A stretch of 64,000 nucleotides of DNA, from NCBI GenBank assembly GCA_041485695.1, contig JBGPJZ010000002.1, forward strand, positions 65,499-129,498. The letters run 5' to 3'. The position numbers and the translations under genes are program-made. Shown here in pieces: positions 1-64,000 of the stretch. Positions within the stretch are counted from its first letter, which is position 1, and each line of letters starts with the position of its first letter. The DNA is from Minisyncoccia bacterium (lineage in GTDB: Bacteria; Patescibacteriota; Minisyncoccia; Phycocordibacterales; Phycocordibacteraceae). The notes beneath the pieces are model-generated. The model did no database searches and was not told where the DNA came from. It saw only the letters and a program-made list of their open reading frames with translations.

Positions 1-389
1 ATGAGGATGATGCCGAACGCCACGTACCATGAAAGCGTCTCGCCGAGAAAGAGGTATGCGAGGGCGAAGGTGAACACGGTCTGGAGCTGAAAGAGGGGCG
101 CGACGACCGATGCCTCCTCCTTCTGTATGGCGCGCAGATAAAAGAGCATCGCGAGCATATAGAGCGCGCCAGCGATGGCCATGATGAATGCGCTCAGTGC
201 CGAGACGCCGAGGACCGCGGGGTCGAAATACCAGATGACGGGGAGCGTGAGGAGCCCGAGGAGCGCGGTGAAGATCATGAGGACGGCCGTGTCGCTCCGC
301 GCGAAGTATTTGCTTACCAGATACTTATCGATATGAAAGCCAATGCCCCAAAAGACGGGGCCGGAGAAGGCGAAAAGGAGCCAAAGCAT
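1..389 (-). CDS. DMT/EamA-family transporter, N-terminal part (gene continues past window start)
   Basis: Reverse translation from ATG at 389..387 reads MLWLLFAFSGPVFWGIGFHIDKYLVSKYF... and stays open to position 1 with repeated hydrophobic TM stretches. Truncated by the window edge, so absent from the ORF track. Confidence 0.45.
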   Translation of the reverse strand, partial: MLWLLFAFSGPVFWGIGFHIDKYLVSKYFARSDTAVLMIFTALLGLLTLPVIWYFDPAVLGVSALSAFIMAIAGALYMLAMLFYLRAIQKEEASVVAPLFQLQTVFTFALAYLFLGETLSWYVAFGIIL

Positions 390-448
390 ACGAGGTCGAA
401 GTATAACAAACCCCCGGCCCCTCTCGGGGCCGGGGTCTGCATCTTATC

Positions 449-2403
<1,955 letters not shown>

Positions 2404-2792
2404 AGGGATTTACAAGCTGCTAAGGTGCTCGCAATATAGAGAAACTAACGTTTCCCCGCAACTTGACAAGTGCAGTGATTAAGACGTAAAGTTGATATCA
2501 GGATTCCAACCGCAAAGGCAGAGCAACAATGGAAGCACTTTTCAGCACTCCGCTAGGTGGCGTCGCCTTGGGAGTTTTCTTTATCGGTGCCGCATACACT
2601 TTCGGAATGTTCCTCGAGATTCTTTGTCTAGTGCTTGATTTGACATCTCGTGTGGTGCAAAGCGCTATCGAAATCGGGAAGTACTATCTGGTTGATTGAT
2701 TCGATCGGGCGCGAGGGGGTCAAGGGACCCGCTCGCGCTATTTTTATACCCATTTGCGCCCAATTAGTTGACGTGATAACCTATCCATAAAG

Positions 2793-3032
2793 ATGGAGGC
2801 ACTCGTATCGGCACTGCCGTACGCAGAGATTGTCCTCGCCCTCCTCACCATCATCGGCGTCGTGCTTCAGCAGCGCGGTGCAAGTCTTGGCGGGGCGTTC
2901 GGCGGCGACAACTTCGCGTCAACCTTTTATAAGCGCCGCGGCGCAGAGAAATTTTTATTTAACGCGACTATCGTCGTCGCGACCCTTCTCGTCATCGCCG
3001 CGGGCGCAAACTTTCTTCTTATATCGTCATGA
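2793..3032 (+). CDS. secG: preprotein translocase subunit SecG
   Basis: 79 aa, two hydrophobic segments with a ...LQQRGASLGGAFGG... loop, typical of SecG. Confidence 0.65.
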   Translation: MEALVSALPYAEIVLALLTIIGVVLQQRGASLGGAFGGDNFASTFYKRRGAEKFLFNATIVVATLLVIAAGANFLLISS

Positions 3033-4756
3033 ACGAACGCATCGCGCGCTGGCGAGAAGCGCTCACGCGCCCCCGCGTCGTCGAAACTCTAGAGAGATTG
3101 CGCGCGTATGTCGAGGGTCTTTCGCGCGGCGACCGAGTTATCGCCTATGCGCTCGGCGCCCTCGTCGCCGTCGCCTCGGTTACGAGCCTTTATGCGCTTG
3201 AACAGCATCTCCTCGTGCGCGTCCCGACGTATGGCGGGACCTTGGTTGAAGGCGAGGTCGGGAGCCCTCGCTTCGTAAACCCGCTCCTCGCTATTTCAGA
3301 CGCCGATCGGGACCTTACGACGCTCACCTACGCCGGGCTTATGGGCATCGGGGGAGACGGCTCTCTTATCCCGGTCATAGCAAAAAGCTATAGCGCTTCT
3401 CCCGACGGCAAGGTGTACACGTTTGTGTTGCGCGATAATGCTGTCTTTAGCGACGGATCGCCTGTTACCGCAGACGATATCGTCTTTACCATCCAAAAGG
3501 CGCAAGATCCGGGGTTAAAGAGCCCGCAATTTGCAAACTGGAGCGGCGTTATAGCGGTAGCGACTGATGCCCACACCGTTACGTTCACCCTCGCGAAGCC
3601 CTATGCCCCGTTTCTTGAAAACACCACGCTCGGCATCTTACCTGCCCGCCTCTGGCGAAGCATCCCTGACGAGCAATTCCCCTTTTCAACGCTTACGCTT
3701 GAACCTGTTGGCGCCGGCCCTTTCAAAACATCGGGCGTCTCGCGCGACGCAAGCGGCCTTATCACGAGCTACTCGCTCTTAGCAAATGTTCGGCATCCCT
3801 TGGGCAGACCCTACCTCTCGGGCGTCAAGTTCATCTTCTTCTCTCGCGATGAAGACTTGGTGAAGGCTCTCCAAAACGGCAACGTGCAAAGCGCGTACGG
3901 GCACCCCTCCCTCTACGCACTGACAGCCCCTTACTCGCGAGTCTTCGGCGTCTTCTTTAATCAAAGCAACAATCCCGTATTCGCACGCCTTGAGGTGCGG
4001 GAGGCGCTTTCGCTCGCGGTTGATCGCGCAAAGATTACTGAAAAAATCCTCGGCGGCTACGCGACGCCAATCGTGGGGCCGGTACCGCCGGGGGCGAACA
4101 TTAAGGAGACGCCGGTGCCTGTTTTTACTGACCCGACGAGTAAAGCAGCCGAGATACTCGTAAACGCTGGCTGGCAGTATAACGGCGCAGCACGGGTGTG
4201 GAAGAATGCGAGCGCCAAACTCTCGCTCGATTCGATTACGGTCAAGACATCGAACGTGCCCGAGCTTAAGGCCGTCGCTGGAGCCGTGAAAACCGACTGG
4301 GAAAAGCTTGGCGTCGCGGTCGACATTGAGCTCTATGAGCCTGGTGACCTTAACCAAAACGTCATCCGTCCGCGTAAATATGAGGCGCTCCTTTTTGGGA
4401 TGGTCATCGGGCGGGATAAAGATCTCTACGCCTTCTGGGACTCACAAGAGCGTAACGACCCCGGGCTCAATATCGCTCTTTATGCCAATAAGACCGTCGA
4501 CACCCTTCTTGAAGAGGCACGCCAGGCGAGTGATCCGAGTACGCGCCTTGCTGACCTCCAAAAGATCGAGGACGCTATCGCTCTCGACTACCCGGCCGCG
4601 TTTACGCATGCACCAGACTTCGTCTACACGGTGCCGCAACAACTCGGCGGCGTTGCGCTCCCGCAGATTACGACCCCTTCAGATCGATTTGCGACGGTTG
4701 TCGATTGGTATCTTACGACTGAAGCGGTCTGGCCCTTTTTGAGTACGCAGAGGTAA
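3029..4756 (+). CDS. membrane-anchored extracellular solute-binding protein, family 5 (oligopeptide/nickel-type SBP)
   Basis: 575 aa. N-terminal TM anchor, then SBP_bac_5-like blocks (VYTFVLRDNAVFSDGSPVTADDIVFT...). Start overlaps the secG stop (ATGA). Confidence 0.5.
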   Translation: MNERIARWREALTRPRVVETLERLRAYVEGLSRGDRVIAYALGALVAVASVTSLYALEQHLLVRVPTYGGTLVEGEVGSPRFVNPLLAISDADRDLTTLTYAGLMGIGGDGSLIPVIAKSYSASPDGKVYTFVLRDNAVFSDGSPVTADDIVFTIQKAQDPGLKSPQFANWSGVIAVATDAHTVTFTLAKPYAPFLENTTLGILPARLWRSIPDEQFPFSTLTLEPVGAGPFKTSGVSRDASGLITSYSLLANVRHPLGRPYLSGVKFIFFSRDEDLVKALQNGNVQSAYGHPSLYALTAPYSRVFGVFFNQSNNPVFARLEVREALSLAVDRAKITEKILGGYATPIVGPVPPGANIKETPVPVFTDPTSKAAEILVNAGWQYNGAARVWKNASAKLSLDSITVKTSNVPELKAVAGAVKTDWEKLGVAVDIELYEPGDLNQNVIRPRKYEALLFGMVIGRDKDLYAFWDSQERNDPGLNIALYANKTVDTLLEEARQASDPSTRLADLQKIEDAIALDYPAAFTHAPDFVYTVPQQLGGVALPQITTPSDRFATVVDWYLTTEAVWPFLSTQR

Positions 4757-4775
4757 TTATTTAATTTTCACCACT

Positions 4776-6722
4776 ATGAACACACCATCACCACGACCAG
4801 CACCGCCTCCGGGCCAGGGTCCGCGACCGTTTACGCCTCATCCAGGAAGCGAGCGAGGACCACGGCCCTATGGCCCGGGAAGAGAGGGCGACCGCCGCCA
4901 GGGCGGTCGACCCTATGGCGGTCGAGGCGGCGGGGGCCGCGGCGGAGGGCGACCGGGCGGCGTACGTCGCCGCATCGAGCGTATGCTCCGTCGGCCTACC
5001 GCAGCCCCTAGAAAGCCTCAGAGCGCCGATTACTACCCAGAGCCAGCAACCGGTAACACGGTACGCATCGTCCCTTTAGGCGGCATTGAGGAGGTGGGCC
5101 GCAATATGACCGCCGTTGAGGCCAACGGCGATATCCTCGTCTTTGACGCGGGCTTCCAATTCGTTTCTGAAGACGGATCCCCGGGTGTCGACTACATCCT
5201 CCCCAACACCAAATATCTTGAAAAAAACCAAGACCGCGTGCGCGGCGTCATCATCACGCACGGCCACCTCGACCACATCGGCGGCATCCCGTTCGTGCTC
5301 CCACGCTTCGGCAATCCTCCAATATACACGCTGGCTCTGACCGCAGTGATGATCGCGAAGCGTCAGGAGGAGTATCCCGATATCCCAAAGCCTGAAATCA
5401 TCACGGTCGAAGTCGGCCAATCGATGACGATTGGCCATACCAAGGTCAAATTCTTTCCCGTTACGCACTCTATCCCCGACTCAATGGGCGTCTCCCTAGA
5501 GACTCCGCAAGGAAACGTCGTCATCACCGGCGACTTGAAGCTTGACCACGATGACGGTATCCCCTCAGAGAAAGAGAAGAGGGTGTGGGGCGAGATTGGT
5601 AAAGACAAGAATCTCTTTTTCATTGCGGACTCCACAAACGCAGAGAAAGACGGCTTCTCTATCCCTGAAAAGCGCGTGATTCAGACACTCGAGGACATTG
5701 TGCGCACCGTGAATGGTCGGCTCATTATCGGCACCTTCGCCTCACAATTTGAAAGGATGGTGAAGATCATCGAAATTGCAGAAAAACTCGGCAAGAAAAT
5801 CGTGACCGAAGGACGCTCTATCCGCACCAATCTCGAGATTGCCGAGAAAATGAACCTTTTGAAAATCGACAAAGGCACCATCATCCCCTCACAGGCGATT
5901 GGCGACTACCCTCCTGATAAAATCGTAATCCTCTCAACGGGTGCGCAGGGTGAAGAGTTTGCGGCCTTGATGCGCATCGCGACCAAGCAGCATAAGACCA
6001 TCTTCCTCAATGAACGCGACACCATCGTCCTCTCTTCATCCGTCATCCCGGGGAACGAGCTCAACGTGCAGAAGCTGAAAGACAATCTCTACCGCCAGGG
6101 AGTGACGCTTATCCACTACCGGTCAAGCGACGTGCACTCGACCGGCCACGGCAATACAGGCGAACTCGTATGGATCAACAAACAGGTTCATGCCAAGTAC
6201 TTCATGCCTGCCTATGGCTACCGCTCAATGACCTTCTGCCATGCAAAAGCCGTCGAGCAGAGCGGCTTCCCAAAGGAGAACATCATCTTGGCTGATAATG
6301 GCACCGTCATCGACATCGAAGACGGCGAGAAGCTGAACGTGCACAAGCAAAAAGTCCCTTCGACCCAGATGGTGGTCGATGGATTTTCGATTGGCGATAT
6401 GCAAGAGGTCGTGATACGCGACCGGCAGATGCTCGCCAAAGACGGTATGTTCGTGATTATCGCCTCGATCAATATCAAGACCGGAAAGCTCCGTAAGTCG
6501 CCTGACATCATCTCGCGCGGCTTCATTTACCTCCGCGAATCCCAAGACTTGCTTAACCAAGCACGGCTCCTCATCAAGAAAACCGTCGAGGACTCAACCC
6601 GCAACATGAACCCCATTGACCTTGACTACGTTAAAAACAACCTTGCTGACGTGATGACGGGCTTCCTCTTCACCCGTACGAACAAAGCCCCGATGGTCAT
6701 CCCTGTGCTTATCGGGATGTAA
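4776..6722 (+). CDS. rnj: ribonuclease J (MBL / beta-CASP / RNA-binding) with ~100-aa RGG-rich N-terminal extension
   Basis: IVPLGGIEEVGRNMTAVE...ITHGHLDHIGG... plus beta-CASP and C-terminal domains. The first ~100 aa are Pro/Gly/Arg low complexity (GGRPYGGRGGGGRGGGRPGG). Confidence 0.85.
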   Translation: MNTPSPRPAPPPGQGPRPFTPHPGSERGPRPYGPGREGDRRQGGRPYGGRGGGGRGGGRPGGVRRRIERMLRRPTAAPRKPQSADYYPEPATGNTVRIVPLGGIEEVGRNMTAVEANGDILVFDAGFQFVSEDGSPGVDYILPNTKYLEKNQDRVRGVIITHGHLDHIGGIPFVLPRFGNPPIYTLALTAVMIAKRQEEYPDIPKPEIITVEVGQSMTIGHTKVKFFPVTHSIPDSMGVSLETPQGNVVITGDLKLDHDDGIPSEKEKRVWGEIGKDKNLFFIADSTNAEKDGFSIPEKRVIQTLEDIVRTVNGRLIIGTFASQFERMVKIIEIAEKLGKKIVTEGRSIRTNLEIAEKMNLLKIDKGTIIPSQAIGDYPPDKIVILSTGAQGEEFAALMRIATKQHKTIFLNERDTIVLSSSVIPGNELNVQKLKDNLYRQGVTLIHYRSSDVHSTGHGNTGELVWINKQVHAKYFMPAYGYRSMTFCHAKAVEQSGFPKENIILADNGTVIDIEDGEKLNVHKQKVPSTQMVVDGFSIGDMQEVVIRDRQMLAKDGMFVIIASINIKTGKLRKSPDIISRGFIYLRESQDLLNQARLLIKKTVEDSTRNMNPIDLDYVKNNLADVMTGFLFTRTNKAPMVIPVLIGM

Positions 6723-6723
6723 G

Positions 6724-7644
6724 TTATCTTAAGGGTGTGCCGGAGGGTATCACGGGCATATCTTTGTACGAAGCAAATAAGTCCTCGAGGGAACGGACAG
6801 GTACTTCTGTATTCAGCGCCCGAGCCTTGGGCAGATTCCAGTACGGGACGCTGGTCCAGCGATGGTGTTCGAAGTGATACCAGGTATTGTGCGGAACAAA
6901 AACGAGTCGGTACAGGAACCGAGCATAAATGCGATGGACATCCGCCGTACCCATGTGTTCTGTCCAGATTCGTAGGCGAAAGACTGCCCAGAATGCCGAC
7001 CCCATAGCGGCAAACCAGATCAGTAAGATCCACCACATACTGAAGTGCCAGATGATAAAGAGCGCCACTACCCACCAGACAACCGGTACCAACTTATCTT
7101 TAATGGAGTCCCGCACTGCGATATAACTCAATACAAAAAACTCTTCTTCTACACCTCCAAAAAGAAACATATCCCCGAAGAAAAACCGTATGATGCGCGC
7201 TACTCTCGCAGGCAAGTCATAGTGCGGAGCGAGGTGTTTCTTGTGGTACAACTCTGGATCCTTTTCAGTTCCTAGATTTTCATGATGCGTAAAATGAAAC
7301 CGCCGATAACCGCTGATGCCGATGCCCATCGGCCAGAACACGAGCAATTCAGCAAGGAAATCATTGAGCCACAATTTACTGCTAATGTGCCCATGGGCCC
7401 CTTCATGCCCCAGAATGACAATGGAGTGTTGACGTGTGCCTGTTACGAATGTCGCGAGAATGGCAGTAATGATGAGAAAAATATCCCAGAGAGGAGCGTA
7501 ACCGCGGCTTTCCGTCAATTGAAAAACTTCATACACGGCTGCCATCGAAAGTCCGATGATTCCCCAGTCTATGAGAGCGGCAAGGAGCCACCGTGCGATG
7601 CTGGGGCGACTTATTGAGGCGGCTTCTGGCGCGGGAGGAGGCAT
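6724..7644 (-). CDS. membrane fatty-acid desaturase family protein (three His boxes)
   Basis: 306 aa with HEGAHG, HFTHH and HFEHH boxes and multiple TM segments. Codons are visibly AT-richer than neighbouring genes. Confidence 0.7.
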   Translation of the reverse strand: MPPPAPEAASISRPSIARWLLAALIDWGIIGLSMAAVYEVFQLTESRGYAPLWDIFLIITAILATFVTGTRQHSIVILGHEGAHGHISSKLWLNDFLAELLVFWPMGIGISGYRRFHFTHHENLGTEKDPELYHKKHLAPHYDLPARVARIIRFFFGDMFLFGGVEEEFFVLSYIAVRDSIKDKLVPVVWWVVALFIIWHFSMWWILLIWFAAMGSAFWAVFRLRIWTEHMGTADVHRIYARFLYRLVFVPHNTWYHFEHHRWTSVPYWNLPKARALNTEVPVRSLEDLFASYKDMPVIPSGTPLR

Positions 7645-7679
7645 GTTCTTGAAGCTTGGGTGATTTTATCATAGCAGCG

Positions 7680-8492
7680 TCAAGGGTGTACATCCATTGT
7701 CTCTTTGCGTTGTGCGACGATATTGCAGAACATGAAGATGTTATCTACGAAATGGGCTGGTTTGATTTTTATCCAGCCGCGAGGTAAGAGGCGGTAGAGT
7801 TCGTACTCGGGGAGTAGCTCTGACAAGCTGTGGAGCGTGTAGTTGCGGCGCAATTGGAGAATATTAAATTCAAATTGTATGAATCTCGGCTTGAATCGCT
7901 CGATTGTTTTGCGCGCACCTAACAGTACCTCGCGCTCATACCCTTCAGTATCTATCTTTATGAAATCAAGCTGTTTGAGTGAGAGCTCCTCGACGACATG
8001 ATCGACGGTAGTGACAGGGACCTCTTCTCCCCTAACTCCTATCGGCATCAAATTTTTATCGAGTGTGGCGGTAGCGGCTCGCTCTCCTCTTGAGAAGAGA
8101 GTCGCGGCGCCGTTAAAATCTGCTACCGCAGTTCGGAGCGCGACGACCCTCCCGGCATTCTCGGCCTCGACTTTCTGTAATTCTACAAACGAAGAGGTGG
8201 AGGGCTCAAAAGCATAAACGATGCAGTTTAAATGGCTGTGGAGCGCTTTCGTGTAATTGCCGACGTTCGCACCAATGTCTAAGCAGGTACGTATGCCTGC
8301 AGGTTTCAAGACAGACTTTATAAACCATTCTTCACCGGTAAACCTGGGCTGCTTGTACGCGTTATCGTACCCGAGCCCGTGGAGCGAAAGATTGATGAGC
8401 GCGTGATGAAACCCCTGCATAGACGGCCGGCCGCATACTCTCGCATAATAGTTCGCCGCTATCCACGCGTAGTGCTTCAGCCGCTTTTTCAT
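7680..8492 (-). CDS. FkbM-family SAM-dependent methyltransferase
   Basis: 270 aa. DIGANVGNYT ... AFEP ... IKIDTEGYE motifs of Methyltransf_21/FkbM. Start overlaps the mutY-like stop (ATGA). Confidence 0.75.
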   Translation of the reverse strand: MKKRLKHYAWIAANYYARVCGRPSMQGFHHALINLSLHGLGYDNAYKQPRFTGEEWFIKSVLKPAGIRTCLDIGANVGNYTKALHSHLNCIVYAFEPSTSSFVELQKVEAENAGRVVALRTAVADFNGAATLFSRGERAATATLDKNLMPIGVRGEEVPVTTVDHVVEELSLKQLDFIKIDTEGYEREVLLGARKTIERFKPRFIQFEFNILQLRRNYTLHSLSELLPEYELYRLLPRGWIKIKPAHFVDNIFMFCNIVAQRKETMDVHP

Positions 8493-9313
8493 GAGAGCAC
8501 ACTACCACGCGGTAACTGGAAACGGTTACCGCGTTTTTGTATGAGATGCTCGGAGAGAAGTGCGGAAAGGGCCGCGCGGAGCTGCGCGCGGCGAGAGAGG
8601 CCGAGGAGATTCGCAAGAGATGCGGACGTGCGCCCGCCCCCGACAAGCGCACGGAGGATCGCCCCACGCGCTTCGCGATTAGAACCAGCAAACTTCGATT
8701 GTTTGACGTAATGTTTGCTTTTTGTGTTTAGTTTTATGCCCGACTGCTTTAAGTACGCGCCGTAGTCCATCAAGGCCGAGTACCACTTCCTCGCCTCCCT
8801 TTTTGGGAGTACCTGCTCAAGGATTTTTGTAATCTGCACGTCGGAAATGTCCTTCGTATCGCCAAAAAAGTGGTGCAGAACTGCCGTCCGGATATTCGTT
8901 TCGATAAAAATGCAATCTTTGTTGAAGGCGAAAGCCACGACAGCGCGCGCTGTATAGGGACCCACGCCATCGAGCGCTTCCCATTGTTCGACGGTTCTCG
9001 GGAACGAGCCTCGATAATGCCCGACAATCTCTTGCACAGCGTGATGCAGGTTACGGGCTCTGCGATTGTAGCCGAGGCCTTGCCACACTTTGAGCACGCT
9101 TGAAAGAGGTGCTACTGCCAAACGTTCGACCGTGGAAAATTTCTCTAGAAATCGCCAATAAAACGGGATGACGCGTTCCACCTGTGTTTGCTGGAGCATT
9201 ACTTCAGATACTAAAATTCTGTATGGATCTTTAGTTTTACGCCACGGCAGATCATGCCGCCCGTGTTTTTTATAATGCACCCACACTATCTTTCTAAAAT
9301 CTGTATACAACAC
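8489..9313 (-). CDS. HhH-GPD DNA glycosylase, MutY catalytic domain fused to a C-terminal winged-helix; no [4Fe-4S] motif, no NUDIX domain
   Basis: 274 aa. LPWRKTKDPYRILVSEVMLQQTQVERV and ALMDYGA match the MutY N-domain, but there is only one Cys. The C-terminal ~70 aa are wHTH-like. GTG start with a GAGGTAGGA SD. Confidence 0.65.
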   Translation of the reverse strand: MLYTDFRKIVWVHYKKHGRHDLPWRKTKDPYRILVSEVMLQQTQVERVIPFYWRFLEKFSTVERLAVAPLSSVLKVWQGLGYNRRARNLHHAVQEIVGHYRGSFPRTVEQWEALDGVGPYTARAVVAFAFNKDCIFIETNIRTAVLHHFFGDTKDISDVQITKILEQVLPKREARKWYSALMDYGAYLKQSGIKLNTKSKHYVKQSKFAGSNREARGAILRALVGGGRTSASLANLLGLSRRAQLRAALSALLSEHLIQKRGNRFQLPRGSVLS

Positions 9314-9336
9314 GTCCGTATCCTACCTCTGCTGGT

Positions 9337-9370
9337 ATAAAAAGAAAAAGAGCACCACAAGTGGTGCTCG
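9337..9370 (-). terminator. intrinsic terminator (GAGCACCAC-AA-GTGGTGCUC + U-run) on minus strand
   Basis: Perfect 9-bp GC-rich stem followed by UUUUUCUUUUU on the minus strand, ~25 nt upstream of the mutY-like start. Confidence 0.6.
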
Positions 9371-9628
9371 AAGGAGGGAAAGTTGCTGGACTGCATAGAG
9401 CCACGCGATCTTCGACTGAACCGCCCCCAGGGGTGGTCGTCACCTCATGCCGGTATTCGCTTGCGTATTCTAGACTACGCGCACTTGTTCTTTGGCATCC
9501 TGGAGCACCGCTTTGCGCAAAGCGATACTCCATCGAGAGTCGTACATTCTCTCGGGACACTTCTAACCCTTTCCGGTTTCAGCATTGGCCATTGATACCC
9601 GCGCCCAGGGCAACTCCAGCAACTGACC
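9371..9628 (-). ncRNA. candidate structured small RNA (~290 nt) between nth and mutY-like; family unassigned
   Basis: Bounded by a minus-strand TTGACA-17-TAGTAT promoter (9663..9635) and the terminator at 9337..9370. The 5' CAGUUGCUGGA pairs with the 3' UCCAGCAACU, and there is an internal 16-nt perfect palindrome CGCUUUGCGCAAAGCG. No convincing ORF. Confidence 0.3.
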
Positions 9629-9634
9629 CGCCCC

Positions 9635-9663
9635 TATACTATGCCTCTCGACACGAATGTCAA
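9635..9663 (-). promoter_or_regulatory. sigma70-like promoter, -35 TTGACA / 17 bp / -10 TAGTAT (minus strand)
   Basis: On the minus strand TTGACA is at 9663..9658 and TAGTAT at 9640..9635. The -35 overlaps the nth stop codon. Confidence 0.45.
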
Positions 9664-10358
9664 CTCGCCCTTGGCCAGCGTTTGTTGGCGGGCGGCCAGA
9701 GCTTAGTAAGAGGATGTGCGGAGCAGTCATGTGGGCGCGCTGGGCAGAGATAGCGGCCATAGAGGACGAGGCCATTATTCACATACTTCCAATCTTTCTT
9801 TGGTATCAGTGACTCAAGGTCTTTTGAGATCCTTTTGAGATCGCTTTGATCAGTCAAATCAAAGCGCTTCGCGAATCTTTTTACGTGGGTATCCGTAGGT
9901 ATCCCCTCCCACGTGTCATAAAGCTCACCTAAGACGACGTGTGCTGTTTTGTAGCCCACGCCAGGGAGCGCGACCAGCTCTGCTTCGGTACGTGGCACTT
10001 CCCCACCGTACTTTTCTTCAATAATCTTCGCGGCCCCTATCACCGCCTTGGCTTTATTACGGAAAAATGGGATTGAAGAGATTTCTTTCGTGAACACGGT
10101 AAGATTTGCCCGAGTAAAGTCTTTCGGTGTCTTGTATCGCTTAAAAAGCGAGTTCGTAAGTTTATTCACTGCTTTGTCAGTGCACTGCGCTGAAAAAACA
10201 ACTGCTGCAACAAACTGGAACGGCGTTTCATGCCTGAGCTCGCTCTTCGGGACGGGGTACGCACGTTTTAAATAGGAGAGAATCTTCTTAGCTCTTGCCC
10301 GGCGCTCTTTAGCTTTTGAGGGAGTCACTAGCACAGCATAAAGGAATGGCGGGCTCAT
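9660..10358 (-). CDS. nth: endonuclease III-like HhH-GPD glycosylase (degenerate Fe-S loop)
   Basis: 232 aa. ...FSAQCTDKAVNK...LVALPGVGYKTAHVVL...IPTDTHVKR.. is a typical Nth core. The C-terminal Cys cluster is reduced to C-x6-C only. Confidence 0.7.
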   Translation of the reverse strand: MSPPFLYAVLVTPSKAKERRARAKKILSYLKRAYPVPKSELRHETPFQFVAAVVFSAQCTDKAVNKLTNSLFKRYKTPKDFTRANLTVFTKEISSIPFFRNKAKAVIGAAKIIEEKYGGEVPRTEAELVALPGVGYKTAHVVLGELYDTWEGIPTDTHVKRFAKRFDLTDQSDLKRISKDLESLIPKKDWKYVNNGLVLYGRYLCPARPHDCSAHPLTKLWPPANKRWPRAS

Positions 10359-10657
10359 TCAAGAGCCCGCCTCTTCTTTCGCTTGACTCGCTTCGTAAGC
10401 GTCTCGCTAATCTCCTGCCGTACATAGACGCGAGCCCCTATCTGAATCTGAACATTGATGGCGTCGGCGACATTACTTACTAGTTCACGAATTTCCTTTC
10501 GCGCCCGACACCCATTCAACTGTCCGTTTTTTGCGCAACGGCGCCACGCGCCCAGTAGCTTTTTCTTATCTCTGCGAGTATACACATCCGCTGCCGCAAA
10601 AAGAGCACCGAGCGGGCGCGTGAGCCGCGTCCACGGTATATCAAACCGCTTGTCCAT
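10355..10657 (-). CDS. small basic hypothetical protein (~100 aa)
   Basis: ATG (MDKRFDIPW...) preceded by GGGGGAG. Stop overlaps the nth start (ATGA), suggesting translational coupling. Confidence 0.4.
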   Translation of the reverse strand: MDKRFDIPWTRLTRPLGALFAAADVYTRRDKKKLLGAWRRCAKNGQLNGCRARKEIRELVSNVADAINVQIQIGARVYVRQEISETLTKRVKRKKRRALE

Positions 10658-10687
10658 TTTCTCCCCCAAAAGAACCCTTCTATCGGA

Positions 10688-11845
10688 TTATACTGCAGTG
10701 CCTTCAGATTCGCGAGGGAAGGCAAAACGGTATACAAGGTGTGTCAGTACGCCGAGCATGTAGACGATGGCGAGCGCAGTAACGAATCCGCCGATATAGG
10801 GCAAGGACCACACGAGAAAGAGTACGAGCATCCCGAAAACGGCATCGCTCCATCGAAGCTCGGTGCGCTTAAAGAGGTCGTGCGCAAGGTACGAACCGAT
10901 GACAATCGCCGCGTAAATAAAAGCGAGCGGAATAAGGAGCAGGTACGCGAGGCCAAGGATGAGAGCGAGGCCGAGACCGACGAAAGTGACTGCGAGGATG
11001 AGCAGCAATACAGGTGTCGCTACGAGGACGCCGAAACCGAGTAGGAGGGTGAGGAGCGCGCGACGCACTGATACGTGAGTTGCCCTAGTGACTACGCGGT
11101 CGACAAACGTGGGAAAAATTCCTGCAAGGAGCCCTGCGAGAATAAGCGCGCCAAGAATCTTTACGAAAAGAAAGACGCCAAAGGAAGCGAGAGCGATGGC
11201 GCGCGCCTCTTTAGAGGTGGGAAGATACGACGCTCCTGTGTAATGGACGCCTCCGGCAATAGTCGCCGAACTGGGGATGTTCGCTTGTTCGGGCGCCTGA
11301 TAGCGGAGCTCACCGCGAATCACCGCCCCTGGGAGGAGCGTAACGCGGCTGCCGGCAATCACCTCGACGTCACTGAGGAATGTGCCTCCGAGCGATATGG
11401 TGTTGCCATAGACGGTGACGGGGCCGGCGGCGCCCTTAGTCATGCTTACGTCTCCTGCAGCAATAAGCACGTTCGCTCCCCCGCCACCCGAGTCGACAAC
11501 CGAGCCGCCGAAAGCAACAAGATCGCCACCGACGGCTCCAGAAAGCGTGATGCTCCCGCCCATAAGCCGGGCATCGCCAGCAACGGGAGCGTTAATGTGA
11601 AGCGAACCGCCCGCAAGCGACAGGTCGCCGCCAACAGCAGCCTCAACGGAGAGCGACCCACCGGCTGCCGTGAAATCGCCCTTGATTGGCGTAGTGACAG
11701 CAACCGTGCCGCCAATAGCGTAGACATTGGCTGGGGTCGTTGTCGCGATTAAGATGCTGCTCCCGCTCACGAAAGCGGGAGCAGCTGCTGCTGCCGCACT
11801 CCCCGGGAGCGTAACGAGAGCGAGCGTAAGGAGAAGCCGGGTCAT
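10688..11845 (-). CDS. signal-peptide protein with beta-helical GG(S/D)L repeat region (bactofilin/DUF4097-like) and C-terminal polytopic membrane domain
   Basis: Start taken at MTRLLLTLALVTLPGSAAAAA (ATGA overlap with the VKOR stop at 11843..11845). ~17-aa repeats (AGGSLSVEAAVGGDLSL...), then 4-5 TM helices. No cysteines. Confidence 0.5.
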   Translation of the reverse strand: MTRLLLTLALVTLPGSAAAAAAPAFVSGSSILIATTTPANVYAIGGTVAVTTPIKGDFTAAGGSLSVEAAVGGDLSLAGGSLHINAPVAGDARLMGGSITLSGAVGGDLVAFGGSVVDSGGGGANVLIAAGDVSMTKGAAGPVTVYGNTISLGGTFLSDVEVIAGSRVTLLPGAVIRGELRYQAPEQANIPSSATIAGGVHYTGASYLPTSKEARAIALASFGVFLFVKILGALILAGLLAGIFPTFVDRVVTRATHVSVRRALLTLLLGFGVLVATPVLLLILAVTFVGLGLALILGLAYLLLIPLAFIYAAIVIGSYLAHDLFKRTELRWSDAVFGMLVLFLVWSLPYIGGFVTALAIVYMLGVLTHLVYRFAFPRESEGTAV

Positions 11846-12369
11846 GTCTGGGGTGGCGGTAAGACGAGAGTCGAGCGGAAGCGTGGTGGAGGCATCTCGA
11901 TAACGGTCATGCGGGGAGCAAGCGGCTCGATGAAATAAGCAAGAATGAAGACCAAGAGCGAAATGAGCGCCGAGAGCGAACAATAAATACACAGCGCGTT
12001 AATGACGGAAAGCTGGATAAATATGAAGTAGGCCGAGGCAATAAGGCCGAGAGCAACGAGTCCTTGTATCACGCGTCGAACATGCACTTGCACATACATC
12101 ACTTCAACCGCCGCGAGAATGAACAGGAGCGTGTAAAAAGCGACACCGTAGTCGGCGAGAGGGATCCCGAGGATATGCGAATAGGGGCTCTCGGCTACGA
12201 CGTTACAGCCGGAGAGCCCAGCGATATCGCAAATGAGGGGAATGCCCGAGAAGGCCTCTTTAGCGAGGTACACGGAGTCTGAAAGGCCGAAAAAGGCAAG
12301 GAGGAGTATGAGCCAGACCGCGAGCCGTTTCATACTGGGCATCGTACGCTCCCGAGTGATATTCTTCAA
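11842..12369 (-). CDS. vitamin K epoxide reductase (VKOR)-family membrane oxidoreductase
   Basis: Loop Cys pair CDIAGLSGC and an intramembrane CIYC (CxxC), typical of bacterial VKOR/DsbB-like proteins. True start may be an internal Met (MKRLAVW...). Confidence 0.6.
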   Translation of the reverse strand: MKNITRERTMPSMKRLAVWLILLLAFFGLSDSVYLAKEAFSGIPLICDIAGLSGCNVVAESPYSHILGIPLADYGVAFYTLLFILAAVEVMYVQVHVRRVIQGLVALGLIASAYFIFIQLSVINALCIYCSLSALISLLVFILAYFIEPLAPRMTVIEMPPPRFRSTLVLPPPQT

Positions 12370-12371
12370 GC

Positions 12372-12734
12372 ATGAAGGAGCTCACTCCCGAAGAACGCCG
12401 TGTCATGCTTGAGGGCGGCACCGAAGCGCCCTTTACCGGAGAATATGTTGACAACCACGAGCCGGGCGTCTACCGCTGTAAGCAGTGCGGCAACGTCCTC
12501 TTCACCTCCGCACAAAAGTTCGACTCCGGCACCGGCTGGCCCTCGTTTACCGACCCCGCGGTCGCCGAAAACGTCGGCACGCGCCTCGATGCAGACAGAA
12601 GCCGCACTGAAGTCTACTGCAAGAACTGCGGCGGCCATTTAGGCCACGTATTTAACGACGGCCCTGCAGACAAAAGCGGCAAGCGCTACTGCATCAACTC
12701 CGTCTGCCTCGATTTTGAAGCAGAGAAAAAGTAA
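12372..12734 (+). CDS. msrB: peptide-methionine (R)-S-oxide reductase MsrB
   Basis: 120 aa with CKQCG ... GWPSF ... RTEVYCKNCGGHLGHVF ... RYCINS. Canonical SelR/MsrB with the Zn-binding CxxC pairs. Confidence 0.9.
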   Translation: MKELTPEERRVMLEGGTEAPFTGEYVDNHEPGVYRCKQCGNVLFTSAQKFDSGTGWPSFTDPAVAENVGTRLDADRSRTEVYCKNCGGHLGHVFNDGPADKSGKRYCINSVCLDFEAEKK

Positions 12735-12771
12735 TAAGGTAGCACTATAACACTGCCCCCTCTTACTTGTT

Positions 12772-13338
12772 TTAATCGTTTGATTTGTGGTTCGACGTCG
12801 AGGACGCGGTGGTCGTACCAACTTTATTATCGTTTGATAACCCCTTGCCGCAACGGCGCTCGAAGAATCCGCGGGTGAGCGGCCCCACGGTGCCTGTCGT
12901 GGTCGAAGCGATGCTGTTCTTTAATTGGAAACGCTTCAGCGCCTCTGCCGTCAAGGAGCCGAAATAGCCGGTCGATGACGCAGTAAAATTACGATCATCG
13001 TCTTCTTTCAGCATCTCTTGCAGCTTCCTCACATCGTCCCCGCGCGAGCCGATGCCGAGGTCGCGATAAAGGGCGATGCAAACCATCTTTCCAACTTGGC
13101 CGGGAGCGGTCGAGGGCTTCTTGTCTTCGTTCTCGCCTGAACGTGGCGGCGCCTGTCCGTTCAGTACCGCGCGCACCGTGTCAACGGTTTTCGTATCTAC
13201 ATTGAATGACTGTAGCAAGGTAAGGACCGAATTAATCTGGTTCGTAGTGAGCCCTGCCGCTTGCACGGGAGAGGCGGTCGTAAAGAGGGCGAGGGCGAAG
13301 GCTGCACTCGTGAGGGTGACTTTGATTGATGGGCGCAT
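12772..13338 (-). CDS. secreted protein with peptidoglycan-binding (PG_binding_1-like) domain
   Basis: Signal peptide MRPSIKVTLTSAAFALALFTTASPVQA, then ...GSRGDDVRKLQEML...YFGSLTAEALKRFQ..., characteristic of a PG-binding domain. Confidence 0.5.
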   Translation of the reverse strand: MRPSIKVTLTSAAFALALFTTASPVQAAGLTTNQINSVLTLLQSFNVDTKTVDTVRAVLNGQAPPRSGENEDKKPSTAPGQVGKMVCIALYRDLGIGSRGDDVRKLQEMLKEDDDRNFTASSTGYFGSLTAEALKRFQLKNSIASTTTGTVGPLTRGFFERRCGKGLSNDNKVGTTTASSTSNHKSND

Positions 13339-13488
13339 AATTCGATAATGTAAAGTCGTATAAATAGCGCGGAACGACCCGCTCCCCCTAGCGTATCACG
13401 AATCGGACCCCCACGTGCGACCATCCTACCACTACGACAAGTTCTTATAGACAGGAGTTGCTGACGACTTATCAATTACTTCATCAGT

Positions 13489-13662
13489 ATGAAGATATTC
13501 GGCGCTCTGGGATTCGGCGTATTCCTGATGGTGCTTGCAGCACTCATGCCCCCGGTACTTGCGGAGCTCACGAACACCCTTGTGGTCGTCTTGCAAAGTT
13601 CGGCCAAGGCATTCGTCGCGGCGGGCATCATCGCGGCATACGCAGGACACATCCCTCACTGA
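13489..13662 (+). CDS. possible 57-aa hydrophobic small protein (below ORF-track cutoff)
   Basis: MKIFGALGFGVFLMVLAALMPPVLAELTNTLVVVLQSSAKAFVAAGIIAAYAGHIPH, followed by an AAGGCCGGAC-AGTA-GTCCGGCCTT hairpin. No SD. Confidence 0.2.
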   Translation: MKIFGALGFGVFLMVLAALMPPVLAELTNTLVVVLQSSAKAFVAAGIIAAYAGHIPH

Positions 13663-13690
13663 CCCAAGGCCGGACAGTAGTCCGGCCTTG

Positions 13691-15256
13691 TTATGCTGCA
13701 AGCGGCATCGTGAACCAAAAGGTGCTCCCCTTCCCCTCTCCTTCGCTCACAATGCCGATACGGCCGCCCTGCCGGTCAACGATATTCTTTGAAAGCGAGA
13801 GCCCCAGACCCACTCCCTCGGTGTCAGCTGTGCGGGCCGCATTCGTACGATAAAAACTCGAAAAGATATTTTCTTGATCCTCGCGATTAACACCAATGCC
13901 GGTGTCGGTCACTGCAAAACGTACACCGTGCCGATCCGGCGCCACGGTGATGTGGACCTTCCCTCCCGCAGGCGTATACATGACGGCGTTTTCTACGAGC
14001 ACCTCAGCGACAAGAGCAAGCCGGCGCGCATCCCCGAGAGCTAAGGGGGGATTCTCAGCGTCTACCGATACGGCAAGTTTTTTCTCCGCAATTTGAGTTG
14101 CGAAGCGCTTCACGGCCTCCCAGGCAAGATGCCGCAAATCGACAGGAATCTGCTGGTAATCGTAGGTCCCGCCCGGATGCGCTGCTTCCATAAGGACATT
14201 GGTGAGCTCGATGAGTTGGTTATTGGCGTCATCAATGCGCCGTATCCCCTCACGAAGGTCGTGGTTAGTACCCGCTTGCGCAAGGAGTTCCGGGATGACC
14301 CAGCGAATGCGCGTAAGAGGGGTCCGCAACTTGTGTGTGGCAACCGTGATGAACTCGTATTTCAGCTTTTCAGACTCTCGCGCCTGCTTAAGGACCGACC
14401 GGCCGATAATGAATGCGACGATGGCAACGATGACCGGTACTGTCCAAAACTGGAAGCCCGGTATTGTGCGCTCCAAAAATCCGTTGAAGAGGATGAGAGC
14501 GACCAGGAACGCGGCGATTGCCGCGATGCTAAAGGCATAATAGAACGCGCGTCGAACGACGAGCCGGATATCAAGGAGATCGGTCGCGAAGACGCCGTAC
14601 GCGACCGGAATCAAATAGAAACCGACGAATGAGCCGAACACGGGGTCAAAGGGAATGTTGAACACCAAGAGAAAATTGAGGCAACCGATTGAGTAGCCGA
14701 CCGCGATCATCAAAATGAAATATTCGAGTCGCTGGCGTTCAATCCCGGCTGAAAGTCGGTAGGCGTTGACCAGATTCGCGACCGCGACGAACAAGGCACC
14801 GAAGAAATAGACGAGCATGACGATATACCACCACCCGGCGGTGAGATAAAAGGGGAAGTAGAGCTTCGGCACGACGTCAGGGAGAAACCACGTGGGGTGA
14901 AACCAGGGGACGATGAAGACGACGGCGCCGATAAGGTAGGTAGCGATAATAAACCAGCGCCATTCCCGATCTCTCTTGATGACACGAAAGATAAAATGTA
15001 CGACGGCCATCGGGATGATGGTGTCGAAGATATTCAAGAACCACCAAAAATAGGCAGCATCGTGTGCGGTCTGCAAGGAGGCAATGATGAAAAAGACCGT
15101 GTAGAGGAGAGTGGTAACGGTGATGAAGAAAAAGAGCCAGTTGATGTCGCGCCGCGGATTCTGAAATAAGACGAAGAGCCCGCCAATGAAGATGATTGCC
15201 CCCGAAACGGCGTTAGCACCGACCGTAATCCAAAGTTCGTTTGCAAACCCGGCCAT
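13691..15256 (-). CDS. sensor histidine kinase with N-terminal multi-TM sensor domain
   Basis: 521 aa. ~8 TM helices, H-box HKLRTPLTRIRW, HATPase_c motifs (...DTGIGV...GLGLS...). Confidence 0.8.
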   Translation of the reverse strand: MAGFANELWITVGANAVSGAIIFIGGLFVLFQNPRRDINWLFFFITVTTLLYTVFFIIASLQTAHDAAYFWWFLNIFDTIIPMAVVHFIFRVIKRDREWRWFIIATYLIGAVVFIVPWFHPTWFLPDVVPKLYFPFYLTAGWWYIVMLVYFFGALFVAVANLVNAYRLSAGIERQRLEYFILMIAVGYSIGCLNFLLVFNIPFDPVFGSFVGFYLIPVAYGVFATDLLDIRLVVRRAFYYAFSIAAIAAFLVALILFNGFLERTIPGFQFWTVPVIVAIVAFIIGRSVLKQARESEKLKYEFITVATHKLRTPLTRIRWVIPELLAQAGTNHDLREGIRRIDDANNQLIELTNVLMEAAHPGGTYDYQQIPVDLRHLAWEAVKRFATQIAEKKLAVSVDAENPPLALGDARRLALVAEVLVENAVMYTPAGGKVHITVAPDRHGVRFAVTDTGIGVNREDQENIFSSFYRTNAARTADTEGVGLGLSLSKNIVDRQGGRIGIVSEGEGKGSTFWFTMPLAA

Positions 15257-15258
15257 GG

Positions 15259-15654
15259 CTATCCGAGCTGTTTCTTGATTGCTTCGACGATTGCCGAGGG
15301 CAGCGTCATTGCCTTAACGAAAAAGCCGGCTGCGCCAAGAGCAACTGTCTCGCGCTGATCAGCTTCAGCGGAGAGATTCGAGAGGACGAACACAGGGATT
15401 TCTTTTGTAGCCGAATCGCTCTTAAGGCGCTTCAAGACCTCTTTGCCATCAATCTTGGGAAGAACGAGATCGAGGAGAATGAGATCAGGCTTCTCTTTGC
15501 CGACCAGGGCAAGTCCTGTTTCACCGTCACTTGCGACCGCCGTCGTGTATCCAGCTTCAGTTAAAAGACGGCTCATCGTGCCTGCGAAAAACGGCTCATC
15601 CTCGATATATACGATTCGAATACGTTCACCGCTTATGTTTTGGGGGGCATCCAT
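15259..15654 (-). CDS. single-domain response regulator (CheY-like receiver)
   Basis: IRIVYIEDEP...DLILLDLVLPKIDG...K... receiver motifs. Start chosen at MDAPQ... (tatATG context) rather than the longer ORF-track start. Directly upstream of the histidine kinase. Confidence 0.75.
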   Translation of the reverse strand: MDAPQNISGERIRIVYIEDEPFFAGTMSRLLTEAGYTTAVASDGETGLALVGKEKPDLILLDLVLPKIDGKEVLKRLKSDSATKEIPVFVLSNLSAEADQRETVALGAAGFFVKAMTLPSAIVEAIKKQLG

Positions 15655-15743
15655 ATACGAATAGTATAACCCACTCCTTAAAAAAGGGGAGCCTGCAGTT
15701 GCGTTATGGGTGTTCATTGTGGTAGAGTCGCTTTACTAACGCT

Positions 15744-16316
15744 TTGAGTACCGAACGACTACTACTAAACAACGAGATCCGTGCGCGTGAACTGCGCGTT
15801 ATCGGCGCCCAAGGTGAGAACCTCGGGGTCCTCTCCATTGAGGATGCCTTGGCGGCCGCCAAGGCGGCAGGTCTTGACCTTATCGAGATTTCGCCCTTGG
15901 CCGTGCCGCCGGTTGCTAAGATTACCGATTATGGTAAATTTGAGTACGAGCGAAGTAAGAAAGAGAAGGCCGTAAAGGCCAAAGCCGTTGTATCGGAGAC
16001 CAAGGAGGTCCAGATCAAGGTCGGTACTGGGGAGCACGATGTGATGCTCAAAGCCAAAAAGACAGCCGAATGGCTTGCCGAGGGGCACCGTGTGCGCGCA
16101 GAGCTTTTCCTTAAAGGGCGATACAAGGGGATGGAGGAAGCCTTTCTTAGAGAACGGCTTGAGAAGTTCCTCCTCCGTATCCCCTACGCGTACCGCATCG
16201 CCGAACCGATCGAACGGAGCCCGAAGGGCTTCGCCGGGGTCATCGAACGCGATAAGGAAGCGCAAGCGAAGCGCGAGAAGGAGCAGAAGCTCCACACAAA
16301 AAATGAAAACCAATAA
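15744..16316 (+). CDS. infC: translation initiation factor IF-3
   Basis: NNEIRARELRVIGAQGENLGVLSIEDAL...LDLIEISPLAVPPVAKITDYGKFEYE... is a canonical IF3. C-terminal Lys/Glu-rich tail. Confidence 0.85.
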   Translation: MSTERLLLNNEIRARELRVIGAQGENLGVLSIEDALAAAKAAGLDLIEISPLAVPPVAKITDYGKFEYERSKKEKAVKAKAVVSETKEVQIKVGTGEHDVMLKAKKTAEWLAEGHRVRAELFLKGRYKGMEEAFLRERLEKFLLRIPYAYRIAEPIERSPKGFAGVIERDKEAQAKREKEQKLHTKNENQ

Positions 16317-16488
16317 ATCATATTTAAAACGAGTTCGCGTCACCCGAAACGGCAAGATTATTGCGCGTGTGAAGGGGCAGAATCATTTCAATGCGAAAGC
16401 ATCTGGCAATAAGCGCCGCGGCAAGCGCGCGGACGTTACGCTTGTCTTTACCGCGCGCGCGCGCCGACGCTTTCTCCCAGGCTCATAA
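16303..16488 (+). CDS. rpmI: 50S ribosomal protein L35
   Basis: MKTNKSYLKRVRVTRNGKIIARVKGQNHFNAKASGNKRR..., starting inside the end of infC in another frame. Confidence 0.8.
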   Translation: MKTNKSYLKRVRVTRNGKIIARVKGQNHFNAKASGNKRRGKRADVTLVFTARARRRFLPGS

Positions 16489-16523
16489 TTCAAGTTCTTA
16501 CTTAACTGCGTAATCACTAACGT

Positions 16524-16871
16524 ATGGCACGAGTAAAAGGTGGAGTCATGGCGCAGAAGCGCCGTAAGAATATCCTCGCGCGAGCGAAGGGCTATCGCCA
16601 TGGGCGCTCGAAGAAGGAGCGCTATGCGCACGAGGCACTCCTCCATGCTGGTAAGTATGCGTTTGCGCACCGCAAAGACAAAAAGAATGACTTTCGCTCG
16701 CTCTGGATTGTCCGCCTCAATGCCGCAGTACGTGATAATGGCCACGCCTCCTACAGCCAATTTATCGGGAAGCTGAAGAAAGGCGGTATGCAGCTCGACC
16801 GCAAAGTCCTCGCCCAGTTCGCCGCCGACCACCCCGAGGTCTTCGCCCGCATCGCTAAGAAAGTTTCGTAA
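16524..16871 (+). CDS. rplT: 50S ribosomal protein L20
   Basis: MARVKGGVMAQKRRKNILARAKGYRHGRSK...LWIVRLNAAVR... Confidence 0.9.
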   Translation: MARVKGGVMAQKRRKNILARAKGYRHGRSKKERYAHEALLHAGKYAFAHRKDKKNDFRSLWIVRLNAAVRDNGHASYSQFIGKLKKGGMQLDRKVLAQFAADHPEVFARIAKKVS

Positions 16872-18243
16872 CTTTCTCTTTTGTAATCTCCCAGGTTTGG
16901 CCGAGCTCGGGGGCGATGGCGCGAGCACCGAGATAGTCGTGGATACGCTGGGCGAGGAAGTGTGAGGCCGCTGGCTCACCGAGCGCAGTGAAAATCGCCT
17001 TAGGTCTTTTATTAACAAGCGCCGCCTTGGCAAATTTAAGGAGCTCATCTCTATCGGCATGCGCCGACCATCCCTCAAGTAGCTCTATTTTTGCTCTAAT
17101 GTGAACCTCTTGGCCATTGAGACGCACTGAAGACGCTCCTTCCTGTATTTGCCGGCCCGGAGAGCCAGGAGCTTGGTACCCGACCATAAAAAGGGTCGTT
17201 TTGGGGTCGGGTAGGTACTTAATCTCGTGCTTACCGATGCGACCTCCGTGGCTCATCCCCGCCCCTGCGATGATTATTTTTGGGTTAGGAGCCGCATCTA
17301 TCTTCTCCGATTCGGTGTTGTGGGGTGTTTGGGTAAGAAACGGGAATTTGAACAAACTTTTTTCTCGCTTCATCTCCTCTTCTGCTGCTGGTTTGAAATA
17401 GGTGCTCCCCCACTTCTCGTACACCCGGGTCACGTCAATCGCAAGCGGTGAATCAAGAAAGACAGGGATTTTGGGCAAATCGCCCGTAGCAAAAAAGTTT
17501 GAGAGCTCGTAGAGCATGAGTTGCGTACGCTCCATAGCAAAGGCAGGGATGAGGATAGCGCCACCCCGTTTAATCGCAAGTTGAAGTCTCCCTTTGAGCA
17601 GCAAATCCCGTGTTGCTCGCGGAGGATGGACTCGGTCACCGTACACACTCTCCATAACGAGAGCATCGGCGTCCGGCACCGGCTCCCAGTCAGGCAATAA
17701 GGGCGAGGGCGAGTTGCCTATATCGCCCGTAAGTACGAGCGTGGTACCATCGCCAGCCGTAATACGTACGCTTGCCGAGCCTAAGATATGGCCCGTGTTG
17801 CGCAGATAGATTGAAAGCTCCGGAGCGACCTCCTTCTCTTCATGGTAGCTAAGCGTTTTGACGAGAGCGAAGGTAGCGTCGACATCGCTGGCTTCATACA
17901 ATACTGGTAAATTACGCCGATGCGCCTCTTTAGCAAGAATGTCGATACTATCGCGCAAAATAAGTTCGGCTAGGTCCCGGGTAGGCGGCGTCATATAGAT
18001 GTCGCCGCGAAAGCCGTCTCTCACTAACTTTGGTATGCGGCCCACATGATCGAGATGCGAATGAGTCACCACGAGCGCCTGTATCTCTTTCGGGTCATAA
18101 GGGAAATCACCGTATACGCATGACTCGCAAAAGTCAGCCCCTTGCTCGATACCACAATCGACTAAGATCTTCTGGCCGTCTTCTTCAATTAAAAAATTCG
18201 AACCGGTCACCTTCCCTGCTCCACCATAAAACGTCAGTCGCAT
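16855..18243 (-). CDS. MBL-fold beta-CASP family RNA-metabolising hydrolase
   Basis: 462 aa. ...VVTHSHLDHVGRIP..., ...HILGSASV..., ...GWSAHADRDEL... are the MBL His/Asp motifs plus a beta-CASP C-terminal half. Confidence 0.7.
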   Translation of the reverse strand: MRLTFYGGAGKVTGSNFLIEEDGQKILVDCGIEQGADFCESCVYGDFPYDPKEIQALVVTHSHLDHVGRIPKLVRDGFRGDIYMTPPTRDLAELILRDSIDILAKEAHRRNLPVLYEASDVDATFALVKTLSYHEEKEVAPELSIYLRNTGHILGSASVRITAGDGTTLVLTGDIGNSPSPLLPDWEPVPDADALVMESVYGDRVHPPRATRDLLLKGRLQLAIKRGGAILIPAFAMERTQLMLYELSNFFATGDLPKIPVFLDSPLAIDVTRVYEKWGSTYFKPAAEEEMKREKSLFKFPFLTQTPHNTESEKIDAAPNPKIIIAGAGMSHGGRIGKHEIKYLPDPKTTLFMVGYQAPGSPGRQIQEGASSVRLNGQEVHIRAKIELLEGWSAHADRDELLKFAKAALVNKRPKAIFTALGEPAASHFLAQRIHDYLGARAIAPELGQTWEITKEKVTKLS

Positions 18244-18466
18244 TGGGAGACTCTACCACGAGAAAATCCGCCAAGAGGGCGGATGTTCTCGTGGAGCCAC
18301 TATAAGAGTGCAACTTAATTATGCCAGGCGGGTGTCCGCATCGCGTCTATCGGAACTCCGTGAGGAACTCGACCAAAACGCGTGAATCTAAGACTCCCAA
18401 AGGAGAGGCAAGTTGCGTTTTTAAAGAGTGGCTCCACTAAAAAGTATACACCCCCTGTCAAGCGCT

Positions 18467-19048
18467 TTATTCGCCGTGGCGCTTGTAGCTATGAAGGGGG
18501 CTCTTGCCGAACCAGTGTTCAATCTCGTGTGCAGCTTCTTCTGGAGTCTCGGAGGCATGCATGATATTGGCGACCGCACGCTTCTCCGCGTTCGCGACCG
18601 CAGGCGAGTCGTTGGAGAAATCGCCGCGGATAGTGCCCATATCAGCGATATAGGGCATCGTCGGCCCCGCTATTTTGCGCACCATATCTACCGCATGAGT
18701 CCCTTCGACCACCATTTTCACCAAGGGCGCCGAAACCATGTAATCGACCACCCACTTGCGCACTTCTGGGCCAATTTTTACGGGGTCGTCAGTACCAAAA
18801 TCTTCAAGCGGGTCATAACCATACTTTTTATACGTTTCAAGAGTTTTATGCCCGAGCCGGGTAATCCACACTTCTTCCTTCGGGTAGTGATTATCTATGA
18901 GGTCTCGCGTCGGTTGAAACATCTCAAGCGCCACTATCTTCAAATCGCGCTGTTCGAAACGCTTGATGATCTCGCCGATGAGGCCCTTCTTGACCCCATC
19001 GGGCTTAATCATCACGTAGGTACGCTCCTCTCTCGGGTTTCTTTTCAT
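18467..19048 (-). CDS. ndk: nucleoside-diphosphate kinase (with internal insertion)
   Basis: ERTYVMIKPDGVKKGLIGEIIKRFE ... GTIRGDFS ... N..H.SE. Catalytic-His region conserved, plus a ~40-aa insertion. Confidence 0.8.
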   Translation of the reverse strand: MKRNPREERTYVMIKPDGVKKGLIGEIIKRFEQRDLKIVALEMFQPTRDLIDNHYPKEEVWITRLGHKTLETYKKYGYDPLEDFGTDDPVKIGPEVRKWVVDYMVSAPLVKMVVEGTHAVDMVRKIAGPTMPYIADMGTIRGDFSNDSPAVANAEKRAVANIMHASETPEEAAHEIEHWFGKSPLHSYKRHGE

Positions 19049-19072
19049 GAAATAAAAATGCGCCTAAGGCGG

Positions 19073-19837
19073 TTATGCGGTGATGATACGCGTTCCTGCC
19101 TTTTCGAGCAAGATGGTGTGTTCGAAGTGAGCACTCTTGGAGCCGTCACGGGTTCGATAAGTGTAGCCGTCGGGAGCGAGCGTAACTGCACCTTTGCCGG
19201 CGTTCGCGATAGGTTCGAGCGCAAGCACCATGCCCTCTATAAGTTCCTCACCTGCTCCTTCATGGCCAACATTAGGCACGAAGGGCCCTTCATGGACATG
19301 CTCGCCTACCCCATGACCACCAAGCACCTTCACAACCGAAAAATGTGTGCCTTTATACGTCTCCTCAATCGCATGCGAGATGTCGCCGACGCGGCCGCCA
19401 ACTCTGGCGGCCGCGATACCATTCGCAAGCGCAAGCTCCGTCGTCTGCAAAAGGCTCTCTGTCTCTGTATCTATCTTCCCTACAGGTACCGTAATCGCTG
19501 CATCGACAATAATGCCTTTATGCCGTAGCCCGAGATCGAGGCCAACAATATCACCCGTCTTCAAGACTTTCTTCGATTCATTCGGGATGCCGTGCACTAC
19601 TTCATCGTTAATCGAAACACAAAGCGTCGCCGGGTACGGGCGAGAAGCTCCTTCGGGTGTATACCCCAAAAATGCCGGTTCATCACCGCTGTCGCGTATC
19701 ATCTGCTCGGCGAGATCGTCTAATGCTTCAGCGGTAACTCCGGGCGCGACCTTTGCGCGAAGCGCCTTTAAAACGGCGCCGAGCCGATGCCCCGCTTCTA
19801 TCAAATTCTCGCGTTCTTCGTCAGTACGGATGATCAT
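19073..19837 (-). CDS. map: methionine aminopeptidase, type I
   Basis: 254 aa with the pita-bread fold metal ligands (...GIIVDAAITV..., ...HGVGEHVHE..., ...LEP...). Confidence 0.9.
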   Translation of the reverse strand: MIIRTDEERENLIEAGHRLGAVLKALRAKVAPGVTAEALDDLAEQMIRDSGDEPAFLGYTPEGASRPYPATLCVSINDEVVHGIPNESKKVLKTGDIVGLDLGLRHKGIIVDAAITVPVGKIDTETESLLQTTELALANGIAAARVGGRVGDISHAIEETYKGTHFSVVKVLGGHGVGEHVHEGPFVPNVGHEGAGEELIEGMVLALEPIANAGKGAVTLAPDGYTYRTRDGSKSAHFEHTILLEKAGTRIITA

Positions 19838-20400
19838 GCAACACCTAAGGCTTTATTAATATCTTCAGCGATTTTCTCTGGTGCCTGTTCGCCGTTTACC
19901 TCAATAAGGCTCCCTGCTGCGCGAAAGATGTTGATGGCTGCTTCAGTGTGAGCGCTGTACTCCTTGAGGCGCTCTTCGACGACGCTATCATCGGCGCGAC
20001 CCTCTGTCTCTTTGCGGACAAGAAGCCTGCGGCGCACCTCTTCGTCTGAAACGACAATATTGACCACGGTAAAGGAGCGACCAAGCCACGCGAGCGATGA
20101 AACGATGAGCTCGGCCTCGGGCACCTTGCGGTTAAACCCGTCAAAAATGACGCTCGAGTCAGCTGAAAGCGAGAAAAGCGCTTTTTGATAGAGATACATC
20201 GCGAACCAGTGCGGCATAAGGGCGCCATTCCCCATCTCCGATTTCACTTTCCTGCCGACAGGCGTGTCCTCAAGAGCTATCTCTCGGAACTGCTTGCCGG
20301 CGGAGATGGTCGGCCAGCCGGTTTTCTCGCTTAACAGTTTCGCCTGGGTGCCTTTGCCGCACCCAGGCTTACCAACAAAAAAGATAGTGCGCGTATCCAT
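19834..20400 (-). CDS. adk: adenylate kinase (short, LID-less form)
   Basis: FFVGKPGCGKGTQAKLL ... FDGFNR ... In the canonical position after secY. Stop overlaps the map start. Confidence 0.85.
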   Translation of the reverse strand: MDTRTIFFVGKPGCGKGTQAKLLSEKTGWPTISAGKQFREIALEDTPVGRKVKSEMGNGALMPHWFAMYLYQKALFSLSADSSVIFDGFNRKVPEAELIVSSLAWLGRSFTVVNIVVSDEEVRRRLLVRKETEGRADDSVVEERLKEYSAHTEAAINIFRAAGSLIEVNGEQAPEKIAEDINKALGVA

Positions 20401-20427
20401 GCTATTTACTCTAGCACCTTTGTAAAA

Positions 20428-21702
20428 CTAGTACTCCCGGAGCGATACCTGCGCGTCGATTTTCCTTGCCAAGTCGAGCGCGACCTGGACTGCGATGAGA
20501 AGAGCCGTGCCGCCAATCACCAGCGTTGTGACACCCGTCACGCCCTGCACGATAGAGGGCGCAACCGCAAGAAGGCCGAGAAAGACGGCGCCCGGCAAGG
20601 TGATGCGATTCACGACATTCGCGATATACGCCTGCGTCTCGGTGCCCGGCCGCACTCCTGGTACGAAGGCGCCCGACTTTTGGAGATTTTCAGCCACACG
20701 ATCGGGCTCGAAGGTAATCGAGGTGTAAAAGTATGTAAAGAGCACGACCAAAACGAAGTACGCTGCCCCATACTGCCACGGGTTTGAAAGAAAGGCCGTG
20801 TATAAAGCTGAAAACGCGACAGCTTGGGTGATGCCGAGTGCTCCAAGAGCTGACAGGGCGAATTGCGGCAAGAGGATGAATGAGAGTGCGAAGATGATTG
20901 GGATGACGCCGGCTTGGAGGAGGCGTATCGGGAGGTAGGTAGCCGCCCCTTGGCTCATAGCTGCGCCGCGCACCGCGCGCGCGTAGGCGATGGGTATCGT
21001 CCGCTCGGCATCCGACACGATGACGACAGCATAAATCATCGCGAGGCCGAGTAAAGCGAACCCGAGAAATGCCGGTATGTTCGCTATGGTTGCGGCAAAC
21101 AAGCTCTGTGAGATGCCTGAAGGAAGGCGCGCCACGATACCAGCGAAGATGACGAGCGACACGCCATTGCCAATGCCGAACTCCGTCACCAACTCACCAA
21201 GCCACATAAGGAGCAAGGATCCGGCAGTCACGAGAGCGATATTGGCGATAAGCGATACCGAAGAAAGCGGCACAAGGACGCCTTGGCTCCGAAGGAGAAA
21301 GAGGAAGGCGATGGCTTGGAGCGCGGCCAAGGGGACGGTGAGGAGGCGGCTCCAATTGATGAAGCGCGCGCGGCCAGCTTCACCCTCTTCGGTGTACGCC
21401 CGCTTCACGCCCGGGAAAATGATGGTCGCGACTTGCATCACGATAGACGCAGTGATATAGGGGCCCACCCCGAGCATGACGACCGAGAGGTGAGAGAGCC
21501 CGCCGCCCGAGAATATATTGAGGAGTCCGAAAAATTGGTTGTTTGCAAAGAAATTCTCAAGTGCGAGGCGGTTGACGCCCGGGATGGGGATATTGGCGAG
21601 GAGGCGGAAGAGCGCAAGCGCAGCTATCACAAAGAAAATGCGGCCGCGGATGGCCGAATCTGTAAATGCAAGCTTTGCTTTATGTATGAAAGCGTTAATC
21701 AT
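20428..21702 (-). CDS. secY: preprotein translocase SecY
   Basis: 424 aa, 10 TM helices, ...FSGGGLSHLSVVMLGVGPYITASIVMQ... Confidence 0.93.
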   Translation of the reverse strand: MINAFIHKAKLAFTDSAIRGRIFFVIAALALFRLLANIPIPGVNRLALENFFANNQFFGLLNIFSGGGLSHLSVVMLGVGPYITASIVMQVATIIFPGVKRAYTEEGEAGRARFINWSRLLTVPLAALQAIAFLFLLRSQGVLVPLSSVSLIANIALVTAGSLLLMWLGELVTEFGIGNGVSLVIFAGIVARLPSGISQSLFAATIANIPAFLGFALLGLAMIYAVVIVSDAERTIPIAYARAVRGAAMSQGAATYLPIRLLQAGVIPIIFALSFILLPQFALSALGALGITQAVAFSALYTAFLSNPWQYGAAYFVLVVLFTYFYTSITFEPDRVAENLQKSGAFVPGVRPGTETQAYIANVVNRITLPGAVFLGLLAVAPSIVQGVTGVTTLVIGGTALLIAVQVALDLARKIDAQVSLREY

Positions 21703-22174
21703 GAATGGGGGGACTATCGATCGGATTTTTAATGGTTCCCCCTGCTTTTTCTACCGCAGCGCGGGCACCTGTCGAGAGAGCACAGTTTTGTATCGTAAAC
21801 GCCTTAGTAAGTTCACCCACGCCGAGGATCTTCACGTGAGGCGCGCGACCATTTGCTCGGCGGACAAGACCCTTAGCAAGAAGGGTGGAGGGAGTAATCG
21901 TCTCGCCCGCTTTAAATTTCGCCTCGAGTACGAAGAGGTTCACGGGCGCGTACTCCATGCGCTCTTCTCGCACCGTATGCGAACGGTTACGTCCATGGCC
22001 GCGGCGCTTCGGGAGCTTCTTGATGAGATCCCGCATTTCGGGACGGATCTTGTGGCCCGAGCGCGCAGTCTGACCCTTGCCGCCGTGACCGGAGGTCTTG
22101 CCGCGCTTGCCGCCGCGCCCTACAGGCGCGTTGCGGTGCTTCGGATGACTAGGCGTGAGTGTATTGAGTTGCAT
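21695..22174 (-). CDS. rplO: 50S ribosomal protein L15
   Basis: MQLNTLTPSHPKHRNAPVGRGGKRGKTSGHGGKGQ... It directly follows rpsE; no L30 gene lies between them. Confidence 0.9.
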   Translation of the reverse strand: MQLNTLTPSHPKHRNAPVGRGGKRGKTSGHGGKGQTARSGHKIRPEMRDLIKKLPKRRGHGRNRSHTVREERMEYAPVNLFVLEAKFKAGETITPSTLLAKGLVRRANGRAPHVKILGVGELTKAFTIQNCALSTGARAAVEKAGGTIKNPIDSPPIHD

Positions 22175-22179
22175 AGGGG

Positions 22180-22791
22180 CTAGCGTGCTTTGAGATTCTT
22201 CAAAGCCTCGACGGTCGCGCGCGCGATGGTGAGCTTGTTCTTGGTGCGCGAATGAATTTTCGAGACGATATCGGTGACGCCACCGAAATCGAGCACGGTA
22301 CGCACTGCTGAACCGGCAACTAAGCCGCGACCCGGAGAAGGGATGAGCTCGACCACCGAGGAGGCGTATTTGGCACGCACGTCGTGCGGTATGGAGTTGT
22401 ACTTCGTACGCACGATCGTAATGAGATGCTTCTTCGCGTCCCGCGTCGCCTTATCGACCGCGAGCGCGGTGTCTGCACCCTTGCCGAGGCCGACGCCGAC
22501 GCGACCCTTGCGGTCGCCAATGACGACCACGATGCTGAAATTGAAACGGCGACCGCCGGCCATGACGCGGGCAACGCGACGCGCGTCGATGGTTACCTGG
22601 TCGAACTCGCCTCGCTCGCGCGGCGCTCGCTCGCGACCGCGGCCGCCTCCCCCCCTACCCCCTGGGCGCCCGCCGCGACCCTGCCCGCGGCCGTGACCCG
22701 CCCCACGCGCGGGTGTTACAGGAGCTACCGGCGGCGCCTCGAGAGGCGCCGCTGCAGTCGTTTCGATGACGGTACCTTCGGCGGGTTCCAT
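22180..22791 (-). CDS. rpsE: 30S ribosomal protein S5 with RGG-rich N-terminal extension
   Basis: Core ...FNFSIVVVIGDRKGRVGVGLGKGAD...VRTVLD..., preceded by ~60 aa including GHGRGQGRGGRPGGRGGGGRGRERAPRERG. Confidence 0.9.
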   Translation of the reverse strand: MEPAEGTVIETTAAAPLEAPPVAPVTPARGAGHGRGQGRGGRPGGRGGGGRGRERAPRERGEFDQVTIDARRVARVMAGGRRFNFSIVVVIGDRKGRVGVGLGKGADTALAVDKATRDAKKHLITIVRTKYNSIPHDVRAKYASSVVELIPSPGRGLVAGSAVRTVLDFGGVTDIVSKIHSRTKNKLTIARATVEALKNLKAR

Positions 22792-22793
22792 AC

Positions 22794-23144
22794 TTAAAAA
22801 GTGAGGCCTCCTTTACGCGCGGCCGTTGCAAGCGCTTTTACTTGCGCGACGTACTGGTACCCGCCACGGTCGAAGACGACCTTCGTAACCCCCGCCTCCT
22901 TGGCGCGCGCCGCGATCGCCTCCCCTACTTTCGCGGCTTGTACGGCCTGCGACGCCTTGAACTCGCGCCCGTGAGCCGAGGCAAGCGTGTGCCCAGTGTT
23001 ATCGTCGATTACCTGCGCCGAGACGAAACGATTCGACTTATAGATTACGAGGCGGGGACGCTCCTTTGTGCCCGCCACACGCGCGCGTACGCGCGCGTGT
23101 CGGCGCTGTCGCATTTCATTCTTGCCGGTAAAGCCTCGTTGCAT
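22794..23144 (-). CDS. rplR: 50S ribosomal protein L18
   Basis: ...RLVIYKSNRFVSAQVIDD...VFDRGGYQYVAQVKALATAARKGGLTF. Confidence 0.9.
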   Translation of the reverse strand: MQRGFTGKNEMRQRRHARVRARVAGTKERPRLVIYKSNRFVSAQVIDDNTGHTLASAHGREFKASQAVQAAKVGEAIAARAKEAGVTKVVFDRGGYQYVAQVKALATAARKGGLTF

Positions 23145-23147
23145 ACG

Positions 23148-23678
23148 TTAGACGGCTTTCTTGCCCTGCTTGCGGCGAATCACTTCTCCCTCGTAGCGAA
23201 TCCCTTTGCCGAGATACGGCTCTGGCTTCTTCACGGCACGCACAATCGCCGCAAATTGCCCCACTGACTCCTTGTTCGGGCTCTCAAGGGTAATCACGTT
23301 CTTCTCTGCCGTCGCGCTTACATCGGCAGGGATAGGAAGTTTCACCGGGTGCGAGAAACCAACGACGAATTGGAGGTCCTTCCCTTTCATTTCGACCTTA
23401 TAACCAACGCCCTCGAGTATCAAAACTTTCTTGTACGGGGTCAGGACTCCCTTCACCATATTGCGGACATGCGAGGCATAAGTGCCCGTCAGTGTTTTAG
23501 CGAGGTGCGAATGGTTTTTAGCTGTAATCGAGACGCCTTCAGGAGCGATTGCGATTGCAATGCCTGGGTGAACGCGCTTGGTCAAGGTCCCCTTCGGACC
23601 TTTTACGGTCAGCGTGTCCCCGGCGAAGGAGACTTCAGCCTTACCCGGCGCTATCGGCTTTTTTGCAAGACGGCTCAT
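23148..23678 (-). CDS. rplF: 50S ribosomal protein L6
   Basis: MSRLAKKPIAPGKAEVSF...KGPKGTLT...VGYKVEMKGKDL...KGIRYEGEVIRRK. Confidence 0.9.
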   Translation of the reverse strand: MSRLAKKPIAPGKAEVSFAGDTLTVKGPKGTLTKRVHPGIAIAIAPEGVSITAKNHSHLAKTLTGTYASHVRNMVKGVLTPYKKVLILEGVGYKVEMKGKDLQFVVGFSHPVKLPIPADVSATAEKNVITLESPNKESVGQFAAIVRAVKKPEPYLGKGIRYEGEVIRRKQGKKAV

Positions 23679-23704
23679 AGTCACTTGTAGCGAATCATAT
23701 CGAA

Positions 23705-24097
23705 CTACCAGATCTTAAAGAGGTCCTCGCCGCCCACCCGCACCTTGCGCGCTTCGGCGTCTGAAAGGATGCCTTTCGGCGTCGAGACGATGCGCGCGCC
23801 AGCCCCCATCTTTACCTGATGTGTCTCGCGATGCGAGACGTAGAGTCGACGGCCAGGCTTTGAGATGCGCTCGACGCCGCGAATCTTCGGGCGACCCTCT
23901 TCATCAAGAGCGAGCGTTACGGTAATCGTCTTTTTTATGTCGTCATCGACCGAGACATCTGCGACATACCCGAGCTGTTTCAGCTTCTTCGCGATGGCCT
24001 CGAGGTGGTTCGAGTGCGGGAGAGTGACCACGGACTTCTCGGCTGCCGCGGCATTCTTGAGGCGAACTATGAAATCTCCGACGCGGTCAGTAATCAT
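23705..24097 (-). CDS. rpsH: 30S ribosomal protein S8
   Basis: MITDRVGDFIVRLKNA...GILSDAEARK... Confidence 0.9.
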   Translation of the reverse strand: MITDRVGDFIVRLKNAAAAEKSVVTLPHSNHLEAIAKKLKQLGYVADVSVDDDIKKTITVTLALDEEGRPKIRGVERISKPGRRLYVSHRETHQVKMGAGARIVSTPKGILSDAEARKVRVGGEDLFKIW

Positions 24098-24100
24098 GAT

Positions 24101-24370
24101 TTACCAGGAAGCCTTTTTTACGCCCGGAATCTTGCCCTCTCGAGCAAGCTCGCGAAATTGTATGCGCGAAAGGCCGAAGGCCCGCATGTAGCCGCGAGAG
24201 CGCCCGGTCACCGCACAGCGATTCTTGATACGCACCGCCGAGGAGTTGCGAGGCAGCGCCTGAAGCCCTTCCCAGTCCCCTGCAGCCTTAAGAGCCGCGC
24301 GCTTGGCGGCGTACTTCTTGACGAGTTTTTGCTTCTTCGCAAGCCTCGCGATCTGGGACTTTTTAGCCAT
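24101..24370 (-). CDS. rpsN: 30S ribosomal protein S14 (long form)
   Basis: [20 protein letters not shown]...[27 protein letters not shown]. Confidence 0.9.
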
Positions 24371-24412
24371 GAAAGTAAGAAAAATAGCCCCGAAGAGCGT
24401 GGGTAGAGATTA

Positions 24413-24961
24413 TCAGCGTTTTACCTTCTGGTCAACGAGCGGGAGGCCGAGGTGGCGGAAGAAGGCATCGGCCTCTTTTTTCGACTTTGAAGTGGTTACG
24501 ATGGTGACGGCAAGACCAAAGACGTCTTTGAGGTCTTCGTCGCTGGTCTCGGGGAAGATGGTGTGCTCGCGGATGCCGACCGTGAGGTTGCCCATATCGT
24601 CGACTGCAGAGGCCGGGATGCCGCGGAAGTCGCGCGTACGCGGGAGCGCGATATGAATCAGTTTGTCCAAAAAATCGTACATGCGGGGGCCCCTAAGCGT
24701 TACCTGGAGCCCGACCGTATCACCCTCGCGCACCTTGAAGGAGGCGATAGAGAGACGCGCCGTGCGCGGGGCGGGCTTTTGCCCGGTGATGCGCGCGAGG
24801 CGGTCGACGATAACGGCGAGCTGCTTGGGTTCGCGCTTCTTGCCTACCCCGCTCGAGACGATAACCTTGAGGACGCGAGGTGCCTGCATCGGCGAGGTGT
24901 ACTTGAAGATCTCGGCAAGAGCGAGATAGGCGGTTTGCTGGCGTTGTTTGGTAAGCATCAT
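24413..24961 (-). CDS. rplE: 50S ribosomal protein L5
   Basis: ...MQAPRVLKVIVSSGVGK...REHTIFPE... Confidence 0.9.
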   Translation of the reverse strand: MMLTKQRQQTAYLALAEIFKYTSPMQAPRVLKVIVSSGVGKKREPKQLAVIVDRLARITGQKPAPRTARLSIASFKVREGDTVGLQVTLRGPRMYDFLDKLIHIALPRTRDFRGIPASAVDDMGNLTVGIREHTIFPETSDEDLKDVFGLAVTIVTTSKSKKEADAFFRHLGLPLVDQKVKR

Positions 24962-24963
24962 AC

Positions 24964-25188
24964 TTATTTGCCGACTTTCATGACATTCGAGGCGTCGATG
25001 GGCGTCGGACGCTCGACGATATGGCCGGATTGGTTCCCTATCTTCTTGGTGTGGCGCTTCGCAATCGCGATGCCCTCAATAACGACCTTGTTCTCCTTAG
25101 GAAGGGCACGGAAAATGACCCCCGTCTTACCCTTGTCTTTGCCGGAGATGACTTTTACCTTGTCGCCCTTTTTTACGTGCATAGCCAT
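24964..25188 (-). CDS. rplX: 50S ribosomal protein L24
   Basis: [25 protein letters not shown]... is the KOW motif. Confidence 0.9.
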
Positions 25189-25191
25189 ACG

Positions 25192-25569
25192 TTAGACGAC
25201 TTCAGGCGACAAGGCGACAATCGAGTGCCAGCCGCGCTCGCTCAACTCGCGCGGCACCGGGCCGAAGACGCGGTTGCCTTTTGGAGCCATCTCCTTGCCC
25301 TGCTTCTCGATGATGACAACGGCGTTTTCATCAAAGCGGATGTACGAGCCGTCTTTGCGGGCAAAAGGATTTTTCGTGCGTACGACGACCGCACGGTAGA
25401 CCTCCTTCTTTTTCACCGCTTTGCGCGGCTCGGCAACTTGTATAGAAATGATGACGACGTCGCCGATACCCGCATAGCGGCGCTTTGAGCCGCCAGGCAC
25501 TTTGAAAACCCGTGCGATCTTTGCGCCGGTATTATCTCCCACCATCACGAGCGATTTATCCTGCAACAT
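25192..25569 (-). CDS. rplN: 50S ribosomal protein L14
   Basis: Start taken at MLQDKSLVMVGDNTGAKIARV... (internal Met of the 174-aa ORF); ...RYAGIGDVVIISI...RFDENAVVII... Confidence 0.85.
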   Translation of the reverse strand: MLQDKSLVMVGDNTGAKIARVFKVPGGSKRRYAGIGDVVIISIQVAEPRKAVKKKEVYRAVVVRTKNPFARKDGSYIRFDENAVVIIEKQGKEMAPKGNRVFGPVPRELSERGWHSIVALSPEVV

Positions 25570-25570
25570 A

Positions 25571-25858
25571 TTATTTCGTAGGACGCGAGTCCGAAGATGC
25601 CGAGCCAGCAGGCGAGGTATTCGCGAGAGCGAAACGTTTAAGCTTCGAGATGGGGCGACATGCGACGATTGTGACCTTATCCCCCACCTGCGCCGTATTA
25701 CCCGGGTCGTGAACAAGATACTTCTTCGAGCGAACGAGAAACTTCTGGTACTTCACATTCTTGACGTACCGGTCGACGCGCACGGTCGCCGTATCTTTCA
25801 TCGCCGTCTTGACGACGACGCCAGTGAAGGTCTGCGGACGTGAAGTGGTGGGAGTCAT
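25571..25858 (-). CDS. rpsQ: 30S ribosomal protein S17
   Basis: ...FTGVVVKTAMKDTATVRVDRYVKNVKYQKF...HDPGNTAQVGDKVTIVACRPISK... Confidence 0.85.
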   Translation of the reverse strand: MTPTTSRPQTFTGVVVKTAMKDTATVRVDRYVKNVKYQKFLVRSKKYLVHDPGNTAQVGDKVTIVACRPISKLKRFALANTSPAGSASSDSRPTK

Positions 25859-25859
25859 A

Positions 25860-26096
25860 CTATTTTTTCGCAGGGTGAGAGCCCGAAGATACTGAGGCAG
25901 TAGCCGAAGTAGTGCGAACGCGCTGCTCGGTTAGTACGCGAGCGGTCGTCTTGCGCGCCTTCGTAAGCGAGTTCGTGTCCTTGGGGCGCGAGCCGGCCGC
26001 CGCAAAACGATGCTCATGCAACTCCTTGCGAGTGTCCGCAAGGGTCTTAGTGAGCTCGGTATCGCTCAAGGCCTTCATGTGAATTCGTTTTGCCAT
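25860..26096 (-). CDS. rpmC: 50S ribosomal protein L29 (C-terminal extension)
   Basis: ...LSDTELTKTLADTRKELHEHRFAAA... is the L29 helix-turn-helix core. Confidence 0.8.
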   Translation of the reverse strand: MAKRIHMKALSDTELTKTLADTRKELHEHRFAAAGSRPKDTNSLTKARKTTARVLTEQRVRTTSATASVSSGSHPAKK

Positions 26097-26098
26097 AC

Positions 26099-26530
26099 TT
26101 ATCGGTGGCGCGCAATGACCGCTGTCTTCATAGGGAGCTTCATCCCTGCTTGGCGGAGGTGCTCACGAGCTGAAGCTTCGGCAACGCCATCGAGCTCGAA
26201 GAGGACGCGGCCGGGACGCACTTCAAAGACAAAATGCTTCAAATCTCCCTTACCGCTACCCATACCCACTTCAGCTGGCTTCGCGGTAATCGGCCGGTCA
26301 GGGAAGACGCGAATCCACAGCTTGCCGCCCTTCGTCGTCGCGCGCGTGAGCACCTTGCGCGCCGCTTCGATTTGATTTGAGGTGAGGCGCGCCGGAGTCA
26401 TTGCCTTCAAGGCATAGGAACCGAAGGCTACCGTGATGCCGCGCGTATCGGGGCGGCGGAGTTTCGCCTCGCTTTTGCGCTGCGTCTGCCACTTACGGTG
26501 TTTTACTTTTTTAGGAAATAACATAAGCAA
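26099..26530 (-). CDS. rplP: 50S ribosomal protein L16
   Basis: MLFPKKVKHRK...RGITVAFGSYALKA...RLTSNQIEAARK... Confidence 0.9.
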   Translation of the reverse strand: MLMLFPKKVKHRKWQTQRKSEAKLRRPDTRGITVAFGSYALKAMTPARLTSNQIEAARKVLTRATTKGGKLWIRVFPDRPITAKPAEVGMGSGKGDLKHFVFEVRPGRVLFELDGVAEASAREHLRQAGMKLPMKTAVIARHR

Positions 26531-26531
26531 T

Positions 26532-27218
26532 TTACGCGCTCACGGTCGCCTTGCCTTTTTTATCAGCGAAAATATTCCCGCGATAGATCCACACCTTAAT
26601 GCCGATTACGCCGTACGGGAGGTACGCCTGCTCATGGGCAAAGTCAATATCAGCGCGAAAGGTCTGCAAGGGGATGCGCCCTTTACGAATCGATTCTTTG
26701 CGGCTCATCTCCGCTCCGCCAAGGCGGCCTGAAATGGTGATGCGAACGCCCTGGATGTCTTTGACCGCCATCACCTTCTCGACCGTCTGCTTGAGGACGC
26801 GGCGAAACGGCATGCGCTTCTCGAGACCTTCGGCGACCATGTAGCCCACGACTGCCGCGTCACTCTCAGGCTGGCGCACCTCGAGGATATCGATCTTTAC
26901 CGAGCGCTTGTCTTTCGGCGCTGCCTTGCGGACGACATCAGTCAATTCCTTGCGGAGCTTGGTGGCATTCTCCCCCGAACGGCCGATGACAAGCCCGGGG
27001 CGCGCGGTGTGGATGATGACGTGGAGCTCCGCCGTCGAGCGTTCGATCTCGATGTTCGCCGAGTAGGTGCCACGCAAACGCTTCTTGAGAAAGCCGCGCA
27101 CCGCCTCATCGACCTTGATGTTCTCGCGAAAGATATTCTTCGCGCTCGCGAACCAGCGGCTCTTCCAATCTCGGATGATGCCGAGGCGGTGCGCATAAGG
27201 ATGTACGATATGAGTCAT
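26532..27218 (-). CDS. rpsC: 30S ribosomal protein S3
   Basis: MTHIVHPYAHRLGIIRDWKSRWFA... KH domain ... C-terminal domain. Confidence 0.9.
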   Translation of the reverse strand: MTHIVHPYAHRLGIIRDWKSRWFASAKNIFRENIKVDEAVRGFLKKRLRGTYSANIEIERSTAELHVIIHTARPGLVIGRSGENATKLRKELTDVVRKAAPKDKRSVKIDILEVRQPESDAAVVGYMVAEGLEKRMPFRRVLKQTVEKVMAVKDIQGVRITISGRLGGAEMSRKESIRKGRIPLQTFRADIDFAHEQAYLPYGVIGIKVWIYRGNIFADKKGKATVSA

Positions 27219-27224
27219 AGAAAT

Positions 27225-27542
27225 TTACCCGAGAATGACAATCACGCGCGAGCGATGACGGCGAATCGGAGATGCACGGCCGAAGGCGCGCGGCATGAAG
27301 CGTTTGAACGTGCCTGCGCTCTCGACCGTGAAGCCTTTCACGGTGAGCTTCTCGACATCCTCCCCTTTTGCTTTTGCATTAGCAACCGCGCTCTTGATGA
27401 GCTTGGCGAGGGGTTCTGCCGCGCGCTTCGGCAAAAAGGCGAGCGCTGCAAGAGCGTCCTTAACCGACTTGCTTTTCACAAGCTCGGTCACCAAGCGCAC
27501 CTTGCGCGGGGTCTGATTGTAATTATCTAAAATAGCTTTCAT
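27225..27542 (-). CDS. rplV: 50S ribosomal protein L22
   Basis: MKAILDNYNQTPRKVRLVTELV... Confidence 0.9.
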   Translation of the reverse strand: MKAILDNYNQTPRKVRLVTELVKSKSVKDALAALAFLPKRAAEPLAKLIKSAVANAKAKGEDVEKLTVKGFTVESAGTFKRFMPRAFGRASPIRRHRSRVIVILG

Positions 27543-27548
27543 ACCGGA

Positions 27549-27908
27549 TTATTTTGCCGGGGCTTTCGTTTGCCCCTCGGTGGTTGCTGCCTTTGCAGAT
27601 TGCGCCGCAGCGATTTCAGACTCCGCCTGCTTCATCTCGAGCTCCTTCTGCATCTTGCCGCCGTGGCGTTGGAACTTCTTCGTCGGCGAAAACTCGCCCA
27701 AACGATGTCCCACCATCTCTTCAGTGACGAGAACGTCCACGAAAGCCTTGCCATTGTGGACGCCGAAGGTGAACCCGACCATTTCAGGAGCTATCTGCGA
27801 GCGGCGCGCCCACGTCTTAATAGCCTCGGTAGACGAGGGCTTCTTGCCAGCGACCTTCTTCATGAGCTTTACGTCAACGAAGGGCCCTTTCTTAAGTGAG
27901 CGCGACAT
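27549..27908 (-). CDS. rpsS: 30S ribosomal protein S19 (C-terminal extension)
   Basis: [19 protein letters not shown]...[18 protein letters not shown], plus a ~35-aa Ala/Lys/Glu tail. Confidence 0.9.
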
Positions 27909-28123
27909 GAAAGTAATTAAAAATCCGCTTCCGCGGTCCCCTCTAACCTACAGGAAGCGCTGCCTGCCGTCAAATACCCTCCGATTTCAAATCGCCTCAT
28001 ATTTACTGGGCGATTTTAAAACCTTGACAGGTGGGCAAAATATTTCAATTCTCCTCACGGGCTTTTTCTTTATATAAAATCTGGTACTGTAGAGTGAGGA
28101 AATATTCATCAACGGGTGCGACG

Positions 28124-28552
28124 ATGGCTGTTCTTACCACTAGCGAGGCAGAGTTTGCCGCCGAAGAGCTCTTTGACTGGCTTATGCAGGAGGCATCCAG
28201 GCTTATCGAAGAGCATAAAAGGGCGGTGTGGAGAGATGACTTCCGCGCCAACTTCAGACCGATGGGAGCGAGCACGACATCATTAGCAAACGGTGTGGTC
28301 TCAGTCATCCACGTCCCTAAGTCACTCAAAGGTTTATTCCTCATCGAGCGCCGAGAGCGTTCCGGCACATGGTCGCCATTCGTTTCTTTCGACTTCTCGC
28401 AAGCCGATTGGGACCACCGGCCGCGTTGGCAAATCATCATTTGCTGGGAACATACGCCGGCGTTGCTGCGTCCCTCGTTTCGGGATGACCTGCGTGATCT
28501 TTGTTCGCGTATGTTCGGGTGCACGCAAATCATGTACCATGTCACCCGATAG
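28124..28552 (+). CDS. orphan hypothetical protein (142 aa) on the opposite strand, inside the rplB-rpsS junction
   Basis: MAVLTTSEAEFAAEELFDWLMQEASRLIEEHKRAVWRDDF... Balanced, non-repetitive composition. AT-rich upstream region (27909..28123). Followed by an intrinsic terminator. Confidence 0.45.
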   Translation: MAVLTTSEAEFAAEELFDWLMQEASRLIEEHKRAVWRDDFRANFRPMGASTTSLANGVVSVIHVPKSLKGLFLIERRERSGTWSPFVSFDFSQADWDHRPRWQIIICWEHTPALLRPSFRDDLRDLCSRMFGCTQIMYHVTR

Positions 28553-28559
28553 GCAAACG

Positions 28560-28602
28560 AAAGTCCCGGCAGATTACTGCCGGGACTTTTTGATTTCTAT
28601 TT
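28560..28602 (+). terminator. intrinsic terminator AGTCCCGGCAG-ATTA-CTGCCGGGACT + UUUUUGAUUUCUAUUUUUAUUU
   Basis: Perfect 11-bp stem plus a long U-tract on the plus strand, directly after the orphan ORF. Confidence 0.65.
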
Positions 28603-29445
28603 TTATTTATTCTTGCCGGTACGGCGGCGAGTGACGATGAAGACGTTGGAGTATTTTTTGGGCGTGCGGGTCTTCTGGCCCTTCCCTGTGGGCTTGCCCC
28701 ACATACTCTTCGCGCGGCGCAGGCCGCGGCCTTGCTTGCCCTCGCCGCCGCCGTGCGGGTGATCAACGGGGTTCATCGCCGAGCCGCGCACGGTCGGGCG
28801 GATGCCCATCCAGCGTGAGCGACCGGCCTTGCCGATAACGACGAGATTATATTCCTCATTCCCTACTGCGCCGACCGATGCCCAACACAGGTCGGAGACC
28901 TTGCGCACCTCGGTCGAGGGGAGCTTAAGGAGCGCGAAGCCCGCGTCGTGCGCCACAACTTCAGCATAATTGCCGGCTGAACGCGCGATGACGCCACCGG
29001 CGCCCGGCTTGAGTTCAATATTGTATACAAACGTACCGACAGGGAGCGCGCCGAGCGGCAAGCGGTTACCGAGCTTAACGGGTGCATCGGGAGAGACGGT
29101 GAACGAATCTCCTACTTTCATCCCTTTAGGGGCCGTGATGTAGCGACGCTCACCGTCTGCGTAGAGAGCGAGGGCGATGAATGCAGAACGAAATGGGTCG
29201 TACTCGATTGTCTCGACCTTCGCCGGGACATTCTTCTTATCGAAAATGAAATCGATGTCGCGCAAGCGGCGTTTATGACCGCCGCCCTGGTGGCGCGTCG
29301 TGATGCGGCCGAACGCATTGCGGCCTCCGCGGCGCTTCTTGGCACGCATAAGAGCCTTTGTTGGCTTATCGCCTGAAAGGAGCTCCTTGTAAGGGAGCGT
29401 GGTCATGAAGCGGCGGCTCTTGGTGGTTGGGCGATAGGATTTCAT
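28603..29445 (-). CDS. rplB: 50S ribosomal protein L2
   Basis: 280 aa, ...GRNAFGRITTRHQGGGHKR...GSAMNPVDHPHGGGEGK... Confidence 0.93.
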   Translation of the reverse strand: MKSYRPTTKSRRFMTTLPYKELLSGDKPTKALMRAKKRRGGRNAFGRITTRHQGGGHKRRLRDIDFIFDKKNVPAKVETIEYDPFRSAFIALALYADGERRYITAPKGMKVGDSFTVSPDAPVKLGNRLPLGALPVGTFVYNIELKPGAGGVIARSAGNYAEVVAHDAGFALLKLPSTEVRKVSDLCWASVGAVGNEEYNLVVIGKAGRSRWMGIRPTVRGSAMNPVDHPHGGGEGKQGRGLRRAKSMWGKPTGKGQKTRTPKKYSNVFIVTRRRTGKNK

Positions 29446-29454
29446 ACGAAAATA

Positions 29455-29739
29455 TTAGGCAAATTGGATAGTGTCGCCTTTCTTAAGGTAGACATAGGCC
29501 TTGCGGCGCTTCGCGCGAGTAGCGACACCCCGGCGAGAACGCTGCGAGACGCGCGCGCCAGGCAAATTCACGATGCGCACCGCCCTCGGCGTTATTTTAT
29601 AGATTTCTTTAACAGCTTTCGCAATTTCAAATTTGTTTATGCCCTTGGGTACCGCAAAGGTATAGACGCCCTTTTCGGTCAATATCAAGGCCTTTTCAGA
29701 GAACCATGGGGCGATCAGGATGTCGTGGGAGTTTTTCAT
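29455..29739 (-). CDS. rplW: 50S ribosomal protein L23
   Basis: MKNSHDILIAPWFSEKALIL...FAVPKGINKFEIAKAV... Confidence 0.9.
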   Translation of the reverse strand: MKNSHDILIAPWFSEKALILTEKGVYTFAVPKGINKFEIAKAVKEIYKITPRAVRIVNLPGARVSQRSRRGVATRAKRRKAYVYLKKGDTIQFA

Positions 29740-29742
29740 AGA

Positions 29743-30516
29743 TTATTTTGCGCGCGCGGCAAGCGTCTTAAACGCCTCCTCCGGGTTCTCGATGATGAGG
29801 TAGCGATACGAGAGCAAGGAGAGCGGGTTAACGTTCCGGATGTCTTCAGTCGCGATATTGCCAAGATTACGGAAGCTCTTCACCGCGTTCGCCTCGTGCT
29901 TTGAAAGCGCAATCAAAACAGTATTCTTGTTCTTCTCGAGCAATTTTGCATCTGCGGCCTTACCGAGCGCGATGAGCGATGCAATCGCTCCCTTCGTCGA
30001 CGGCGCGCCAAAGGCAAACTGGTCGACCAAGATCACTTCGCCGTCTTTTGCCTTGCGTGAGAGCACGGAAACAAGGGCCTGTACCTTCATCTTGCGATTT
30101 ATCTTTTCGTGATAGTCGCGCTCAACTCTCGGCCCGAAGGTAACGCCGCCGTGGCGCCAAATCGGCGAACGTGTCGAACCGTGGCGCGCTTGGCCGGTGC
30201 CCTTCTGCTTCCATGGCTTACGGCCCCCGCCTGCGACCTCGGCGCGGTTCTTGGTGTGAGCGCGGTTCTGTCGCTTGTTCGCCGCAAGGGCGGTTGTTAC
30301 CTGGTGCACCATGTCTGCGCGCCACTTCGCGCCGAAAATTTTTGCTGGGAGCGTTACCGTTCCAACTTTCTTTCCGACCGCTGAAAAGACGGCGAGCTCT
30401 CGTACCTCACCGGCGGCAGGCGCAACTTTCGCAGCGCGAGGCTTCGCAACGCGCTTTACCGACGCCCTCTTCGGGCCGGTGTCCGCAGTCTTACGGTTGA
30501 TAGGTTTTGTAGCCAT
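29743..30516 (-). CDS. rplD: 50S ribosomal protein L4 (Lys/Ala-rich N-terminal extension)
   Basis: ...GGGRKPWKQKGTGQARHGSTRSPIWRHGGVTFGP... preceded by ~35 basic residues. Confidence 0.9.
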   Translation of the reverse strand: MATKPINRKTADTGPKRASVKRVAKPRAAKVAPAAGEVRELAVFSAVGKKVGTVTLPAKIFGAKWRADMVHQVTTALAANKRQNRAHTKNRAEVAGGGRKPWKQKGTGQARHGSTRSPIWRHGGVTFGPRVERDYHEKINRKMKVQALVSVLSRKAKDGEVILVDQFAFGAPSTKGAIASLIALGKAADAKLLEKNKNTVLIALSKHEANAVKSFRNLGNIATEDIRNVNPLSLLSYRYLIIENPEEAFKTLAARAK

Positions 30517-30520
30517 ACAA

Positions 30521-31156
30521 TTATTTACCCGTCTTTAAGGAGGGTTGAGAAACGACCTCGAGCAAGGCGCCGCGTACGCCAGGAACGGCGCCCGAGACGA
30601 CCATTTCGCTCGCGATCGGGTCAATCGCAAGCACCTTTAGATTTTTCACGGTTACGCGGTCGCTCCCCATCCTGCCCGGCATGCGCATGCCTTTGGCGAC
30701 GCGGCCGCCAGCGCGGCCGCCCGAGCCGCCGATAGAGCCGCCCTCGCGCTCCGAGTGCTTCTGGCCGTGGGTCCGCGGGCCGCCATGAAAGCCATGGCGC
30801 TTCACGACGCCTGCAAAGCCGTGGCCTTTTGAAATACCAGATACCTGTACGACATCGCCAATCGCAAATGTATCAATCTTTATTTCAGAACCAACCTCCG
30901 CAGTAGCATCAGTACGAAATTCGCGGATCGCCTTGTAAGCCTTGCCCTTCGTGTGGCCCAAGACTGCCTTGCTGACATTTTTTGTTTTGCGCGTGCCCGT
31001 ACCAACCTGTATAGCCGAGTACGCGTCTTTGCCCTCTTTAGTTTTGACGGCGGTCACGATGACTGAGTCTACCTTGAGCACGGTGCCAGCCAGCGCACGG
31101 CCGTCATCCGTGAAGACTCGCGTCATGCCCTCTTTCTTTGCAAGAATGAATTTCAT
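30521..31156 (-). CDS. rplC: 50S ribosomal protein L3
   Basis: Start at [19 protein letters not shown] (matches the E. coli MIGLVGKKVGMTRIF pattern); ...[22 protein letters not shown]... Confidence 0.9.
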   Translation of the reverse strand: [211 protein letters not shown]

Positions 31157-31194
31157 CGAAAATAGAAATCGCGCACCAGCAATCGCTGGTGCGC
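31157..31194 (-). promoter_or_regulatory. leader hairpin GCGCACCAGC-GAUU-GCUGGUGCGC + U-tract ending 3 nt before the rplC AUG (attenuator-like)
   Basis: Perfect 10-bp stem (31171..31194) followed on the minus strand by GAUUUCUAUUUUCG, then AUG. No SD. Downstream of the TTGCAT/TAAAGT promoter. Confidence 0.4.
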
Positions 31195-31244
31195 GATTTG
31201 CTGGAGGTCCTTCGGCAAGAGCCTCAGGACATAGCGACTCGGGC

Positions 31245-31273
31245 ACTTTACACGAGCCCTAACAATTATGCAA
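31245..31273 (-). promoter_or_regulatory. sigma70-like promoter for rplC block: -35 TTGCAT / 17 bp / -10 TAAAGT
   Basis: Minus-strand TTGCAT (31273..31268) and TAAAGT (31250..31245). Located after the terminator that follows the inserted PGT gene. Confidence 0.45.
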
Positions 31274-31289
31274 GAAACGCAAAACCCGC

Positions 31290-31330
31290 CTCATAAAGAA
31301 GACGCCGTCGCGGTAACCCGCGACGGCGTT
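31290..31330 (-). terminator. intrinsic terminator after PGT gene (ACGCCGUCGCGG-GUUA-CCGCGACGGCGU + CUUCUUUAU)
   Basis: 12-bp perfect stem at 31302..31329 with a U-rich tail on the minus strand. Confidence 0.5.
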
Positions 31331-31353
31331 TATTTTTCGTGATTCTCGATACG

Positions 31354-31938
31354 TCAGATGCCCTGACCCTGGAATACGACGAGGACCGTTCTCCCCAAGA
31401 GACGGAGATCGAGCGCGAAGCATGAGTGCTCGATATACCACAGGTCCCAATTACGGGTTCGGCGGTAGTTCCCTCGCACCGAGGCGGCTCTGCCTTTGAT
31501 CGCGGCCGGTCCCGTGATGCCCGGTCGCACAAAGTGACGCCGACTGAAGCCTGGCACCTCTTTGGCGAGTCGGGCAACGAGATCCACTGGCTGGGGTCGC
31601 GGGCCGACCACACTCATGTCTCCCACGAATACGTTCCAGAACTGGGGGAACTCGTCGATACGTCGCCGCCGAAGGAATTTCCCGAAGCGAGTGAGCCGTG
31701 GGTCGTCTTGTGACGAGATGAAATCCTGTGCGCGAGCTGACCCGGGCTGCATGGTACGGAACTTGTAGCAGCGGAATGTCTTTCCGCCCTTGCCAACCCG
31801 AAGCCCGGCATAGAACGCCCGCCCTTCAGGCGAGTCGATAACGACCATAAGCGCGATAAGCGCGTACAGCCAGCAAAAGCAAAGCAAGAACGTAGCCGAG
31901 ACGGCTACGTCGAAGATACGTTTAACCAAAGAGTACAT
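31354..31938 (-). CDS. monotopic phosphoglycosyl transferase (bacterial sugar transferase family, PglC/WbaP C-domain-like)
   Basis: Start at MYSLVKRIFDVAVS (SD GGAGGG); ...KFRTMQPG...DPRLTRFGKFLRRRRIDEFPQFWNVFVGDMSVVGPRPQ... is the sugar-transferase signature. Inserted between rpsJ and rplC. Confidence 0.8.
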   Translation of the reverse strand: MYSLVKRIFDVAVSATFLLCFCWLYALIALMVVIDSPEGRAFYAGLRVGKGGKTFRCYKFRTMQPGSARAQDFISSQDDPRLTRFGKFLRRRRIDEFPQFWNVFVGDMSVVGPRPQPVDLVARLAKEVPGFSRRHFVRPGITGPAAIKGRAASVRGNYRRTRNWDLWYIEHSCFALDLRLLGRTVLVVFQGQGI

Positions 31939-31975
31939 AGCAAATGCCCTCCGTTTGGACCTAAAACCTGCGTGG

Positions 31976-32004
31976 ACTTTACCGACAGGCCCTCGTATTG
32001 TCAA
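31976..32004 (-). promoter_or_regulatory. sigma70-like promoter for PGT gene: -35 TTGACA / 17 bp / -10 TAAAGT
   Basis: Minus-strand TTGACA (32004..31999) and TAAAGT (31981..31976), ~35 nt upstream of the PGT SD/ATG. Confidence 0.5.
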
Positions 32005-32011
32005 TAGTAAC

Positions 32012-32040
32012 GCAAAACCGGCCATACGGCCGGTTTTGCG
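32012..32040 (-). terminator. hairpin after rpsJ (CAAAACCGGCC-GUAU-GGCCGGUUUUG)
   Basis: 11-bp stem with U-rich 3' half, immediately downstream of the rpsJ stop. Probable terminator/attenuator separating rpsJ from the inserted gene. Confidence 0.4.
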
Positions 32041-32116
32041 CAAGCGAAGCGGAAATTCTTATGGAGACAGTAAGTATTTGTTTATCTCTGCCGGAAGAAG
32101 GACTTCCGCGAAACGT

Positions 32117-32560
32117 CTACGCCATTTTAACGTCAATCGTGACGCCGGAGGGGAGATTGAGATTCGTGAGCGCTTCGATTACTTTCGGCGAAGGGTTCAA
32201 GATATCAATCAAGCGTTTGTGAATGCGCATCTCGAACTGTTCGCGTGCGTCTTTGTGGACGAAGGTCGAACGGTTTACCGTCCAGCGCTTGATTTCGGTC
32301 GGCAAAGGCACTGGGCCGACGACCTTCGCGTCGAGGCGTGCGGCCGTGTCCATAATCTGCTTCACCGAGACATCGAGGATCTTGTGCTCGTATGCGCGAA
32401 CGCGAATACGGAGCTTGTGCTCGACGAGGGGTGCGGCGGGAGCGGCCGCGCTTTTTCTGGCCGGAGCCTTCGCGCGCGGCGCTCCGCCAGCCGGCGGACG
32501 AGCCGCGCTCTTCGCTGACGCTTTCTTCACCGTTCGTTTCGCTTTAACCGCCGTCGCCAT
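32117..32560 (-). CDS. rpsJ: 30S ribosomal protein S10 (Lys/Ala/Pro-rich N-terminal extension)
   Basis: ...HKLRIRVRAYEHKILDVSVKQIMDTA...GPVPLPTEIKRWTVNRSTFVHKDAREQFEMRIHKRLIDI..., preceded by ~45 aa AKRTVKKASAKSAARPPAGGAPRAKAPARK. Confidence 0.9.
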   Translation of the reverse strand: MATAVKAKRTVKKASAKSAARPPAGGAPRAKAPARKSAAAPAAPLVEHKLRIRVRAYEHKILDVSVKQIMDTAARLDAKVVGPVPLPTEIKRWTVNRSTFVHKDAREQFEMRIHKRLIDILNPSPKVIEALTNLNLPSGVTIDVKMA

Positions 32561-32565
32561 TATAG

Positions 32566-33765
32566 TTAGGCCGTAATCTTCGTTACGACGCCGGCTCCAA
32601 CCGTCTTGCCTCCTTCGCGTATAGCGAAGCGCTGATTTGCTTCAAGCGCGACTGGTGCAACGAGCTTCACCTTGAAGGTGATCGTGTCGCCCGGCATCAC
32701 CATCTCCTTCCCTTCCGGCAGGGTCACTTCGCCGGTCACGTCCGTGGTGCGGATGTAGAACTGCGGCTTGTAGCCGGTGAAGAATGGCGTGTGTCGGCCG
32801 CCTTCATCCTTGCCGAGAATGTATACCTCTGCGTCGAAGTCGGTGTGTGGAGTTACCGAGCCCGTCTTCGCGATGACCTGGCCGCGATGCACATCTTCCT
32901 TCTTCGTACCGCGCAGGAGGATTCCGGCATTGTCGCCTGCCATGCCCTCCTGGAGCTGCTTGTTGAACATTTCAATGCCAGTGACGGTCGACTTCGCCGT
33001 CGGCTTCAAGCCGACGATCTCAACTTCCTCACCCACTTTCACCTTCCCGCGCTCGATGCGGCCGGTGACGACGGTTCCGCGGCCTTCAATCGAGAAGATG
33101 TCTTCTATAGGCATCAGGAACGGCTTGTCCACTTCACGCGCAGGGATCTCGAAGTACGTGTCCATGGTGTCGACGAGCTCCTTCGCCTTCATCGCCCATT
33201 CGTCCTCGGCGTTCTTCGCTTCAAGCGCTTTCAAGCCCGAGCCGCGGATAATCGGCGTATTAACGCCGTCGTAGCCCTGCTTCGTAAGGAGTTCGCGCAC
33301 TTCCTCTTCAACGAGGTCGATGAGGTCTGCCTCGGCGACCATGTCTACTTTGTTGAGGAAGACGATGAGCTTTTTCAATCCCACCTGCTTTGCAAGGAGG
33401 ATGTGCTCACGCGTCTGCGGCATCACGCCGTCGGTGGCGGCGACGACGAGGACGGCTCCGTCCATCTGGGCGGCGCCCGTGATCATGTTCTTAATATAGT
33501 CAGCGTGGCCCGGCGCATCGATGTGCGCGTAGTGGCGAGAGGGCGTCTCGTACTCCGAGTGGTGGAGGGCGATGGTAATGCCGCGCGCCTTCTCTTCCGG
33601 TGCGCTGTCGATTTTATCAACGGCCTCAACCCTAGCGCTGTAGCCCTTGTCCTTCAGCATATCGAGCGTATGGAGGATGCCAGCGGTGAGGGTCGTCTTG
33701 CCGTGGTCGACGTGACCAATAGTGCCGACGTTCATATGCGGCTTCGCACGATTGAATTCTGCCAT
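32566..33765 (-). CDS. tuf: elongation factor Tu
   Basis: Start at [30 protein letters not shown]...; full GTPase and beta-barrel domains through ...[13 protein letters not shown]. Confidence 0.95.
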
Positions 33766-33907
33766 GGTAGCGATTGGTAAATAATTCGCCCACTTGCGTG
33801 GGAGAAAGCTTAATAATTGACGCGCCAACCGCGCACACGACAAAGTACACGCGGTGACTTGCGTTATCTATGAATGTACACAAAACGTCCCGAAAACGCA
33901 AGCGACT

Positions 33908-33952
33908 TCAAAAAAGTAAGACGGCCAGTGTTTCCTTACGAAACACTGGCCG
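33908..33952 (-). terminator. intrinsic terminator CGGCCAGUGUUUC-GUAAG-GAAACACUGGCCG + UCUUACUUUUUUG
   Basis: 13-bp perfect stem plus U-tract on the minus strand. The stop codon of the 68-aa ORF lies in the loop. Confidence 0.6.
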
Positions 33953-34142
33953 ATTCTTGTACGTCGCTGGTAATTCGCAAAAGGGGTTCGATTCCTTTGC
34001 GCATCTGCGCAATAATGAGCAATGCACCGTGGATGTCTTCGTCGTTCACACAGGCCTCAAGTTCGTCCAGATACGTTTTGAGCGCATGTGCTCGTTGTAC
34101 ACGAGGACTCTCCGCCCCCAAATCTTGATCGGTACCAGACAT
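33936..34142 (-). CDS. small hypothetical protein (68 aa) between fusA and tuf
   Basis: MSGTDQDLGAESPRVQRAHALKTYLDELEACVNDEDIHGALLIIAQMRKGIEPLL..., preceded by a strong SD (GAGGGAGGAAATC ATG) and followed by an intrinsic terminator. Confidence 0.4.
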   Translation of the reverse strand: MSGTDQDLGAESPRVQRAHALKTYLDELEACVNDEDIHGALLIIAQMRKGIEPLLRITSDVQESASVS

Positions 34143-34247
34143 GATTTCCTCCCTCAGTTCTAAAAGAGGTAACGCGCCATTTTTCAATAAAGTAACGCTT
34201 GGCCGCTGTTTCCCCGAAACAGCGGCCAACTGAGCGAGCGGAACGAT

Positions 34248-34544
34248 TCAAATCAGGTGTTTTGGAACCTCTTTTTTCCCGTTTGGCGTAAAGGGCGGCC
34301 ATGACGGGAGTGGACGTCCGTGATATCGGAGATAGATGCGATAGGCAAACTCAATGCGTCGTTCCCATGGTGGCGGCCTGTCCTTTCGCGGCTTTGGTGA
34401 GAACGGCGCGTTTTCAAGCAGTGCATCTCGAATTTTCGCCACCGCGACGTACTCTTCGTGTGTCACCGGATATCGTCCGCATCCATAGGCAATGTTCGAT
34501 TCTGACACTCTGCTCTGTATGTTCATCTTGCTACTCCCATACAT
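34248..34544 (-). CDS. small hypothetical protein (~92-98 aa) between fusA and tuf
   Basis: MYGSSKMNIQSRVSESNIAYGCGRYPVTHEEYVAVAKIRDALL..., with an AGGGAGAG SD just upstream. Confidence 0.35.
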   Translation of the reverse strand: MYGSSKMNIQSRVSESNIAYGCGRYPVTHEEYVAVAKIRDALLENAPFSPKPRKDRPPPWERRIEFAYRIYLRYHGRPLPSWPPFTPNGKKEVPKHLI

Positions 34545-34594
34545 CTCTCCCTATCATAGCAGTACCAAAAGCCCCGCAATTGTGGAGATTTGTC

Positions 34595-36742
34595 TTATTT
34601 TCGGCTCGCGATAATGTCGTCGGCGACGTTTTTTGGGACAACGTCGTAATGGTCGAATTCCATGGTCATAGAGCCGCGGCCTTCGGTCATAGAACGAAGC
34701 GTCGTCGTGTAGCCAAACATTTCCGAGAGCGGGACTTTTGCTTTAATCGCCTTGTTCATACCGCGATCCTCCATGCCCTCGATGGCGCCGCGCTTACCCG
34801 AGAGGTTGCCGGTGATGTCGCCCATGAATTGCTCGGGGACGACAACCTCAATCCTCATAATTGGCTCAAGCAAGACTGGCTTCGCCCGCTGTGCCGCTTC
34901 TTTAAACGCCATCGATGCAGCGATTTTAAAAGCAATTTCAGACGAGTCGACATCGTGGTAGGAGCCATCGTAGAGCTCGACAGAAATGTCGACAACCGGG
35001 AAGCCGGCCAAGATACCCCTATCCATCGACTCGCGAATACCTTTTTCAACGGGAGCAATAAACTCCTGTGGGATGACGCCGCCCTTGATGTTGTTGATGA
35101 ATTCGAAGTGGTCTTCTCGTGTAACGTTCTTTGCAATCTTCTTCTCGGGGTCGAGCTCCTCCATCTTCTTCATGCGGATACGCACATGGCCGTATTGTCC
35201 CTTACCACCGGTCTGTTTGATGTACTTCCCTTCTGCCTCCGAGTTGCCGAGGATTGTTTCGCGATACGCGACTTGCGGCTTCCCCACGTCTGCGACCACG
35301 TTGAATTCGCGCTTCATGCGGTCTACCAAGATTTCAAGATGGAGTTCACCCATGCCAGAGATAATCGTCTCCATCGTCTCTTGGTCAGAGGTAACGCGGA
35401 AGGTGGGGTCTTCATCTGAAAGTTTCTTGAGCGCCATGCCCATCCTCTCCTGATCGGCCTTGGTCTTAGGCTCGATGCGGAGCGAGACCACCGGTTCATG
35501 GAATTTGATGGTCTCCAAAATAATCGGCGAGTTCTCATCGCAGAGCGTGTGCGAGGTACGGGTATCCTTAAGCCCGACCGCGGCCGCGATTTCTCCCGAA
35601 AATACCTTCTTCACCTCTTCGCGCTTGTCAGCCTGGAGCCGGACGATGCGGCCGACGCGCTCCTTGGTGCCCGTCGTTGCATTGTAGAGATACGAGCCTG
35701 CTTCAAGCGTGCCCGAGTAGACGCGAAAGAAGGTCAACTGCCCGACAAACGGGTCAGCTTGGAGTTTGAACGCGAGCGCGGTAAAGGGCTCGTCATCATT
35801 GGCGTAACGCACCACCTCTTCACCCGTCTTCGGATTGATGCCTTTCACGGGCGGCATGTCGAGGGGCGACGGGAGATAGTCGACGACGCCATCGAGGACG
35901 AGCTGGACGCCCTTATTCTTCAAAGCCGAGCCCGTGAAGACGGGGAAAATCTCATTATTAATGACTGCCTTGCGCAGAATCTTTTTTAGCTCTTCAACAC
36001 CTGGCTCCTCCCCTTCTAAATACGCGGCCATTGCCACGTCATCGTGCTCGACGATGCGCTCGATGAGCTCTGCGCGAAACTTTGTTGCCTCTTCGAGGAG
36101 GTTCGCGGGCACCTCGCCCTCAACGACATCCTCGCCCATCTCGCCCTCAAAATGGTACGCCTTCATTTTGAGGAGATCGATGACGCCTTCATGCTCACTC
36201 TCCTCCCCTATGGGGATCTGCATACGCACGGCCTTTTTTGAAAGGCGGTCGAGGATAGATGCATAGGAGCGCTCAAAGGAGGCGCCTGTGCGGTCAAGCT
36301 TGTTAATGAAGCAGAGGCGCGGCACGTTTGCCTCGTCGGCGTAGCGCCAGTTCGTCTCGCTTTGCGGCTCAACACCCGCGACACCGTCGAAGACGACGAC
36401 GGCGCCGTCGAGGACGCGCATCGAGCGCTTCACCTCAACGGTGAAGTCAATGTGCCCCGGCGTGTCGATGACGTTGAAGCGGGTCTTTTTTGAAATATCC
36501 TTTTTGTCCTTTTCAGTCGAAAGCGTCCAAAAGCAGGTGATGGCAGCAGCGGTGATAGTGATGCCGCGCTCGCGCTCTTGCTCCATCCAGTCGGTAGTCG
36601 TATCGCCCTCGTGCACCTCGCCGATCTTGTGCTGGCTCCCGGTATAGAAAAGGACGCGTTCAGACGTGGTCGTCTTGCCCGCGTCGATGTGCGCGATGAT
36701 GCCGAAGTTGCGCACGCGTTCTAGTGGATAATCTCTGTTCAT
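34595..36742 (-). CDS. fusA: elongation factor G
   Basis: Start at [35 protein letters not shown]...; all five EF-G domains present. Confidence 0.93.
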
Positions 36743-36809
36743 GAGTGGAATAAAAAATGCCCGTGGGGCGTTTCCGTACAATAGCGAATTCTGTATAAAA
36801 AGCAAAGTC

Positions 36810-36838
36810 TTGAAGTATGCACGCATTACTAGTACATT
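36810..36838 (+). promoter_or_regulatory. sigma70-like promoter -35 TTGAAG / 17 bp / -10 TACATT (plus strand)
   Basis: Located ~22 nt upstream of the SD/ATG of the antisense 116-aa ORF. Confidence 0.4.
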
Positions 36839-36860
36839 CAGCAACGGAAAGGAGATTGTC

Positions 36861-37211
36861 ATGACCGCCACGATCCGCACTCGACGCGCTAATAAATGGT
36901 CGCCGCATAAAGTCGTGAGCAAGCATGAAAAGCAGCTCAAGCGGCTCGGCTTTAAGCGTTGGCACCGTTCTGAATGTGTCGTTACCTCCCTGCCGCTCCC
37001 CTGCTTTCGAGTGAACCTCTTAGTAGCAACAGCGTGCGGGGCCGTGTATCGGACCTACGCGAGAGACGAACATCGGCGCGACTGGTACATTGGAGAAAAG
37101 GTTGACTTGAAACCGCTCGGTTTCGTTGAGCTCATCCGTTCCACCGCACCGGTCGATATCGAAACTCTCAACTACAAACTCGAGCACCCAAGAGCCATTG
37201 TATATATTTAA
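36861..37211 (+). CDS. hypothetical basic protein (116 aa) on the opposite strand, between rpsG and fusA
   Basis: GGAAAGGAGATTGTC ATG is a strong [43 protein letters not shown]... Followed by an ATCGGCGCC-TCCG-GGCGCCGAT hairpin (37225..37246). Confidence 0.45.
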
Positions 37212-37251
37212 ATTCCGCATAAGCAATCGGCGCCTCCGGGCGCCGATTTCT

Positions 37252-37716
37252 CTACCATGCGAAATGGGCAAAGGCTTTGTTGGCCTCGGCCATGCGGTGC
37301 ATCTCGTCCTTCTTCTTGATTGCATCGCCCTCATTCTTTGCAGCAAGAGAGAGCTCTTCAGCAAGTTTTATAGCCATAGGGCGGCCCTTTTTAGAGCGGG
37401 CGCCGCCGATGATCCAACGGTACGCGAGCGCAAGGCGGCGATTCTGCGGCACCTCGCGAGGCACCTGGTAGTTCGCGCCGCCGACGCGGCGACTTCGCAC
37501 CTCCATCAAGGGCGAGACATTGCGAATAGCCGCCTCAAAGGTCTCAAGCGGGTCTGCTCCGCCCTCTTTTATTTTTGAAAGTGCGCCGTACACGACTTTG
37601 CGCGCCGTATCTTTCTTGCCGTCCCACATGACCGCGTTAATGAAACGAGTGACGTCTATTGATTTATATTGCAAATCTGGCTTCCACGGGCGGCGGGCTT
37701 TTTGAGGGCGTCGCAT
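37252..37716 (-). CDS. rpsG: 30S ribosomal protein S7
   Basis: MRRPQKARRPWKPDLQYKSIDVTRFINAVMWDGKKDTARKVVYGAL... Confidence 0.9.
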   Translation of the reverse strand: MRRPQKARRPWKPDLQYKSIDVTRFINAVMWDGKKDTARKVVYGALSKIKEGGADPLETFEAAIRNVSPLMEVRSRRVGGANYQVPREVPQNRRLALAYRWIIGGARSKKGRPMAIKLAEELSLAAKNEGDAIKKKDEMHRMAEANKAFAHFAW

Positions 37717-37719
37717 AGG

Positions 37720-38127
37720 TTATTTGGGGCGCTTCGCGCCGTAGCGCGAGCGGCCGCGGCGGCGCTTCTCGATACCGCTGGTGTCGAGCTTGCCGCGCAC
37801 GATGGTGTACTGCACGCCGATATCCTTCACGCGGCCGCCGCGCAACATCACGACCGAGTGCTCTTGGAGGTTGTGCCCCTCTCCCGGGATGTAGGCCGTC
37901 ACTTCCATCCCGTTGGTGAGGCGGACGCGGGCAATCTTACGGATAGCGGAGTTCGGTTTGCGAGGGGTCTTGGTGGTCACTTTGACGCAGACGCCGCGCT
38001 TAAAAGGAGCCGGATAGAAGGTCGGACGATTTTTGAGTACGTTAAAGCCGCGCCCGAGCGCGATGACTTTGCTCTTCCTCGACTTGTCGTGTCGACGCTT
38101 CTTTGAAAGCTGATTGATAGTGGCCAT
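37720..38127 (-). CDS. rpsL: 30S ribosomal protein S12
   Basis: [64 protein letters not shown]... Confidence 0.92.
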
Positions 38128-38189
38128 TTAGAAAAAATCGACCCAGGAGGGGTCAAGGGCAATATAAATGAATTCGCGCTCAAATGCAA
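38128..38189 (-). promoter_or_regulatory. rpsL promoter (-35 TTGCAT / 17 / -10 TATATT) and leader hairpin GACCC-CUCCU-GGGUC + U6 abutting the AUG
   Basis: Minus-strand TTGCAT (38189..38184) and TATATT (38166..38161). Hairpin at 38141..38155, then GAUUUUUUCUAA-AUG. No SD; the loop is anti-SD-like (CUCCU). Confidence 0.45.
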
Positions 38190-38331
38190 ACCTTCTCAAG
38201 GGAGATGTGAAAAAGGCGGCGCGACGTATCGCGCCGCCCTTCCCTGATGAAGCGAATCCCGCAACCCCGGAAGGGAGACTACCGGAGTGTTTCGCTTCAG
38301 CAAGATGATGCAGCGTAGGAACCAAGGATGT

Positions 38332-38940
38332 TTATACCACGCCAGGAGCAATCTTCGTTAATTGCTCGCGGATGACTTCAGGGTACAGCTTCCGCTCCTC
38401 GACCTTGATCCGTTCCCACAGATGCGCCACGCGCAGAGCGAGTGAGATTGATTCGTCAAGCTCTTCGGGCAATACCGGCACTTCTACTTGGGCGATGACG
38501 GGGCCGCCATCGAGGTCCTCGGTTAGGTAATGGATAGTAGAGCCTGCAATGCTTTCGCGAGCGCGGAGTGTATCAGCGACTGCTTCTTCTCCCTTGTATT
38601 TTGGCAAGAGCGCAGGATGTGAGTTCGTAGCTACGCCGCCGTAGATCGTAAAGAAGACGGGGCTCAAACGAGTATTGAAGCCCATTGACGCCGTCACACG
38701 AATCCCCTCGTCCTCGAGACACTGCGCAACCTCGGCCGAAAAGTCGTCCCGCTTCTCCGGCGTGAATTCTGATCTGCGAAGCGGACGACTGACAAGTTTG
38801 ATGCGCAGACCCTCCGCTTTAGCTACCTCGAGCGCCCGGCAGGGGCGATCGGCCAGGACAATCGCAAAATCTATACCAGCGGCACTTGCCGCTTCTCGCA
38901 GTGTTCCGCTACCAGATACCAGCGCAGCTATCTTGAACAT
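38332..38940 (-). CDS. formyltransferase-family protein (PurN-like)
   Basis: ...IAALVSGSGT...NSHPALLPKYKG...GSTIHYLTEDLDGGPVIAQ... are the formyl_trans_N motifs. Followed by a GGCGGCGCGA-UACG-UCGCGCCGCC terminator (38215..38238). Confidence 0.7.
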   Translation of the reverse strand: MFKIAALVSGSGTLREAASAAGIDFAIVLADRPCRALEVAKAEGLRIKLVSRPLRRSEFTPEKRDDFSAEVAQCLEDEGIRVTASMGFNTRLSPVFFTIYGGVATNSHPALLPKYKGEEAVADTLRARESIAGSTIHYLTEDLDGGPVIAQVEVPVLPEELDESISLALRVAHLWERIKVEERKLYPEVIREQLTKIAPGVV

Positions 38941-38974
38941 TCCTGCTCTCCTCTTAAAACGGTCCCGAGCGATT

Positions 38975-39598
38975 TTACATCCCGCTCAACAAATGGGCAA
39001 GGTAGGCAACAAAAAGTCCGAAGGGACCGATAAATATGAATGAAAAAAGGATGAGTACGAGAATGATGCCTACCGAACCGAGCGCGCGAATGCGATTTTC
39101 AAACATGATGAGATTGTGCGAATAGCTAAAGGGCAAGATGCCGCGGAGGACGGTGTAGCCATCCATCGGCGGGAATGGGATGAGATTGAAAAGGCCGAGA
39201 AAAAGATTGACGAAGCAGATGAGCGCCGCGAAGGCAGCCGCGGCGGGTAACGTACCCGCCGTTGCTCGCGCAATGAAAGCAAAAATAACCGCGAGTAAGA
39301 TGTTGGTCGCTGAGCCCGCGACGGCGACCAACGCCTCGCCCCAGCGTTTATTACGCAAATTATAGGGGTTATAGGGCACCGGCTTTGCCCACCCGAAAAG
39401 CACCCCGGCGTTTGAAAAAACGAGGAGCGCCGGAACGATGATCGAGCCCATAAGGTCGATGTGCGGGAGCGGATTAAGGGTGAGGCGGCCGGCAAGCCGC
39501 GCCGTCGGGTCGCCAAGAGCGTTCGCCGCATAGCCGTGCGCCACCTCGTGCGCAATAACCGAAAGTATAAGGACGATAACGATAAATAGCGGCTCCAT
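38975..39598 (-). CDS. site-2 protease family (peptidase M50) membrane metalloprotease
   Basis: HEVAHG zinc motif in TM1 and ...NLIPFPPMDG... in a later TM; ~6 TM helices. Confidence 0.8.
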   Translation of the reverse strand: MEPLFIVIVLILSVIAHEVAHGYAANALGDPTARLAGRLTLNPLPHIDLMGSIIVPALLVFSNAGVLFGWAKPVPYNPYNLRNKRWGEALVAVAGSATNILLAVIFAFIARATAGTLPAAAAFAALICFVNLFLGLFNLIPFPPMDGYTVLRGILPFSYSHNLIMFENRIRALGSVGIILVLILFSFIFIGPFGLFVAYLAHLLSGM

Positions 39599-39600
39599 GC

Positions 39601-39629
39601 TTGGCGTGTTCGGTGACTCATGGTAGCAT
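39601..39629 (+). promoter_or_regulatory. promoter -35 TTGGCG / 17 / -10 TAGCAT giving a near-leaderless rpmB mRNA
   Basis: The -10 ends ~9 nt before the rpmB ATG. Confidence 0.35.
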
Positions 39630-39638
39630 GCGGCGACT

Positions 39639-39881
39639 ATGGCACGAGAATGCGCGATTACCGGTAAATCGACTCAGGTTGGCGGGCGGTACTCCAACCG
39701 TACCCGCGCGACGCAATTCAACCCAACCGGCAAGGTTCGCCGCAAGTCGAACCTTCAACGCCGCAAGATTTTCGTACCTGAACTCAATAAGACGGTCATC
39801 GTCGACGTCTCGGTGAAAGGCCTCCGCACGATTAAAAAGCATGGCGCCTACGCCACTCTCAAGAAAGCCGGCGCGATTTAA
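39639..39881 (+). CDS. rpmB: 50S ribosomal protein L28
   Basis: MARECAITGKSTQVGGRYSNRTRATQFNPTG...VSVKGLRTIKKHG... Confidence 0.85.
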   Translation: MARECAITGKSTQVGGRYSNRTRATQFNPTGKVRRKSNLQRRKIFVPELNKTVIVDVSVKGLRTIKKHGAYATLKKAGAI

Positions 39882-39887
39882 AAAGAT

Positions 39888-39920
39888 AAAAGTCCCGCGG
39901 TAATCCGCGGGACTTTTGCA
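39888..39920 (+). terminator. intrinsic terminator AGUCCCGCGG-UAAU-CCGCGGGACU + UUUUG
   Basis: 10-bp perfect stem after rpmB. Stem sequence resembles the terminator at 28560. Confidence 0.6.
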
Positions 39921-40072
39921 TGCAGACGCTTTTTCAGCCATAGAGCCGCCTCTCTCTGGCAGCCTTATGATACGGATTCACAAACCAACTCTGCAGCCAC
40001 TGAACAAGCGCACGGGCCTTTTTCATGGGAACCCCCTAATCGTTAACCGAACAACGATACTAACACGCGTTC

Positions 40073-40936
40073 TTATCTTTTAGTTACCTTTCGACCGTCC
40101 GACGTGAATATAAGTCGGCCCTGCTCGTCAGTGCGATAGACAGTGGCGCCTTCGTTTGCGACGCGCGAAAGCACTTCAGGCGTCGGGTGGCCGTACGTGT
40201 TATGCGCCCCGACTGAAATCGCGACCGTGCTCGGGTGGAGCGCGGCGAGCCACGCGTCATCGGTCGAGTATTTCGAACCGTGGTGTCCTGCCTTCAATAC
40301 ATCGGTCGGCAACTCTCCATCAGTCGCGTCGAGCTGTACGAGCCAATCCTCAATAATCGACGTGAGGTCTCCCGTAAGCATGAACGATGTCGAGCCGTAG
40401 ACGACGTGCATCGTTATCGAGCCGGAGTTGGTATCAAACTTCGATACGTCGCGGTCGGGGTAGATGATGTCGGCGTACGCACCAGCGCCGAGGTCGAGGC
40501 GCATGCCGCGGCGCGCGATGACGTGGTTCACGCCCGGCTCTGCGGCCGCCGCCGCGACGAGCGCGGCGGCCGCGCGCGTGCCGTCAGGTATCCCCGGCTC
40601 GAAGAAGTTCTTGACCTCGTAGTTCGCGAACACGTCAGGCAAGCCGCCGATATGGTCTTTGTCCGGATGCGTCTCGACGACGGCGTCGAGAGTTCGCTGC
40701 CCTATCGGCAGTACTGCCCCGAGCTCGCGCAAGACCGAGCGGTCGGGGCCTCCGTCTACGAGCATCGTGATGCCGGTCGGCCCCCGCACGAGTATCGAAT
40801 CTCCCTGCCCGATATTTAGGACGGCGACCTCGAGCCCGCGCGGCGCAAGTACGTTGCGAAAGATGAACAGGTCGAGTACCGCGAGAGCCGCAGCCACGAC
40901 AAGCAAGTATTGGCGACCCCACGTGCGGCCTTGCAT
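40073..40936 (-). CDS. ComEC-type MBL-fold (lactamase_B) domain protein, membrane-anchored, encoded separately from the ComEC channel
   Basis: Start at MQGRTWGRQYLLVVAAALAVL (TM anchor); ...VLNIGQGDSILV...DAVVETHPDKDHIGGL...LKAGHHGSKYST... is typical of the ComEC C-terminal domain. Confidence 0.65.
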   Translation of the reverse strand: MQGRTWGRQYLLVVAAALAVLDLFIFRNVLAPRGLEVAVLNIGQGDSILVRGPTGITMLVDGGPDRSVLRELGAVLPIGQRTLDAVVETHPDKDHIGGLPDVFANYEVKNFFEPGIPDGTRAAAALVAAAAAEPGVNHVIARRGMRLDLGAGAYADIIYPDRDVSKFDTNSGSITMHVVYGSTSFMLTGDLTSIIEDWLVQLDATDGELPTDVLKAGHHGSKYSTDDAWLAALHPSTVAISVGAHNTYGHPTPEVLSRVANEGATVYRTDEQGRLIFTSDGRKVTKR

Positions 40937-40978
40937 AAATATAAGAACTATAGTATAGTATAGATCGAAACAGTACAA

Positions 40979-41215
40979 ATGGTGGGTATCGTGAAATGCT
41001 TGGAAGAAGCAGTTCGTCAGACTCGAGCCATATTCCCGCACGCAACTCCGCAGGAGGTGACCAGAGACATTGAGGACATCGTGTTGACTGCCCGAGAAGA
41101 AGCGGGCCGAAGATTCCCGACGGATTCGAACGAACAAGAACGATTTATCGAGACGACGGTTTCGGCGGCGGTTCAGCGAGCGCTCGGTTCTCTGACAGGC
41201 CGGATTATGCATTAG
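40979..41215 (+). CDS. small hypothetical protein (~75 aa)
   Basis: MVGIVKCLEEAVRQTRAIFPHATPQEV... (GTG at 40991 with a GGTGGG SD is an alternative start). Followed by a strong bidirectional terminator. Confidence 0.35.
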   Translation: MVGIVKCLEEAVRQTRAIFPHATPQEVTRDIEDIVLTAREEAGRRFPTDSNEQERFIETTVSAAVQRALGSLTGRIMH

Positions 41216-41228
41216 TGCAACAGTGCAA

Positions 41229-41272
41229 CGAAAACGGGCGCTCCTTGCGAGGAGCGCCCGTTTTGTATTTCA
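41229..41272. terminator. bidirectional intrinsic terminator ACGGGCGCUCC-UUGCGA-GGAGCGCCCGU
   Basis: 11-bp stem, U-run on the plus side (UUUUGUAUUUC) and UUUUCGUUGC on the minus side. Sits between convergent small ORFs. Confidence 0.6.
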
Positions 41273-41279
41273 GAAAAAT

Positions 41280-41450
41280 CTATTGATAGCCCTCGTTAGC
41301 TGTTCGGGCGCCTTGTGCAGCCTCGTCTTTGCTTTTCCCGAAGTGAGGCATGCCGTGCTTGTCCATCACGTAATAGGCGGGTCCCTCCTCAGCCATTTCT
41401 TCTGCTGCGGCTTCGGCTTCTTTGCTTCGTTTAAACTCTTCCATGCTCAT
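41280..41450 (-). CDS. small acidic hypothetical protein (~56 aa)
   Basis: MSMEEFKRSKEAEAAAEEMAEEGPAYYVMDKHGMPHFGKSKDEAAQGARTANEGYQ. Divergent from sod across an AGTATACT palindromic -10-like element. Confidence 0.3.
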   Translation of the reverse strand: MSMEEFKRSKEAEAAAEEMAEEGPAYYVMDKHGMPHFGKSKDEAAQGARTANEGYQ

Positions 41451-41539
41451 AGTCAAGATGCATTTAAGCATTTAGTAATACGCTCTAAGTATACTGTAGG
41501 CGCTCAAAAACACCAGAGTGCTTTGCTATACTGACAGAT

Positions 41540-42130
41540 ATGACTTACACCGCACGACAATTCAACCTCCCGGCCCTTAAGGGGCTTTCGGAGAAGCAGA
41601 TCAAGGTACACCTCGCGCTCTACGAGGGGTACGTCAAACACGTGAACCTCATCGCAGAGAAGCTAGGGGCGGTGCGTAGCGGCACGCTCGAACTCGACCC
41701 CTACATCGTCGCCGAGCTCCGGCGGCGGTTCGCCTTCGAGTTCGACGGCATGCGCATGCATGAATATTATTTCGAACAGTTCGAGGGGGACAAAGGTGGA
41801 GACCCGGAGTCGGCGCTCGCCAAGGCCGCCGCAGAGAAATACGGGAGCGGAGAGAATTTCCTCACGCATATCAAAGAGGTCGCGGGTACGCGCGGCATCG
41901 GCTGGGTCGTCGTTTACTACGACCCGATCGGCAAAGTGCTTCACACCGTCTTCGTCGGCGATCACGAGCTCGGCCAGCTTGCCGGCCTCCCTATCATCCT
42001 TGCTTTGGACCTCTGGGAGCACGCCTACATGGTCGACTATGTCCCTGCTGAAAAGAAGAACTACGTCGACGCCTTTTTAGATAATGTGAATTGGAGCGTC
42101 ATCGAGTCGCGCTTCGCGAAAGCGATGTAA
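41540..42130 (+). CDS. Fe/Mn-family superoxide dismutase (divergent)
   Basis: 196 aa. C-terminal DLWEHAYMVDY matches the SOD D-x-W-E-H-A-Y-Y signature, with N-terminal helical hairpin His residues. Leaderless-type start (TATACT -10 ~9 nt upstream). The 3' end overlaps the comEC 3' end by ~70 bp on the opposite strand. Confidence 0.65.
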   Translation: MTYTARQFNLPALKGLSEKQIKVHLALYEGYVKHVNLIAEKLGAVRSGTLELDPYIVAELRRRFAFEFDGMRMHEYYFEQFEGDKGGDPESALAKAAAEKYGSGENFLTHIKEVAGTRGIGWVVVYYDPIGKVLHTVFVGDHELGQLAGLPIILALDLWEHAYMVDYVPAEKKNYVDAFLDNVNWSVIESRFAKAM

Positions 42131-43554
42131 ATAAGGGCGGCGTACGCGAGGAGCACGAATATAAACGGGAACGCCGGCAGGTGAAGCGCGGCGAATGGGA
42201 GCGCGCTCCCCCACCGTGCGATAGCGATGATGTAGGCCGTGAGCGCGTACCCCGGGAGCGCAAGCGGCCAGCCAGCGGCGCCGAAGATGGCACCAGCGAG
42301 GCCGGCGAGCGCCGCGAGACCCATTGCGGCCGGCATCACCGCGGTTACGAGGAGATTCGCCGGCACCGAGACTATCGAGAAGACGCCGGTCTGGTAGAGG
42401 AGGAGCGGGAGCACTGCAGCCTGTGCGGAGAGCGTCGTCGCGAGCGCGCTACGCCAGAAGGCGTTCTTGATACGCGCTAATTTGAGCTCAATCAAGGGTG
42501 AGAGCCAAATGAGCCCCGCAGTCGCCGCGACCGAGAGGCCGAAGCCGGGGTCGAAGGCGAGGATGAACGGATTCCACGCGAGAACGAGCACGATGATGGC
42601 GAGGAGGGCGCGACCAGCCGCATAGGTGCGCCCGCTTGCGCGCGCATAGAGAGCGATTAGAGCCATAAGCGCGGCGCGGATTGCCGTTGAAGTCGCGCCT
42701 GCGACTGCCACGAAGAGGACGACCGCAATGGCTCCTGCGAGCGCGGCGCTGCCACGGCGAAATCTCAATACACCGATGAGGTACATCACCCATTCGGCGA
42801 CGACCATCACGTTGTAGCCCGAGAGCACGATGATCTGCACGAGCCCGGTCATGATAAATGCGTTTTGGAGTTCGCTCCCGAGCCCGGTCTTGCCGCCGAT
42901 GACGATGCCGCCGGCAAGCGAGGCGTATGGCTCGGGGAGGGCGGCCGAGAGGCCGCCTAAGAATGCGTGCTTCACCTGCGCAAGCGCCGAGGGCACGGAG
43001 TACCACGGAGCGGGCTCGAGGACCTTGAACGAAGCGTTGTTTATCAAGAATCGCACGCCATCTTTTTGCAGGTATTTATCATAGGCGAAGACGCGGCCCC
43101 CTTCATCGGCGCTTGAAAAGGGTTGCGGCAGGGCGAGCGTGCCTGAAACGCTGACCCGCTCCCCCACCGCTACGCCCGGGTAGCGGTCAGCAACCGCAAG
43201 CATCTTTGCACTTTCTCCGTTCGCAGAGACGAACACCGGCACGCGCTGGTTCGTGTCGCGCACATCAGGGTCGCCGACGACGACTCCTTCGTAACTCACG
43301 AAAGTGCCGAGGGTGGTCGCAAAGTGGGGCGGGAGCGGAGTGTCTGCAAGGTGCATCCGTGCAGCACCAAGCGCGAAGGATATAAAAAATAAAGCGCAGA
43401 GCGTGTACGCGAGCCGCGGCCGCGTTTTCGCGGCCGCGGCAAAAATCCCCGCAAGCATGAAGGTGAAGATGATGATCGGCCAGCCAGAAACGAAAAGCGA
43501 GCGGAGTAAGACCCCGCTCGCGAATCCGCCGACAACAGCGAACAGTGTATTCAT
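42061..43554 (-). CDS. comEC: competence protein ComEC/Rec2 membrane channel (DUF4131 + Competence domains), no fused MBL domain
   Basis: 497 aa polytopic; N-terminal OB-like region (VVVGDPDVRDTNQRVPV...) then the competence-domain TM bundle. Start overlaps the rnhA stop (ATGA). Confidence 0.75.
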   Translation of the reverse strand: MNTLFAVVGGFASGVLLRSLFVSGWPIIIFTFMLAGIFAAAAKTRPRLAYTLCALFFISFALGAARMHLADTPLPPHFATTLGTFVSYEGVVVGDPDVRDTNQRVPVFVSANGESAKMLAVADRYPGVAVGERVSVSGTLALPQPFSSADEGGRVFAYDKYLQKDGVRFLINNASFKVLEPAPWYSVPSALAQVKHAFLGGLSAALPEPYASLAGGIVIGGKTGLGSELQNAFIMTGLVQIIVLSGYNVMVVAEWVMYLIGVLRFRRGSAALAGAIAVVLFVAVAGATSTAIRAALMALIALYARASGRTYAAGRALLAIIVLVLAWNPFILAFDPGFGLSVAATAGLIWLSPLIELKLARIKNAFWRSALATTLSAQAAVLPLLLYQTGVFSIVSVPANLLVTAVMPAAMGLAALAGLAGAIFGAAGWPLALPGYALTAYIIAIARWGSALPFAALHLPAFPFIFVLLAYAALIYIAFAKRDSMTLQFTLSKKAST

Positions 43555-44000
43555 GCCTCGCCCGTGGCCGGGCTACGGCCGAGGGCACCCCGATCCATCG
43601 CTTCGTTGGCCAAGGCGTCGGCGTCGCTGTTCTGCGCACGCGGGACATGTATGAAGGTGACTGATTTGAATGCGCCAGCCTTATGCGCGAGCTTCGCGTG
43701 CTGACCCTTAAGGTTTGGATGCTTCACCTTATACTCCCCCTTCATCTGCTTTACGATGAGTTCGCTGTCCATCTTTACAACTACATCAGTTTTTTCGTGC
43801 TTGCCTTCTCCCACGATACGCGAGAGTTCGTCGAAAGCGAGGATGACCGCTTGGTATTCAGCAAAGTTATTCGTCTGATGGCCCAAGAACTTCGAAACCA
43901 CCGCGACGGTACTGCCGGCTTCATCGCGCACGACGGCGCCCGCGCCCGCGGGCCCCGGGTTCCCTCTCGCCCCGCCATCAGCATGAATCGTAAAATGCAT
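43551..44000 (-). CDS. rnhA: ribonuclease HI
   Basis: MHFTIHADGGARGNPGPAGAGAVV...NNFAEYQAVILA...VVKMDSELIVKQ...HVPRAQNSDADALAN is the DEDD RNase H fold. Confidence 0.8.
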   Translation of the reverse strand: MHFTIHADGGARGNPGPAGAGAVVRDEAGSTVAVVSKFLGHQTNNFAEYQAVILAFDELSRIVGEGKHEKTDVVVKMDSELIVKQMKGEYKVKHPNLKGQHAKLAHKAGAFKSVTFIHVPRAQNSDADALANEAMDRGALGRSPATGEA

Positions 44001-44067
44001 GCGGGCAGTATAGCAAGATACGAACTACCGGCATCCCATAAAGAGGCGCCGGTAGGTGAAACCAGGA

Positions 44068-44646
44068 TTATTTGAATTCAAGAACGAGCCCGCGGAGACC
44101 CAGCAAAATACTTTCTACTGGACGCTCTCCGTTTACTTGATGCAGAAGGCCCTGCGATTCGAAGAATGCACACGCCGTGTCAAGCGCAGCATTTTGCTCC
44201 TTAAGCCGCGCGACCATTTTCTCGAGCGTGTCGCTATCAGGCCGATGTTCTTTTTGTGCACGCGCCTGTTGTCGCCGAAGAGATTCTTCGTCGCTTATGA
44301 CGAGCTCGATGGCTCTGTAAGGCCGTTTAAGCCAAGATACTACCGTGTGGAAGTATTCTGCTTGCCTTTCGCTCCGGCCGAAGCCGTCAAAGATCGCTCC
44401 TTCTTCTGTATTCAGGCTAAGCGCGGCGTTGGAAAACAGGGAGTCGACGAACCACGTGGGCAGCATCTGACCGGTGTCATACACCTTGCGGACTCGCTCA
44501 CCGAGCTCGCTGTGGGAACCACGTATGGCACGAAACATCTCGCCGGAAGCAAAGTGTCGCCACCCGAGTTCCTTCGCGAGGAGCTTCGCTTGCGTCCCCT
44601 TGCCGGCACCTGGCCGGCCGAGGAGGAGTATCGTTTTAGTTTTCAT
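44068..44646 (-). CDS. second adenylate-kinase-family NMP kinase (short, LID-less paralog)
   Basis: Start at MKTKTILLLGRPGAGKGTQAKLLAKELG...FDGFGRS...ISDEES...VNGE. Clear paralog of adk at 19834..20400. Confidence 0.7.
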   Translation of the reverse strand: MKTKTILLLGRPGAGKGTQAKLLAKELGWRHFASGEMFRAIRGSHSELGERVRKVYDTGQMLPTWFVDSLFSNAALSLNTEEGAIFDGFGRSERQAEYFHTVVSWLKRPYRAIELVISDEESLRRQQARAQKEHRPDSDTLEKMVARLKEQNAALDTACAFFESQGLLHQVNGERPVESILLGLRGLVLEFK

Positions 44647-44682
44647 GTGAGTAATCCTTCCATTTCGTCTCAAGGCATCAAA

Positions 44683-46344
44683 TCACGACGGCTTCTGTAG
44701 GTCAACGATACGCAGGCGGGGTCGGTTCCTCCGCGAGAACTGGTCGCGCTCGAGGTGGGCGAGGATGTTTGCGCGCGAGCCTTGCGTAAGAGCTCGCGCC
44801 GCCTTCGCGATATCGCCTTTTGCGAAAAAGGTGACGGCCTCAAGCTTCCCAAAGTCGTGGACGATTTCGATTTTTAAGTGTTCGTTGCCTTTCCCGAAGT
44901 ACGAAACCCGCGAAATCGCGCACTCTCTAAGGAGAAACAGCGGTTTCCTATTCTTCTCTCCGAAGGGAGCGAGTCGTTCGACCTTCTCAAGGAGCGAGTC
45001 GTTCGCCTGATGAGCAACAATCTCGACGTCGACGTTGAGAGCCCCTTCGACAGCGAGCGTGCTCGCCGTTTTTTTATGGGCCTCAATGAGACGCTCTTCA
45101 AGATAGAAAACCTGGTCATCTTTCACAGTGAAACCAGCGGACATGGCGTGCCCGCCGAACTCGACAAAAACTCCGTCGGCGGCCGTCATGAGGTTTACGA
45201 CATGTACGGCACCATCAGAGCGGCAGGAGCCCTTCAAGGCTTGGTTGCCCTCCCTGCCCCAAAGAAAGACGGGCCGCTCATACTCTTCAGCAATCCCGTT
45301 TGCGACAAGGCCAAGTAGGCCTGGCCGCCACGCAGGGTCACCAAGCGCGATGATGCTCGGGATACTAGTGCGCGCCTTGAGCCGGTCGTGCACCGCGCGT
45401 GTTATAGCGCCGGCCTGCGCCTTGCGCTCGCGATTCGCCTTATCGAGTTTTTTCGCGAGCGCTTCGGCTTCGGTCTCGTCTTTCGTCGTAAAGAGCTTGA
45501 AGGCTTCGTGGGCGTCGCCCATCCTCGACGCGGCATTCACGCGCGGCGCGATCATAAAACCGACGTCGTCCTCGGTAATCATCGATTGGTTCATGCGCAT
45601 GACGCGGCAGAGTCTTTGCAGCCCGATGCGCGGGGATTTGCGAAGCACTTTGAGGCCGTACTTCGCGAGCACGCGATTCTCGCCCACCAAGGGCATCATG
45701 TCAGCGATAGTCGCGAGACCGACCATGTCGAGGAGCCACTTCTCCCAGCCCGTCGGGACCTTTTCACGGAGCGAGGGGTGGACAGCGAGTACGGCGCAGA
45801 CAAGCTTCCACGCCGTCGCTGCCCCGCAAAGCTCGGGAAAGGGATATGTTTCTCCTTCTTGCTTGTCATCCACCACGATGGCATCCGGGAGGATGTCGCC
45901 AGGGAGATGGTGGTCGGTCACGATGACATCCATCCCGAGCGCTCGCGCTCGCGCGACCGGCGCGATATCCGTAATGCCCGAGTCGGCGGTGACGAGAAGT
46001 TTCACCCCGCTCTCGGCGAGTTTCTCGACGCCCTCGACATTCACGCCATACCCCTCTTCGTGCCGGTGCGGTATGTAAATCTCGAAATTCGCGCCCGCTT
46101 TTTGCAAAAAATCATGGAGCAAAACCGCTGCGGGGATGCCGTCGCAGTCATAATCGGTCCATGCGGCGATTCTCTCACCAGAGAGAATCGCCGCCCCGAG
46201 CCGCTCCGCAGCCTCTCGCATGTTCTTCATCAGTAGCGGGTCGTAGAGGTGGAGGTCGTACGAAGGGTTCAAGAATCTCTCGATGTCTTCTTTCGTCTCG
46301 ACACCGCGATTGCGCAAGAGGAGGAGCGTAAAATCATCCGGCAT
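44683..46344 (-). CDS. recJ: single-stranded-DNA-specific exonuclease RecJ
   Basis: 553 aa with DHH (VIVTDHH) and DHHA1 motifs plus a C-terminal OB-like region. Confidence 0.85.
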   Translation of the reverse strand: MPDDFTLLLLRNRGVETKEDIERFLNPSYDLHLYDPLLMKNMREAAERLGAAILSGERIAAWTDYDCDGIPAAVLLHDFLQKAGANFEIYIPHRHEEGYGVNVEGVEKLAESGVKLLVTADSGITDIAPVARARALGMDVIVTDHHLPGDILPDAIVVDDKQEGETYPFPELCGAATAWKLVCAVLAVHPSLREKVPTGWEKWLLDMVGLATIADMMPLVGENRVLAKYGLKVLRKSPRIGLQRLCRVMRMNQSMITEDDVGFMIAPRVNAASRMGDAHEAFKLFTTKDETEAEALAKKLDKANRERKAQAGAITRAVHDRLKARTSIPSIIALGDPAWRPGLLGLVANGIAEEYERPVFLWGREGNQALKGSCRSDGAVHVVNLMTAADGVFVEFGGHAMSAGFTVKDDQVFYLEERLIEAHKKTASTLAVEGALNVDVEIVAHQANDSLLEKVERLAPFGEKNRKPLFLLRECAISRVSYFGKGNEHLKIEIVHDFGKLEAVTFFAKGDIAKAARALTQGSRANILAHLERDQFSRRNRPRLRIVDLQKPS

Positions 46345-46358
46345 GGAGGAATGATACT

Positions 46359-46769
46359 ATGTCGGGGATGGAAGATACTATTTTCGATAAAATCATCCGT
46401 CGCGAGGTACCGGCCGACGTCGTGTACGAAGACGAAAGCGTCATTGCCTTTCTCGACATCAAACCCAACAACCCAGGCCATACGCTCGTCGTACCAAAAA
46501 ACTGGTCGCGCAACATTTTTGATATGGAGGACGCCAATCTGTGCACTCTTATAACGCGTGTCAAAAAAATCGCCCATGCCGTAAAAGAGGCGCTGAACGC
46601 GGATGGCGTCAATATCGCCATGAACAACGAACCAGCGGCCGGGCAAATCGTCTTTCATGCCCACATCCATGTCATCCCCCGTTTTATAGGAGATAACCGC
46701 GAACACAAGACGTACGCCCCCGGCGAAGCCGCTGCTATAGCTGCAAAAATCCGCGCCGCACTTACATAA
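46359..46769 (+). CDS. HIT-family (histidine triad) nucleotide hydrolase
   Basis: ...FLDIKPNNPGHTLVVPK...HAHIHVIPR... Confidence 0.85.
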   Translation: MSGMEDTIFDKIIRREVPADVVYEDESVIAFLDIKPNNPGHTLVVPKNWSRNIFDMEDANLCTLITRVKKIAHAVKEALNADGVNIAMNNEPAAGQIVFHAHIHVIPRFIGDNREHKTYAPGEAAAIAAKIRAALT

Positions 46770-46825
46770 AAAATGCCGTCGTCGATTTTCACGACGACGG
46801 CAGGTCTCTGTGGACATACGAGCGA

Positions 46826-47128
46826 CTACTCGGCCGCCTCATGAAGTACCGCAGAGGCAAACGGTTCGAAATTCTTTTGCACCTGCTTCTGCACCGCCAG
46901 ACGATACTCGCCCCAGCACATCGGGCTGGTACCGGCATCGCGATATTCTGCACGGCCGTTTTTTGCGAGATCCTTGAACACGAGCTCGACCTCCCCCAGG
47001 GTGAGCTTTCGCCCCAATTCCCTAACGGCATCGGTACGATTGAGCTCATACCCCATATACATTGGCGTCTGATAGTAGCTCTCGAGGCACCGAAACGCTG
47101 CCTCACTCACCTGCTGTGGAATCTGCAT
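46826..47128 (-). CDS. hypothetical protein (~100 aa)
   Basis: Start at MQIPQQVSEAAFRCLESYYQTPMYMGYELNRTD..., SD AAGGGAGAGGG. Lies downstream of pgk. Confidence 0.4.
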   Translation of the reverse strand: MQIPQQVSEAAFRCLESYYQTPMYMGYELNRTDAVRELGRKLTLGEVELVFKDLAKNGRAEYRDAGTSPMCWGEYRLAVQKQVQKNFEPFASAVLHEAAE

Positions 47129-47186
47129 ACGGCTAACCCTCTCCCTTGGAACCCGCGAGGATAGTACGCTACTACAGCTGAAAAAT

Positions 47187-48311
47187 CTACTGGAGCGCGG
47201 CGATGCCGGGGAGGGTGCCTTTGGCGAGGAAGTCGAGCATTGCGCCGCCGCCGATAGAGATGAACGAGAAGCGGTCGAGTAGATTAATGCGCTCGAGTTC
47301 GGCAACAGTGTCACCGCCGCCGATTACTGAGTAGCTGCTGCTCCCGACAATTGCCTTAGCGACCGTGTCAGTCGTCTCAACATATCCTTTTTCGTACTCG
47401 CCTAAGGGGCCATTCCACAGTACTGCCTTAGACTTTTTCACCAAATCAACAAGGAGCGCCGCAGTACCGGGGCCGTGATCGAGCACCGCTTCATCGGGCG
47501 TAGCGCTGTCGATTGACCCGACTCTCGAACTCCCGTCACTTGTAACAAACCGCCCGTCGATAGGGAGCACGAGATGCGGGTGGGTAAGCAATGTCTTTAT
47601 CTCGTCTCCCGCAGCGTGCGACACCAGAGAGCGCCCGACTGGGTACCCCTTGGCCGCGATAAAGTCATTGGCGAGGGCTCCGCCCACGAAAACCTTGTCG
47701 TACGCCTCTAAGAGTTTCTTGACGACGGGCTCTTTAGTTGAGAATTTCGCGCCACCAATGATTGCGAGCGAAGGACGCAGGGGCGTGAGCGCTTTGGTAA
47801 GTTCGCGCACCTCCTCAAGGAGCTCCCAGCCAGCGTACGAGGGCAAGATGCGGGGAACGCGCATGATAGATGCGTGAGCGCGGTGGCACGTGTCAAATGA
47901 ATCCTGTACGAACACATCAGCCAGTTGAGCGAGTTCGTGCGCGAAAGCGAGGTCGTTGGCCGCCTCTCCTGGGTTACGCCGTAGATTTTCTAACACGAGG
48001 ATGTGGCCCGGGGAGAGCCCGCGAACCGCTTTGCGCGCGAGCTCTCCCGTATTCGCCTCACAAAATGAAACCCCATTGATCAGCTTCGAGAGAGCGTCGA
48101 CGACTGGCTTTAGGGTTTCAGTACCCGCTTCGCCGATATGGCTCGCGACGATGACGCGCGCGCCTTGTTCACTCAAATATTTAAGGGTCGGCAGCGCACG
48201 GCGTAGCCGATGATCATTGCGCACTATCCCTCCCTCAAGAGGAACGTTTAACGCCGCGCGAACGAGGACGGGAATGGTGTGGAGTACCGGTATCTCTTTA
48301 AATGAACGCAT
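47187..48311 (-). CDS. pgk: phosphoglycerate kinase
   Basis: 374 aa, ...PTLKYLSEQGARVIVASHIG... and C-terminal ...IGGGDTVA... motifs. Confidence 0.92.
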   Translation of the reverse strand: MRSFKEIPVLHTIPVLVRAALNVPLEGGIVRNDHRLRRALPTLKYLSEQGARVIVASHIGEAGTETLKPVVDALSKLINGVSFCEANTGELARKAVRGLSPGHILVLENLRRNPGEAANDLAFAHELAQLADVFVQDSFDTCHRAHASIMRVPRILPSYAGWELLEEVRELTKALTPLRPSLAIIGGAKFSTKEPVVKKLLEAYDKVFVGGALANDFIAAKGYPVGRSLVSHAAGDEIKTLLTHPHLVLPIDGRFVTSDGSSRVGSIDSATPDEAVLDHGPGTAALLVDLVKKSKAVLWNGPLGEYEKGYVETTDTVAKAIVGSSSYSVIGGGDTVAELERINLLDRFSFISIGGGAMLDFLAKGTLPGIAALQ

Positions 48312-48321
48312 GTGAGGCTGG

Positions 48322-49071
48322 TTATGCGAGCGCTTTTACGAGCGCTGAAAAAAGAGAGGGGTCAACCGAGGCGTGCCCGACCAAGAAACCGTCGACAGCC
48401 GAACCGCCGGCGAGCCCGCGGATATTCTCGGGCTCAACCGAGCCGCCGTAAATCACCGTCGTCTTTGCGGAGGCTTTCGCGGTCGAGAGCTCAGCGAGCA
48501 CCTTGCGGATATAGAGGGTCATTTCAGCAAGGTCGGTAACGCCGATAGCCTCAGCAGAGGTCTTACCGATCGCCCATACCGGCTCATACGCGATGATGAC
48601 TTTTGATTTTTCTTTGGGTTCTATCCCCTCAAGCGCCGAAACGATATCAGCGCGAACCTGCGCCAAGTAATGCCCCTCGGTGTCGCGCGCCTGCTCACCC
48701 ACGCACACGATGGGTATGAGGCCGTGTGCTATGGCATGGGCCACCTTCTGTGAAATCATCTCGCGAGTCTCACCGGCGGCTCGACGCTCGGAATGGCCGA
48801 TGATGGCGTAGGTTACGCCGAGCGAGGTGAACATAGGGGCGGTCACCTCCCCTGTGTGCGGGCCGCCAGCTGCAAGCGAGATGTCCTGGGCCGCAAACTC
48901 AATCTTTGACTTGTTTTTGGGCGCCAAAAGACCAATCTGCGGCGCCGGGGGTGCGAGCACTATCGTTACTTTGGTGGCAGCCGTGAGGCGCTTCGCGAGG
49001 GAAAAGAGCTTTTTAGCCTTCGCAGAGTCCTCCACATACGCCTTCCAATTCGCAATAACGATCATGAACAT
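48322..49071 (-). CDS. tpiA: triosephosphate isomerase
   Basis: ...IANWK...IIGHSERR...IIAYEPVWAIG... Confidence 0.92.
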   Translation of the reverse strand: MFMIVIANWKAYVEDSAKAKKLFSLAKRLTAATKVTIVLAPPAPQIGLLAPKNKSKIEFAAQDISLAAGGPHTGEVTAPMFTSLGVTYAIIGHSERRAAGETREMISQKVAHAIAHGLIPIVCVGEQARDTEGHYLAQVRADIVSALEGIEPKEKSKVIIAYEPVWAIGKTSAEAIGVTDLAEMTLYIRKVLAELSTAKASAKTTVIYGGSVEPENIRGLAGGSAVDGFLVGHASVDPSLFSALVKALA

Positions 49072-49124
49072 ATAATACCAGGTATAAAAACTAGGTCGTT
49101 GTCACTACGTAGTAGAATTGCATT

Positions 49125-50231
49125 ATGTATAAAGAGACCGTAGAAAGACAATTTAAGGCCGCAGATATTGAGATAAACGGCAAAAGGCCATGGGACATTC
49201 AAGTACATGATGAGAGATTCTATAAACGTTTATTCTTGCATCGCTCGCTCGGGTTAGGAGAGTCTTACATGGAAAAGTGGTGGGACTGTGAAAGGATCGA
49301 TCTGTTTATCGAGAAAGTGTCGCGTTCAATCGGAAATAATAAAATAACCATATCCTTTGCGATGTTATGGATTAAAGCCCGTCTTTTTAACTTGCAGTCA
49401 CCACAGGGCGCACGCAAAGTTATTGAGGAGCATTATGACCTCAGCAACGATTTGTACATGTCCTTTCTCGACCGCTATAACCAGTACACCTGCGGATTTT
49501 TCCAAGAGACTACCGACCTCAACAAAGCACAGGAGCAGAAACTAGAACTCATTTGTAAGAAGCTGCATTTAAAACGGGAAGACCGCGTTCTCGATATCGG
49601 GTGCGGGTGGGGTGGTTTCGCTAAATACGCAGCAGAGCACTACGGATGTCGTGTGGTAGGAATTACCATCTCTGATGCACAGCTTGCCTACGCACAAAAA
49701 GACACGGATGGACTACCTGTGGAAATACGCAAACAAGATTACAGGGACTTATCAGGCGAGGAGTTCGACAAAATCGTTATCATCGGGATGATTGAACACG
49801 TTGGTTATAAGAATTATGAGAAACTATTAAAGACAGTAGCAGGGTGTTTGGCCGACGACGGGCTTTTTCTTCTTCATACCATCGGAAGGAACGACAGCGC
49901 GTCTACCGGTGAACCTTGGTCACATAAATACATCTTCCCGAACGGGATGCTTCCCTCTATCAAACAAATCGGAGAAGCGAGCGAAGACGTCTTTGTCATG
50001 GAAGACTGGCATAACTTTGGTCCTTATTATGTCGATACGCTTCTTGCTTGGGACGCAAACTTCCAGAAGAACTGGCTCCAGATAAAAAAGGATTACTCAG
50101 AAACGTTCTTTAGGATGTTTAGATATTATTTCAATAGTTTTGCAGGCGCTTTCAGGGCACGCCATATCCAATTGTGGCAAGTAGTTTTTAGCAAAGGAGT
50201 AACCAATAGGGTTTACGAGCGTGTACGCTAA
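49125..50231 (+). CDS. cfa: cyclopropane-fatty-acyl-phospholipid synthase family methyltransferase (CMAS)
   Basis: ...HYDLSNDLYMSFLDRYNQYTCGFF...LDIGCGWGGFAKYAAEHYG... CMAS signature. Gene is visibly AT-rich (roughly 40-45% GC) against ~60% flanks. Confidence 0.85.
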   Translation: MYKETVERQFKAADIEINGKRPWDIQVHDERFYKRLFLHRSLGLGESYMEKWWDCERIDLFIEKVSRSIGNNKITISFAMLWIKARLFNLQSPQGARKVIEEHYDLSNDLYMSFLDRYNQYTCGFFQETTDLNKAQEQKLELICKKLHLKREDRVLDIGCGWGGFAKYAAEHYGCRVVGITISDAQLAYAQKDTDGLPVEIRKQDYRDLSGEEFDKIVIIGMIEHVGYKNYEKLLKTVAGCLADDGLFLLHTIGRNDSASTGEPWSHKYIFPNGMLPSIKQIGEASEDVFVMEDWHNFGPYYVDTLLAWDANFQKNWLQIKKDYSETFFRMFRYYFNSFAGAFRARHIQLWQVVFSKGVTNRVYERVR

Positions 50232-50232
50232 A

Positions 50233-51663
50233 TTATTGCTCGCGCCAATCGACGAACTGGTACTGGGTCGAGGTAATCGGGGTAAATACGGGCGGATTCG
50301 TTGAATTTTGCCGGTCGAACGTCGTAGTGCGCGTCGGGTACCCCGAATGTTTCCCATTGCCGCAGCCGTAGCCCGAATACGTCCAATACGTGCCGGGCTT
50401 TAAGTTCGACACGATAGTACCGAGGATGGTTAGGGTGTTTTTGTTTGCATACGCAGCGTTCGCACAGGTGTACATATTCATACCGAAGGCGCCTGATTGC
50501 GAGATGAAGATGCCATCAAGCGTAAGGTTCGATGGTGCGTCCGGAGCAATGAGGACATCTCCTTGCGATACGAGCGTGAACCCGGCGCTCCCGTCAAAAA
50601 CGGAGTATACGATGTTGTTTTTAAGGAGCGTGTAGGGGACAACTCCAGCGTGCGCAACATCAGCGACCGCGAGCGTTACCTTGCCGCTTATCGTTCCCTC
50701 AACCCAGGTGTGATCCTCGACATAGATAAGCGGGCAGCCTGAAGGGATGGCGTAGGTGCCGTCCAAGACTTCATTCTGGATAAGCGTGTATTCGGTCTGG
50801 AGCCCGGCGCCCGGGTTACTGACCGGAACGGCCGAGACCGTATTCTCGCTACCCACCCTGTAAACAGTGACGGTTCCGTTCGAATTAAAAATAAGGTGAT
50901 AGCCCTTGAAATAGGCATTGCCGCCGTTACCCGAGCTGGTGCGGGCGAAATAGAGCCCTGTTGCTTGTGCCGTCGTCTTGAGCGCAGAGAAGTCTGCTGA
51001 AATCGCCCCGAAGTCTGTCTGGGGCGTCGGGTACTGCCACAAGCTCTGATCGACACCCGCGCCGAAAACCCCGGGCTTCACTGCAGAAGGAGCGCAGCCG
51101 AAATTCGCATCGCAGGTCCAGGTCGCGAGAGAGCTCGTTACCGGCGACGTCGAGGTGCCGTCCATGCGGATACCGCCGTTTGAATGAAAGGGGCCGAAGA
51201 GGGTCGAACCGACCCATACGCTTGAATTGACGATAAAAGAGTACTGCGCCACTGAAGGCTGCGCATAGCGCGCCCAGAGCGTTTTCGAAACCGTGGGAGC
51301 GTCGCTTGGCACGCCCTTCGAGGTCACATCGATTGAACTCTTCTGCCCGCACGCTGCGTTGCCTGTGATGGAGAGCGTGTAGGTACCGGCGGCACCCCCT
51401 TGCGGGTCAAGGTAGGAAACTTGGTATGGCCCAGGCTGGCCGGTACCGTTCTGCGTGTCACCCGGGAAGTGGGAAAGGAACCAGCGGTAATACTCAAGGC
51501 CCGCTTCAGAAATAGCGAATGATTCCTGTTTCTGCCGCTGCAGCTCCTCTGCGCGATTTTCGAGTAAAACGTACCCTGAAATGGCGGTAAGAACCGAAAA
51601 AAAGATCGCCCCGAATACAAGCACAAGGAGGAGTATCGAGCCCCGTCGGCGGATAGTTTTCAT
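50233..51663 (-). CDS. large pilus-associated protein with PilX-like N-terminal anchor
   Basis: MKTIRRRGSILLLVLVFGAIFFSVL... N-terminal hydrophobic helix, then Gly/Ser/Thr-rich beta-rich domain. Last gene of the pilus operon, overlapping the upstream pilin stop. Confidence 0.4.
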   Translation of the reverse strand: MKTIRRRGSILLLVLVFGAIFFSVLTAISGYVLLENRAEELQRQKQESFAISEAGLEYYRWFLSHFPGDTQNGTGQPGPYQVSYLDPQGGAAGTYTLSITGNAACGQKSSIDVTSKGVPSDAPTVSKTLWARYAQPSVAQYSFIVNSSVWVGSTLFGPFHSNGGIRMDGTSTSPVTSSLATWTCDANFGCAPSAVKPGVFGAGVDQSLWQYPTPQTDFGAISADFSALKTTAQATGLYFARTSSGNGGNAYFKGYHLIFNSNGTVTVYRVGSENTVSAVPVSNPGAGLQTEYTLIQNEVLDGTYAIPSGCPLIYVEDHTWVEGTISGKVTLAVADVAHAGVVPYTLLKNNIVYSVFDGSAGFTLVSQGDVLIAPDAPSNLTLDGIFISQSGAFGMNMYTCANAAYANKNTLTILGTIVSNLKPGTYWTYSGYGCGNGKHSGYPTRTTTFDRQNSTNPPVFTPITSTQYQFVDWREQ

Positions 51664-52256
51664 TTTTGAGTTGAAAGGTTGCGCAAGGTCGCACCGGCAG
51701 AGAGCGTATACACGGTCGGTGCGCGGGTCGGGTTCACGTCGGTGAGGACCGTCAATTTGACCGAAATGATGGAAGGGATGACCGGAGCCGCCCCGAGAGC
51801 GGTCCCGTTGCTATCATAGTACGTGAACAGCGGCGTCGACGTACCATTACGTATGTTATCAACCACGAGAGTCACGACCTCTGGTTGCCCAGCATACGAA
51901 GGGGGGTTGCCAATCGGCTCGGTTACTCCGCGATAGAAGGTGAACCCTGAAAGGTAGTAGCGGACTTTCTCAAGTACCGACGTACCGGATATGTCAGAGT
52001 AAAAAGTGATGGTCGAGGTGGCTGCAGCGGCAATCGGATAGGAGCCATCAGCAGCATACGAGGCCTCGCGCAGGTTAGAGACGGCGTTTTGAATACTGCG
52101 GCGCGCGCTCTCAACCGCCTGGGTCTGCTCCAGCGTGTAGGCATTCGTTTGATAGAAATATTGAATCAAGAATCCCACTGCGAGCATGACGACCACCGAG
52201 ATAGTCATTGTTACCAGCATCTCAATGAGCGTAAAACCGCGAGGGAGGTAGGCCAT
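51660..52256 (-). CDS. type IV minor pilin / pseudopilin (prepilin-type N-terminal methylation motif)
   Basis: MAYLPRGFTLIEMLVTMTISVVVMLAVG... is the class III signal peptide G|FTLIEML. Confidence 0.8.
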   Translation of the reverse strand: MAYLPRGFTLIEMLVTMTISVVVMLAVGFLIQYFYQTNAYTLEQTQAVESARRSIQNAVSNLREASYAADGSYPIAAAATSTITFYSDISGTSVLEKVRYYLSGFTFYRGVTEPIGNPPSYAGQPEVVTLVVDNIRNGTSTPLFTYYDSNGTALGAAPVIPSIISVKLTVLTDVNPTRAPTVYTLSAGATLRNLSTQK

Positions 52257-52260
52257 ACGA

Positions 52261-53964
52261 TTAGGGAAAAGCAGCCTCGAATGTCGTCAGTCCTCCCACG
52301 GCAACGCCCGGGAACTGCGTCGTGGTGTATCCCGCCTTTGATATCGTAACGGTATAGGTGTTGGCAGAGATGTTGCCGAAATACGCATTGCCGCACGCAG
52401 AGCTCACGACGCTTGCAGAAAATCCTGCTCGAGTAAGGTCGACTGTAGCACCACTGACTGCGAGCCCTCCTGAATCGACGACCGAGATAAAGAGCGAATT
52501 CGTTGTGGCGGCGCCAAGCACGAGAGAGGCGGCAAGCGACTCTCCAGCTGCAAGGGTATACGGGGGCGTGGGGCACGTATCGACGATATCGTAACCTGGC
52601 ACCGAGAGAGCGTACCCGTCCCGTTCAAGAGGGGCTGCCACCTGCGCGCCCGCTCCTGTTGTCGTATTCACCACTGTCTTGTAAATGGGCGCCCCGCCGG
52701 CGGTCGAACCAATCGTCTTAGTGCCTGTAAGCATAAACGATACATTCGCTAAAGGAGCGGGGCCCGCAAGCGCAGAGATTGACCAGCCAAGGATGGAAGG
52801 GGCTGTCGTGGTAGCGGTCGAAAGCAGGGCTCCTATCGCAAGCGAGGGATAGGTCGAGGTTGAAATAGTTGAGAGATTGATGGGGAAAGTCATGAATCCG
52901 ACTGAATTGCCAGGGAGTACCGCGTCAGGGAGAAGCGCTCCAGAGCCGTCGTAGATTTGAATAGCTGCAGACGTATCGGTCGTGGTCGAAAGCGCTGACG
53001 AGACGCTCTCCCACCTCGAAAGGTACTGCGGAGCGAACGCGATGGAGCGAACGTTCCCGTTCACCTCCCCTGGGTTAAGAGTAAGCGTCCCGCCTGAAAC
53101 AATGACGCTTGAAGAAGCTGCGATGTTTGAACCGTTCGCAAACGTATCCGCGAACGTCGTAGTTGCAGGGGGTGAAAAGGTCGAAAGCGTCAGCACTCCC
53201 ATGAGGTCAATCGCAAAGGTCCCCGTTGTCGTTTGATCTTTTGAAATAGTGAGTAATCCGGGAGTCGGGTTCGCATTCTGTGCATCTACCGGGTAGGTCT
53301 GAGCCGAGGAGCAGCCGCTCTTGCTCACGTACACTTGGTACTCTGACGACGTCGCGGCACCCGGCAAGTAGACGATGCCGCTCATGTTGCTAAAGGTGGT
53401 GAGGTCAACGGGGGGCGACGTGCTTGTATTTATGATGTGGACGGTGGCGCCCGAGAGGCAAGCGCCAGCCGGGTCGACCACCTTGACCTGGAGCGTCCCA
53501 CCGCCCGTTGAACTTTCGATGGTGGGCGGTACGAAATTCGAAATGAACGCGATGCTTTTAGCGATCCCTGCGATCACATATGAGACTGAAACCTTAGCGA
53601 CTTTGTAGTCAGTCGTGATGCCAGTCTGATCTAAGGCGCCCGTGCCATCAGCAGGGTCATCGACGTATTCAATGAACGTGTGCGTTACGAAATCCACGCC
53701 GCTCACGGTCGTCGTTGCGACCTGCGGTATCAGCCCTGCAGGAATGCCACCCACGGTGCCCAAGGAGTCGTAGGCGAGGCCGCGCAAGTATTCCACTTGG
53801 CTCTGCGCAACAGAGCTTGCAGAGGCACTGGCCTTGCCCACGATTGAAAGGATGATTGAAACGCGCAGGAGCCCGAGGAGGGCAAGAAACAGCGCCAGGA
53901 AGATTGCGATACCCACGATGGTCTCGATAAGACCGAATCCCCGCGCATGGTGCGAGGTTGGCAT
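52261..53964 (-). CDS. large type IV pilin (567 aa) with prepilin N-terminus and CarboxypepD_reg-like Ig domains
   Basis: ...HHARG|FGLIETIVGIAIFLAL... prepilin motif; long Thr/Ser/Gly-rich extracellular region with ...SGATVHIINTS...YQVYVSKSG... domain repeats. Confidence 0.75.
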   Translation of the reverse strand: MPTSHHARGFGLIETIVGIAIFLALFLALLGLLRVSIILSIVGKASASASSVAQSQVEYLRGLAYDSLGTVGGIPAGLIPQVATTTVSGVDFVTHTFIEYVDDPADGTGALDQTGITTDYKVAKVSVSYVIAGIAKSIAFISNFVPPTIESSTGGGTLQVKVVDPAGACLSGATVHIINTSTSPPVDLTTFSNMSGIVYLPGAATSSEYQVYVSKSGCSSAQTYPVDAQNANPTPGLLTISKDQTTTGTFAIDLMGVLTLSTFSPPATTTFADTFANGSNIAASSSVIVSGGTLTLNPGEVNGNVRSIAFAPQYLSRWESVSSALSTTTDTSAAIQIYDGSGALLPDAVLPGNSVGFMTFPINLSTISTSTYPSLAIGALLSTATTTAPSILGWSISALAGPAPLANVSFMLTGTKTIGSTAGGAPIYKTVVNTTTGAGAQVAAPLERDGYALSVPGYDIVDTCPTPPYTLAAGESLAASLVLGAATTNSLFISVVDSGGLAVSGATVDLTRAGFSASVVSSACGNAYFGNISANTYTVTISKAGYTTTQFPGVAVGGLTTFEAAFP

Positions 53965-53967
53965 AGG

Positions 53968-55179
53968 CTAGAATGCTGACGAAAGCGAGTAGATTGGCGC
54001 AATCATCGCGACGGCGAAGACACCTACCATGCCTCCGATGAAAAGCATCAAGACCGGCTCGATGATCGTCGAGAGATCCTTCGTCTTTTGCGAGACGTCG
54101 CCCTCGTAAAACTCTGCCACCTGGAGGAGCATCTCGGCAAGCTTGCCGGTTTCCTCTCCCACGGCGACCATATCGCTCATCATGAGCGGATAGAGCTTGG
54201 GGTGCTCGATAAACGCGGCTGAAAGAGGGTCGCCCTTCTTGACCCTCAAGGCTGCCTCACCTAGCACCTTCGCGAACAGGGGCGCTCCCACGACCTCTTC
54301 GGTTATTGAAAGGGCACTCAGCACGGGCACGCCCGCCGAGAGAAGCGAGGCAAGGGTGCGCGAGGCGCGCGCCGCGAATGTTTCGCGGACAAGCTCTCCC
54401 ACGACTGGCGCATAGAGCGCGATGCGCAATACCACGGCACGACCTACTGGAGAACGTACGAAGGCGAGACCTCCAACGACGAGGAGGACGAGAGAGCCGA
54501 TGACTACATAGGTATGATTCACCATGAAGTTTGAGACGGCGACAATGATCTGCGTCGCAAGCGGTAACTTGACCCGAAGCTGTGAGAAGGTCGCCGTCAA
54601 GGTTGGCACGACATAGATGAGCATGAGGACAGCGACGATCACGATGGCGCCCATGACGATTGAAGGGTAGATCATCGCTCCCTTTATCTTGCGCGAGAGA
54701 TCTTCGGCTCGCTCCATCTGCGTGCTCACGACCGTGAGCGCTTGCGCGAGCCCTCCCGACTCTTCGCCAGCTTTGACCATGGCGATAAAGAGCTTTGAGA
54801 ACACCTTGGGGTGCTCTCCGAGCGCCTCGTGGAGCGTCGACCCTTTAGTGATCGTCGCCGAGACATGCGCCGCTATCTCTCGCAGATGCCTGTTGCGGGA
54901 CTGCCGTTCGAGTATTGAGAGCGCCCGAGAGAGGGAGAGGCCAGCCGTGAGCATCGCCGAGAGGTTTTTCGACATCGTAATGATCTCTTGGCGCTTCACT
55001 CCCGTGCCAATCACGAGATTGAGACGCTGTGGGAGCCTTAATCCACCGCCTTCGGCTATCGAAACCACCGAACCTCCCTCTTTTTGCACGAGGTCATACA
55101 CCGCGAAGCGCGACTCTGCCTCGACGAAGCGTTCTTCGTTGGTTGCCCCTCCTTTTTTTATGGTGACGCGGAATTTCAT
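53968..55179 (-). CDS. pilC: type IV pilus assembly platform protein PilC (two T2SSF domains)
   Basis: 403 aa with duplicated GspF-like domains and 3 TM segments. Confidence 0.85.
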   Translation of the reverse strand: MKFRVTIKKGGATNEERFVEAESRFAVYDLVQKEGGSVVSIAEGGGLRLPQRLNLVIGTGVKRQEIITMSKNLSAMLTAGLSLSRALSILERQSRNRHLREIAAHVSATITKGSTLHEALGEHPKVFSKLFIAMVKAGEESGGLAQALTVVSTQMERAEDLSRKIKGAMIYPSIVMGAIVIVAVLMLIYVVPTLTATFSQLRVKLPLATQIIVAVSNFMVNHTYVVIGSLVLLVVGGLAFVRSPVGRAVVLRIALYAPVVGELVRETFAARASRTLASLLSAGVPVLSALSITEEVVGAPLFAKVLGEAALRVKKGDPLSAAFIEHPKLYPLMMSDMVAVGEETGKLAEMLLQVAEFYEGDVSQKTKDLSTIIEPVLMLFIGGMVGVFAVAMIAPIYSLSSAF

Positions 55180-55181
55180 AC

Positions 55182-56939
55182 CTATTCGGTGACGGCGCGG
55201 AGCACCTCCTCGAGCGAGGTGAGGCCGCGCGCAGCTTTATAGATGCCGTCGTCAAGCATGGTGAGCATCCCCTCTTGCTTAGCCTGATTTTCGATTGCTT
55301 CAGAGGTGCCTTTTTGCAAAATGACTTCGCGTATGGCCGAGGAGACAGAGAGAACCTCGTGGATACCGATACGGCTCTTGTAGCCATCCTCGCTATCACC
55401 CGAAGGAACAGGCTTATAAAACGGGAGCGAGTCGACGGTCACCGTGTCTTTTACCAGTTTCTCATCCTTGAGGGCCTTCAAGGCTGCTGCGAAATTTTCT
55501 TCGTTCGTGACCTTCGACTGCTCGACCTTCCCGAGCTTGTACTCTTCTTTGCTATCAGTAAGGCGTCGCACCAAGCGCTGGCCGATGATGACCTTCAAGG
55601 TCGAGACGAGGAGAAACGGCTCGACACCCATGTCCATGAGGCGCGGTATGGCGCCCGCGGCGCTGTTCGTGTGTATCGTCGAGAGCACGAGGTGACCGGT
55701 CAAGGCTGCGTTAATCGCAAGCGACGCCGTCTCGCCATCGCGAATCTCGCCTACCATGATGATGTCCGGGTCTTGGCGCACCAGGGAGCGTAGCCCGTTC
55801 GCGAAGGTGAAGCCTATTTGCGGGGCGACCTGCGTCTGGTTAACGCGCTTCATCTGGTACTCGATAGGGTCTTCAATCGTCGAAATATTCACATCGGGCG
55901 TGTTTAAAATGTCGAGCATGGTGTACAGGGTTGTCGTCTTGCCGGAGCCTGTTGGCCCTGAAGCAAGGATGATGCCGGTTGTCTGTTTCATGGCGCTGTG
56001 GATGCGCTCCAAATTTTCACCATGAAAGCCGAGTGACTCGAGCGTAAAGCCCTCTCCCGTCCCCGTCTCCCGTAGAAGGCGCATAACGATTTTCTCCCCA
56101 AAGAAGGTCGGGAGTATCGAGACGCGGAACGACACCTTATCGACCTCGGTTTCCATCTTAAAGCGACCGTCTTGCGGGAGACGCTTTTCATCGAGCTTCA
56201 AGTTCGACAAGACTTTTATGCGCGCAACAAGCCCGGGCGCAGCCGCCTTAGGCAAGGTCATCGCGTCGTGGAGGATGCCATCGATACGGTAGCGCACTAG
56301 CACTTCAGCCTCCATGGGCTCGATATGAACGTCGGATGCGTCTTGGACAATCGCGTGGCGGAGGAGGGTGTCGACGATGCGCACAATCGGCAAATCTTCA
56401 GCCAGCTTCTTCAAATCCTCGCCCGAGACATCTGCGTCGGCTTTGATGAGCTTCAGTTTGCCCGCTTCAGTCGAAATAATGTCGCCGAACTCGTCTTTGA
56501 GCGACTTCTGGTATTGCAAGAGCGCATGCTTAATCGAATCAGTGTCGGTGAGGCGCGACAATATCTTAAGCCCGGTCTTCTTCCGAACGGACTCGATAGA
56601 TTGCAAATCCTCGACGTCGAGCATCGCGACCTCCAAGGAGTCGCCCTCCTTCTTAAACGCGATGATATTGTGCGTGCGGGCTATAGGCTCGGGGATAAGA
56701 GCGAGGACGTCTATGGGGACCTTCTCTCCTTTGAGGTTTACGAAAGGGATGCCGAGCACGTAGGCTTGGATACGGCGCAGGGCGTCTTCGGTTATCGCGC
56801 CGCTCGAAACCAAAATATCGCCCAGAGGCTGTCCGCGCTTTTTACCTTCTTCAGCGGCGGCATCGACGTCTTTCCTCGAGACCAGTCCGGAGTCGACGAT
56901 GAAATCCTTGAGCTCGCTCTCTGAAACATGCATATACAA
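55182..56939 (-). CDS. pilB: type IV pilus assembly ATPase PilB (GspE family)
   Basis: 585 aa. N-terminal GspII_E domain, Walker A GPTGSGKTTT, Asp and His boxes. Confidence 0.9.
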   Translation of the reverse strand: MYMHVSESELKDFIVDSGLVSRKDVDAAAEEGKKRGQPLGDILVSSGAITEDALRRIQAYVLGIPFVNLKGEKVPIDVLALIPEPIARTHNIIAFKKEGDSLEVAMLDVEDLQSIESVRKKTGLKILSRLTDTDSIKHALLQYQKSLKDEFGDIISTEAGKLKLIKADADVSGEDLKKLAEDLPIVRIVDTLLRHAIVQDASDVHIEPMEAEVLVRYRIDGILHDAMTLPKAAAPGLVARIKVLSNLKLDEKRLPQDGRFKMETEVDKVSFRVSILPTFFGEKIVMRLLRETGTGEGFTLESLGFHGENLERIHSAMKQTTGIILASGPTGSGKTTTLYTMLDILNTPDVNISTIEDPIEYQMKRVNQTQVAPQIGFTFANGLRSLVRQDPDIIMVGEIRDGETASLAINAALTGHLVLSTIHTNSAAGAIPRLMDMGVEPFLLVSTLKVIIGQRLVRRLTDSKEEYKLGKVEQSKVTNEENFAAALKALKDEKLVKDTVTVDSLPFYKPVPSGDSEDGYKSRIGIHEVLSVSSAIREVILQKGTSEAIENQAKQEGMLTMLDDGIYKAARGLTSLEEVLRAVTE

Positions 56940-56968
56940 CGAAGTATAACGCTCTTTCGGTACTTATA

Positions 56969-56997
56969 TTGACTTCTTCCCCACCATCGGCTATCTT
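56969..56997 (+). promoter_or_regulatory. sigma70-like promoter for nusA: -35 TTGACT / 17 / -10 TATCTT
   Basis: Followed in the leader by an AUGCCC-GUUA-GGGCAU hairpin + UUCUUUUU (57011..57035). Confidence 0.4.
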
Positions 56998-57059
56998 GCA
57001 GGTATCAGATATGCCCGTTAGGGCATTTCTTTTTACAAGGTGCGACATACACAATCCAT

Positions 57060-58415
57060 ATGTTAGACCTCAAAACAATCAATTCGGTCTTAGGGGAGTT
57101 CGAGGAGCGCGGTATCGAGCGGCAGACGATGATCGACGCTATCGAAAGCGCCATGGCGACCGCATACAAGCGCGAGTTCGGCAAGCGCGGGCAAGTCATC
57201 CGCACCAAGCTCGACATGAATACGGGCACGGTCTCTTTCGAACAGGTCAAGACCGTTGTCGACGACACGCTCGTCCGCTTCCCCAAGGAAGATGAGGAGG
57301 CGCCGGCGCACGATGCCCACCCGCACCATTTCCATGAAGAGGAGGTGTTGGCTGAAGGAGAACTCCCTCGCTACGACTCCGAGAAACACATCCTCATCGA
57401 GGATGCGAAGCGCATCAAGCGCGACGCGGCGCTTGGCGGCGAGATCATCTTCCCTCTTGAGCCGCAAGAGGACTTCGGCCGCATCGCGGCACAGACGGCG
57501 AAGCAAGTCGTCATTCAAAAAGTGCGCGAGGCCGAGAAGCAGTCGATGCTTGAAGAGTTCGGCGAGAAAAAAGGCGAGATTGTAAGCGGGCTGGTGCAGC
57601 GTATGGAGCGCGGGGCGCTTTTCATCGACCTCGGCCGCACCACCGGCATCATCCCGTACGAAGAGCAGATACCTGGCGAGCGCTATCGCCCTGGCGAGCG
57701 TATCCGTGCCTATCTCTACAACGTTGAGGAGGGCTTTCGGGGCGTCTACCTGCGTCTCTCCCGCGCGCATCCTAAATTCATCGTCAAGCTTTTCGAATCA
57801 GAGGCGCCCGAGCTAGCTGCGGGCTCAATCGAGGTGAAAGGCATCGCGCGAGAGCCGGGGAGCCGGACGAAGATCGCGGTCGCTTCCTTGGACCCGCATG
57901 TCGACCCGGTCGGCTCCTTGGTGGGCCAGCGCGGCGTGCGCGTCTCGACCGTGATGAGCGAGCTTGGCGGTGAACGCATCGACATCATCGAGTGGAATGA
58001 AAACGCTACTGCCTATATAAAGGAGGCACTTTCACCCGCGACTCCTCTTGAGGTCGTGCTCGACGAAGCTGCGCATCGCGCCACCGTCACCGTCTCTCTC
58101 GACGAGCAGTCGCTTGCTATCGGGCGAGGCGGGCAAAACGTACGCCTTGCCGCGAAGCTTACGGGGTGGAATATCGACATCGTGTCTTCGCAGGGCGCGA
58201 ACGTTGCTGAAAGCGATGGCGACGAGGTGACGCTCGCTTCCGAGTCCTCGGTACAGGCAGGAGTAAGCCCGACTGAAAGCAACGAAATAATCACTGACGA
58301 CACGGTCGAGAAGACCGTCCTCCCTGCAGAGGAGGAGCTCACACCTGCCCCCTCGGGAGACGAGACCGTAGCCGACAAGGAGGAGGACCGCGACAAAGAA
58401 GCTCCGAGCGAGTAA
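57060..58415 (+). CDS. nusA: transcription termination/antitermination factor NusA (acidic C-terminal tail)
   Basis: N-terminal domain, S1 and two KH domains (...GIAREPGSRTKIAV...VGQRGVRV...), then ~90 aa Asp/Glu-rich tail. Confidence 0.85.
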   Translation: MLDLKTINSVLGEFEERGIERQTMIDAIESAMATAYKREFGKRGQVIRTKLDMNTGTVSFEQVKTVVDDTLVRFPKEDEEAPAHDAHPHHFHEEEVLAEGELPRYDSEKHILIEDAKRIKRDAALGGEIIFPLEPQEDFGRIAAQTAKQVVIQKVREAEKQSMLEEFGEKKGEIVSGLVQRMERGALFIDLGRTTGIIPYEEQIPGERYRPGERIRAYLYNVEEGFRGVYLRLSRAHPKFIVKLFESEAPELAAGSIEVKGIAREPGSRTKIAVASLDPHVDPVGSLVGQRGVRVSTVMSELGGERIDIIEWNENATAYIKEALSPATPLEVVLDEAAHRATVTVSLDEQSLAIGRGGQNVRLAAKLTGWNIDIVSSQGANVAESDGDEVTLASESSVQAGVSPTESNEIITDDTVEKTVLPAEEELTPAPSGDETVADKEEDRDKEAPSE

Positions 58416-58427
58416 CATATCCTGTAT

Positions 58428-58952
58428 ATGAACTTACTTCATGATATCGACCCAGGAACCTCGGAGGAGATGAATGTCATCATCGAGATCCCCAAGGGCT
58501 CTCACAATAAGTACGAAGTCGACAAAAAGACGGGGCTCATCAAACTCGATCGCGCAAATTACACTCCGGCTGCATACCCAATAGAGTACGGGTTCATCCC
58601 TCAGACGCTTGATGACGACGGCGATGCGTCAGACGTACTCCTCTTTGCAACGTACCCTATTCACCCCGGGGTACTCGTTGAGGTGCGCCCAGTTGCGCTG
58701 ATGGAAATGACTGATGACGGTGAACGAGATAATAAAATTATCGGCGTACCAGCAAAAGATCAGCGATGGGACGATGTACAGGATCTAAAAGACCTGAATC
58801 GTCATGCTCTCCAAGAGATAAAATTGTTTTTCGAGACAATCAAACAACTCAAGACAAAACCAGCGGTCGTTACCGTACACGGATTTAAAGACCGCGCGGC
58901 TGCGCAAGCTGAATTTGAGCGCGGATGTAAGATGTACGCCGACAAAAAGTAG
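58428..58952 (+). CDS. ppa: inorganic pyrophosphatase (family I)
   Basis: ...KYEVDKKTGLIKLDR...YPIEYGFIPQTLDDDGD..DVL... are the family I active-site Asp cluster. Confidence 0.9.
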   Translation: MNLLHDIDPGTSEEMNVIIEIPKGSHNKYEVDKKTGLIKLDRANYTPAAYPIEYGFIPQTLDDDGDASDVLLFATYPIHPGVLVEVRPVALMEMTDDGERDNKIIGVPAKDQRWDDVQDLKDLNRHALQEIKLFFETIKQLKTKPAVVTVHGFKDRAAAQAEFERGCKMYADKK

Positions 58953-58954
58953 CC

Positions 58955-59143
58955 ATGCCCCCTTCAAGCCCGGCACCGCTTATCCAGCCCCCTACCCCTC
59001 GGCAACAGTCGTGGGGCACCATCGTCTCCTTGGTGATTATCGTCGCGATGATCATCGTAGGGGCCTTGTACGCCTGGGGTAAGCGCATCGCCGATGAGCG
59101 CGCCCTGGTGCCTGCAACCGCGACGACGACTGAAACGTACTAA
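58955..59143 (+). CDS. small single-TM hypothetical protein (62 aa)
   Basis: Pro-rich N-terminus then TM helix [19 protein letters not shown]. Start 3 nt after the ppa stop. Confidence 0.35.
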
Positions 59144-59150
59144 CCTATAT

Positions 59151-59756
59151 ATGAATACTGAAACCAAAGTCCCGCGCGCCTCGTACCTCGTCCCTATGGT
59201 GATCGAGAAGACCCAGTTCGGCGAGCGCGCCTACGACATCTATTCGCGCCTCTTAAAGGAGCGTATCGTCTTTTTGGGCGGCCCCATTGATGACGACGTC
59301 GCGAATCTCGTTATCGCCCAGCTCCTCTTCTTGGAGGCTGAAGACCCGAAGAAGGATATCTCGCTCTACATCAATTCGCCCGGCGGCTCGGTCACAGCCG
59401 GCCTCGCCATCCTCGACACGATGAACCACGTCAAGCCGGATGTCGGGACGGTGTGCGTCGGCATCGCCGCTTCAGCCGCCGCGGTCATCCTCGCTGCAGG
59501 TCAAAAAGGCAAGCGCCACTCGCTCCCTAACGCAGAAGTGATGATTCACCAGCCGTGGGGTGGGGCGCAGGGCCAGGCGGCGGATATCGAGATTACCGCG
59601 AAGCATATCGTCGCGACACGCGAAAAATTGAACCGTATTCTTGCCAAAACGACCGGCCAGTCGCTCGAGAAAGTCTCGAAGGATGTCGACCGCGACTACT
59701 TCATGAGCGCCGACGAAGCTAAGAAGTACGGCATCGTCGACCAAGTCTATAAATAA
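59151..59756 (+). CDS. clpP: ATP-dependent Clp protease proteolytic subunit
   Basis: ...[21 protein letters not shown]...[10 protein letters not shown]...[13 protein letters not shown]... (Ser-His-Asp triad context). Confidence 0.9.
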
Positions 59757-59896
59757 TCCGCCGGTTGGCGGAGCAAGGAGCCGCGGCCCCCTTTGGGGGC
59801 CGCGGCTTTCGTGATAAGGTAGCGAAGTACTGCGATTCTGCGCGAAAGATACGGGTGCACGGCTGCTTTTCTTTATTCGACTTTTAGGGCGCTTAT

Positions 59897-61426
59897 ATGT
59901 CGTTACAAATCATTCTTGCACTGCTTGCGCTTTCAGGCGCCGGCGGGATTTTGCTCGGGTACGTACTCCGGTGGCTCGTCGCCTTGGGCCAGCGCGGCTC
60001 TTTGGAATTGGAAATCAAACAGAAGATGCTTGCCGCGCAGGAGAAAGCGGCCAAGATACTTTCAGACGCCGAGTACCGCGCCGAGGTGCTGGAGACCGAG
60101 CGGCTCGTCGGCATCGAGGAGCGTGAAGAAAAGACGAATAAAACCGAGGAGCGCCTCTCAAAGCGAGAAGAATTCCTGGATCAGCGCCAGCAAGATCTCG
60201 ATGCGAAAGACGAGGATATCCGCGCACGCGAGCAAGAGGCGGCTCACGCGAAGAAGGCCGCCGACGAGCTTATCGCCGAACGGACCAAGATCCTTGAGCG
60301 CGCTGCGCACCTCTCGGCAGAGAAGGCGCGCGAGGAGCTTATACATGAGGTAGAGCGCAAGAATGAGGAAGCTATCCTCCTCCGGCTCCAAAAGCTCGAC
60401 GCGCACGGCCGTGAGCGGCTTGAGGAGAAGGCGCGCAATATCCTTACCGCGGCGATTCATCGCCTCGGCAACCCCGTGAATGCCGAAGTGATGTCGCTGG
60501 CGGTCGCTATCCCCTCTGAAGAGATGAAGGGCAAGGTCATCGGCAAAGAGGGCCGCAATATCAAGGCCTTCGAGCGCGCCACCGGCGTCGATGTCATCAT
60601 CGACGAGGCTCCTTTGAAAATTACCCTCTCCTCCTTCGACCCTCTCCGCCGGCATATCGCAAAAATCGCGCTTGAAAGGCTTATCGCCGATGGCCGTATC
60701 CAGCCCGCGAAAATCGAGGAGATCGTCGAAAAGACCAAGGCCGAACTTACCGAGACAATCAAACAAAAAGGCGAGCAGGCCTGCTACGAGGTCGGCATCG
60801 TGGGGCTTGACCCGAAGCTCATCGCACTTCTCGGCCGCCTGCACTTCCGTACGAGCTACGGGCAGAATGTCCTCCAGCACTCAATAGAGATGGCGCACAT
60901 CGCCGGCATGCTTGCCGCGGAGCTCGGAGCTGATGTGCAAGTTGCAAAGAGCGGCGCCCTCCTCCATGACATCGGCAAAGCTGTCGACCACGAGGTCGAG
61001 GGCACGCACGTCGAAATTGGCCGCCGCATCCTCGAGAAATTCGGTGTCGGGAAGGGTGTCATACAGGCCATGCAGTCGCACCACGAGGAGTTCCAGTATG
61101 AAACGCCTGAATCGGTCATCGTTCAAGTGGCTGATGCCATCTCGGCTGGGAGGCCGGGTGCGCGGCGCGACACGGTGGAGCGCTATCTTGAGCGCCTCGG
61201 CGACCTTGAGCGCCTCGCGAGCGGCTTCGAGGGGGTTGAGAAGGTCTACGCCATCTCCGCCGGGCGCGAATTGCGCATTTTCGTGAACCCAGGTAAGGTC
61301 TCCGACCTCGTAATGCATAAGATGGCTCGCGACATCGCCGAACGTATCCAAAAAGAGCTCAAATACCCGGGCGAAATCAAGGTGAACGTCATCCGCGAGA
61401 ATAGAGTCGTCGAATTCGCTCGCTAA
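59897..61426 (+). CDS. rny: ribonuclease Y
   Basis: N-terminal TM helix, coiled coil, KH domain (...KGKVIGKEGRNIKAFE...) and HD domain (...LLHDIGKAVDHE...). Confidence 0.9.
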   Translation: MSLQIILALLALSGAGGILLGYVLRWLVALGQRGSLELEIKQKMLAAQEKAAKILSDAEYRAEVLETERLVGIEEREEKTNKTEERLSKREEFLDQRQQDLDAKDEDIRAREQEAAHAKKAADELIAERTKILERAAHLSAEKAREELIHEVERKNEEAILLRLQKLDAHGRERLEEKARNILTAAIHRLGNPVNAEVMSLAVAIPSEEMKGKVIGKEGRNIKAFERATGVDVIIDEAPLKITLSSFDPLRRHIAKIALERLIADGRIQPAKIEEIVEKTKAELTETIKQKGEQACYEVGIVGLDPKLIALLGRLHFRTSYGQNVLQHSIEMAHIAGMLAAELGADVQVAKSGALLHDIGKAVDHEVEGTHVEIGRRILEKFGVGKGVIQAMQSHHEEFQYETPESVIVQVADAISAGRPGARRDTVERYLERLGDLERLASGFEGVEKVYAISAGRELRIFVNPGKVSDLVMHKMARDIAERIQKELKYPGEIKVNVIRENRVVEFAR

Positions 61427-61457
61427 TTTCCTTATCCACCTGGCAGTTTTGGCGTAC

Positions 61458-61485
61458 TTGCAGGGTATTTTGCTGCGCGTATACT
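61458..61485 (+). promoter_or_regulatory. sigma70-like promoter for hup: -35 TTGCAG / 16 / -10 TATACT
   Basis: Upstream of a ~160-nt structured leader. Confidence 0.4.
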
Positions 61486-61494
61486 TGCCCCGTG

Positions 61495-61650
61495 CTCCGT
61501 TTAACTCGGACGCACAGATTTGGGGCAGTTCGAGGAGCGGGGAGACGAGTTTCGGAGGCGTACTCTCGGGTACGACGGAGAAAATCGGCGGGACCCGCAA
61601 CAAAGAAGTGCGTCAAATCTGTGCGCCCCGTTATTAATCTCACTACCAGA
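61495..61650 (+). promoter_or_regulatory. structured 5' leader of hup (long-range helix GCACAGAUUUG ... CAAAUCUGUGCGC enclosing ~85 nt)
   Basis: An ~12-bp helix formed by 61505..61518 and ~61607..61622 closes a GC-rich domain (GGGCAGUUCGAGGAGCGGGGAGACGAGUUUCGGAGG...). No ORF. Confidence 0.35.
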
Positions 61651-61652
61651 AT

Positions 61653-61925
61653 ATGAATAAAGCAGATATTGCAGGTAAAGTGCAGGCAACTCTCGGCTCG
61701 ACCCGCGCCGACGCAGAGCGCGCCGTCGAGACAGTAATCGACTGCATCACTCAAGGCCTCAAAGGAGGCGACGAGGTCTCAATCGCCGGACTTGGCATCT
61801 TCGTCGCGAAGGCGCGCCCCGCCCGCACTGGCCGTAACCCTCGCACGGGCGAGACCATCCAGATAAAGGCGACCCGCACCCCCAAATTCCGCCCCGCTAA
61901 GGGCCTCAAAGACGCCGTTAAATAA
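61653..61925 (+). CDS. hup: DNA-binding protein HU
   Basis: MNKADIAGKVQATLGS...GLGIFVAKARPARTGRNPRTGETIQIKAT... Confidence 0.9.
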   Translation: MNKADIAGKVQATLGSTRADAERAVETVIDCITQGLKGGDEVSIAGLGIFVAKARPARTGRNPRTGETIQIKATRTPKFRPAKGLKDAVK

Positions 61926-61937
61926 AAAGGGCTTAGA

Positions 61938-61976
61938 GAGACAGCCACTTCTCCCGAAGCGGCTGTCTTCTTTTCC
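61938..61976 (+). terminator. intrinsic terminator after hup (GACAGCCACUUC-UCCC-GAAGCGGCUGUC + UUCUUUUCC)
   Basis: Near-perfect 12-bp stem then a U-tract. Confidence 0.55.
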
Positions 61977-62026
61977 TCCACACACGCGGCTTGCCAACAG
62001 GCACAGGACTGTGTAAGGTTTTAATG

Positions 62027-62262
62027 TTCGTCACCTCAAGCGCTAGGAGAAAACCATGCGCAATTGCAGATCGACTTGCACTTTCTACACGGTACGAAGA
62101 ACGAAAGGCAAGAAGATCAATCGGGGAAAGACTGAGGAGAACGAAGCTCTTTTTCGGGGAGGATCCACCTAGCAGCCACTTTCAACCCATAGCTGCGTAA
62201 GCAGCCAAGCAGTTACCAACGGGCGCGGATTAGACCTCCGCGCCCGTTTTGCTATTTGAAAT
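62027..62262 (+). ncRNA. candidate small RNA (~235 nt) with SRP-RNA-like motif; identity unconfirmed
   Basis: Upstream TTGCCA-17-TAAGGT promoter (61991..62019); ends in a strong terminator ACGGGCGCGGA-UUAGACC-UCCGCGCCCGU + UUUUGCUAUUUG (62220..62262). Contains GCUGC-GUAA-GCAGC (a GNRA hairpin) and AAGCAGCCAAGCAG, which resembles the conserved 4.5S RNA domain-IV strand GAAGCAGCCAAGGCAG; AGCAGCCA also occurs 25 nt upstream. No convincing ORF. Confidence 0.3.
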
Positions 62263-63403
62263 ACTTTTTCTTTTTGAGTTTGTCGGGGAGATAAGATTCG
62301 TCCGAGTACATTTCGTAATTCTTTCCGTAGTCGAGCTCTTTCATAAGCTTGGTGGGGGCGTTGCGGAGTTTTTTGGGAACGGGAAGGTTACCAAATGCCT
62401 GTACGTCCGCCTGCGCGGCGCGGAGCGCGTTGTAGGCAGAGCGATCTTTTTTAGAATTGCATAGGTATGCGACGCCGTGAGCGAGGTTTATGGCGCACTC
62501 GGGGTACCCTATCGTCTCGCAAGTGCGAAAGACGGCGTTCGCGACGACGAGCGCCGTCGGCTGGGCAAGCCCGATGTCTTCAGAGGCGAAAACGACCATA
62601 CGACGGGCGATAAAGAGAGGGTCCTCCCCCGCTTCCACCATCCGGGCGAGGTAGTACATCGCCGCATCCGCCTGCGAGGCACGCATGCTTTTAATAAACG
62701 CACTGATGGTGTCGTAATGCTCCTCGCCTTTTTTGTCGTAGCGCAGATGCGGCGACTCAAGCGCCTTGTTCAGCGTCTCGACCGTTACCTTGCCATACAA
62801 ACTCTCGGCGCCCTCGAGCATCCCGAGCGCCTTACGCGCGTCGCCATTGGCGTAGCCCATGAGCCAATCGAACGTTTCGGCATTGATTTTTATTTTCGTG
62901 CTCTTCACGATGGCTTTCAACGCTTCTTCAGAGAGCGGTTCGAGCACGAAGACTCGCGCGCGTGAAAGGAGCGCGGGTATCACCTCGAAACTAGGGTTCT
63001 CGGTCGTGGCACCAATGAGGGTGAGGGCACCGCTCTCGACGTACGGCAAGAGAAAATCCTGCTGCGCCTTGTTAAATCTATGTATCTCATCAAGAAAGAG
63101 CACTTTCGGCTTTTGAAACATCGCAGTTTCTTTTCGCTTCTCACCCGTATCGACGATTTTCTTGATGTCTTCTTTCCCTGCAGACACTGCCGAGAGCTCG
63201 TGTAACTCAGCATCAAGGACGCGCGCATAGATGCGCGCGATGGTCGTCTTCCCCGTCCCGGGCGGGCCCCAGAGGATGAATGAGAAGAGGTGCTTCTTCT
63301 CGACCGCAACCCGCAAGGGCTTACCCCTCCCCACCAAATGCTCCTGCCCCACGACTTCGTCGAGGGTTTGTGGGCGTATGCGGGCTGCGAGCGGCTCTGG
63401 CAT
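62252..63403 (-). CDS. rarA: replication-associated recombination protein A (RarA/MgsA AAA+ ATPase)
   Basis: ...[15 protein letters not shown]...[15 protein letters not shown]...TENPSFEV... plus MgsA C-terminal domain. Confidence 0.85.
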
Positions 63404-63475
63404 TATCTCATTGTACGCTTCTCAATAAGAAAAGGCCGACTCCGTTGGGAGCCGGCCTTCTATCCGTTGTATGGC

Positions 63476-63988
63476 CTAATCGGGCCACAGTGTAAGCATC
63501 ACGACCGAACTGCGCCACGGGAGGTCCTGCCACATACGGAGGAGCTGCTCCTCGCTCAATTCGACATTACCGATGGGGAATGCCGGGTCGTAGGCGAACT
63601 CGCCGACGCGGTCGTCCATCGCCCAGTACCGCGACCTTTCCGTGTCGTAGGCGCCCACCGTGATGATGTGATCGGCGACGGGGAGGGGGGCGTGAGCCTG
63701 CACCCATAGTGCGGCGCTCTGCCCTCCCCTCAATACTTCTTGAAGGGCCGGGATACGGTAGTTGTACGGGACGCGACTGCAGCTTGAGTCGAGCCCAACT
63801 TGCTTCAGATGTCTTTTCATGAGCCACGGCACGCCAGGACGAACACTCTTCCACAAGATGCCGTGGTTGTGGTCGATGTATTCTCTCCCTGCCGCGAACG
63901 CGAGCGACCTGCTGCAGTCCTCTTCGCAAAACGGCGGATGACGCAACCTGAACTGTGGTACGTGCTTGAAGCCGCGAACGATTGCCAA
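63476..63988 (-). CDS. hypothetical protein (170 aa)
   Basis: ORF with ordinary composition (MAIVRGFKHVPQFRLRHPPFCEEDCSRS...). An alternative 142-aa ORF overlaps it in another frame, so the frame is uncertain. Confidence 0.3.
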   Translation of the reverse strand: MAIVRGFKHVPQFRLRHPPFCEEDCSRSLAFAAGREYIDHNHGILWKSVRPGVPWLMKRHLKQVGLDSSCSRVPYNYRIPALQEVLRGGQSAALWVQAHAPLPVADHIITVGAYDTERSRYWAMDDRVGEFAYDPAFPIGNVELSEEQLLRMWQDLPWRSSVVMLTLWPD

Positions 63989-64000
63989 GACACACCTCTT

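Follow-up and report, generated by a model that had tools for sequence, protein, structure and literature searches.

Organization of the locus

The window, a stretch of 64,000 nucleotides from a relative of Kaiserbacteria (Patescibacteria), carries on its minus strand the genes recJ, adk2, rnhA and comEC, followed by a separate gene, mbl, for the metallo-beta-lactamase (MBL) nuclease subunit of ComEC (Table 1). An earlier note on this DNA had described these genes as closely packed, and both the packing and the gene identities were confirmed by profile matches and measured spacings. Only 36 bp separate recJ from adk2 and 67 bp separate adk2 from rnhA, while the rnhA stop and the comEC start, read directly in the sequence, share the 4-bp overlap ATGA. 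The overlap of about 70 bp reported for the convergent sod is also present: the 3' ends of comEC and sod overlap by 70 bp, and this overlap is kept in relatives. The start codon of mbl lies 1.1 kb from the comEC stop. Two independent assemblies cover the recJ-adk2-rnhA junctions (L001 with 99.9% identity and L002 with 100%), which excludes a chimeric assembly as its origin.

Two tiny ORFs had been noted between comEC and mbl, of which orf63 alone looks real. It has no Pfam or NCBIfam match, and its counterpart in L034 occupies the same position. The other, a plus-strand ORF of 103 aa that overlaps orf63 on the opposite strand, has no Pfam match and no match in any related locus searched. Most related loci also carry the HIT-family gene beside recJ, with its place and orientation unchanged. 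The nearby type IV pilus operon is indeed present just upstream of the cluster and is a conserved neighbor, being located directly upstream of tpi (in the order tpi-pgk-recJ) in at least 12 Kaiserbacteria loci. Just downstream of the cluster lies the ribosomal str-S10-spc superoperon, and a PurN-like gene is also encoded within the window.

Table 1. Features of the recJ-comEC region and related genes in the window
Feature	Positions	Strand	Description and support
adk1	19834-20400	-	secY-linked adenylate kinase, 188 aa; follows secY; aligns to T. thermophilus Adk, E=1e-26
mbl/rpmB hairpin	39888-39917	.	palindromic, between convergent mbl and rpmB (L28); 13-bp stem, 8 GC pairs, T-runs
mbl	40073-40936	-	detached ComEC MBL nuclease subunit, 287 aa; TIGR00361 (full-length ComEC model) positions 395-663
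orf63 hairpin	41228-41262	-	intrinsic-terminator-like, after orf63; ACGGGCGCTCC-loop-GGAGCGCCCGT, then TTTTCGTT; read directly in the sequence
orf63	41280-41471	-	small acidic protein, probably a real gene; 61% identical homologue, same position, in L034
sod	41540-42130	+	Fe/Mn superoxide dismutase, convergent with comEC; PF02777 71 bits, NF041312 97 bits
comEC	42061-43554	-	channel subunit, OB fold (DUF4131) and Competence transmembrane domain, 497 aa; PF03772 133.7 bits, PF13567 44.9 bits
rnhA	43551-44000	-	RNase HI, RVT_3 (archaeal/actinobacterial) type, 149 aa; PF13456 (RVT_3) 72 bits, PF00075 (RNase_H) 40 bits, NF005567 RNase H domain 150 bits
-10 box	44007-44012	-	TATACT, 6 nt before rnhA ATG; predicted leaderless promoter of rnhA-comEC
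adk2-rnhA hairpin	44025-44055	-	GC-rich, in the spacer; CTACCGGCG...GCCGGTAG; candidate recJ-adk2 terminator
adk2	44068-44646	-	second short-type (short-LID) adenylate-kinase-family protein, 192 aa from ATG 44646; PF00406 89 bits
recJ	44683-46344	-	single-stranded-DNA 5'-3' exonuclease, 553 aa; TIGR00644 492.5 bits (cutoff 396.9); DHH, DHHA1 and RecJ_OB domains
HIT gene	46359-46769	+	HIT-family nucleotide hydrolase, divergent from recJ, 14 bp between start codons; PF01230 103 bits
Type IV pilus operon	50233-56939	-	pilB, pilC, three pseudopilin or pilus-associated genes; T2SSE 405 bits, T2SSF 195 bits, N_methyl motif

ComEC is split into a channel and an MBL subunit

The MBL domain of ComEC is detached, as had been claimed, and is encoded by a membrane-anchored gene of its own. 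Whereas the full-length ComEC 30bt_A (801 aa) is a single chain, two proteins of the window match separate parts of it, indicating a clean fission: comEC, in which a profile search found no MBL domain, aligns to residues 146-432, and mbl to residues 506-789 (E=4e-37). The second alignment pairs THPDKDHIGGL with THPDADHIGGL and includes matches at HHGS and GHP. The mbl product is anchored by a single N-terminal transmembrane helix, its H-x-D-x-D-H metallo-beta-lactamase domain is intact, and all the motifs defined for this domain (PMC12455585) are present (GQGD, HPDKDH, TGD, GHHGS and YGHP), with the catalytic ones intact. Its most likely start is the ATG at 40936 and not 41212, since in the closest relative, L034, the alignment begins with the first residue of the shorter form. 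An AT-rich upstream region precedes mbl separately.

The fission is general among the relatives. In the 40 related loci where comEC is visible, mbl is always a separate ORF and never fused to comEC, and the two halves are always neighbors. They adjoin directly in roughly a fifth of related loci, and sod is interposed in about two thirds of related metagenome loci. From the homology with fused ComEC, it may be supposed that the MBL subunit and the channel physically associate. In vitro, the MBL nuclease is more effective with the OB fold on the same chain (PMC12455585), so the split might weaken its activity. The ComEC of the window is 51-64% identical to that of 19 Kaiserbacteria-like genomes, and in the closest Kaiserbacteria relatives the MBL is a truncated, catalytically dead remnant, indicating that the nuclease is dispensable in part of the clade.

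Transcription signals suggest at least two units

The predicted promoter of rnhA is well kept: 13 of 14 Kaiserbacteria relatives have TATAGT, TATACT or TATAAT at the matching distance, 6-7 nt ahead of the rnhA ATG, with differing flanks. Elsewhere in the window this signature likewise precedes first genes but not internal ones, a pattern that fits leaderless first genes. A TAnnnT -10-like box is likewise present 6-9 nt before the recJ ATG. Ahead of adk2 stands a Shine-Dalgarno-like GGAAGGA without any -10 box, and the gene is thus probably cotranscribed with recJ. After adk2, the RNA of the 75-nt spacer preceding rnhA has a minimum free energy of -20.6 kcal/mol and a 9-bp stem. This hairpin may terminate the recJ-adk2 transcript, an assignment that we regard as tentative because a scan for consensus terminators did not report the hairpin. 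Given the conserved leaderless -10 box before rnhA and the hairpin after adk2, there are probably at least two transcription units, recJ-adk2 and rnhA-comEC, and the single four-gene unit previously proposed was not borne out. Further downstream, the orf63 stop is followed by a strong hairpin and a T-run, probably its own terminator, and the hairpin between mbl and rpmB is probably a bidirectional terminator closing the cluster.

The second adenylate kinase

The adk2 product is 39% identical to adk1, and the two group together in none of 100 bootstrap trees. The solved structures that match it best are those of short-type AK1 and T. thermophilus Adk (E about 1e-21), and in the alignment it retains all canonical catalytic and AMP-site residues (P-loop, Arg36, Arg88, Gln92 and the LID arginines). 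Its NCBIfam score of 119 bits is sub-threshold, in line with the 89-134 bits of five further Adks scored from this phylum. By these features adk2 appears to be an unremarkable ATP:(d)AMP phosphotransferase of the short type, and the special role once suggested for it finds no support in its residues, which resemble those of an ATP:AMP adenylate kinase. In the databases its closest relatives reach 42% identity, none exceeds 43% among 5.8 billion proteins, and the three with context checked are all secY-linked adk genes. A gene of this kind was found between recJ and rnhA in none of 42 related loci; adk2 is thus, judged from sequence, a lineage-specific insertion confined to one genome.

The two kinases differ at the adenine-reading position of canonical Adk, where adk2 keeps Gln92 (...GRSERQAE...) and adk1 has Glu (...NRKVPEAE...). 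This raises the question of whether adk2, and not adk1, might be the functionally canonical adenylate kinase in this organism, or whether the two might have divided substrates between them. The presence of Glu in 22 of 92 Patescibacteria homologues, including the secY-linked P0008, could be seen in the same light. However, each of L003-L006, the loci of P0008, has within the stretch fetched no adk other than the Glu-type one, and adk2 is missing near comEC in the close relatives examined, so the Glu form is presumably a working adenylate kinase. We therefore consider an exchange or division of roles between the two enzymes quite unlikely.

Conservation of gene order in relatives

Among about 100 related loci, 44 were informative for the order of recJ and comEC. 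Upstream of comEC and on its strand, recJ is present in 42 of these and an rnhA homologue in 40, and the order recJ, RNase H, comEC persists to about 33-48% protein identity. All seven loci with recJ and without an rnhA match have between recJ and comEC a canonical E. coli-type PF00075 RNase HI (123-146 bits), which resembles the rnhA of the window over the N-terminal 60 residues only. The arrangement recJ-RNase H-comEC-(sod)-mbl is deeply conserved in this group, and since the order of the first three is so widely kept and the RNase H slot is retained across subfamilies, their linkage exceeds chance. Conservation among relatives, proposed as a check by the earlier note, held for these genes and not for adk2, whose absence from all 42 loci means that the four-gene unit is not conserved.

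It must be taken into account that the whole region of 10-20 kb is collinear in relatives, including tpi, pgk, L28, M50 and S12, which are unrelated, and part of the conservation may be inherited gene order and not selection for a module. In the strictest form of this argument, recJ and rnhA would be ordinary replication and repair genes lying without functional coupling beside comEC, in a stable core region flanked by the ribosomal superoperon and, at its opposite end, by the pilus operon together with glycolysis genes, with adk2 in a tolerant intergenic spot. The flanking genes, HIT included, are equally well kept across the same loci, many unrelated genes have entered intergenic sites of the cluster in different lineages, and in L011 recJ is gone from the block with no other change. 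Neutral synteny would nevertheless leave unexplained the RNase H slot maintained through a swap of subfamily, the overlapping or abutting rnhA stop and comEC start in the window and several relatives (the gap is 0 in L008, L011, L020, L023 and L061), the nucleotide-level conservation of the rnhA promoter and the constant proximity of the ComEC halves, and it is an unlikely explanation for the whole pattern.

Discussion

We think it probable that the locus is the Kaiserbacteria/Paceibacteria version of a DNA-uptake neighborhood, to which one extra gene was added in this genome. Its conserved core would consist of recJ, a leaderless rnhA-comEC unit and a separate one-helix MBL nuclease, mostly parted from comEC by a convergent sod. 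Following known ComEC biology, pili would carry double-stranded DNA to the membrane, where the anchored MBL subunit may dock from outside on the channel/OB subunit and degrade the non-translocated strand 5'-to-3', while the other strand would enter in single-stranded form. Once inside the cytoplasm, it could be trimmed or degraded 5'-to-3' by RecJ, and RNase HI could remove RNA from hybrids. The adk2 gene would have been inserted behind recJ, and is probably transcribed with it. The sequence is compatible with imported DNA mainly feeding nucleotide pools or mainly serving recombination, and does not decide between these uses.

A more specific proposal was that recJ, adk2, rnhA, comEC and mbl form a dedicated scavenging pipeline, which would take up DNA, break it down to (d)NMPs with RecJ, RNase H and the MBL nuclease and re-phosphorylate these via adk2, the genes being kept together for this purpose. 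The linkage of recJ, RNase H and comEC beyond ordinary synteny, the detached MBL and the neighboring pilus operon agree with such a proposal, whereas adk2 as a conserved member and the single operon do not. B. subtilis offers a precedent with comEB (dCMP deaminase), which belongs to its comE operon. The idea is not new, since nucleotide scavenging has already been proposed for the Com systems of CPR bacteria in general, which are expected to scavenge DNA (PMC6744442). However, in the one CPR bacterium tested, a member of the Saccharibacteria, transformation needs comEC and growth does not (PMC10633639). Moreover, an adenylate kinase covers (d)AMP only, one of four nucleotides, the adk2 gene is peculiar to this genome and probably set apart from rnhA-comEC by the hairpin and promoter, and the PurN-like enzyme encoded in the window may also count against the pipeline. 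A pipeline using DNA as food is a plausible idea that this locus does not demonstrate, and we find it improbable that the cluster is dedicated to it.

The genes inserted at the cluster in other lineages bear on the same question. Besides adk2 and the HIT gene by recJ, nucleotide-metabolism genes have joined it more than once: L010 has a cytidine/dCMP-deaminase-fold gene and a PurM-like gene directly upstream of comEC, L073 has a NUDIX gene, and the L096 lineage has ndk and adk directly after mbl, adk being followed by map. Most genes inserted elsewhere, however, are unrelated to nucleotides (M23 peptidase, malic enzyme, lipase, alpha/beta hydrolase, glutamate racemase, Fic, DedA/VTT, MscL, VIT1, regulators and many unknowns), so the site looks permissive for insertions. 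The position of adk in the L096 lineage could itself stem from a rearrangement of the neighboring ribosomal superoperon, which in relatives ends with secY-adk-map-ndk.

Conservation of the comEC neighbourhood

The association of recJ, an RNase HI gene, a split comEC and a type IV pilus operon is real and deeply conserved in this clade. A scan restricted to one genome per species recovered 22 loci with a ComEC relative. Nineteen belong to genomes that cluster with Candidatus Kaiserbacteria, many of them labelled just Parcubacteria, Paceibacterota or "bacterium", and their ComEC proteins are 51-64% identical to that of the window; the other three are in more distant Parcubacteria-like genomes (ComEC 29-31% identical). 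When the window proteins were compared by tblastn with the Kaiserbacteria-like loci, the recurring order was tpi - pgk - HIT - recJ - rnhA - comEC - sod - mbl - L28 - M50, with the HIT, sod and L28 genes on the opposite strand, and tpi is immediately preceded by the pilus operon in at least 12 of them. Here sod encodes an Fe/Mn superoxide dismutase and mbl the metallo-beta-lactamase (MBL) nuclease domain of ComEC. A second scan, in which an alignment of intact MBL proteins was searched against metagenome contigs, added 80 loci that show this order in far more divergent sequences (identity 39-48% for recJ, 26-43% for ComEC). Among the loci where the 5' end of comEC is visible and at least 2.5 kb lie upstream of it, recJ is present upstream of comEC on the same strand in 42 of 44.

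Of the 55 loci in which the 5' end of comEC can be seen, 40 have a homologue of the window rnhA. Seven loci have both recJ and comEC and gave no tblastn match to the window rnhA; in all seven the intervening gene encodes a canonical E. coli-type RNase HI (PF00075, 123-146 bits; the copy in locus L046 also scored 157.6 bits on NF001236), and three of the seven proteins carry a C-terminal hybrid-binding (Cauli_VI) domain. Similarity between these enzymes and the window rnhA is confined to the first 60 residues, whereas the RVT_3-type RNase HI in the lineage of locus L096 is 40% identical to the latter over the full length. The occurrence of an E. coli-type enzyme in some loci and an RVT_3-type enzyme in others at the same spot indicates that the RNase H slot was refilled by a different RNase HI subfamily, which argues for selection keeping RNase H activity beside comEC. 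Several relatives share with the window an rnhA stop codon that overlaps or directly adjoins the comEC start. This junction and the conserved -10 box before rnhA (see below) are further evidence that the recJ-RNase H-comEC linkage goes beyond inherited gene order. In this clade, comEC is consistently preceded by an RNase HI gene, with recJ just before it; no relevant description of a recJ-comEC cluster in these bacteria came up in full-text literature searches.

Gene layout in the window

Each of the gene identities proposed in the earlier note was confirmed by ORF listing and family searches (see the table). RecJ passes the equivalog cutoff of its family, with all three Pfam domains found, and the rnhA translation shows D8, E48, D78 and D126/D128, which we take to be the catalytic DEDD carboxylates. 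The tight same-strand packing described there also holds, with 36 bp between recJ and adk2, 67 bp between adk2 and rnhA, and a shared tetranucleotide ATGA (a 4-bp overlap) between rnhA and comEC. Two independent public assemblies reproduce the recJ-adk2-rnhA junctions with 99.9% and 100% identity, so the arrangement is not an assembly artefact. The 3' ends of comEC and sod, on opposite strands, overlap by 70 bp (42061-42130), and both C-termini are coded by the same DNA; overlaps of this type of about 50-60 bp recur in relatives. The small gene orf63 matched no known family, and its homologue in the related locus L034 is 61% identical and occupies the same place.

Coordinates of features in the window and, where a locus is named, in related sequences
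Feature	Coordinates	Strand	Evidence or description
recJ	44683-46344	-	TIGR00644 492.5 bits (cutoff 396.9); DHH, DHHA1, RecJ_OB domains
adk2	44068-44646	-	192 aa; PF00406 89 bits (cutoff 26.8)
rnhA	43551-44000	-	RNase HI of RVT_3 type; RVT_3 72.2 bits (cutoff 21.6), RNase_H 40.4 bits (cutoff 25.8)
rnhA -10 box (predicted)	44007-44012	-	
comEC	42061-43554	-	OB fold (DUF4131) and Competence channel domain only
sod	41540-42130	+	Fe/Mn superoxide dismutase; convergent with comEC
orf63	41280-41471	-	Small, acidic, 63 aa; between sod and mbl; own strong terminator hairpin at about 41228-41262
mbl	40073-40936	-	MBL fold; TIGR00361 positions 395-663 (C-terminal part of full-length ComEC model)
Bidirectional hairpin	39888-39917		Sole element taken from the generic scan
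adk1	19834-20400		After secY
Type IV pilus operon	50233-56939		pilB, pilC, pseudopilins
Methyltransferase, cyclopropane-fatty-acid-synthase-like	49125-50231		PF02353 273 bits
RNase J	4776-6722		TIGR00649 472 bits
Candidate second beta-CASP RNase J-like gene	16855-18243		
PurN-like formyltransferase	38332-38940		TIGR00639 100 bits (cutoff 150)
214-aa ORF (rejected)	44056-44700; L001 907-1551	+	Antisense to adk2
E. coli-type RNase HI between recJ and comEC	L046 1862-2581; L053 3141-3638; L059 2520-3311; L064 2713-3600; L072 3130-3612; L076 1913-2737; L104 2273-3010		
Dead mbl remnants (examples)	L007 2780-3517; L008 12046-12558		Equivalent to window 40073-40936
Deaminase-fold and PurM-like genes	L010 7859-9349		PurM-like: TIGR00878 175 bits
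recJ-rnhA-comEC-mbl-ndk-desulfoferrodoxin-adk-map	L096 3951-9141		Co-directional run

A 214-aa plus-strand ORF covering adk2 was considered as the real gene in its place and ruled out by the strong family match and intact motifs of adk2. The JGI public gene call on L001, another assembly of the same arrangement, picked this antisense ORF, and adk2 is thus absent from that annotation; automated calls may overlook genes like adk2 elsewhere.

Upstream of the cluster, recJ and the HIT-family gene are divergent, a pair kept in most related loci, and only 14 bp separate their start codons (46344-46359), so that the promoter of each must be located within the other. The otherwise conserved pilus-tpi junction is broken in the window by a cyclopropane-fatty-acid-synthase-like methyltransferase gene with a GC content of 0.44 as against 0.56 for the window; it has no match in the related loci searched and is probably a horizontally acquired insertion. 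The window also contains an RNase J gene; a second beta-CASP RNase J-like gene may be present, as suggested by the N-terminal sequence of the candidate and by the similar placement of an MBL/beta-CASP gene downstream of adk in the related loci L003 and L029.

The split ComEC and its detached MBL nuclease

The product of comEC has an OB fold (DUF4131, PF13567; residues 25-170, 44.9 bits, cutoff 31.6) and a Competence domain (PF03772; residues 218-481, 133.7 bits, cutoff 23), after which the ORF stops, and it does not have the three-domain form of ComEC. On the full-length model TIGR00361 the channel gene scored 54.7 bits and mbl 102.1 bits, both below the cutoff of 190. The earlier note had described the MBL domain as detached from ComEC, and alignment to one full-length chain bears this out: the comEC product aligns to residues 146-432 of the 801-residue structure 30bt, and the mbl product (287 aa from the ATG at 40936) to residues 506-789 (E=4e-37), an alignment that takes in the preceding transmembrane helix and the motifs THPDKDHIGGL, HHGS and GHP. 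A longer, 379-aa form of mbl starting at 41212 was dropped in favour of this ATG; residue 1 of the short form is where both the alignments with homologues and the transmembrane helix begin.

According to a passage of PMC12455585, the ComEC-specific MBL signature is H-x-D-x-D-H. The window mbl has HPDKDH together with GQGD, TGD, GHHGS and YGHP, and hence a ComEC-type MBL active site. The two genes are the product of a clean gene fission, with the nuclease left intact and membrane-anchored; by homology with fused ComEC, this nuclease should face the exterior of the membrane. The split extends to the relatives, the MBL domain being fused to comEC in none of the 40 metagenome loci with both parts visible; mbl lies directly downstream of comEC in about one fifth of them, and sod lies between the two in about two thirds.

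The three-domain ComEC/Rec2 proteins of Moorella/Neomoorella (structures 30bt and 9ic4), as described in passages of PMC12455585 and PMC13539106, have the same OB fold, Competence channel and MBL domain, with H-x-D-x-D-H and downstream His/Asp ligands. In the window, however, the MBL domain and its preceding transmembrane helix form a separate gene 1.1 kb away, with its own upstream region and separated from comEC by the convergent sod and a small ORF, and all 40 related loci that could be judged are likewise split. Domain surveys list ComEC forms with and without MBL (a passage of PMC6299819), and the ComEC-MBL fusion is stated to be essentially absent in CPR in a passage of Meheust et al. 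2019 (PMC6744442). The MBL-less ComEC of CPR in the latter, and the DC domain profile in the former (Pimentel & Zhang 2018), likewise comprise DUF4131 and Competence with no fused MBL. Whereas these passages treat the MBL domain as absent, here it is a neighbouring membrane-anchored gene, intact in the window and degenerate in close relatives; an MBL encoded as a separate neighbouring gene finds no mention in the passages of PMC6299819 or of the recent ComEC structure papers (PMC12455585, PMC13539106). A precedent both for a separate strand-degrading nuclease and for dead MBL domains is S. pneumoniae, where ComEC has an inactive MBL and EndA acts in trans, as summarised in a passage of PMC12455585; there, however, the nuclease in trans is the unrelated EndA, and in the window it would be the ComEC MBL domain itself, detached. 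The MBL nuclease reported as "missing" from CPR ComEC is a separate membrane-anchored subunit encoded next door, intact in some lineages and dead in others, which refines the reading of the ComEC domain surveys. The split ComEC, like the pair adk1 and adk2, offers defined constructs for biochemistry.

The closest Kaiserbacteria-like genomes (L007-L025) have, in place of mbl, a truncated and catalytically dead remnant that codes for about 150-250 aa. H-x-D-x-D-H is replaced (e.g. by SVTAGS), the TGD aspartate is gone, and a deletion of about 55 residues takes out GHHGS...GHP, yet conservation extends over the transmembrane helix and the N-terminal half. The intact enzyme is kept by the window and by L034.

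The second adenylate kinase

The four-gene set with the kinase is specific to this genome. From the order recJ-adk2-rnhA-comEC that the earlier note took as a unit, the recJ-RNase H-comEC part is kept in relatives (42/44), but an adk homologue between recJ and rnhA was found in 0 of 42 related loci, where the spacer between these two genes is mostly 17-150 bp. A search of 5.8 billion proteins returned one identical copy of adk2, the next-best matches being at most 43% identical; the genomic context of three of these was examined, and each is an ordinary adk gene linked to secY in other Paceibacterota. The metagenome scan with adk2 as query recovered no relative at all, an outcome that speaks neither for nor against orthologues.

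The secY-adk-map context is held by adk1, which is 39% identical to adk2. In a reduced neighbour-joining analysis, adk1 groups with its orthologue P0005, and adk2 has a long branch of unstable position, placed at the base of the Paceibacterota short-Adk clade or close to it. It is the specific sister of adk1 in 0 of 100 bootstraps, which excludes a recent duplication of adk1; the tree cannot decide between an old paralogue and horizontal transfer. The GC3 of adk2 (0.585) is below that of its neighbours (0.67-0.75) and near that of adk1 (0.61), a composition that is not decisive for transfer.

To judge from its motifs, adk2 resembles a standard adenylate kinase of the short type. The best-matching structures are vertebrate AK1 and Thermus thermophilus Adk (3cm0), with E values of about 1e-21 and end-to-end alignment. 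It shares with them the P-loop (GRPGAGKGTQ, of the GxxGxGKGT form), a short LID with its arginines, and the equivalents of Arg36, Arg88, Gln92, Arg123, Arg156 and Arg167 (E. coli numbering), which all align and are carried by the segments MFRAI, DGFGRSERQAE, SLRRQ, HRPDSD and VARL. From Adk structures, we take the roles of these six residues to be AMP-site and catalytic. It differs from these two enzymes in being a second copy, located between recJ and rnhA and away from secY-adk-map, and in scoring below the NCBIfam equivalog cutoffs (best score 119.2 bits, cutoff 187). However, adk1, three secY-linked Paceibacterota Adks and the Adk of L096 are also below cutoff (89-134 bits), and the shortfall of adk2 thus reflects the divergence of the phylum. 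At the adenine-contacting Gln92 position adk1 has Glu (DGFNRKVPEAE), as do 22 of 92 Patescibacteria homologues, whereas adk2 keeps Gln.

Promoters and transcription units

A single recJ-adk2-rnhA-comEC operon, as suggested in the earlier note, is contradicted by a predicted internal promoter and hairpin. In 14 of 15 sequences, comprising the window and 13 of 14 Kaiserbacteria relatives, the ATG of rnhA is preceded at 6-7 nt by a -10 box (TATAGT, TATACT or TATAAT). The box is often extended with TG or GG, its flanking sequence is unconserved, and in several relatives it lies inside the end of recJ. A leaderless mRNA with the A of ATG as its first nucleotide would need a spacing of 6-7 nt between box and ATG, and the Kaiserbacteria-like relatives examined would share a conserved leaderless -10 box immediately before the RNase HI gene upstream of comEC. 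The start of adk2 lacks a -10 box and has a Shine-Dalgarno-like GGAAGGA, nine nucleotides ahead of the ATG, and the gene is followed by a GC-rich hairpin (-20.6 kcal/mol for the adk2-rnhA spacer). Because of these three features, the predicted transcription units are most likely recJ-adk2, then rnhA-comEC, with sod, orf63 and mbl each transcribed separately.

The pattern is not limited to this cluster, since 18 of the 47 window genes have TAnnnT at -15 to -10, including recJ, rnhA, sod, adk1 and the candidate second RNase J gene, and genes inside close-packed co-directional runs (comEC, adk2, pilC, secY) have no such box. The distribution of the motif suggests that leaderless mRNAs would be widespread in this organism. 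The genes rarA and fkbM also have TAnnnT 6-9 nt before the start codon, and such first genes are without a Shine-Dalgarno sequence. A generic scan for sigma-70 promoters and terminators did not exceed shuffled sequence in its number of sites and overlooked features that were later recognised by eye; one bidirectional hairpin was taken from it.

Insertions, nucleotide enzymes and the role of the cluster

CPR/Patescibacteria are thought to live off the building blocks of other cells. In Vibrio cholerae, transforming DNA that enters the cell is reportedly degraded by RecJ. It might be proposed that recJ, RNase HI, the ComEC channel and the MBL nuclease in trans, beside the pilus operon, form a Paceibacteria-wide module dedicated to DNA import and breakdown, which repeatedly recruits nucleotide-converting enzymes (adk2 in the window, a deaminase with a PurM-like protein in L010, ndk-adk in the lineage of L096). 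If true, this would be a signature that ComEC uptake in these ultra-small bacteria mainly feeds nucleotide pools and not recombination. We consider this proposal unlikely.

Several genes do link the cluster to nucleotides. The HIT hydrolase beside recJ is conserved and nucleotide-related, a NUDIX protein interrupts the cluster in L073, and in L075, L080, L096, L097 and L101 a close-packed co-directional run continues from recJ-rnhA-comEC-mbl into ndk-desulfoferrodoxin-adk-map. However, since the cluster borders a ribosomal superoperon that in relatives ends secY-adk-map-ndk, rearrangement could have put the adk of the L096 lineage, followed by map, beside mbl without selection. Insertions unrelated to nucleotides comprise an M23 peptidase, an RNA polymerase alpha-CTD-like protein, a TrmB regulator, malic enzyme (twice), a GDSL lipase, an alpha/beta hydrolase, glutamate racemase, Fic, VTT/DedA, a pilin-like lectin, ORF6N, VIT1, DUF975, MscL and an HTH protein, and about fifteen inserted ORFs have no family match. 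About one fifth of the annotated insertions touch nucleotides, in a small sample examined after the fact, a share that is perhaps above the genome average. The dominant picture is one of permissive intergenic sites, with accessory nucleotide enzymes such as adk2 as sporadic add-ons outside the core.

In the B. subtilis comE operon (comEA-comEB-comEC), comEB encodes a dCMP deaminase and lies directly upstream of comEC. A cytidine/dCMP-deaminase-fold gene sits exactly there in L010, where it and the PurM-like gene lie between rnhA and comEC, directly upstream of the latter. In the window, a nucleotide-metabolism gene, adk2, likewise lies upstream of comEC, at a distance of two genes. It differs from comEB in that it encodes an adenylate kinase, is unconserved and is probably on the transcript of recJ and not on that of comEC.

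The interpretation offered in the earlier note finds partial support. Its scavenging hypothesis had been put forward before, and the locus does not decide it. A passage of Meheust et al. (PMC6744442) already expects CPR cells to scavenge DNA since they are unable to make nucleotides. In passages of Wang et al. 2023 (PMC10633639) on the cultured Saccharibacterium Southlakia epibionticum, the com genes made no fitness contribution; cells deleted for comEC were viable, and natural transformation depended on this gene. The Com system described there belongs to the same phylum, combines ComEC with type IV pili and carries the same nucleotide-supply hypothesis for an organism without de novo synthesis; these passages differ from the present case in describing no recJ-RNase H-comEC linkage or split MBL. 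The near-universal Com and pilus machinery of CPR may be a feeding or a gene-exchange device.

Two further observations concern genes around the cluster. In the L096 lineage a superoxide reductase directly follows comEC-mbl, whereas in most other lineages a superoxide dismutase lies between comEC and mbl, so that two unrelated superoxide-detoxifying enzymes accompany the ComEC genes. Between M50 and rpsL, where relatives have nothing, the window encodes a PurN-like formyltransferase, a gene relevant to the supposed absence of purine synthesis from the genome. Identity to the best non-self matches is 44-47%, and the few of these with an organism name are PurN of Acidimicrobiales (actinobacterial). 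At 0.586, the GC3 of the gene matches the low value of adk2.
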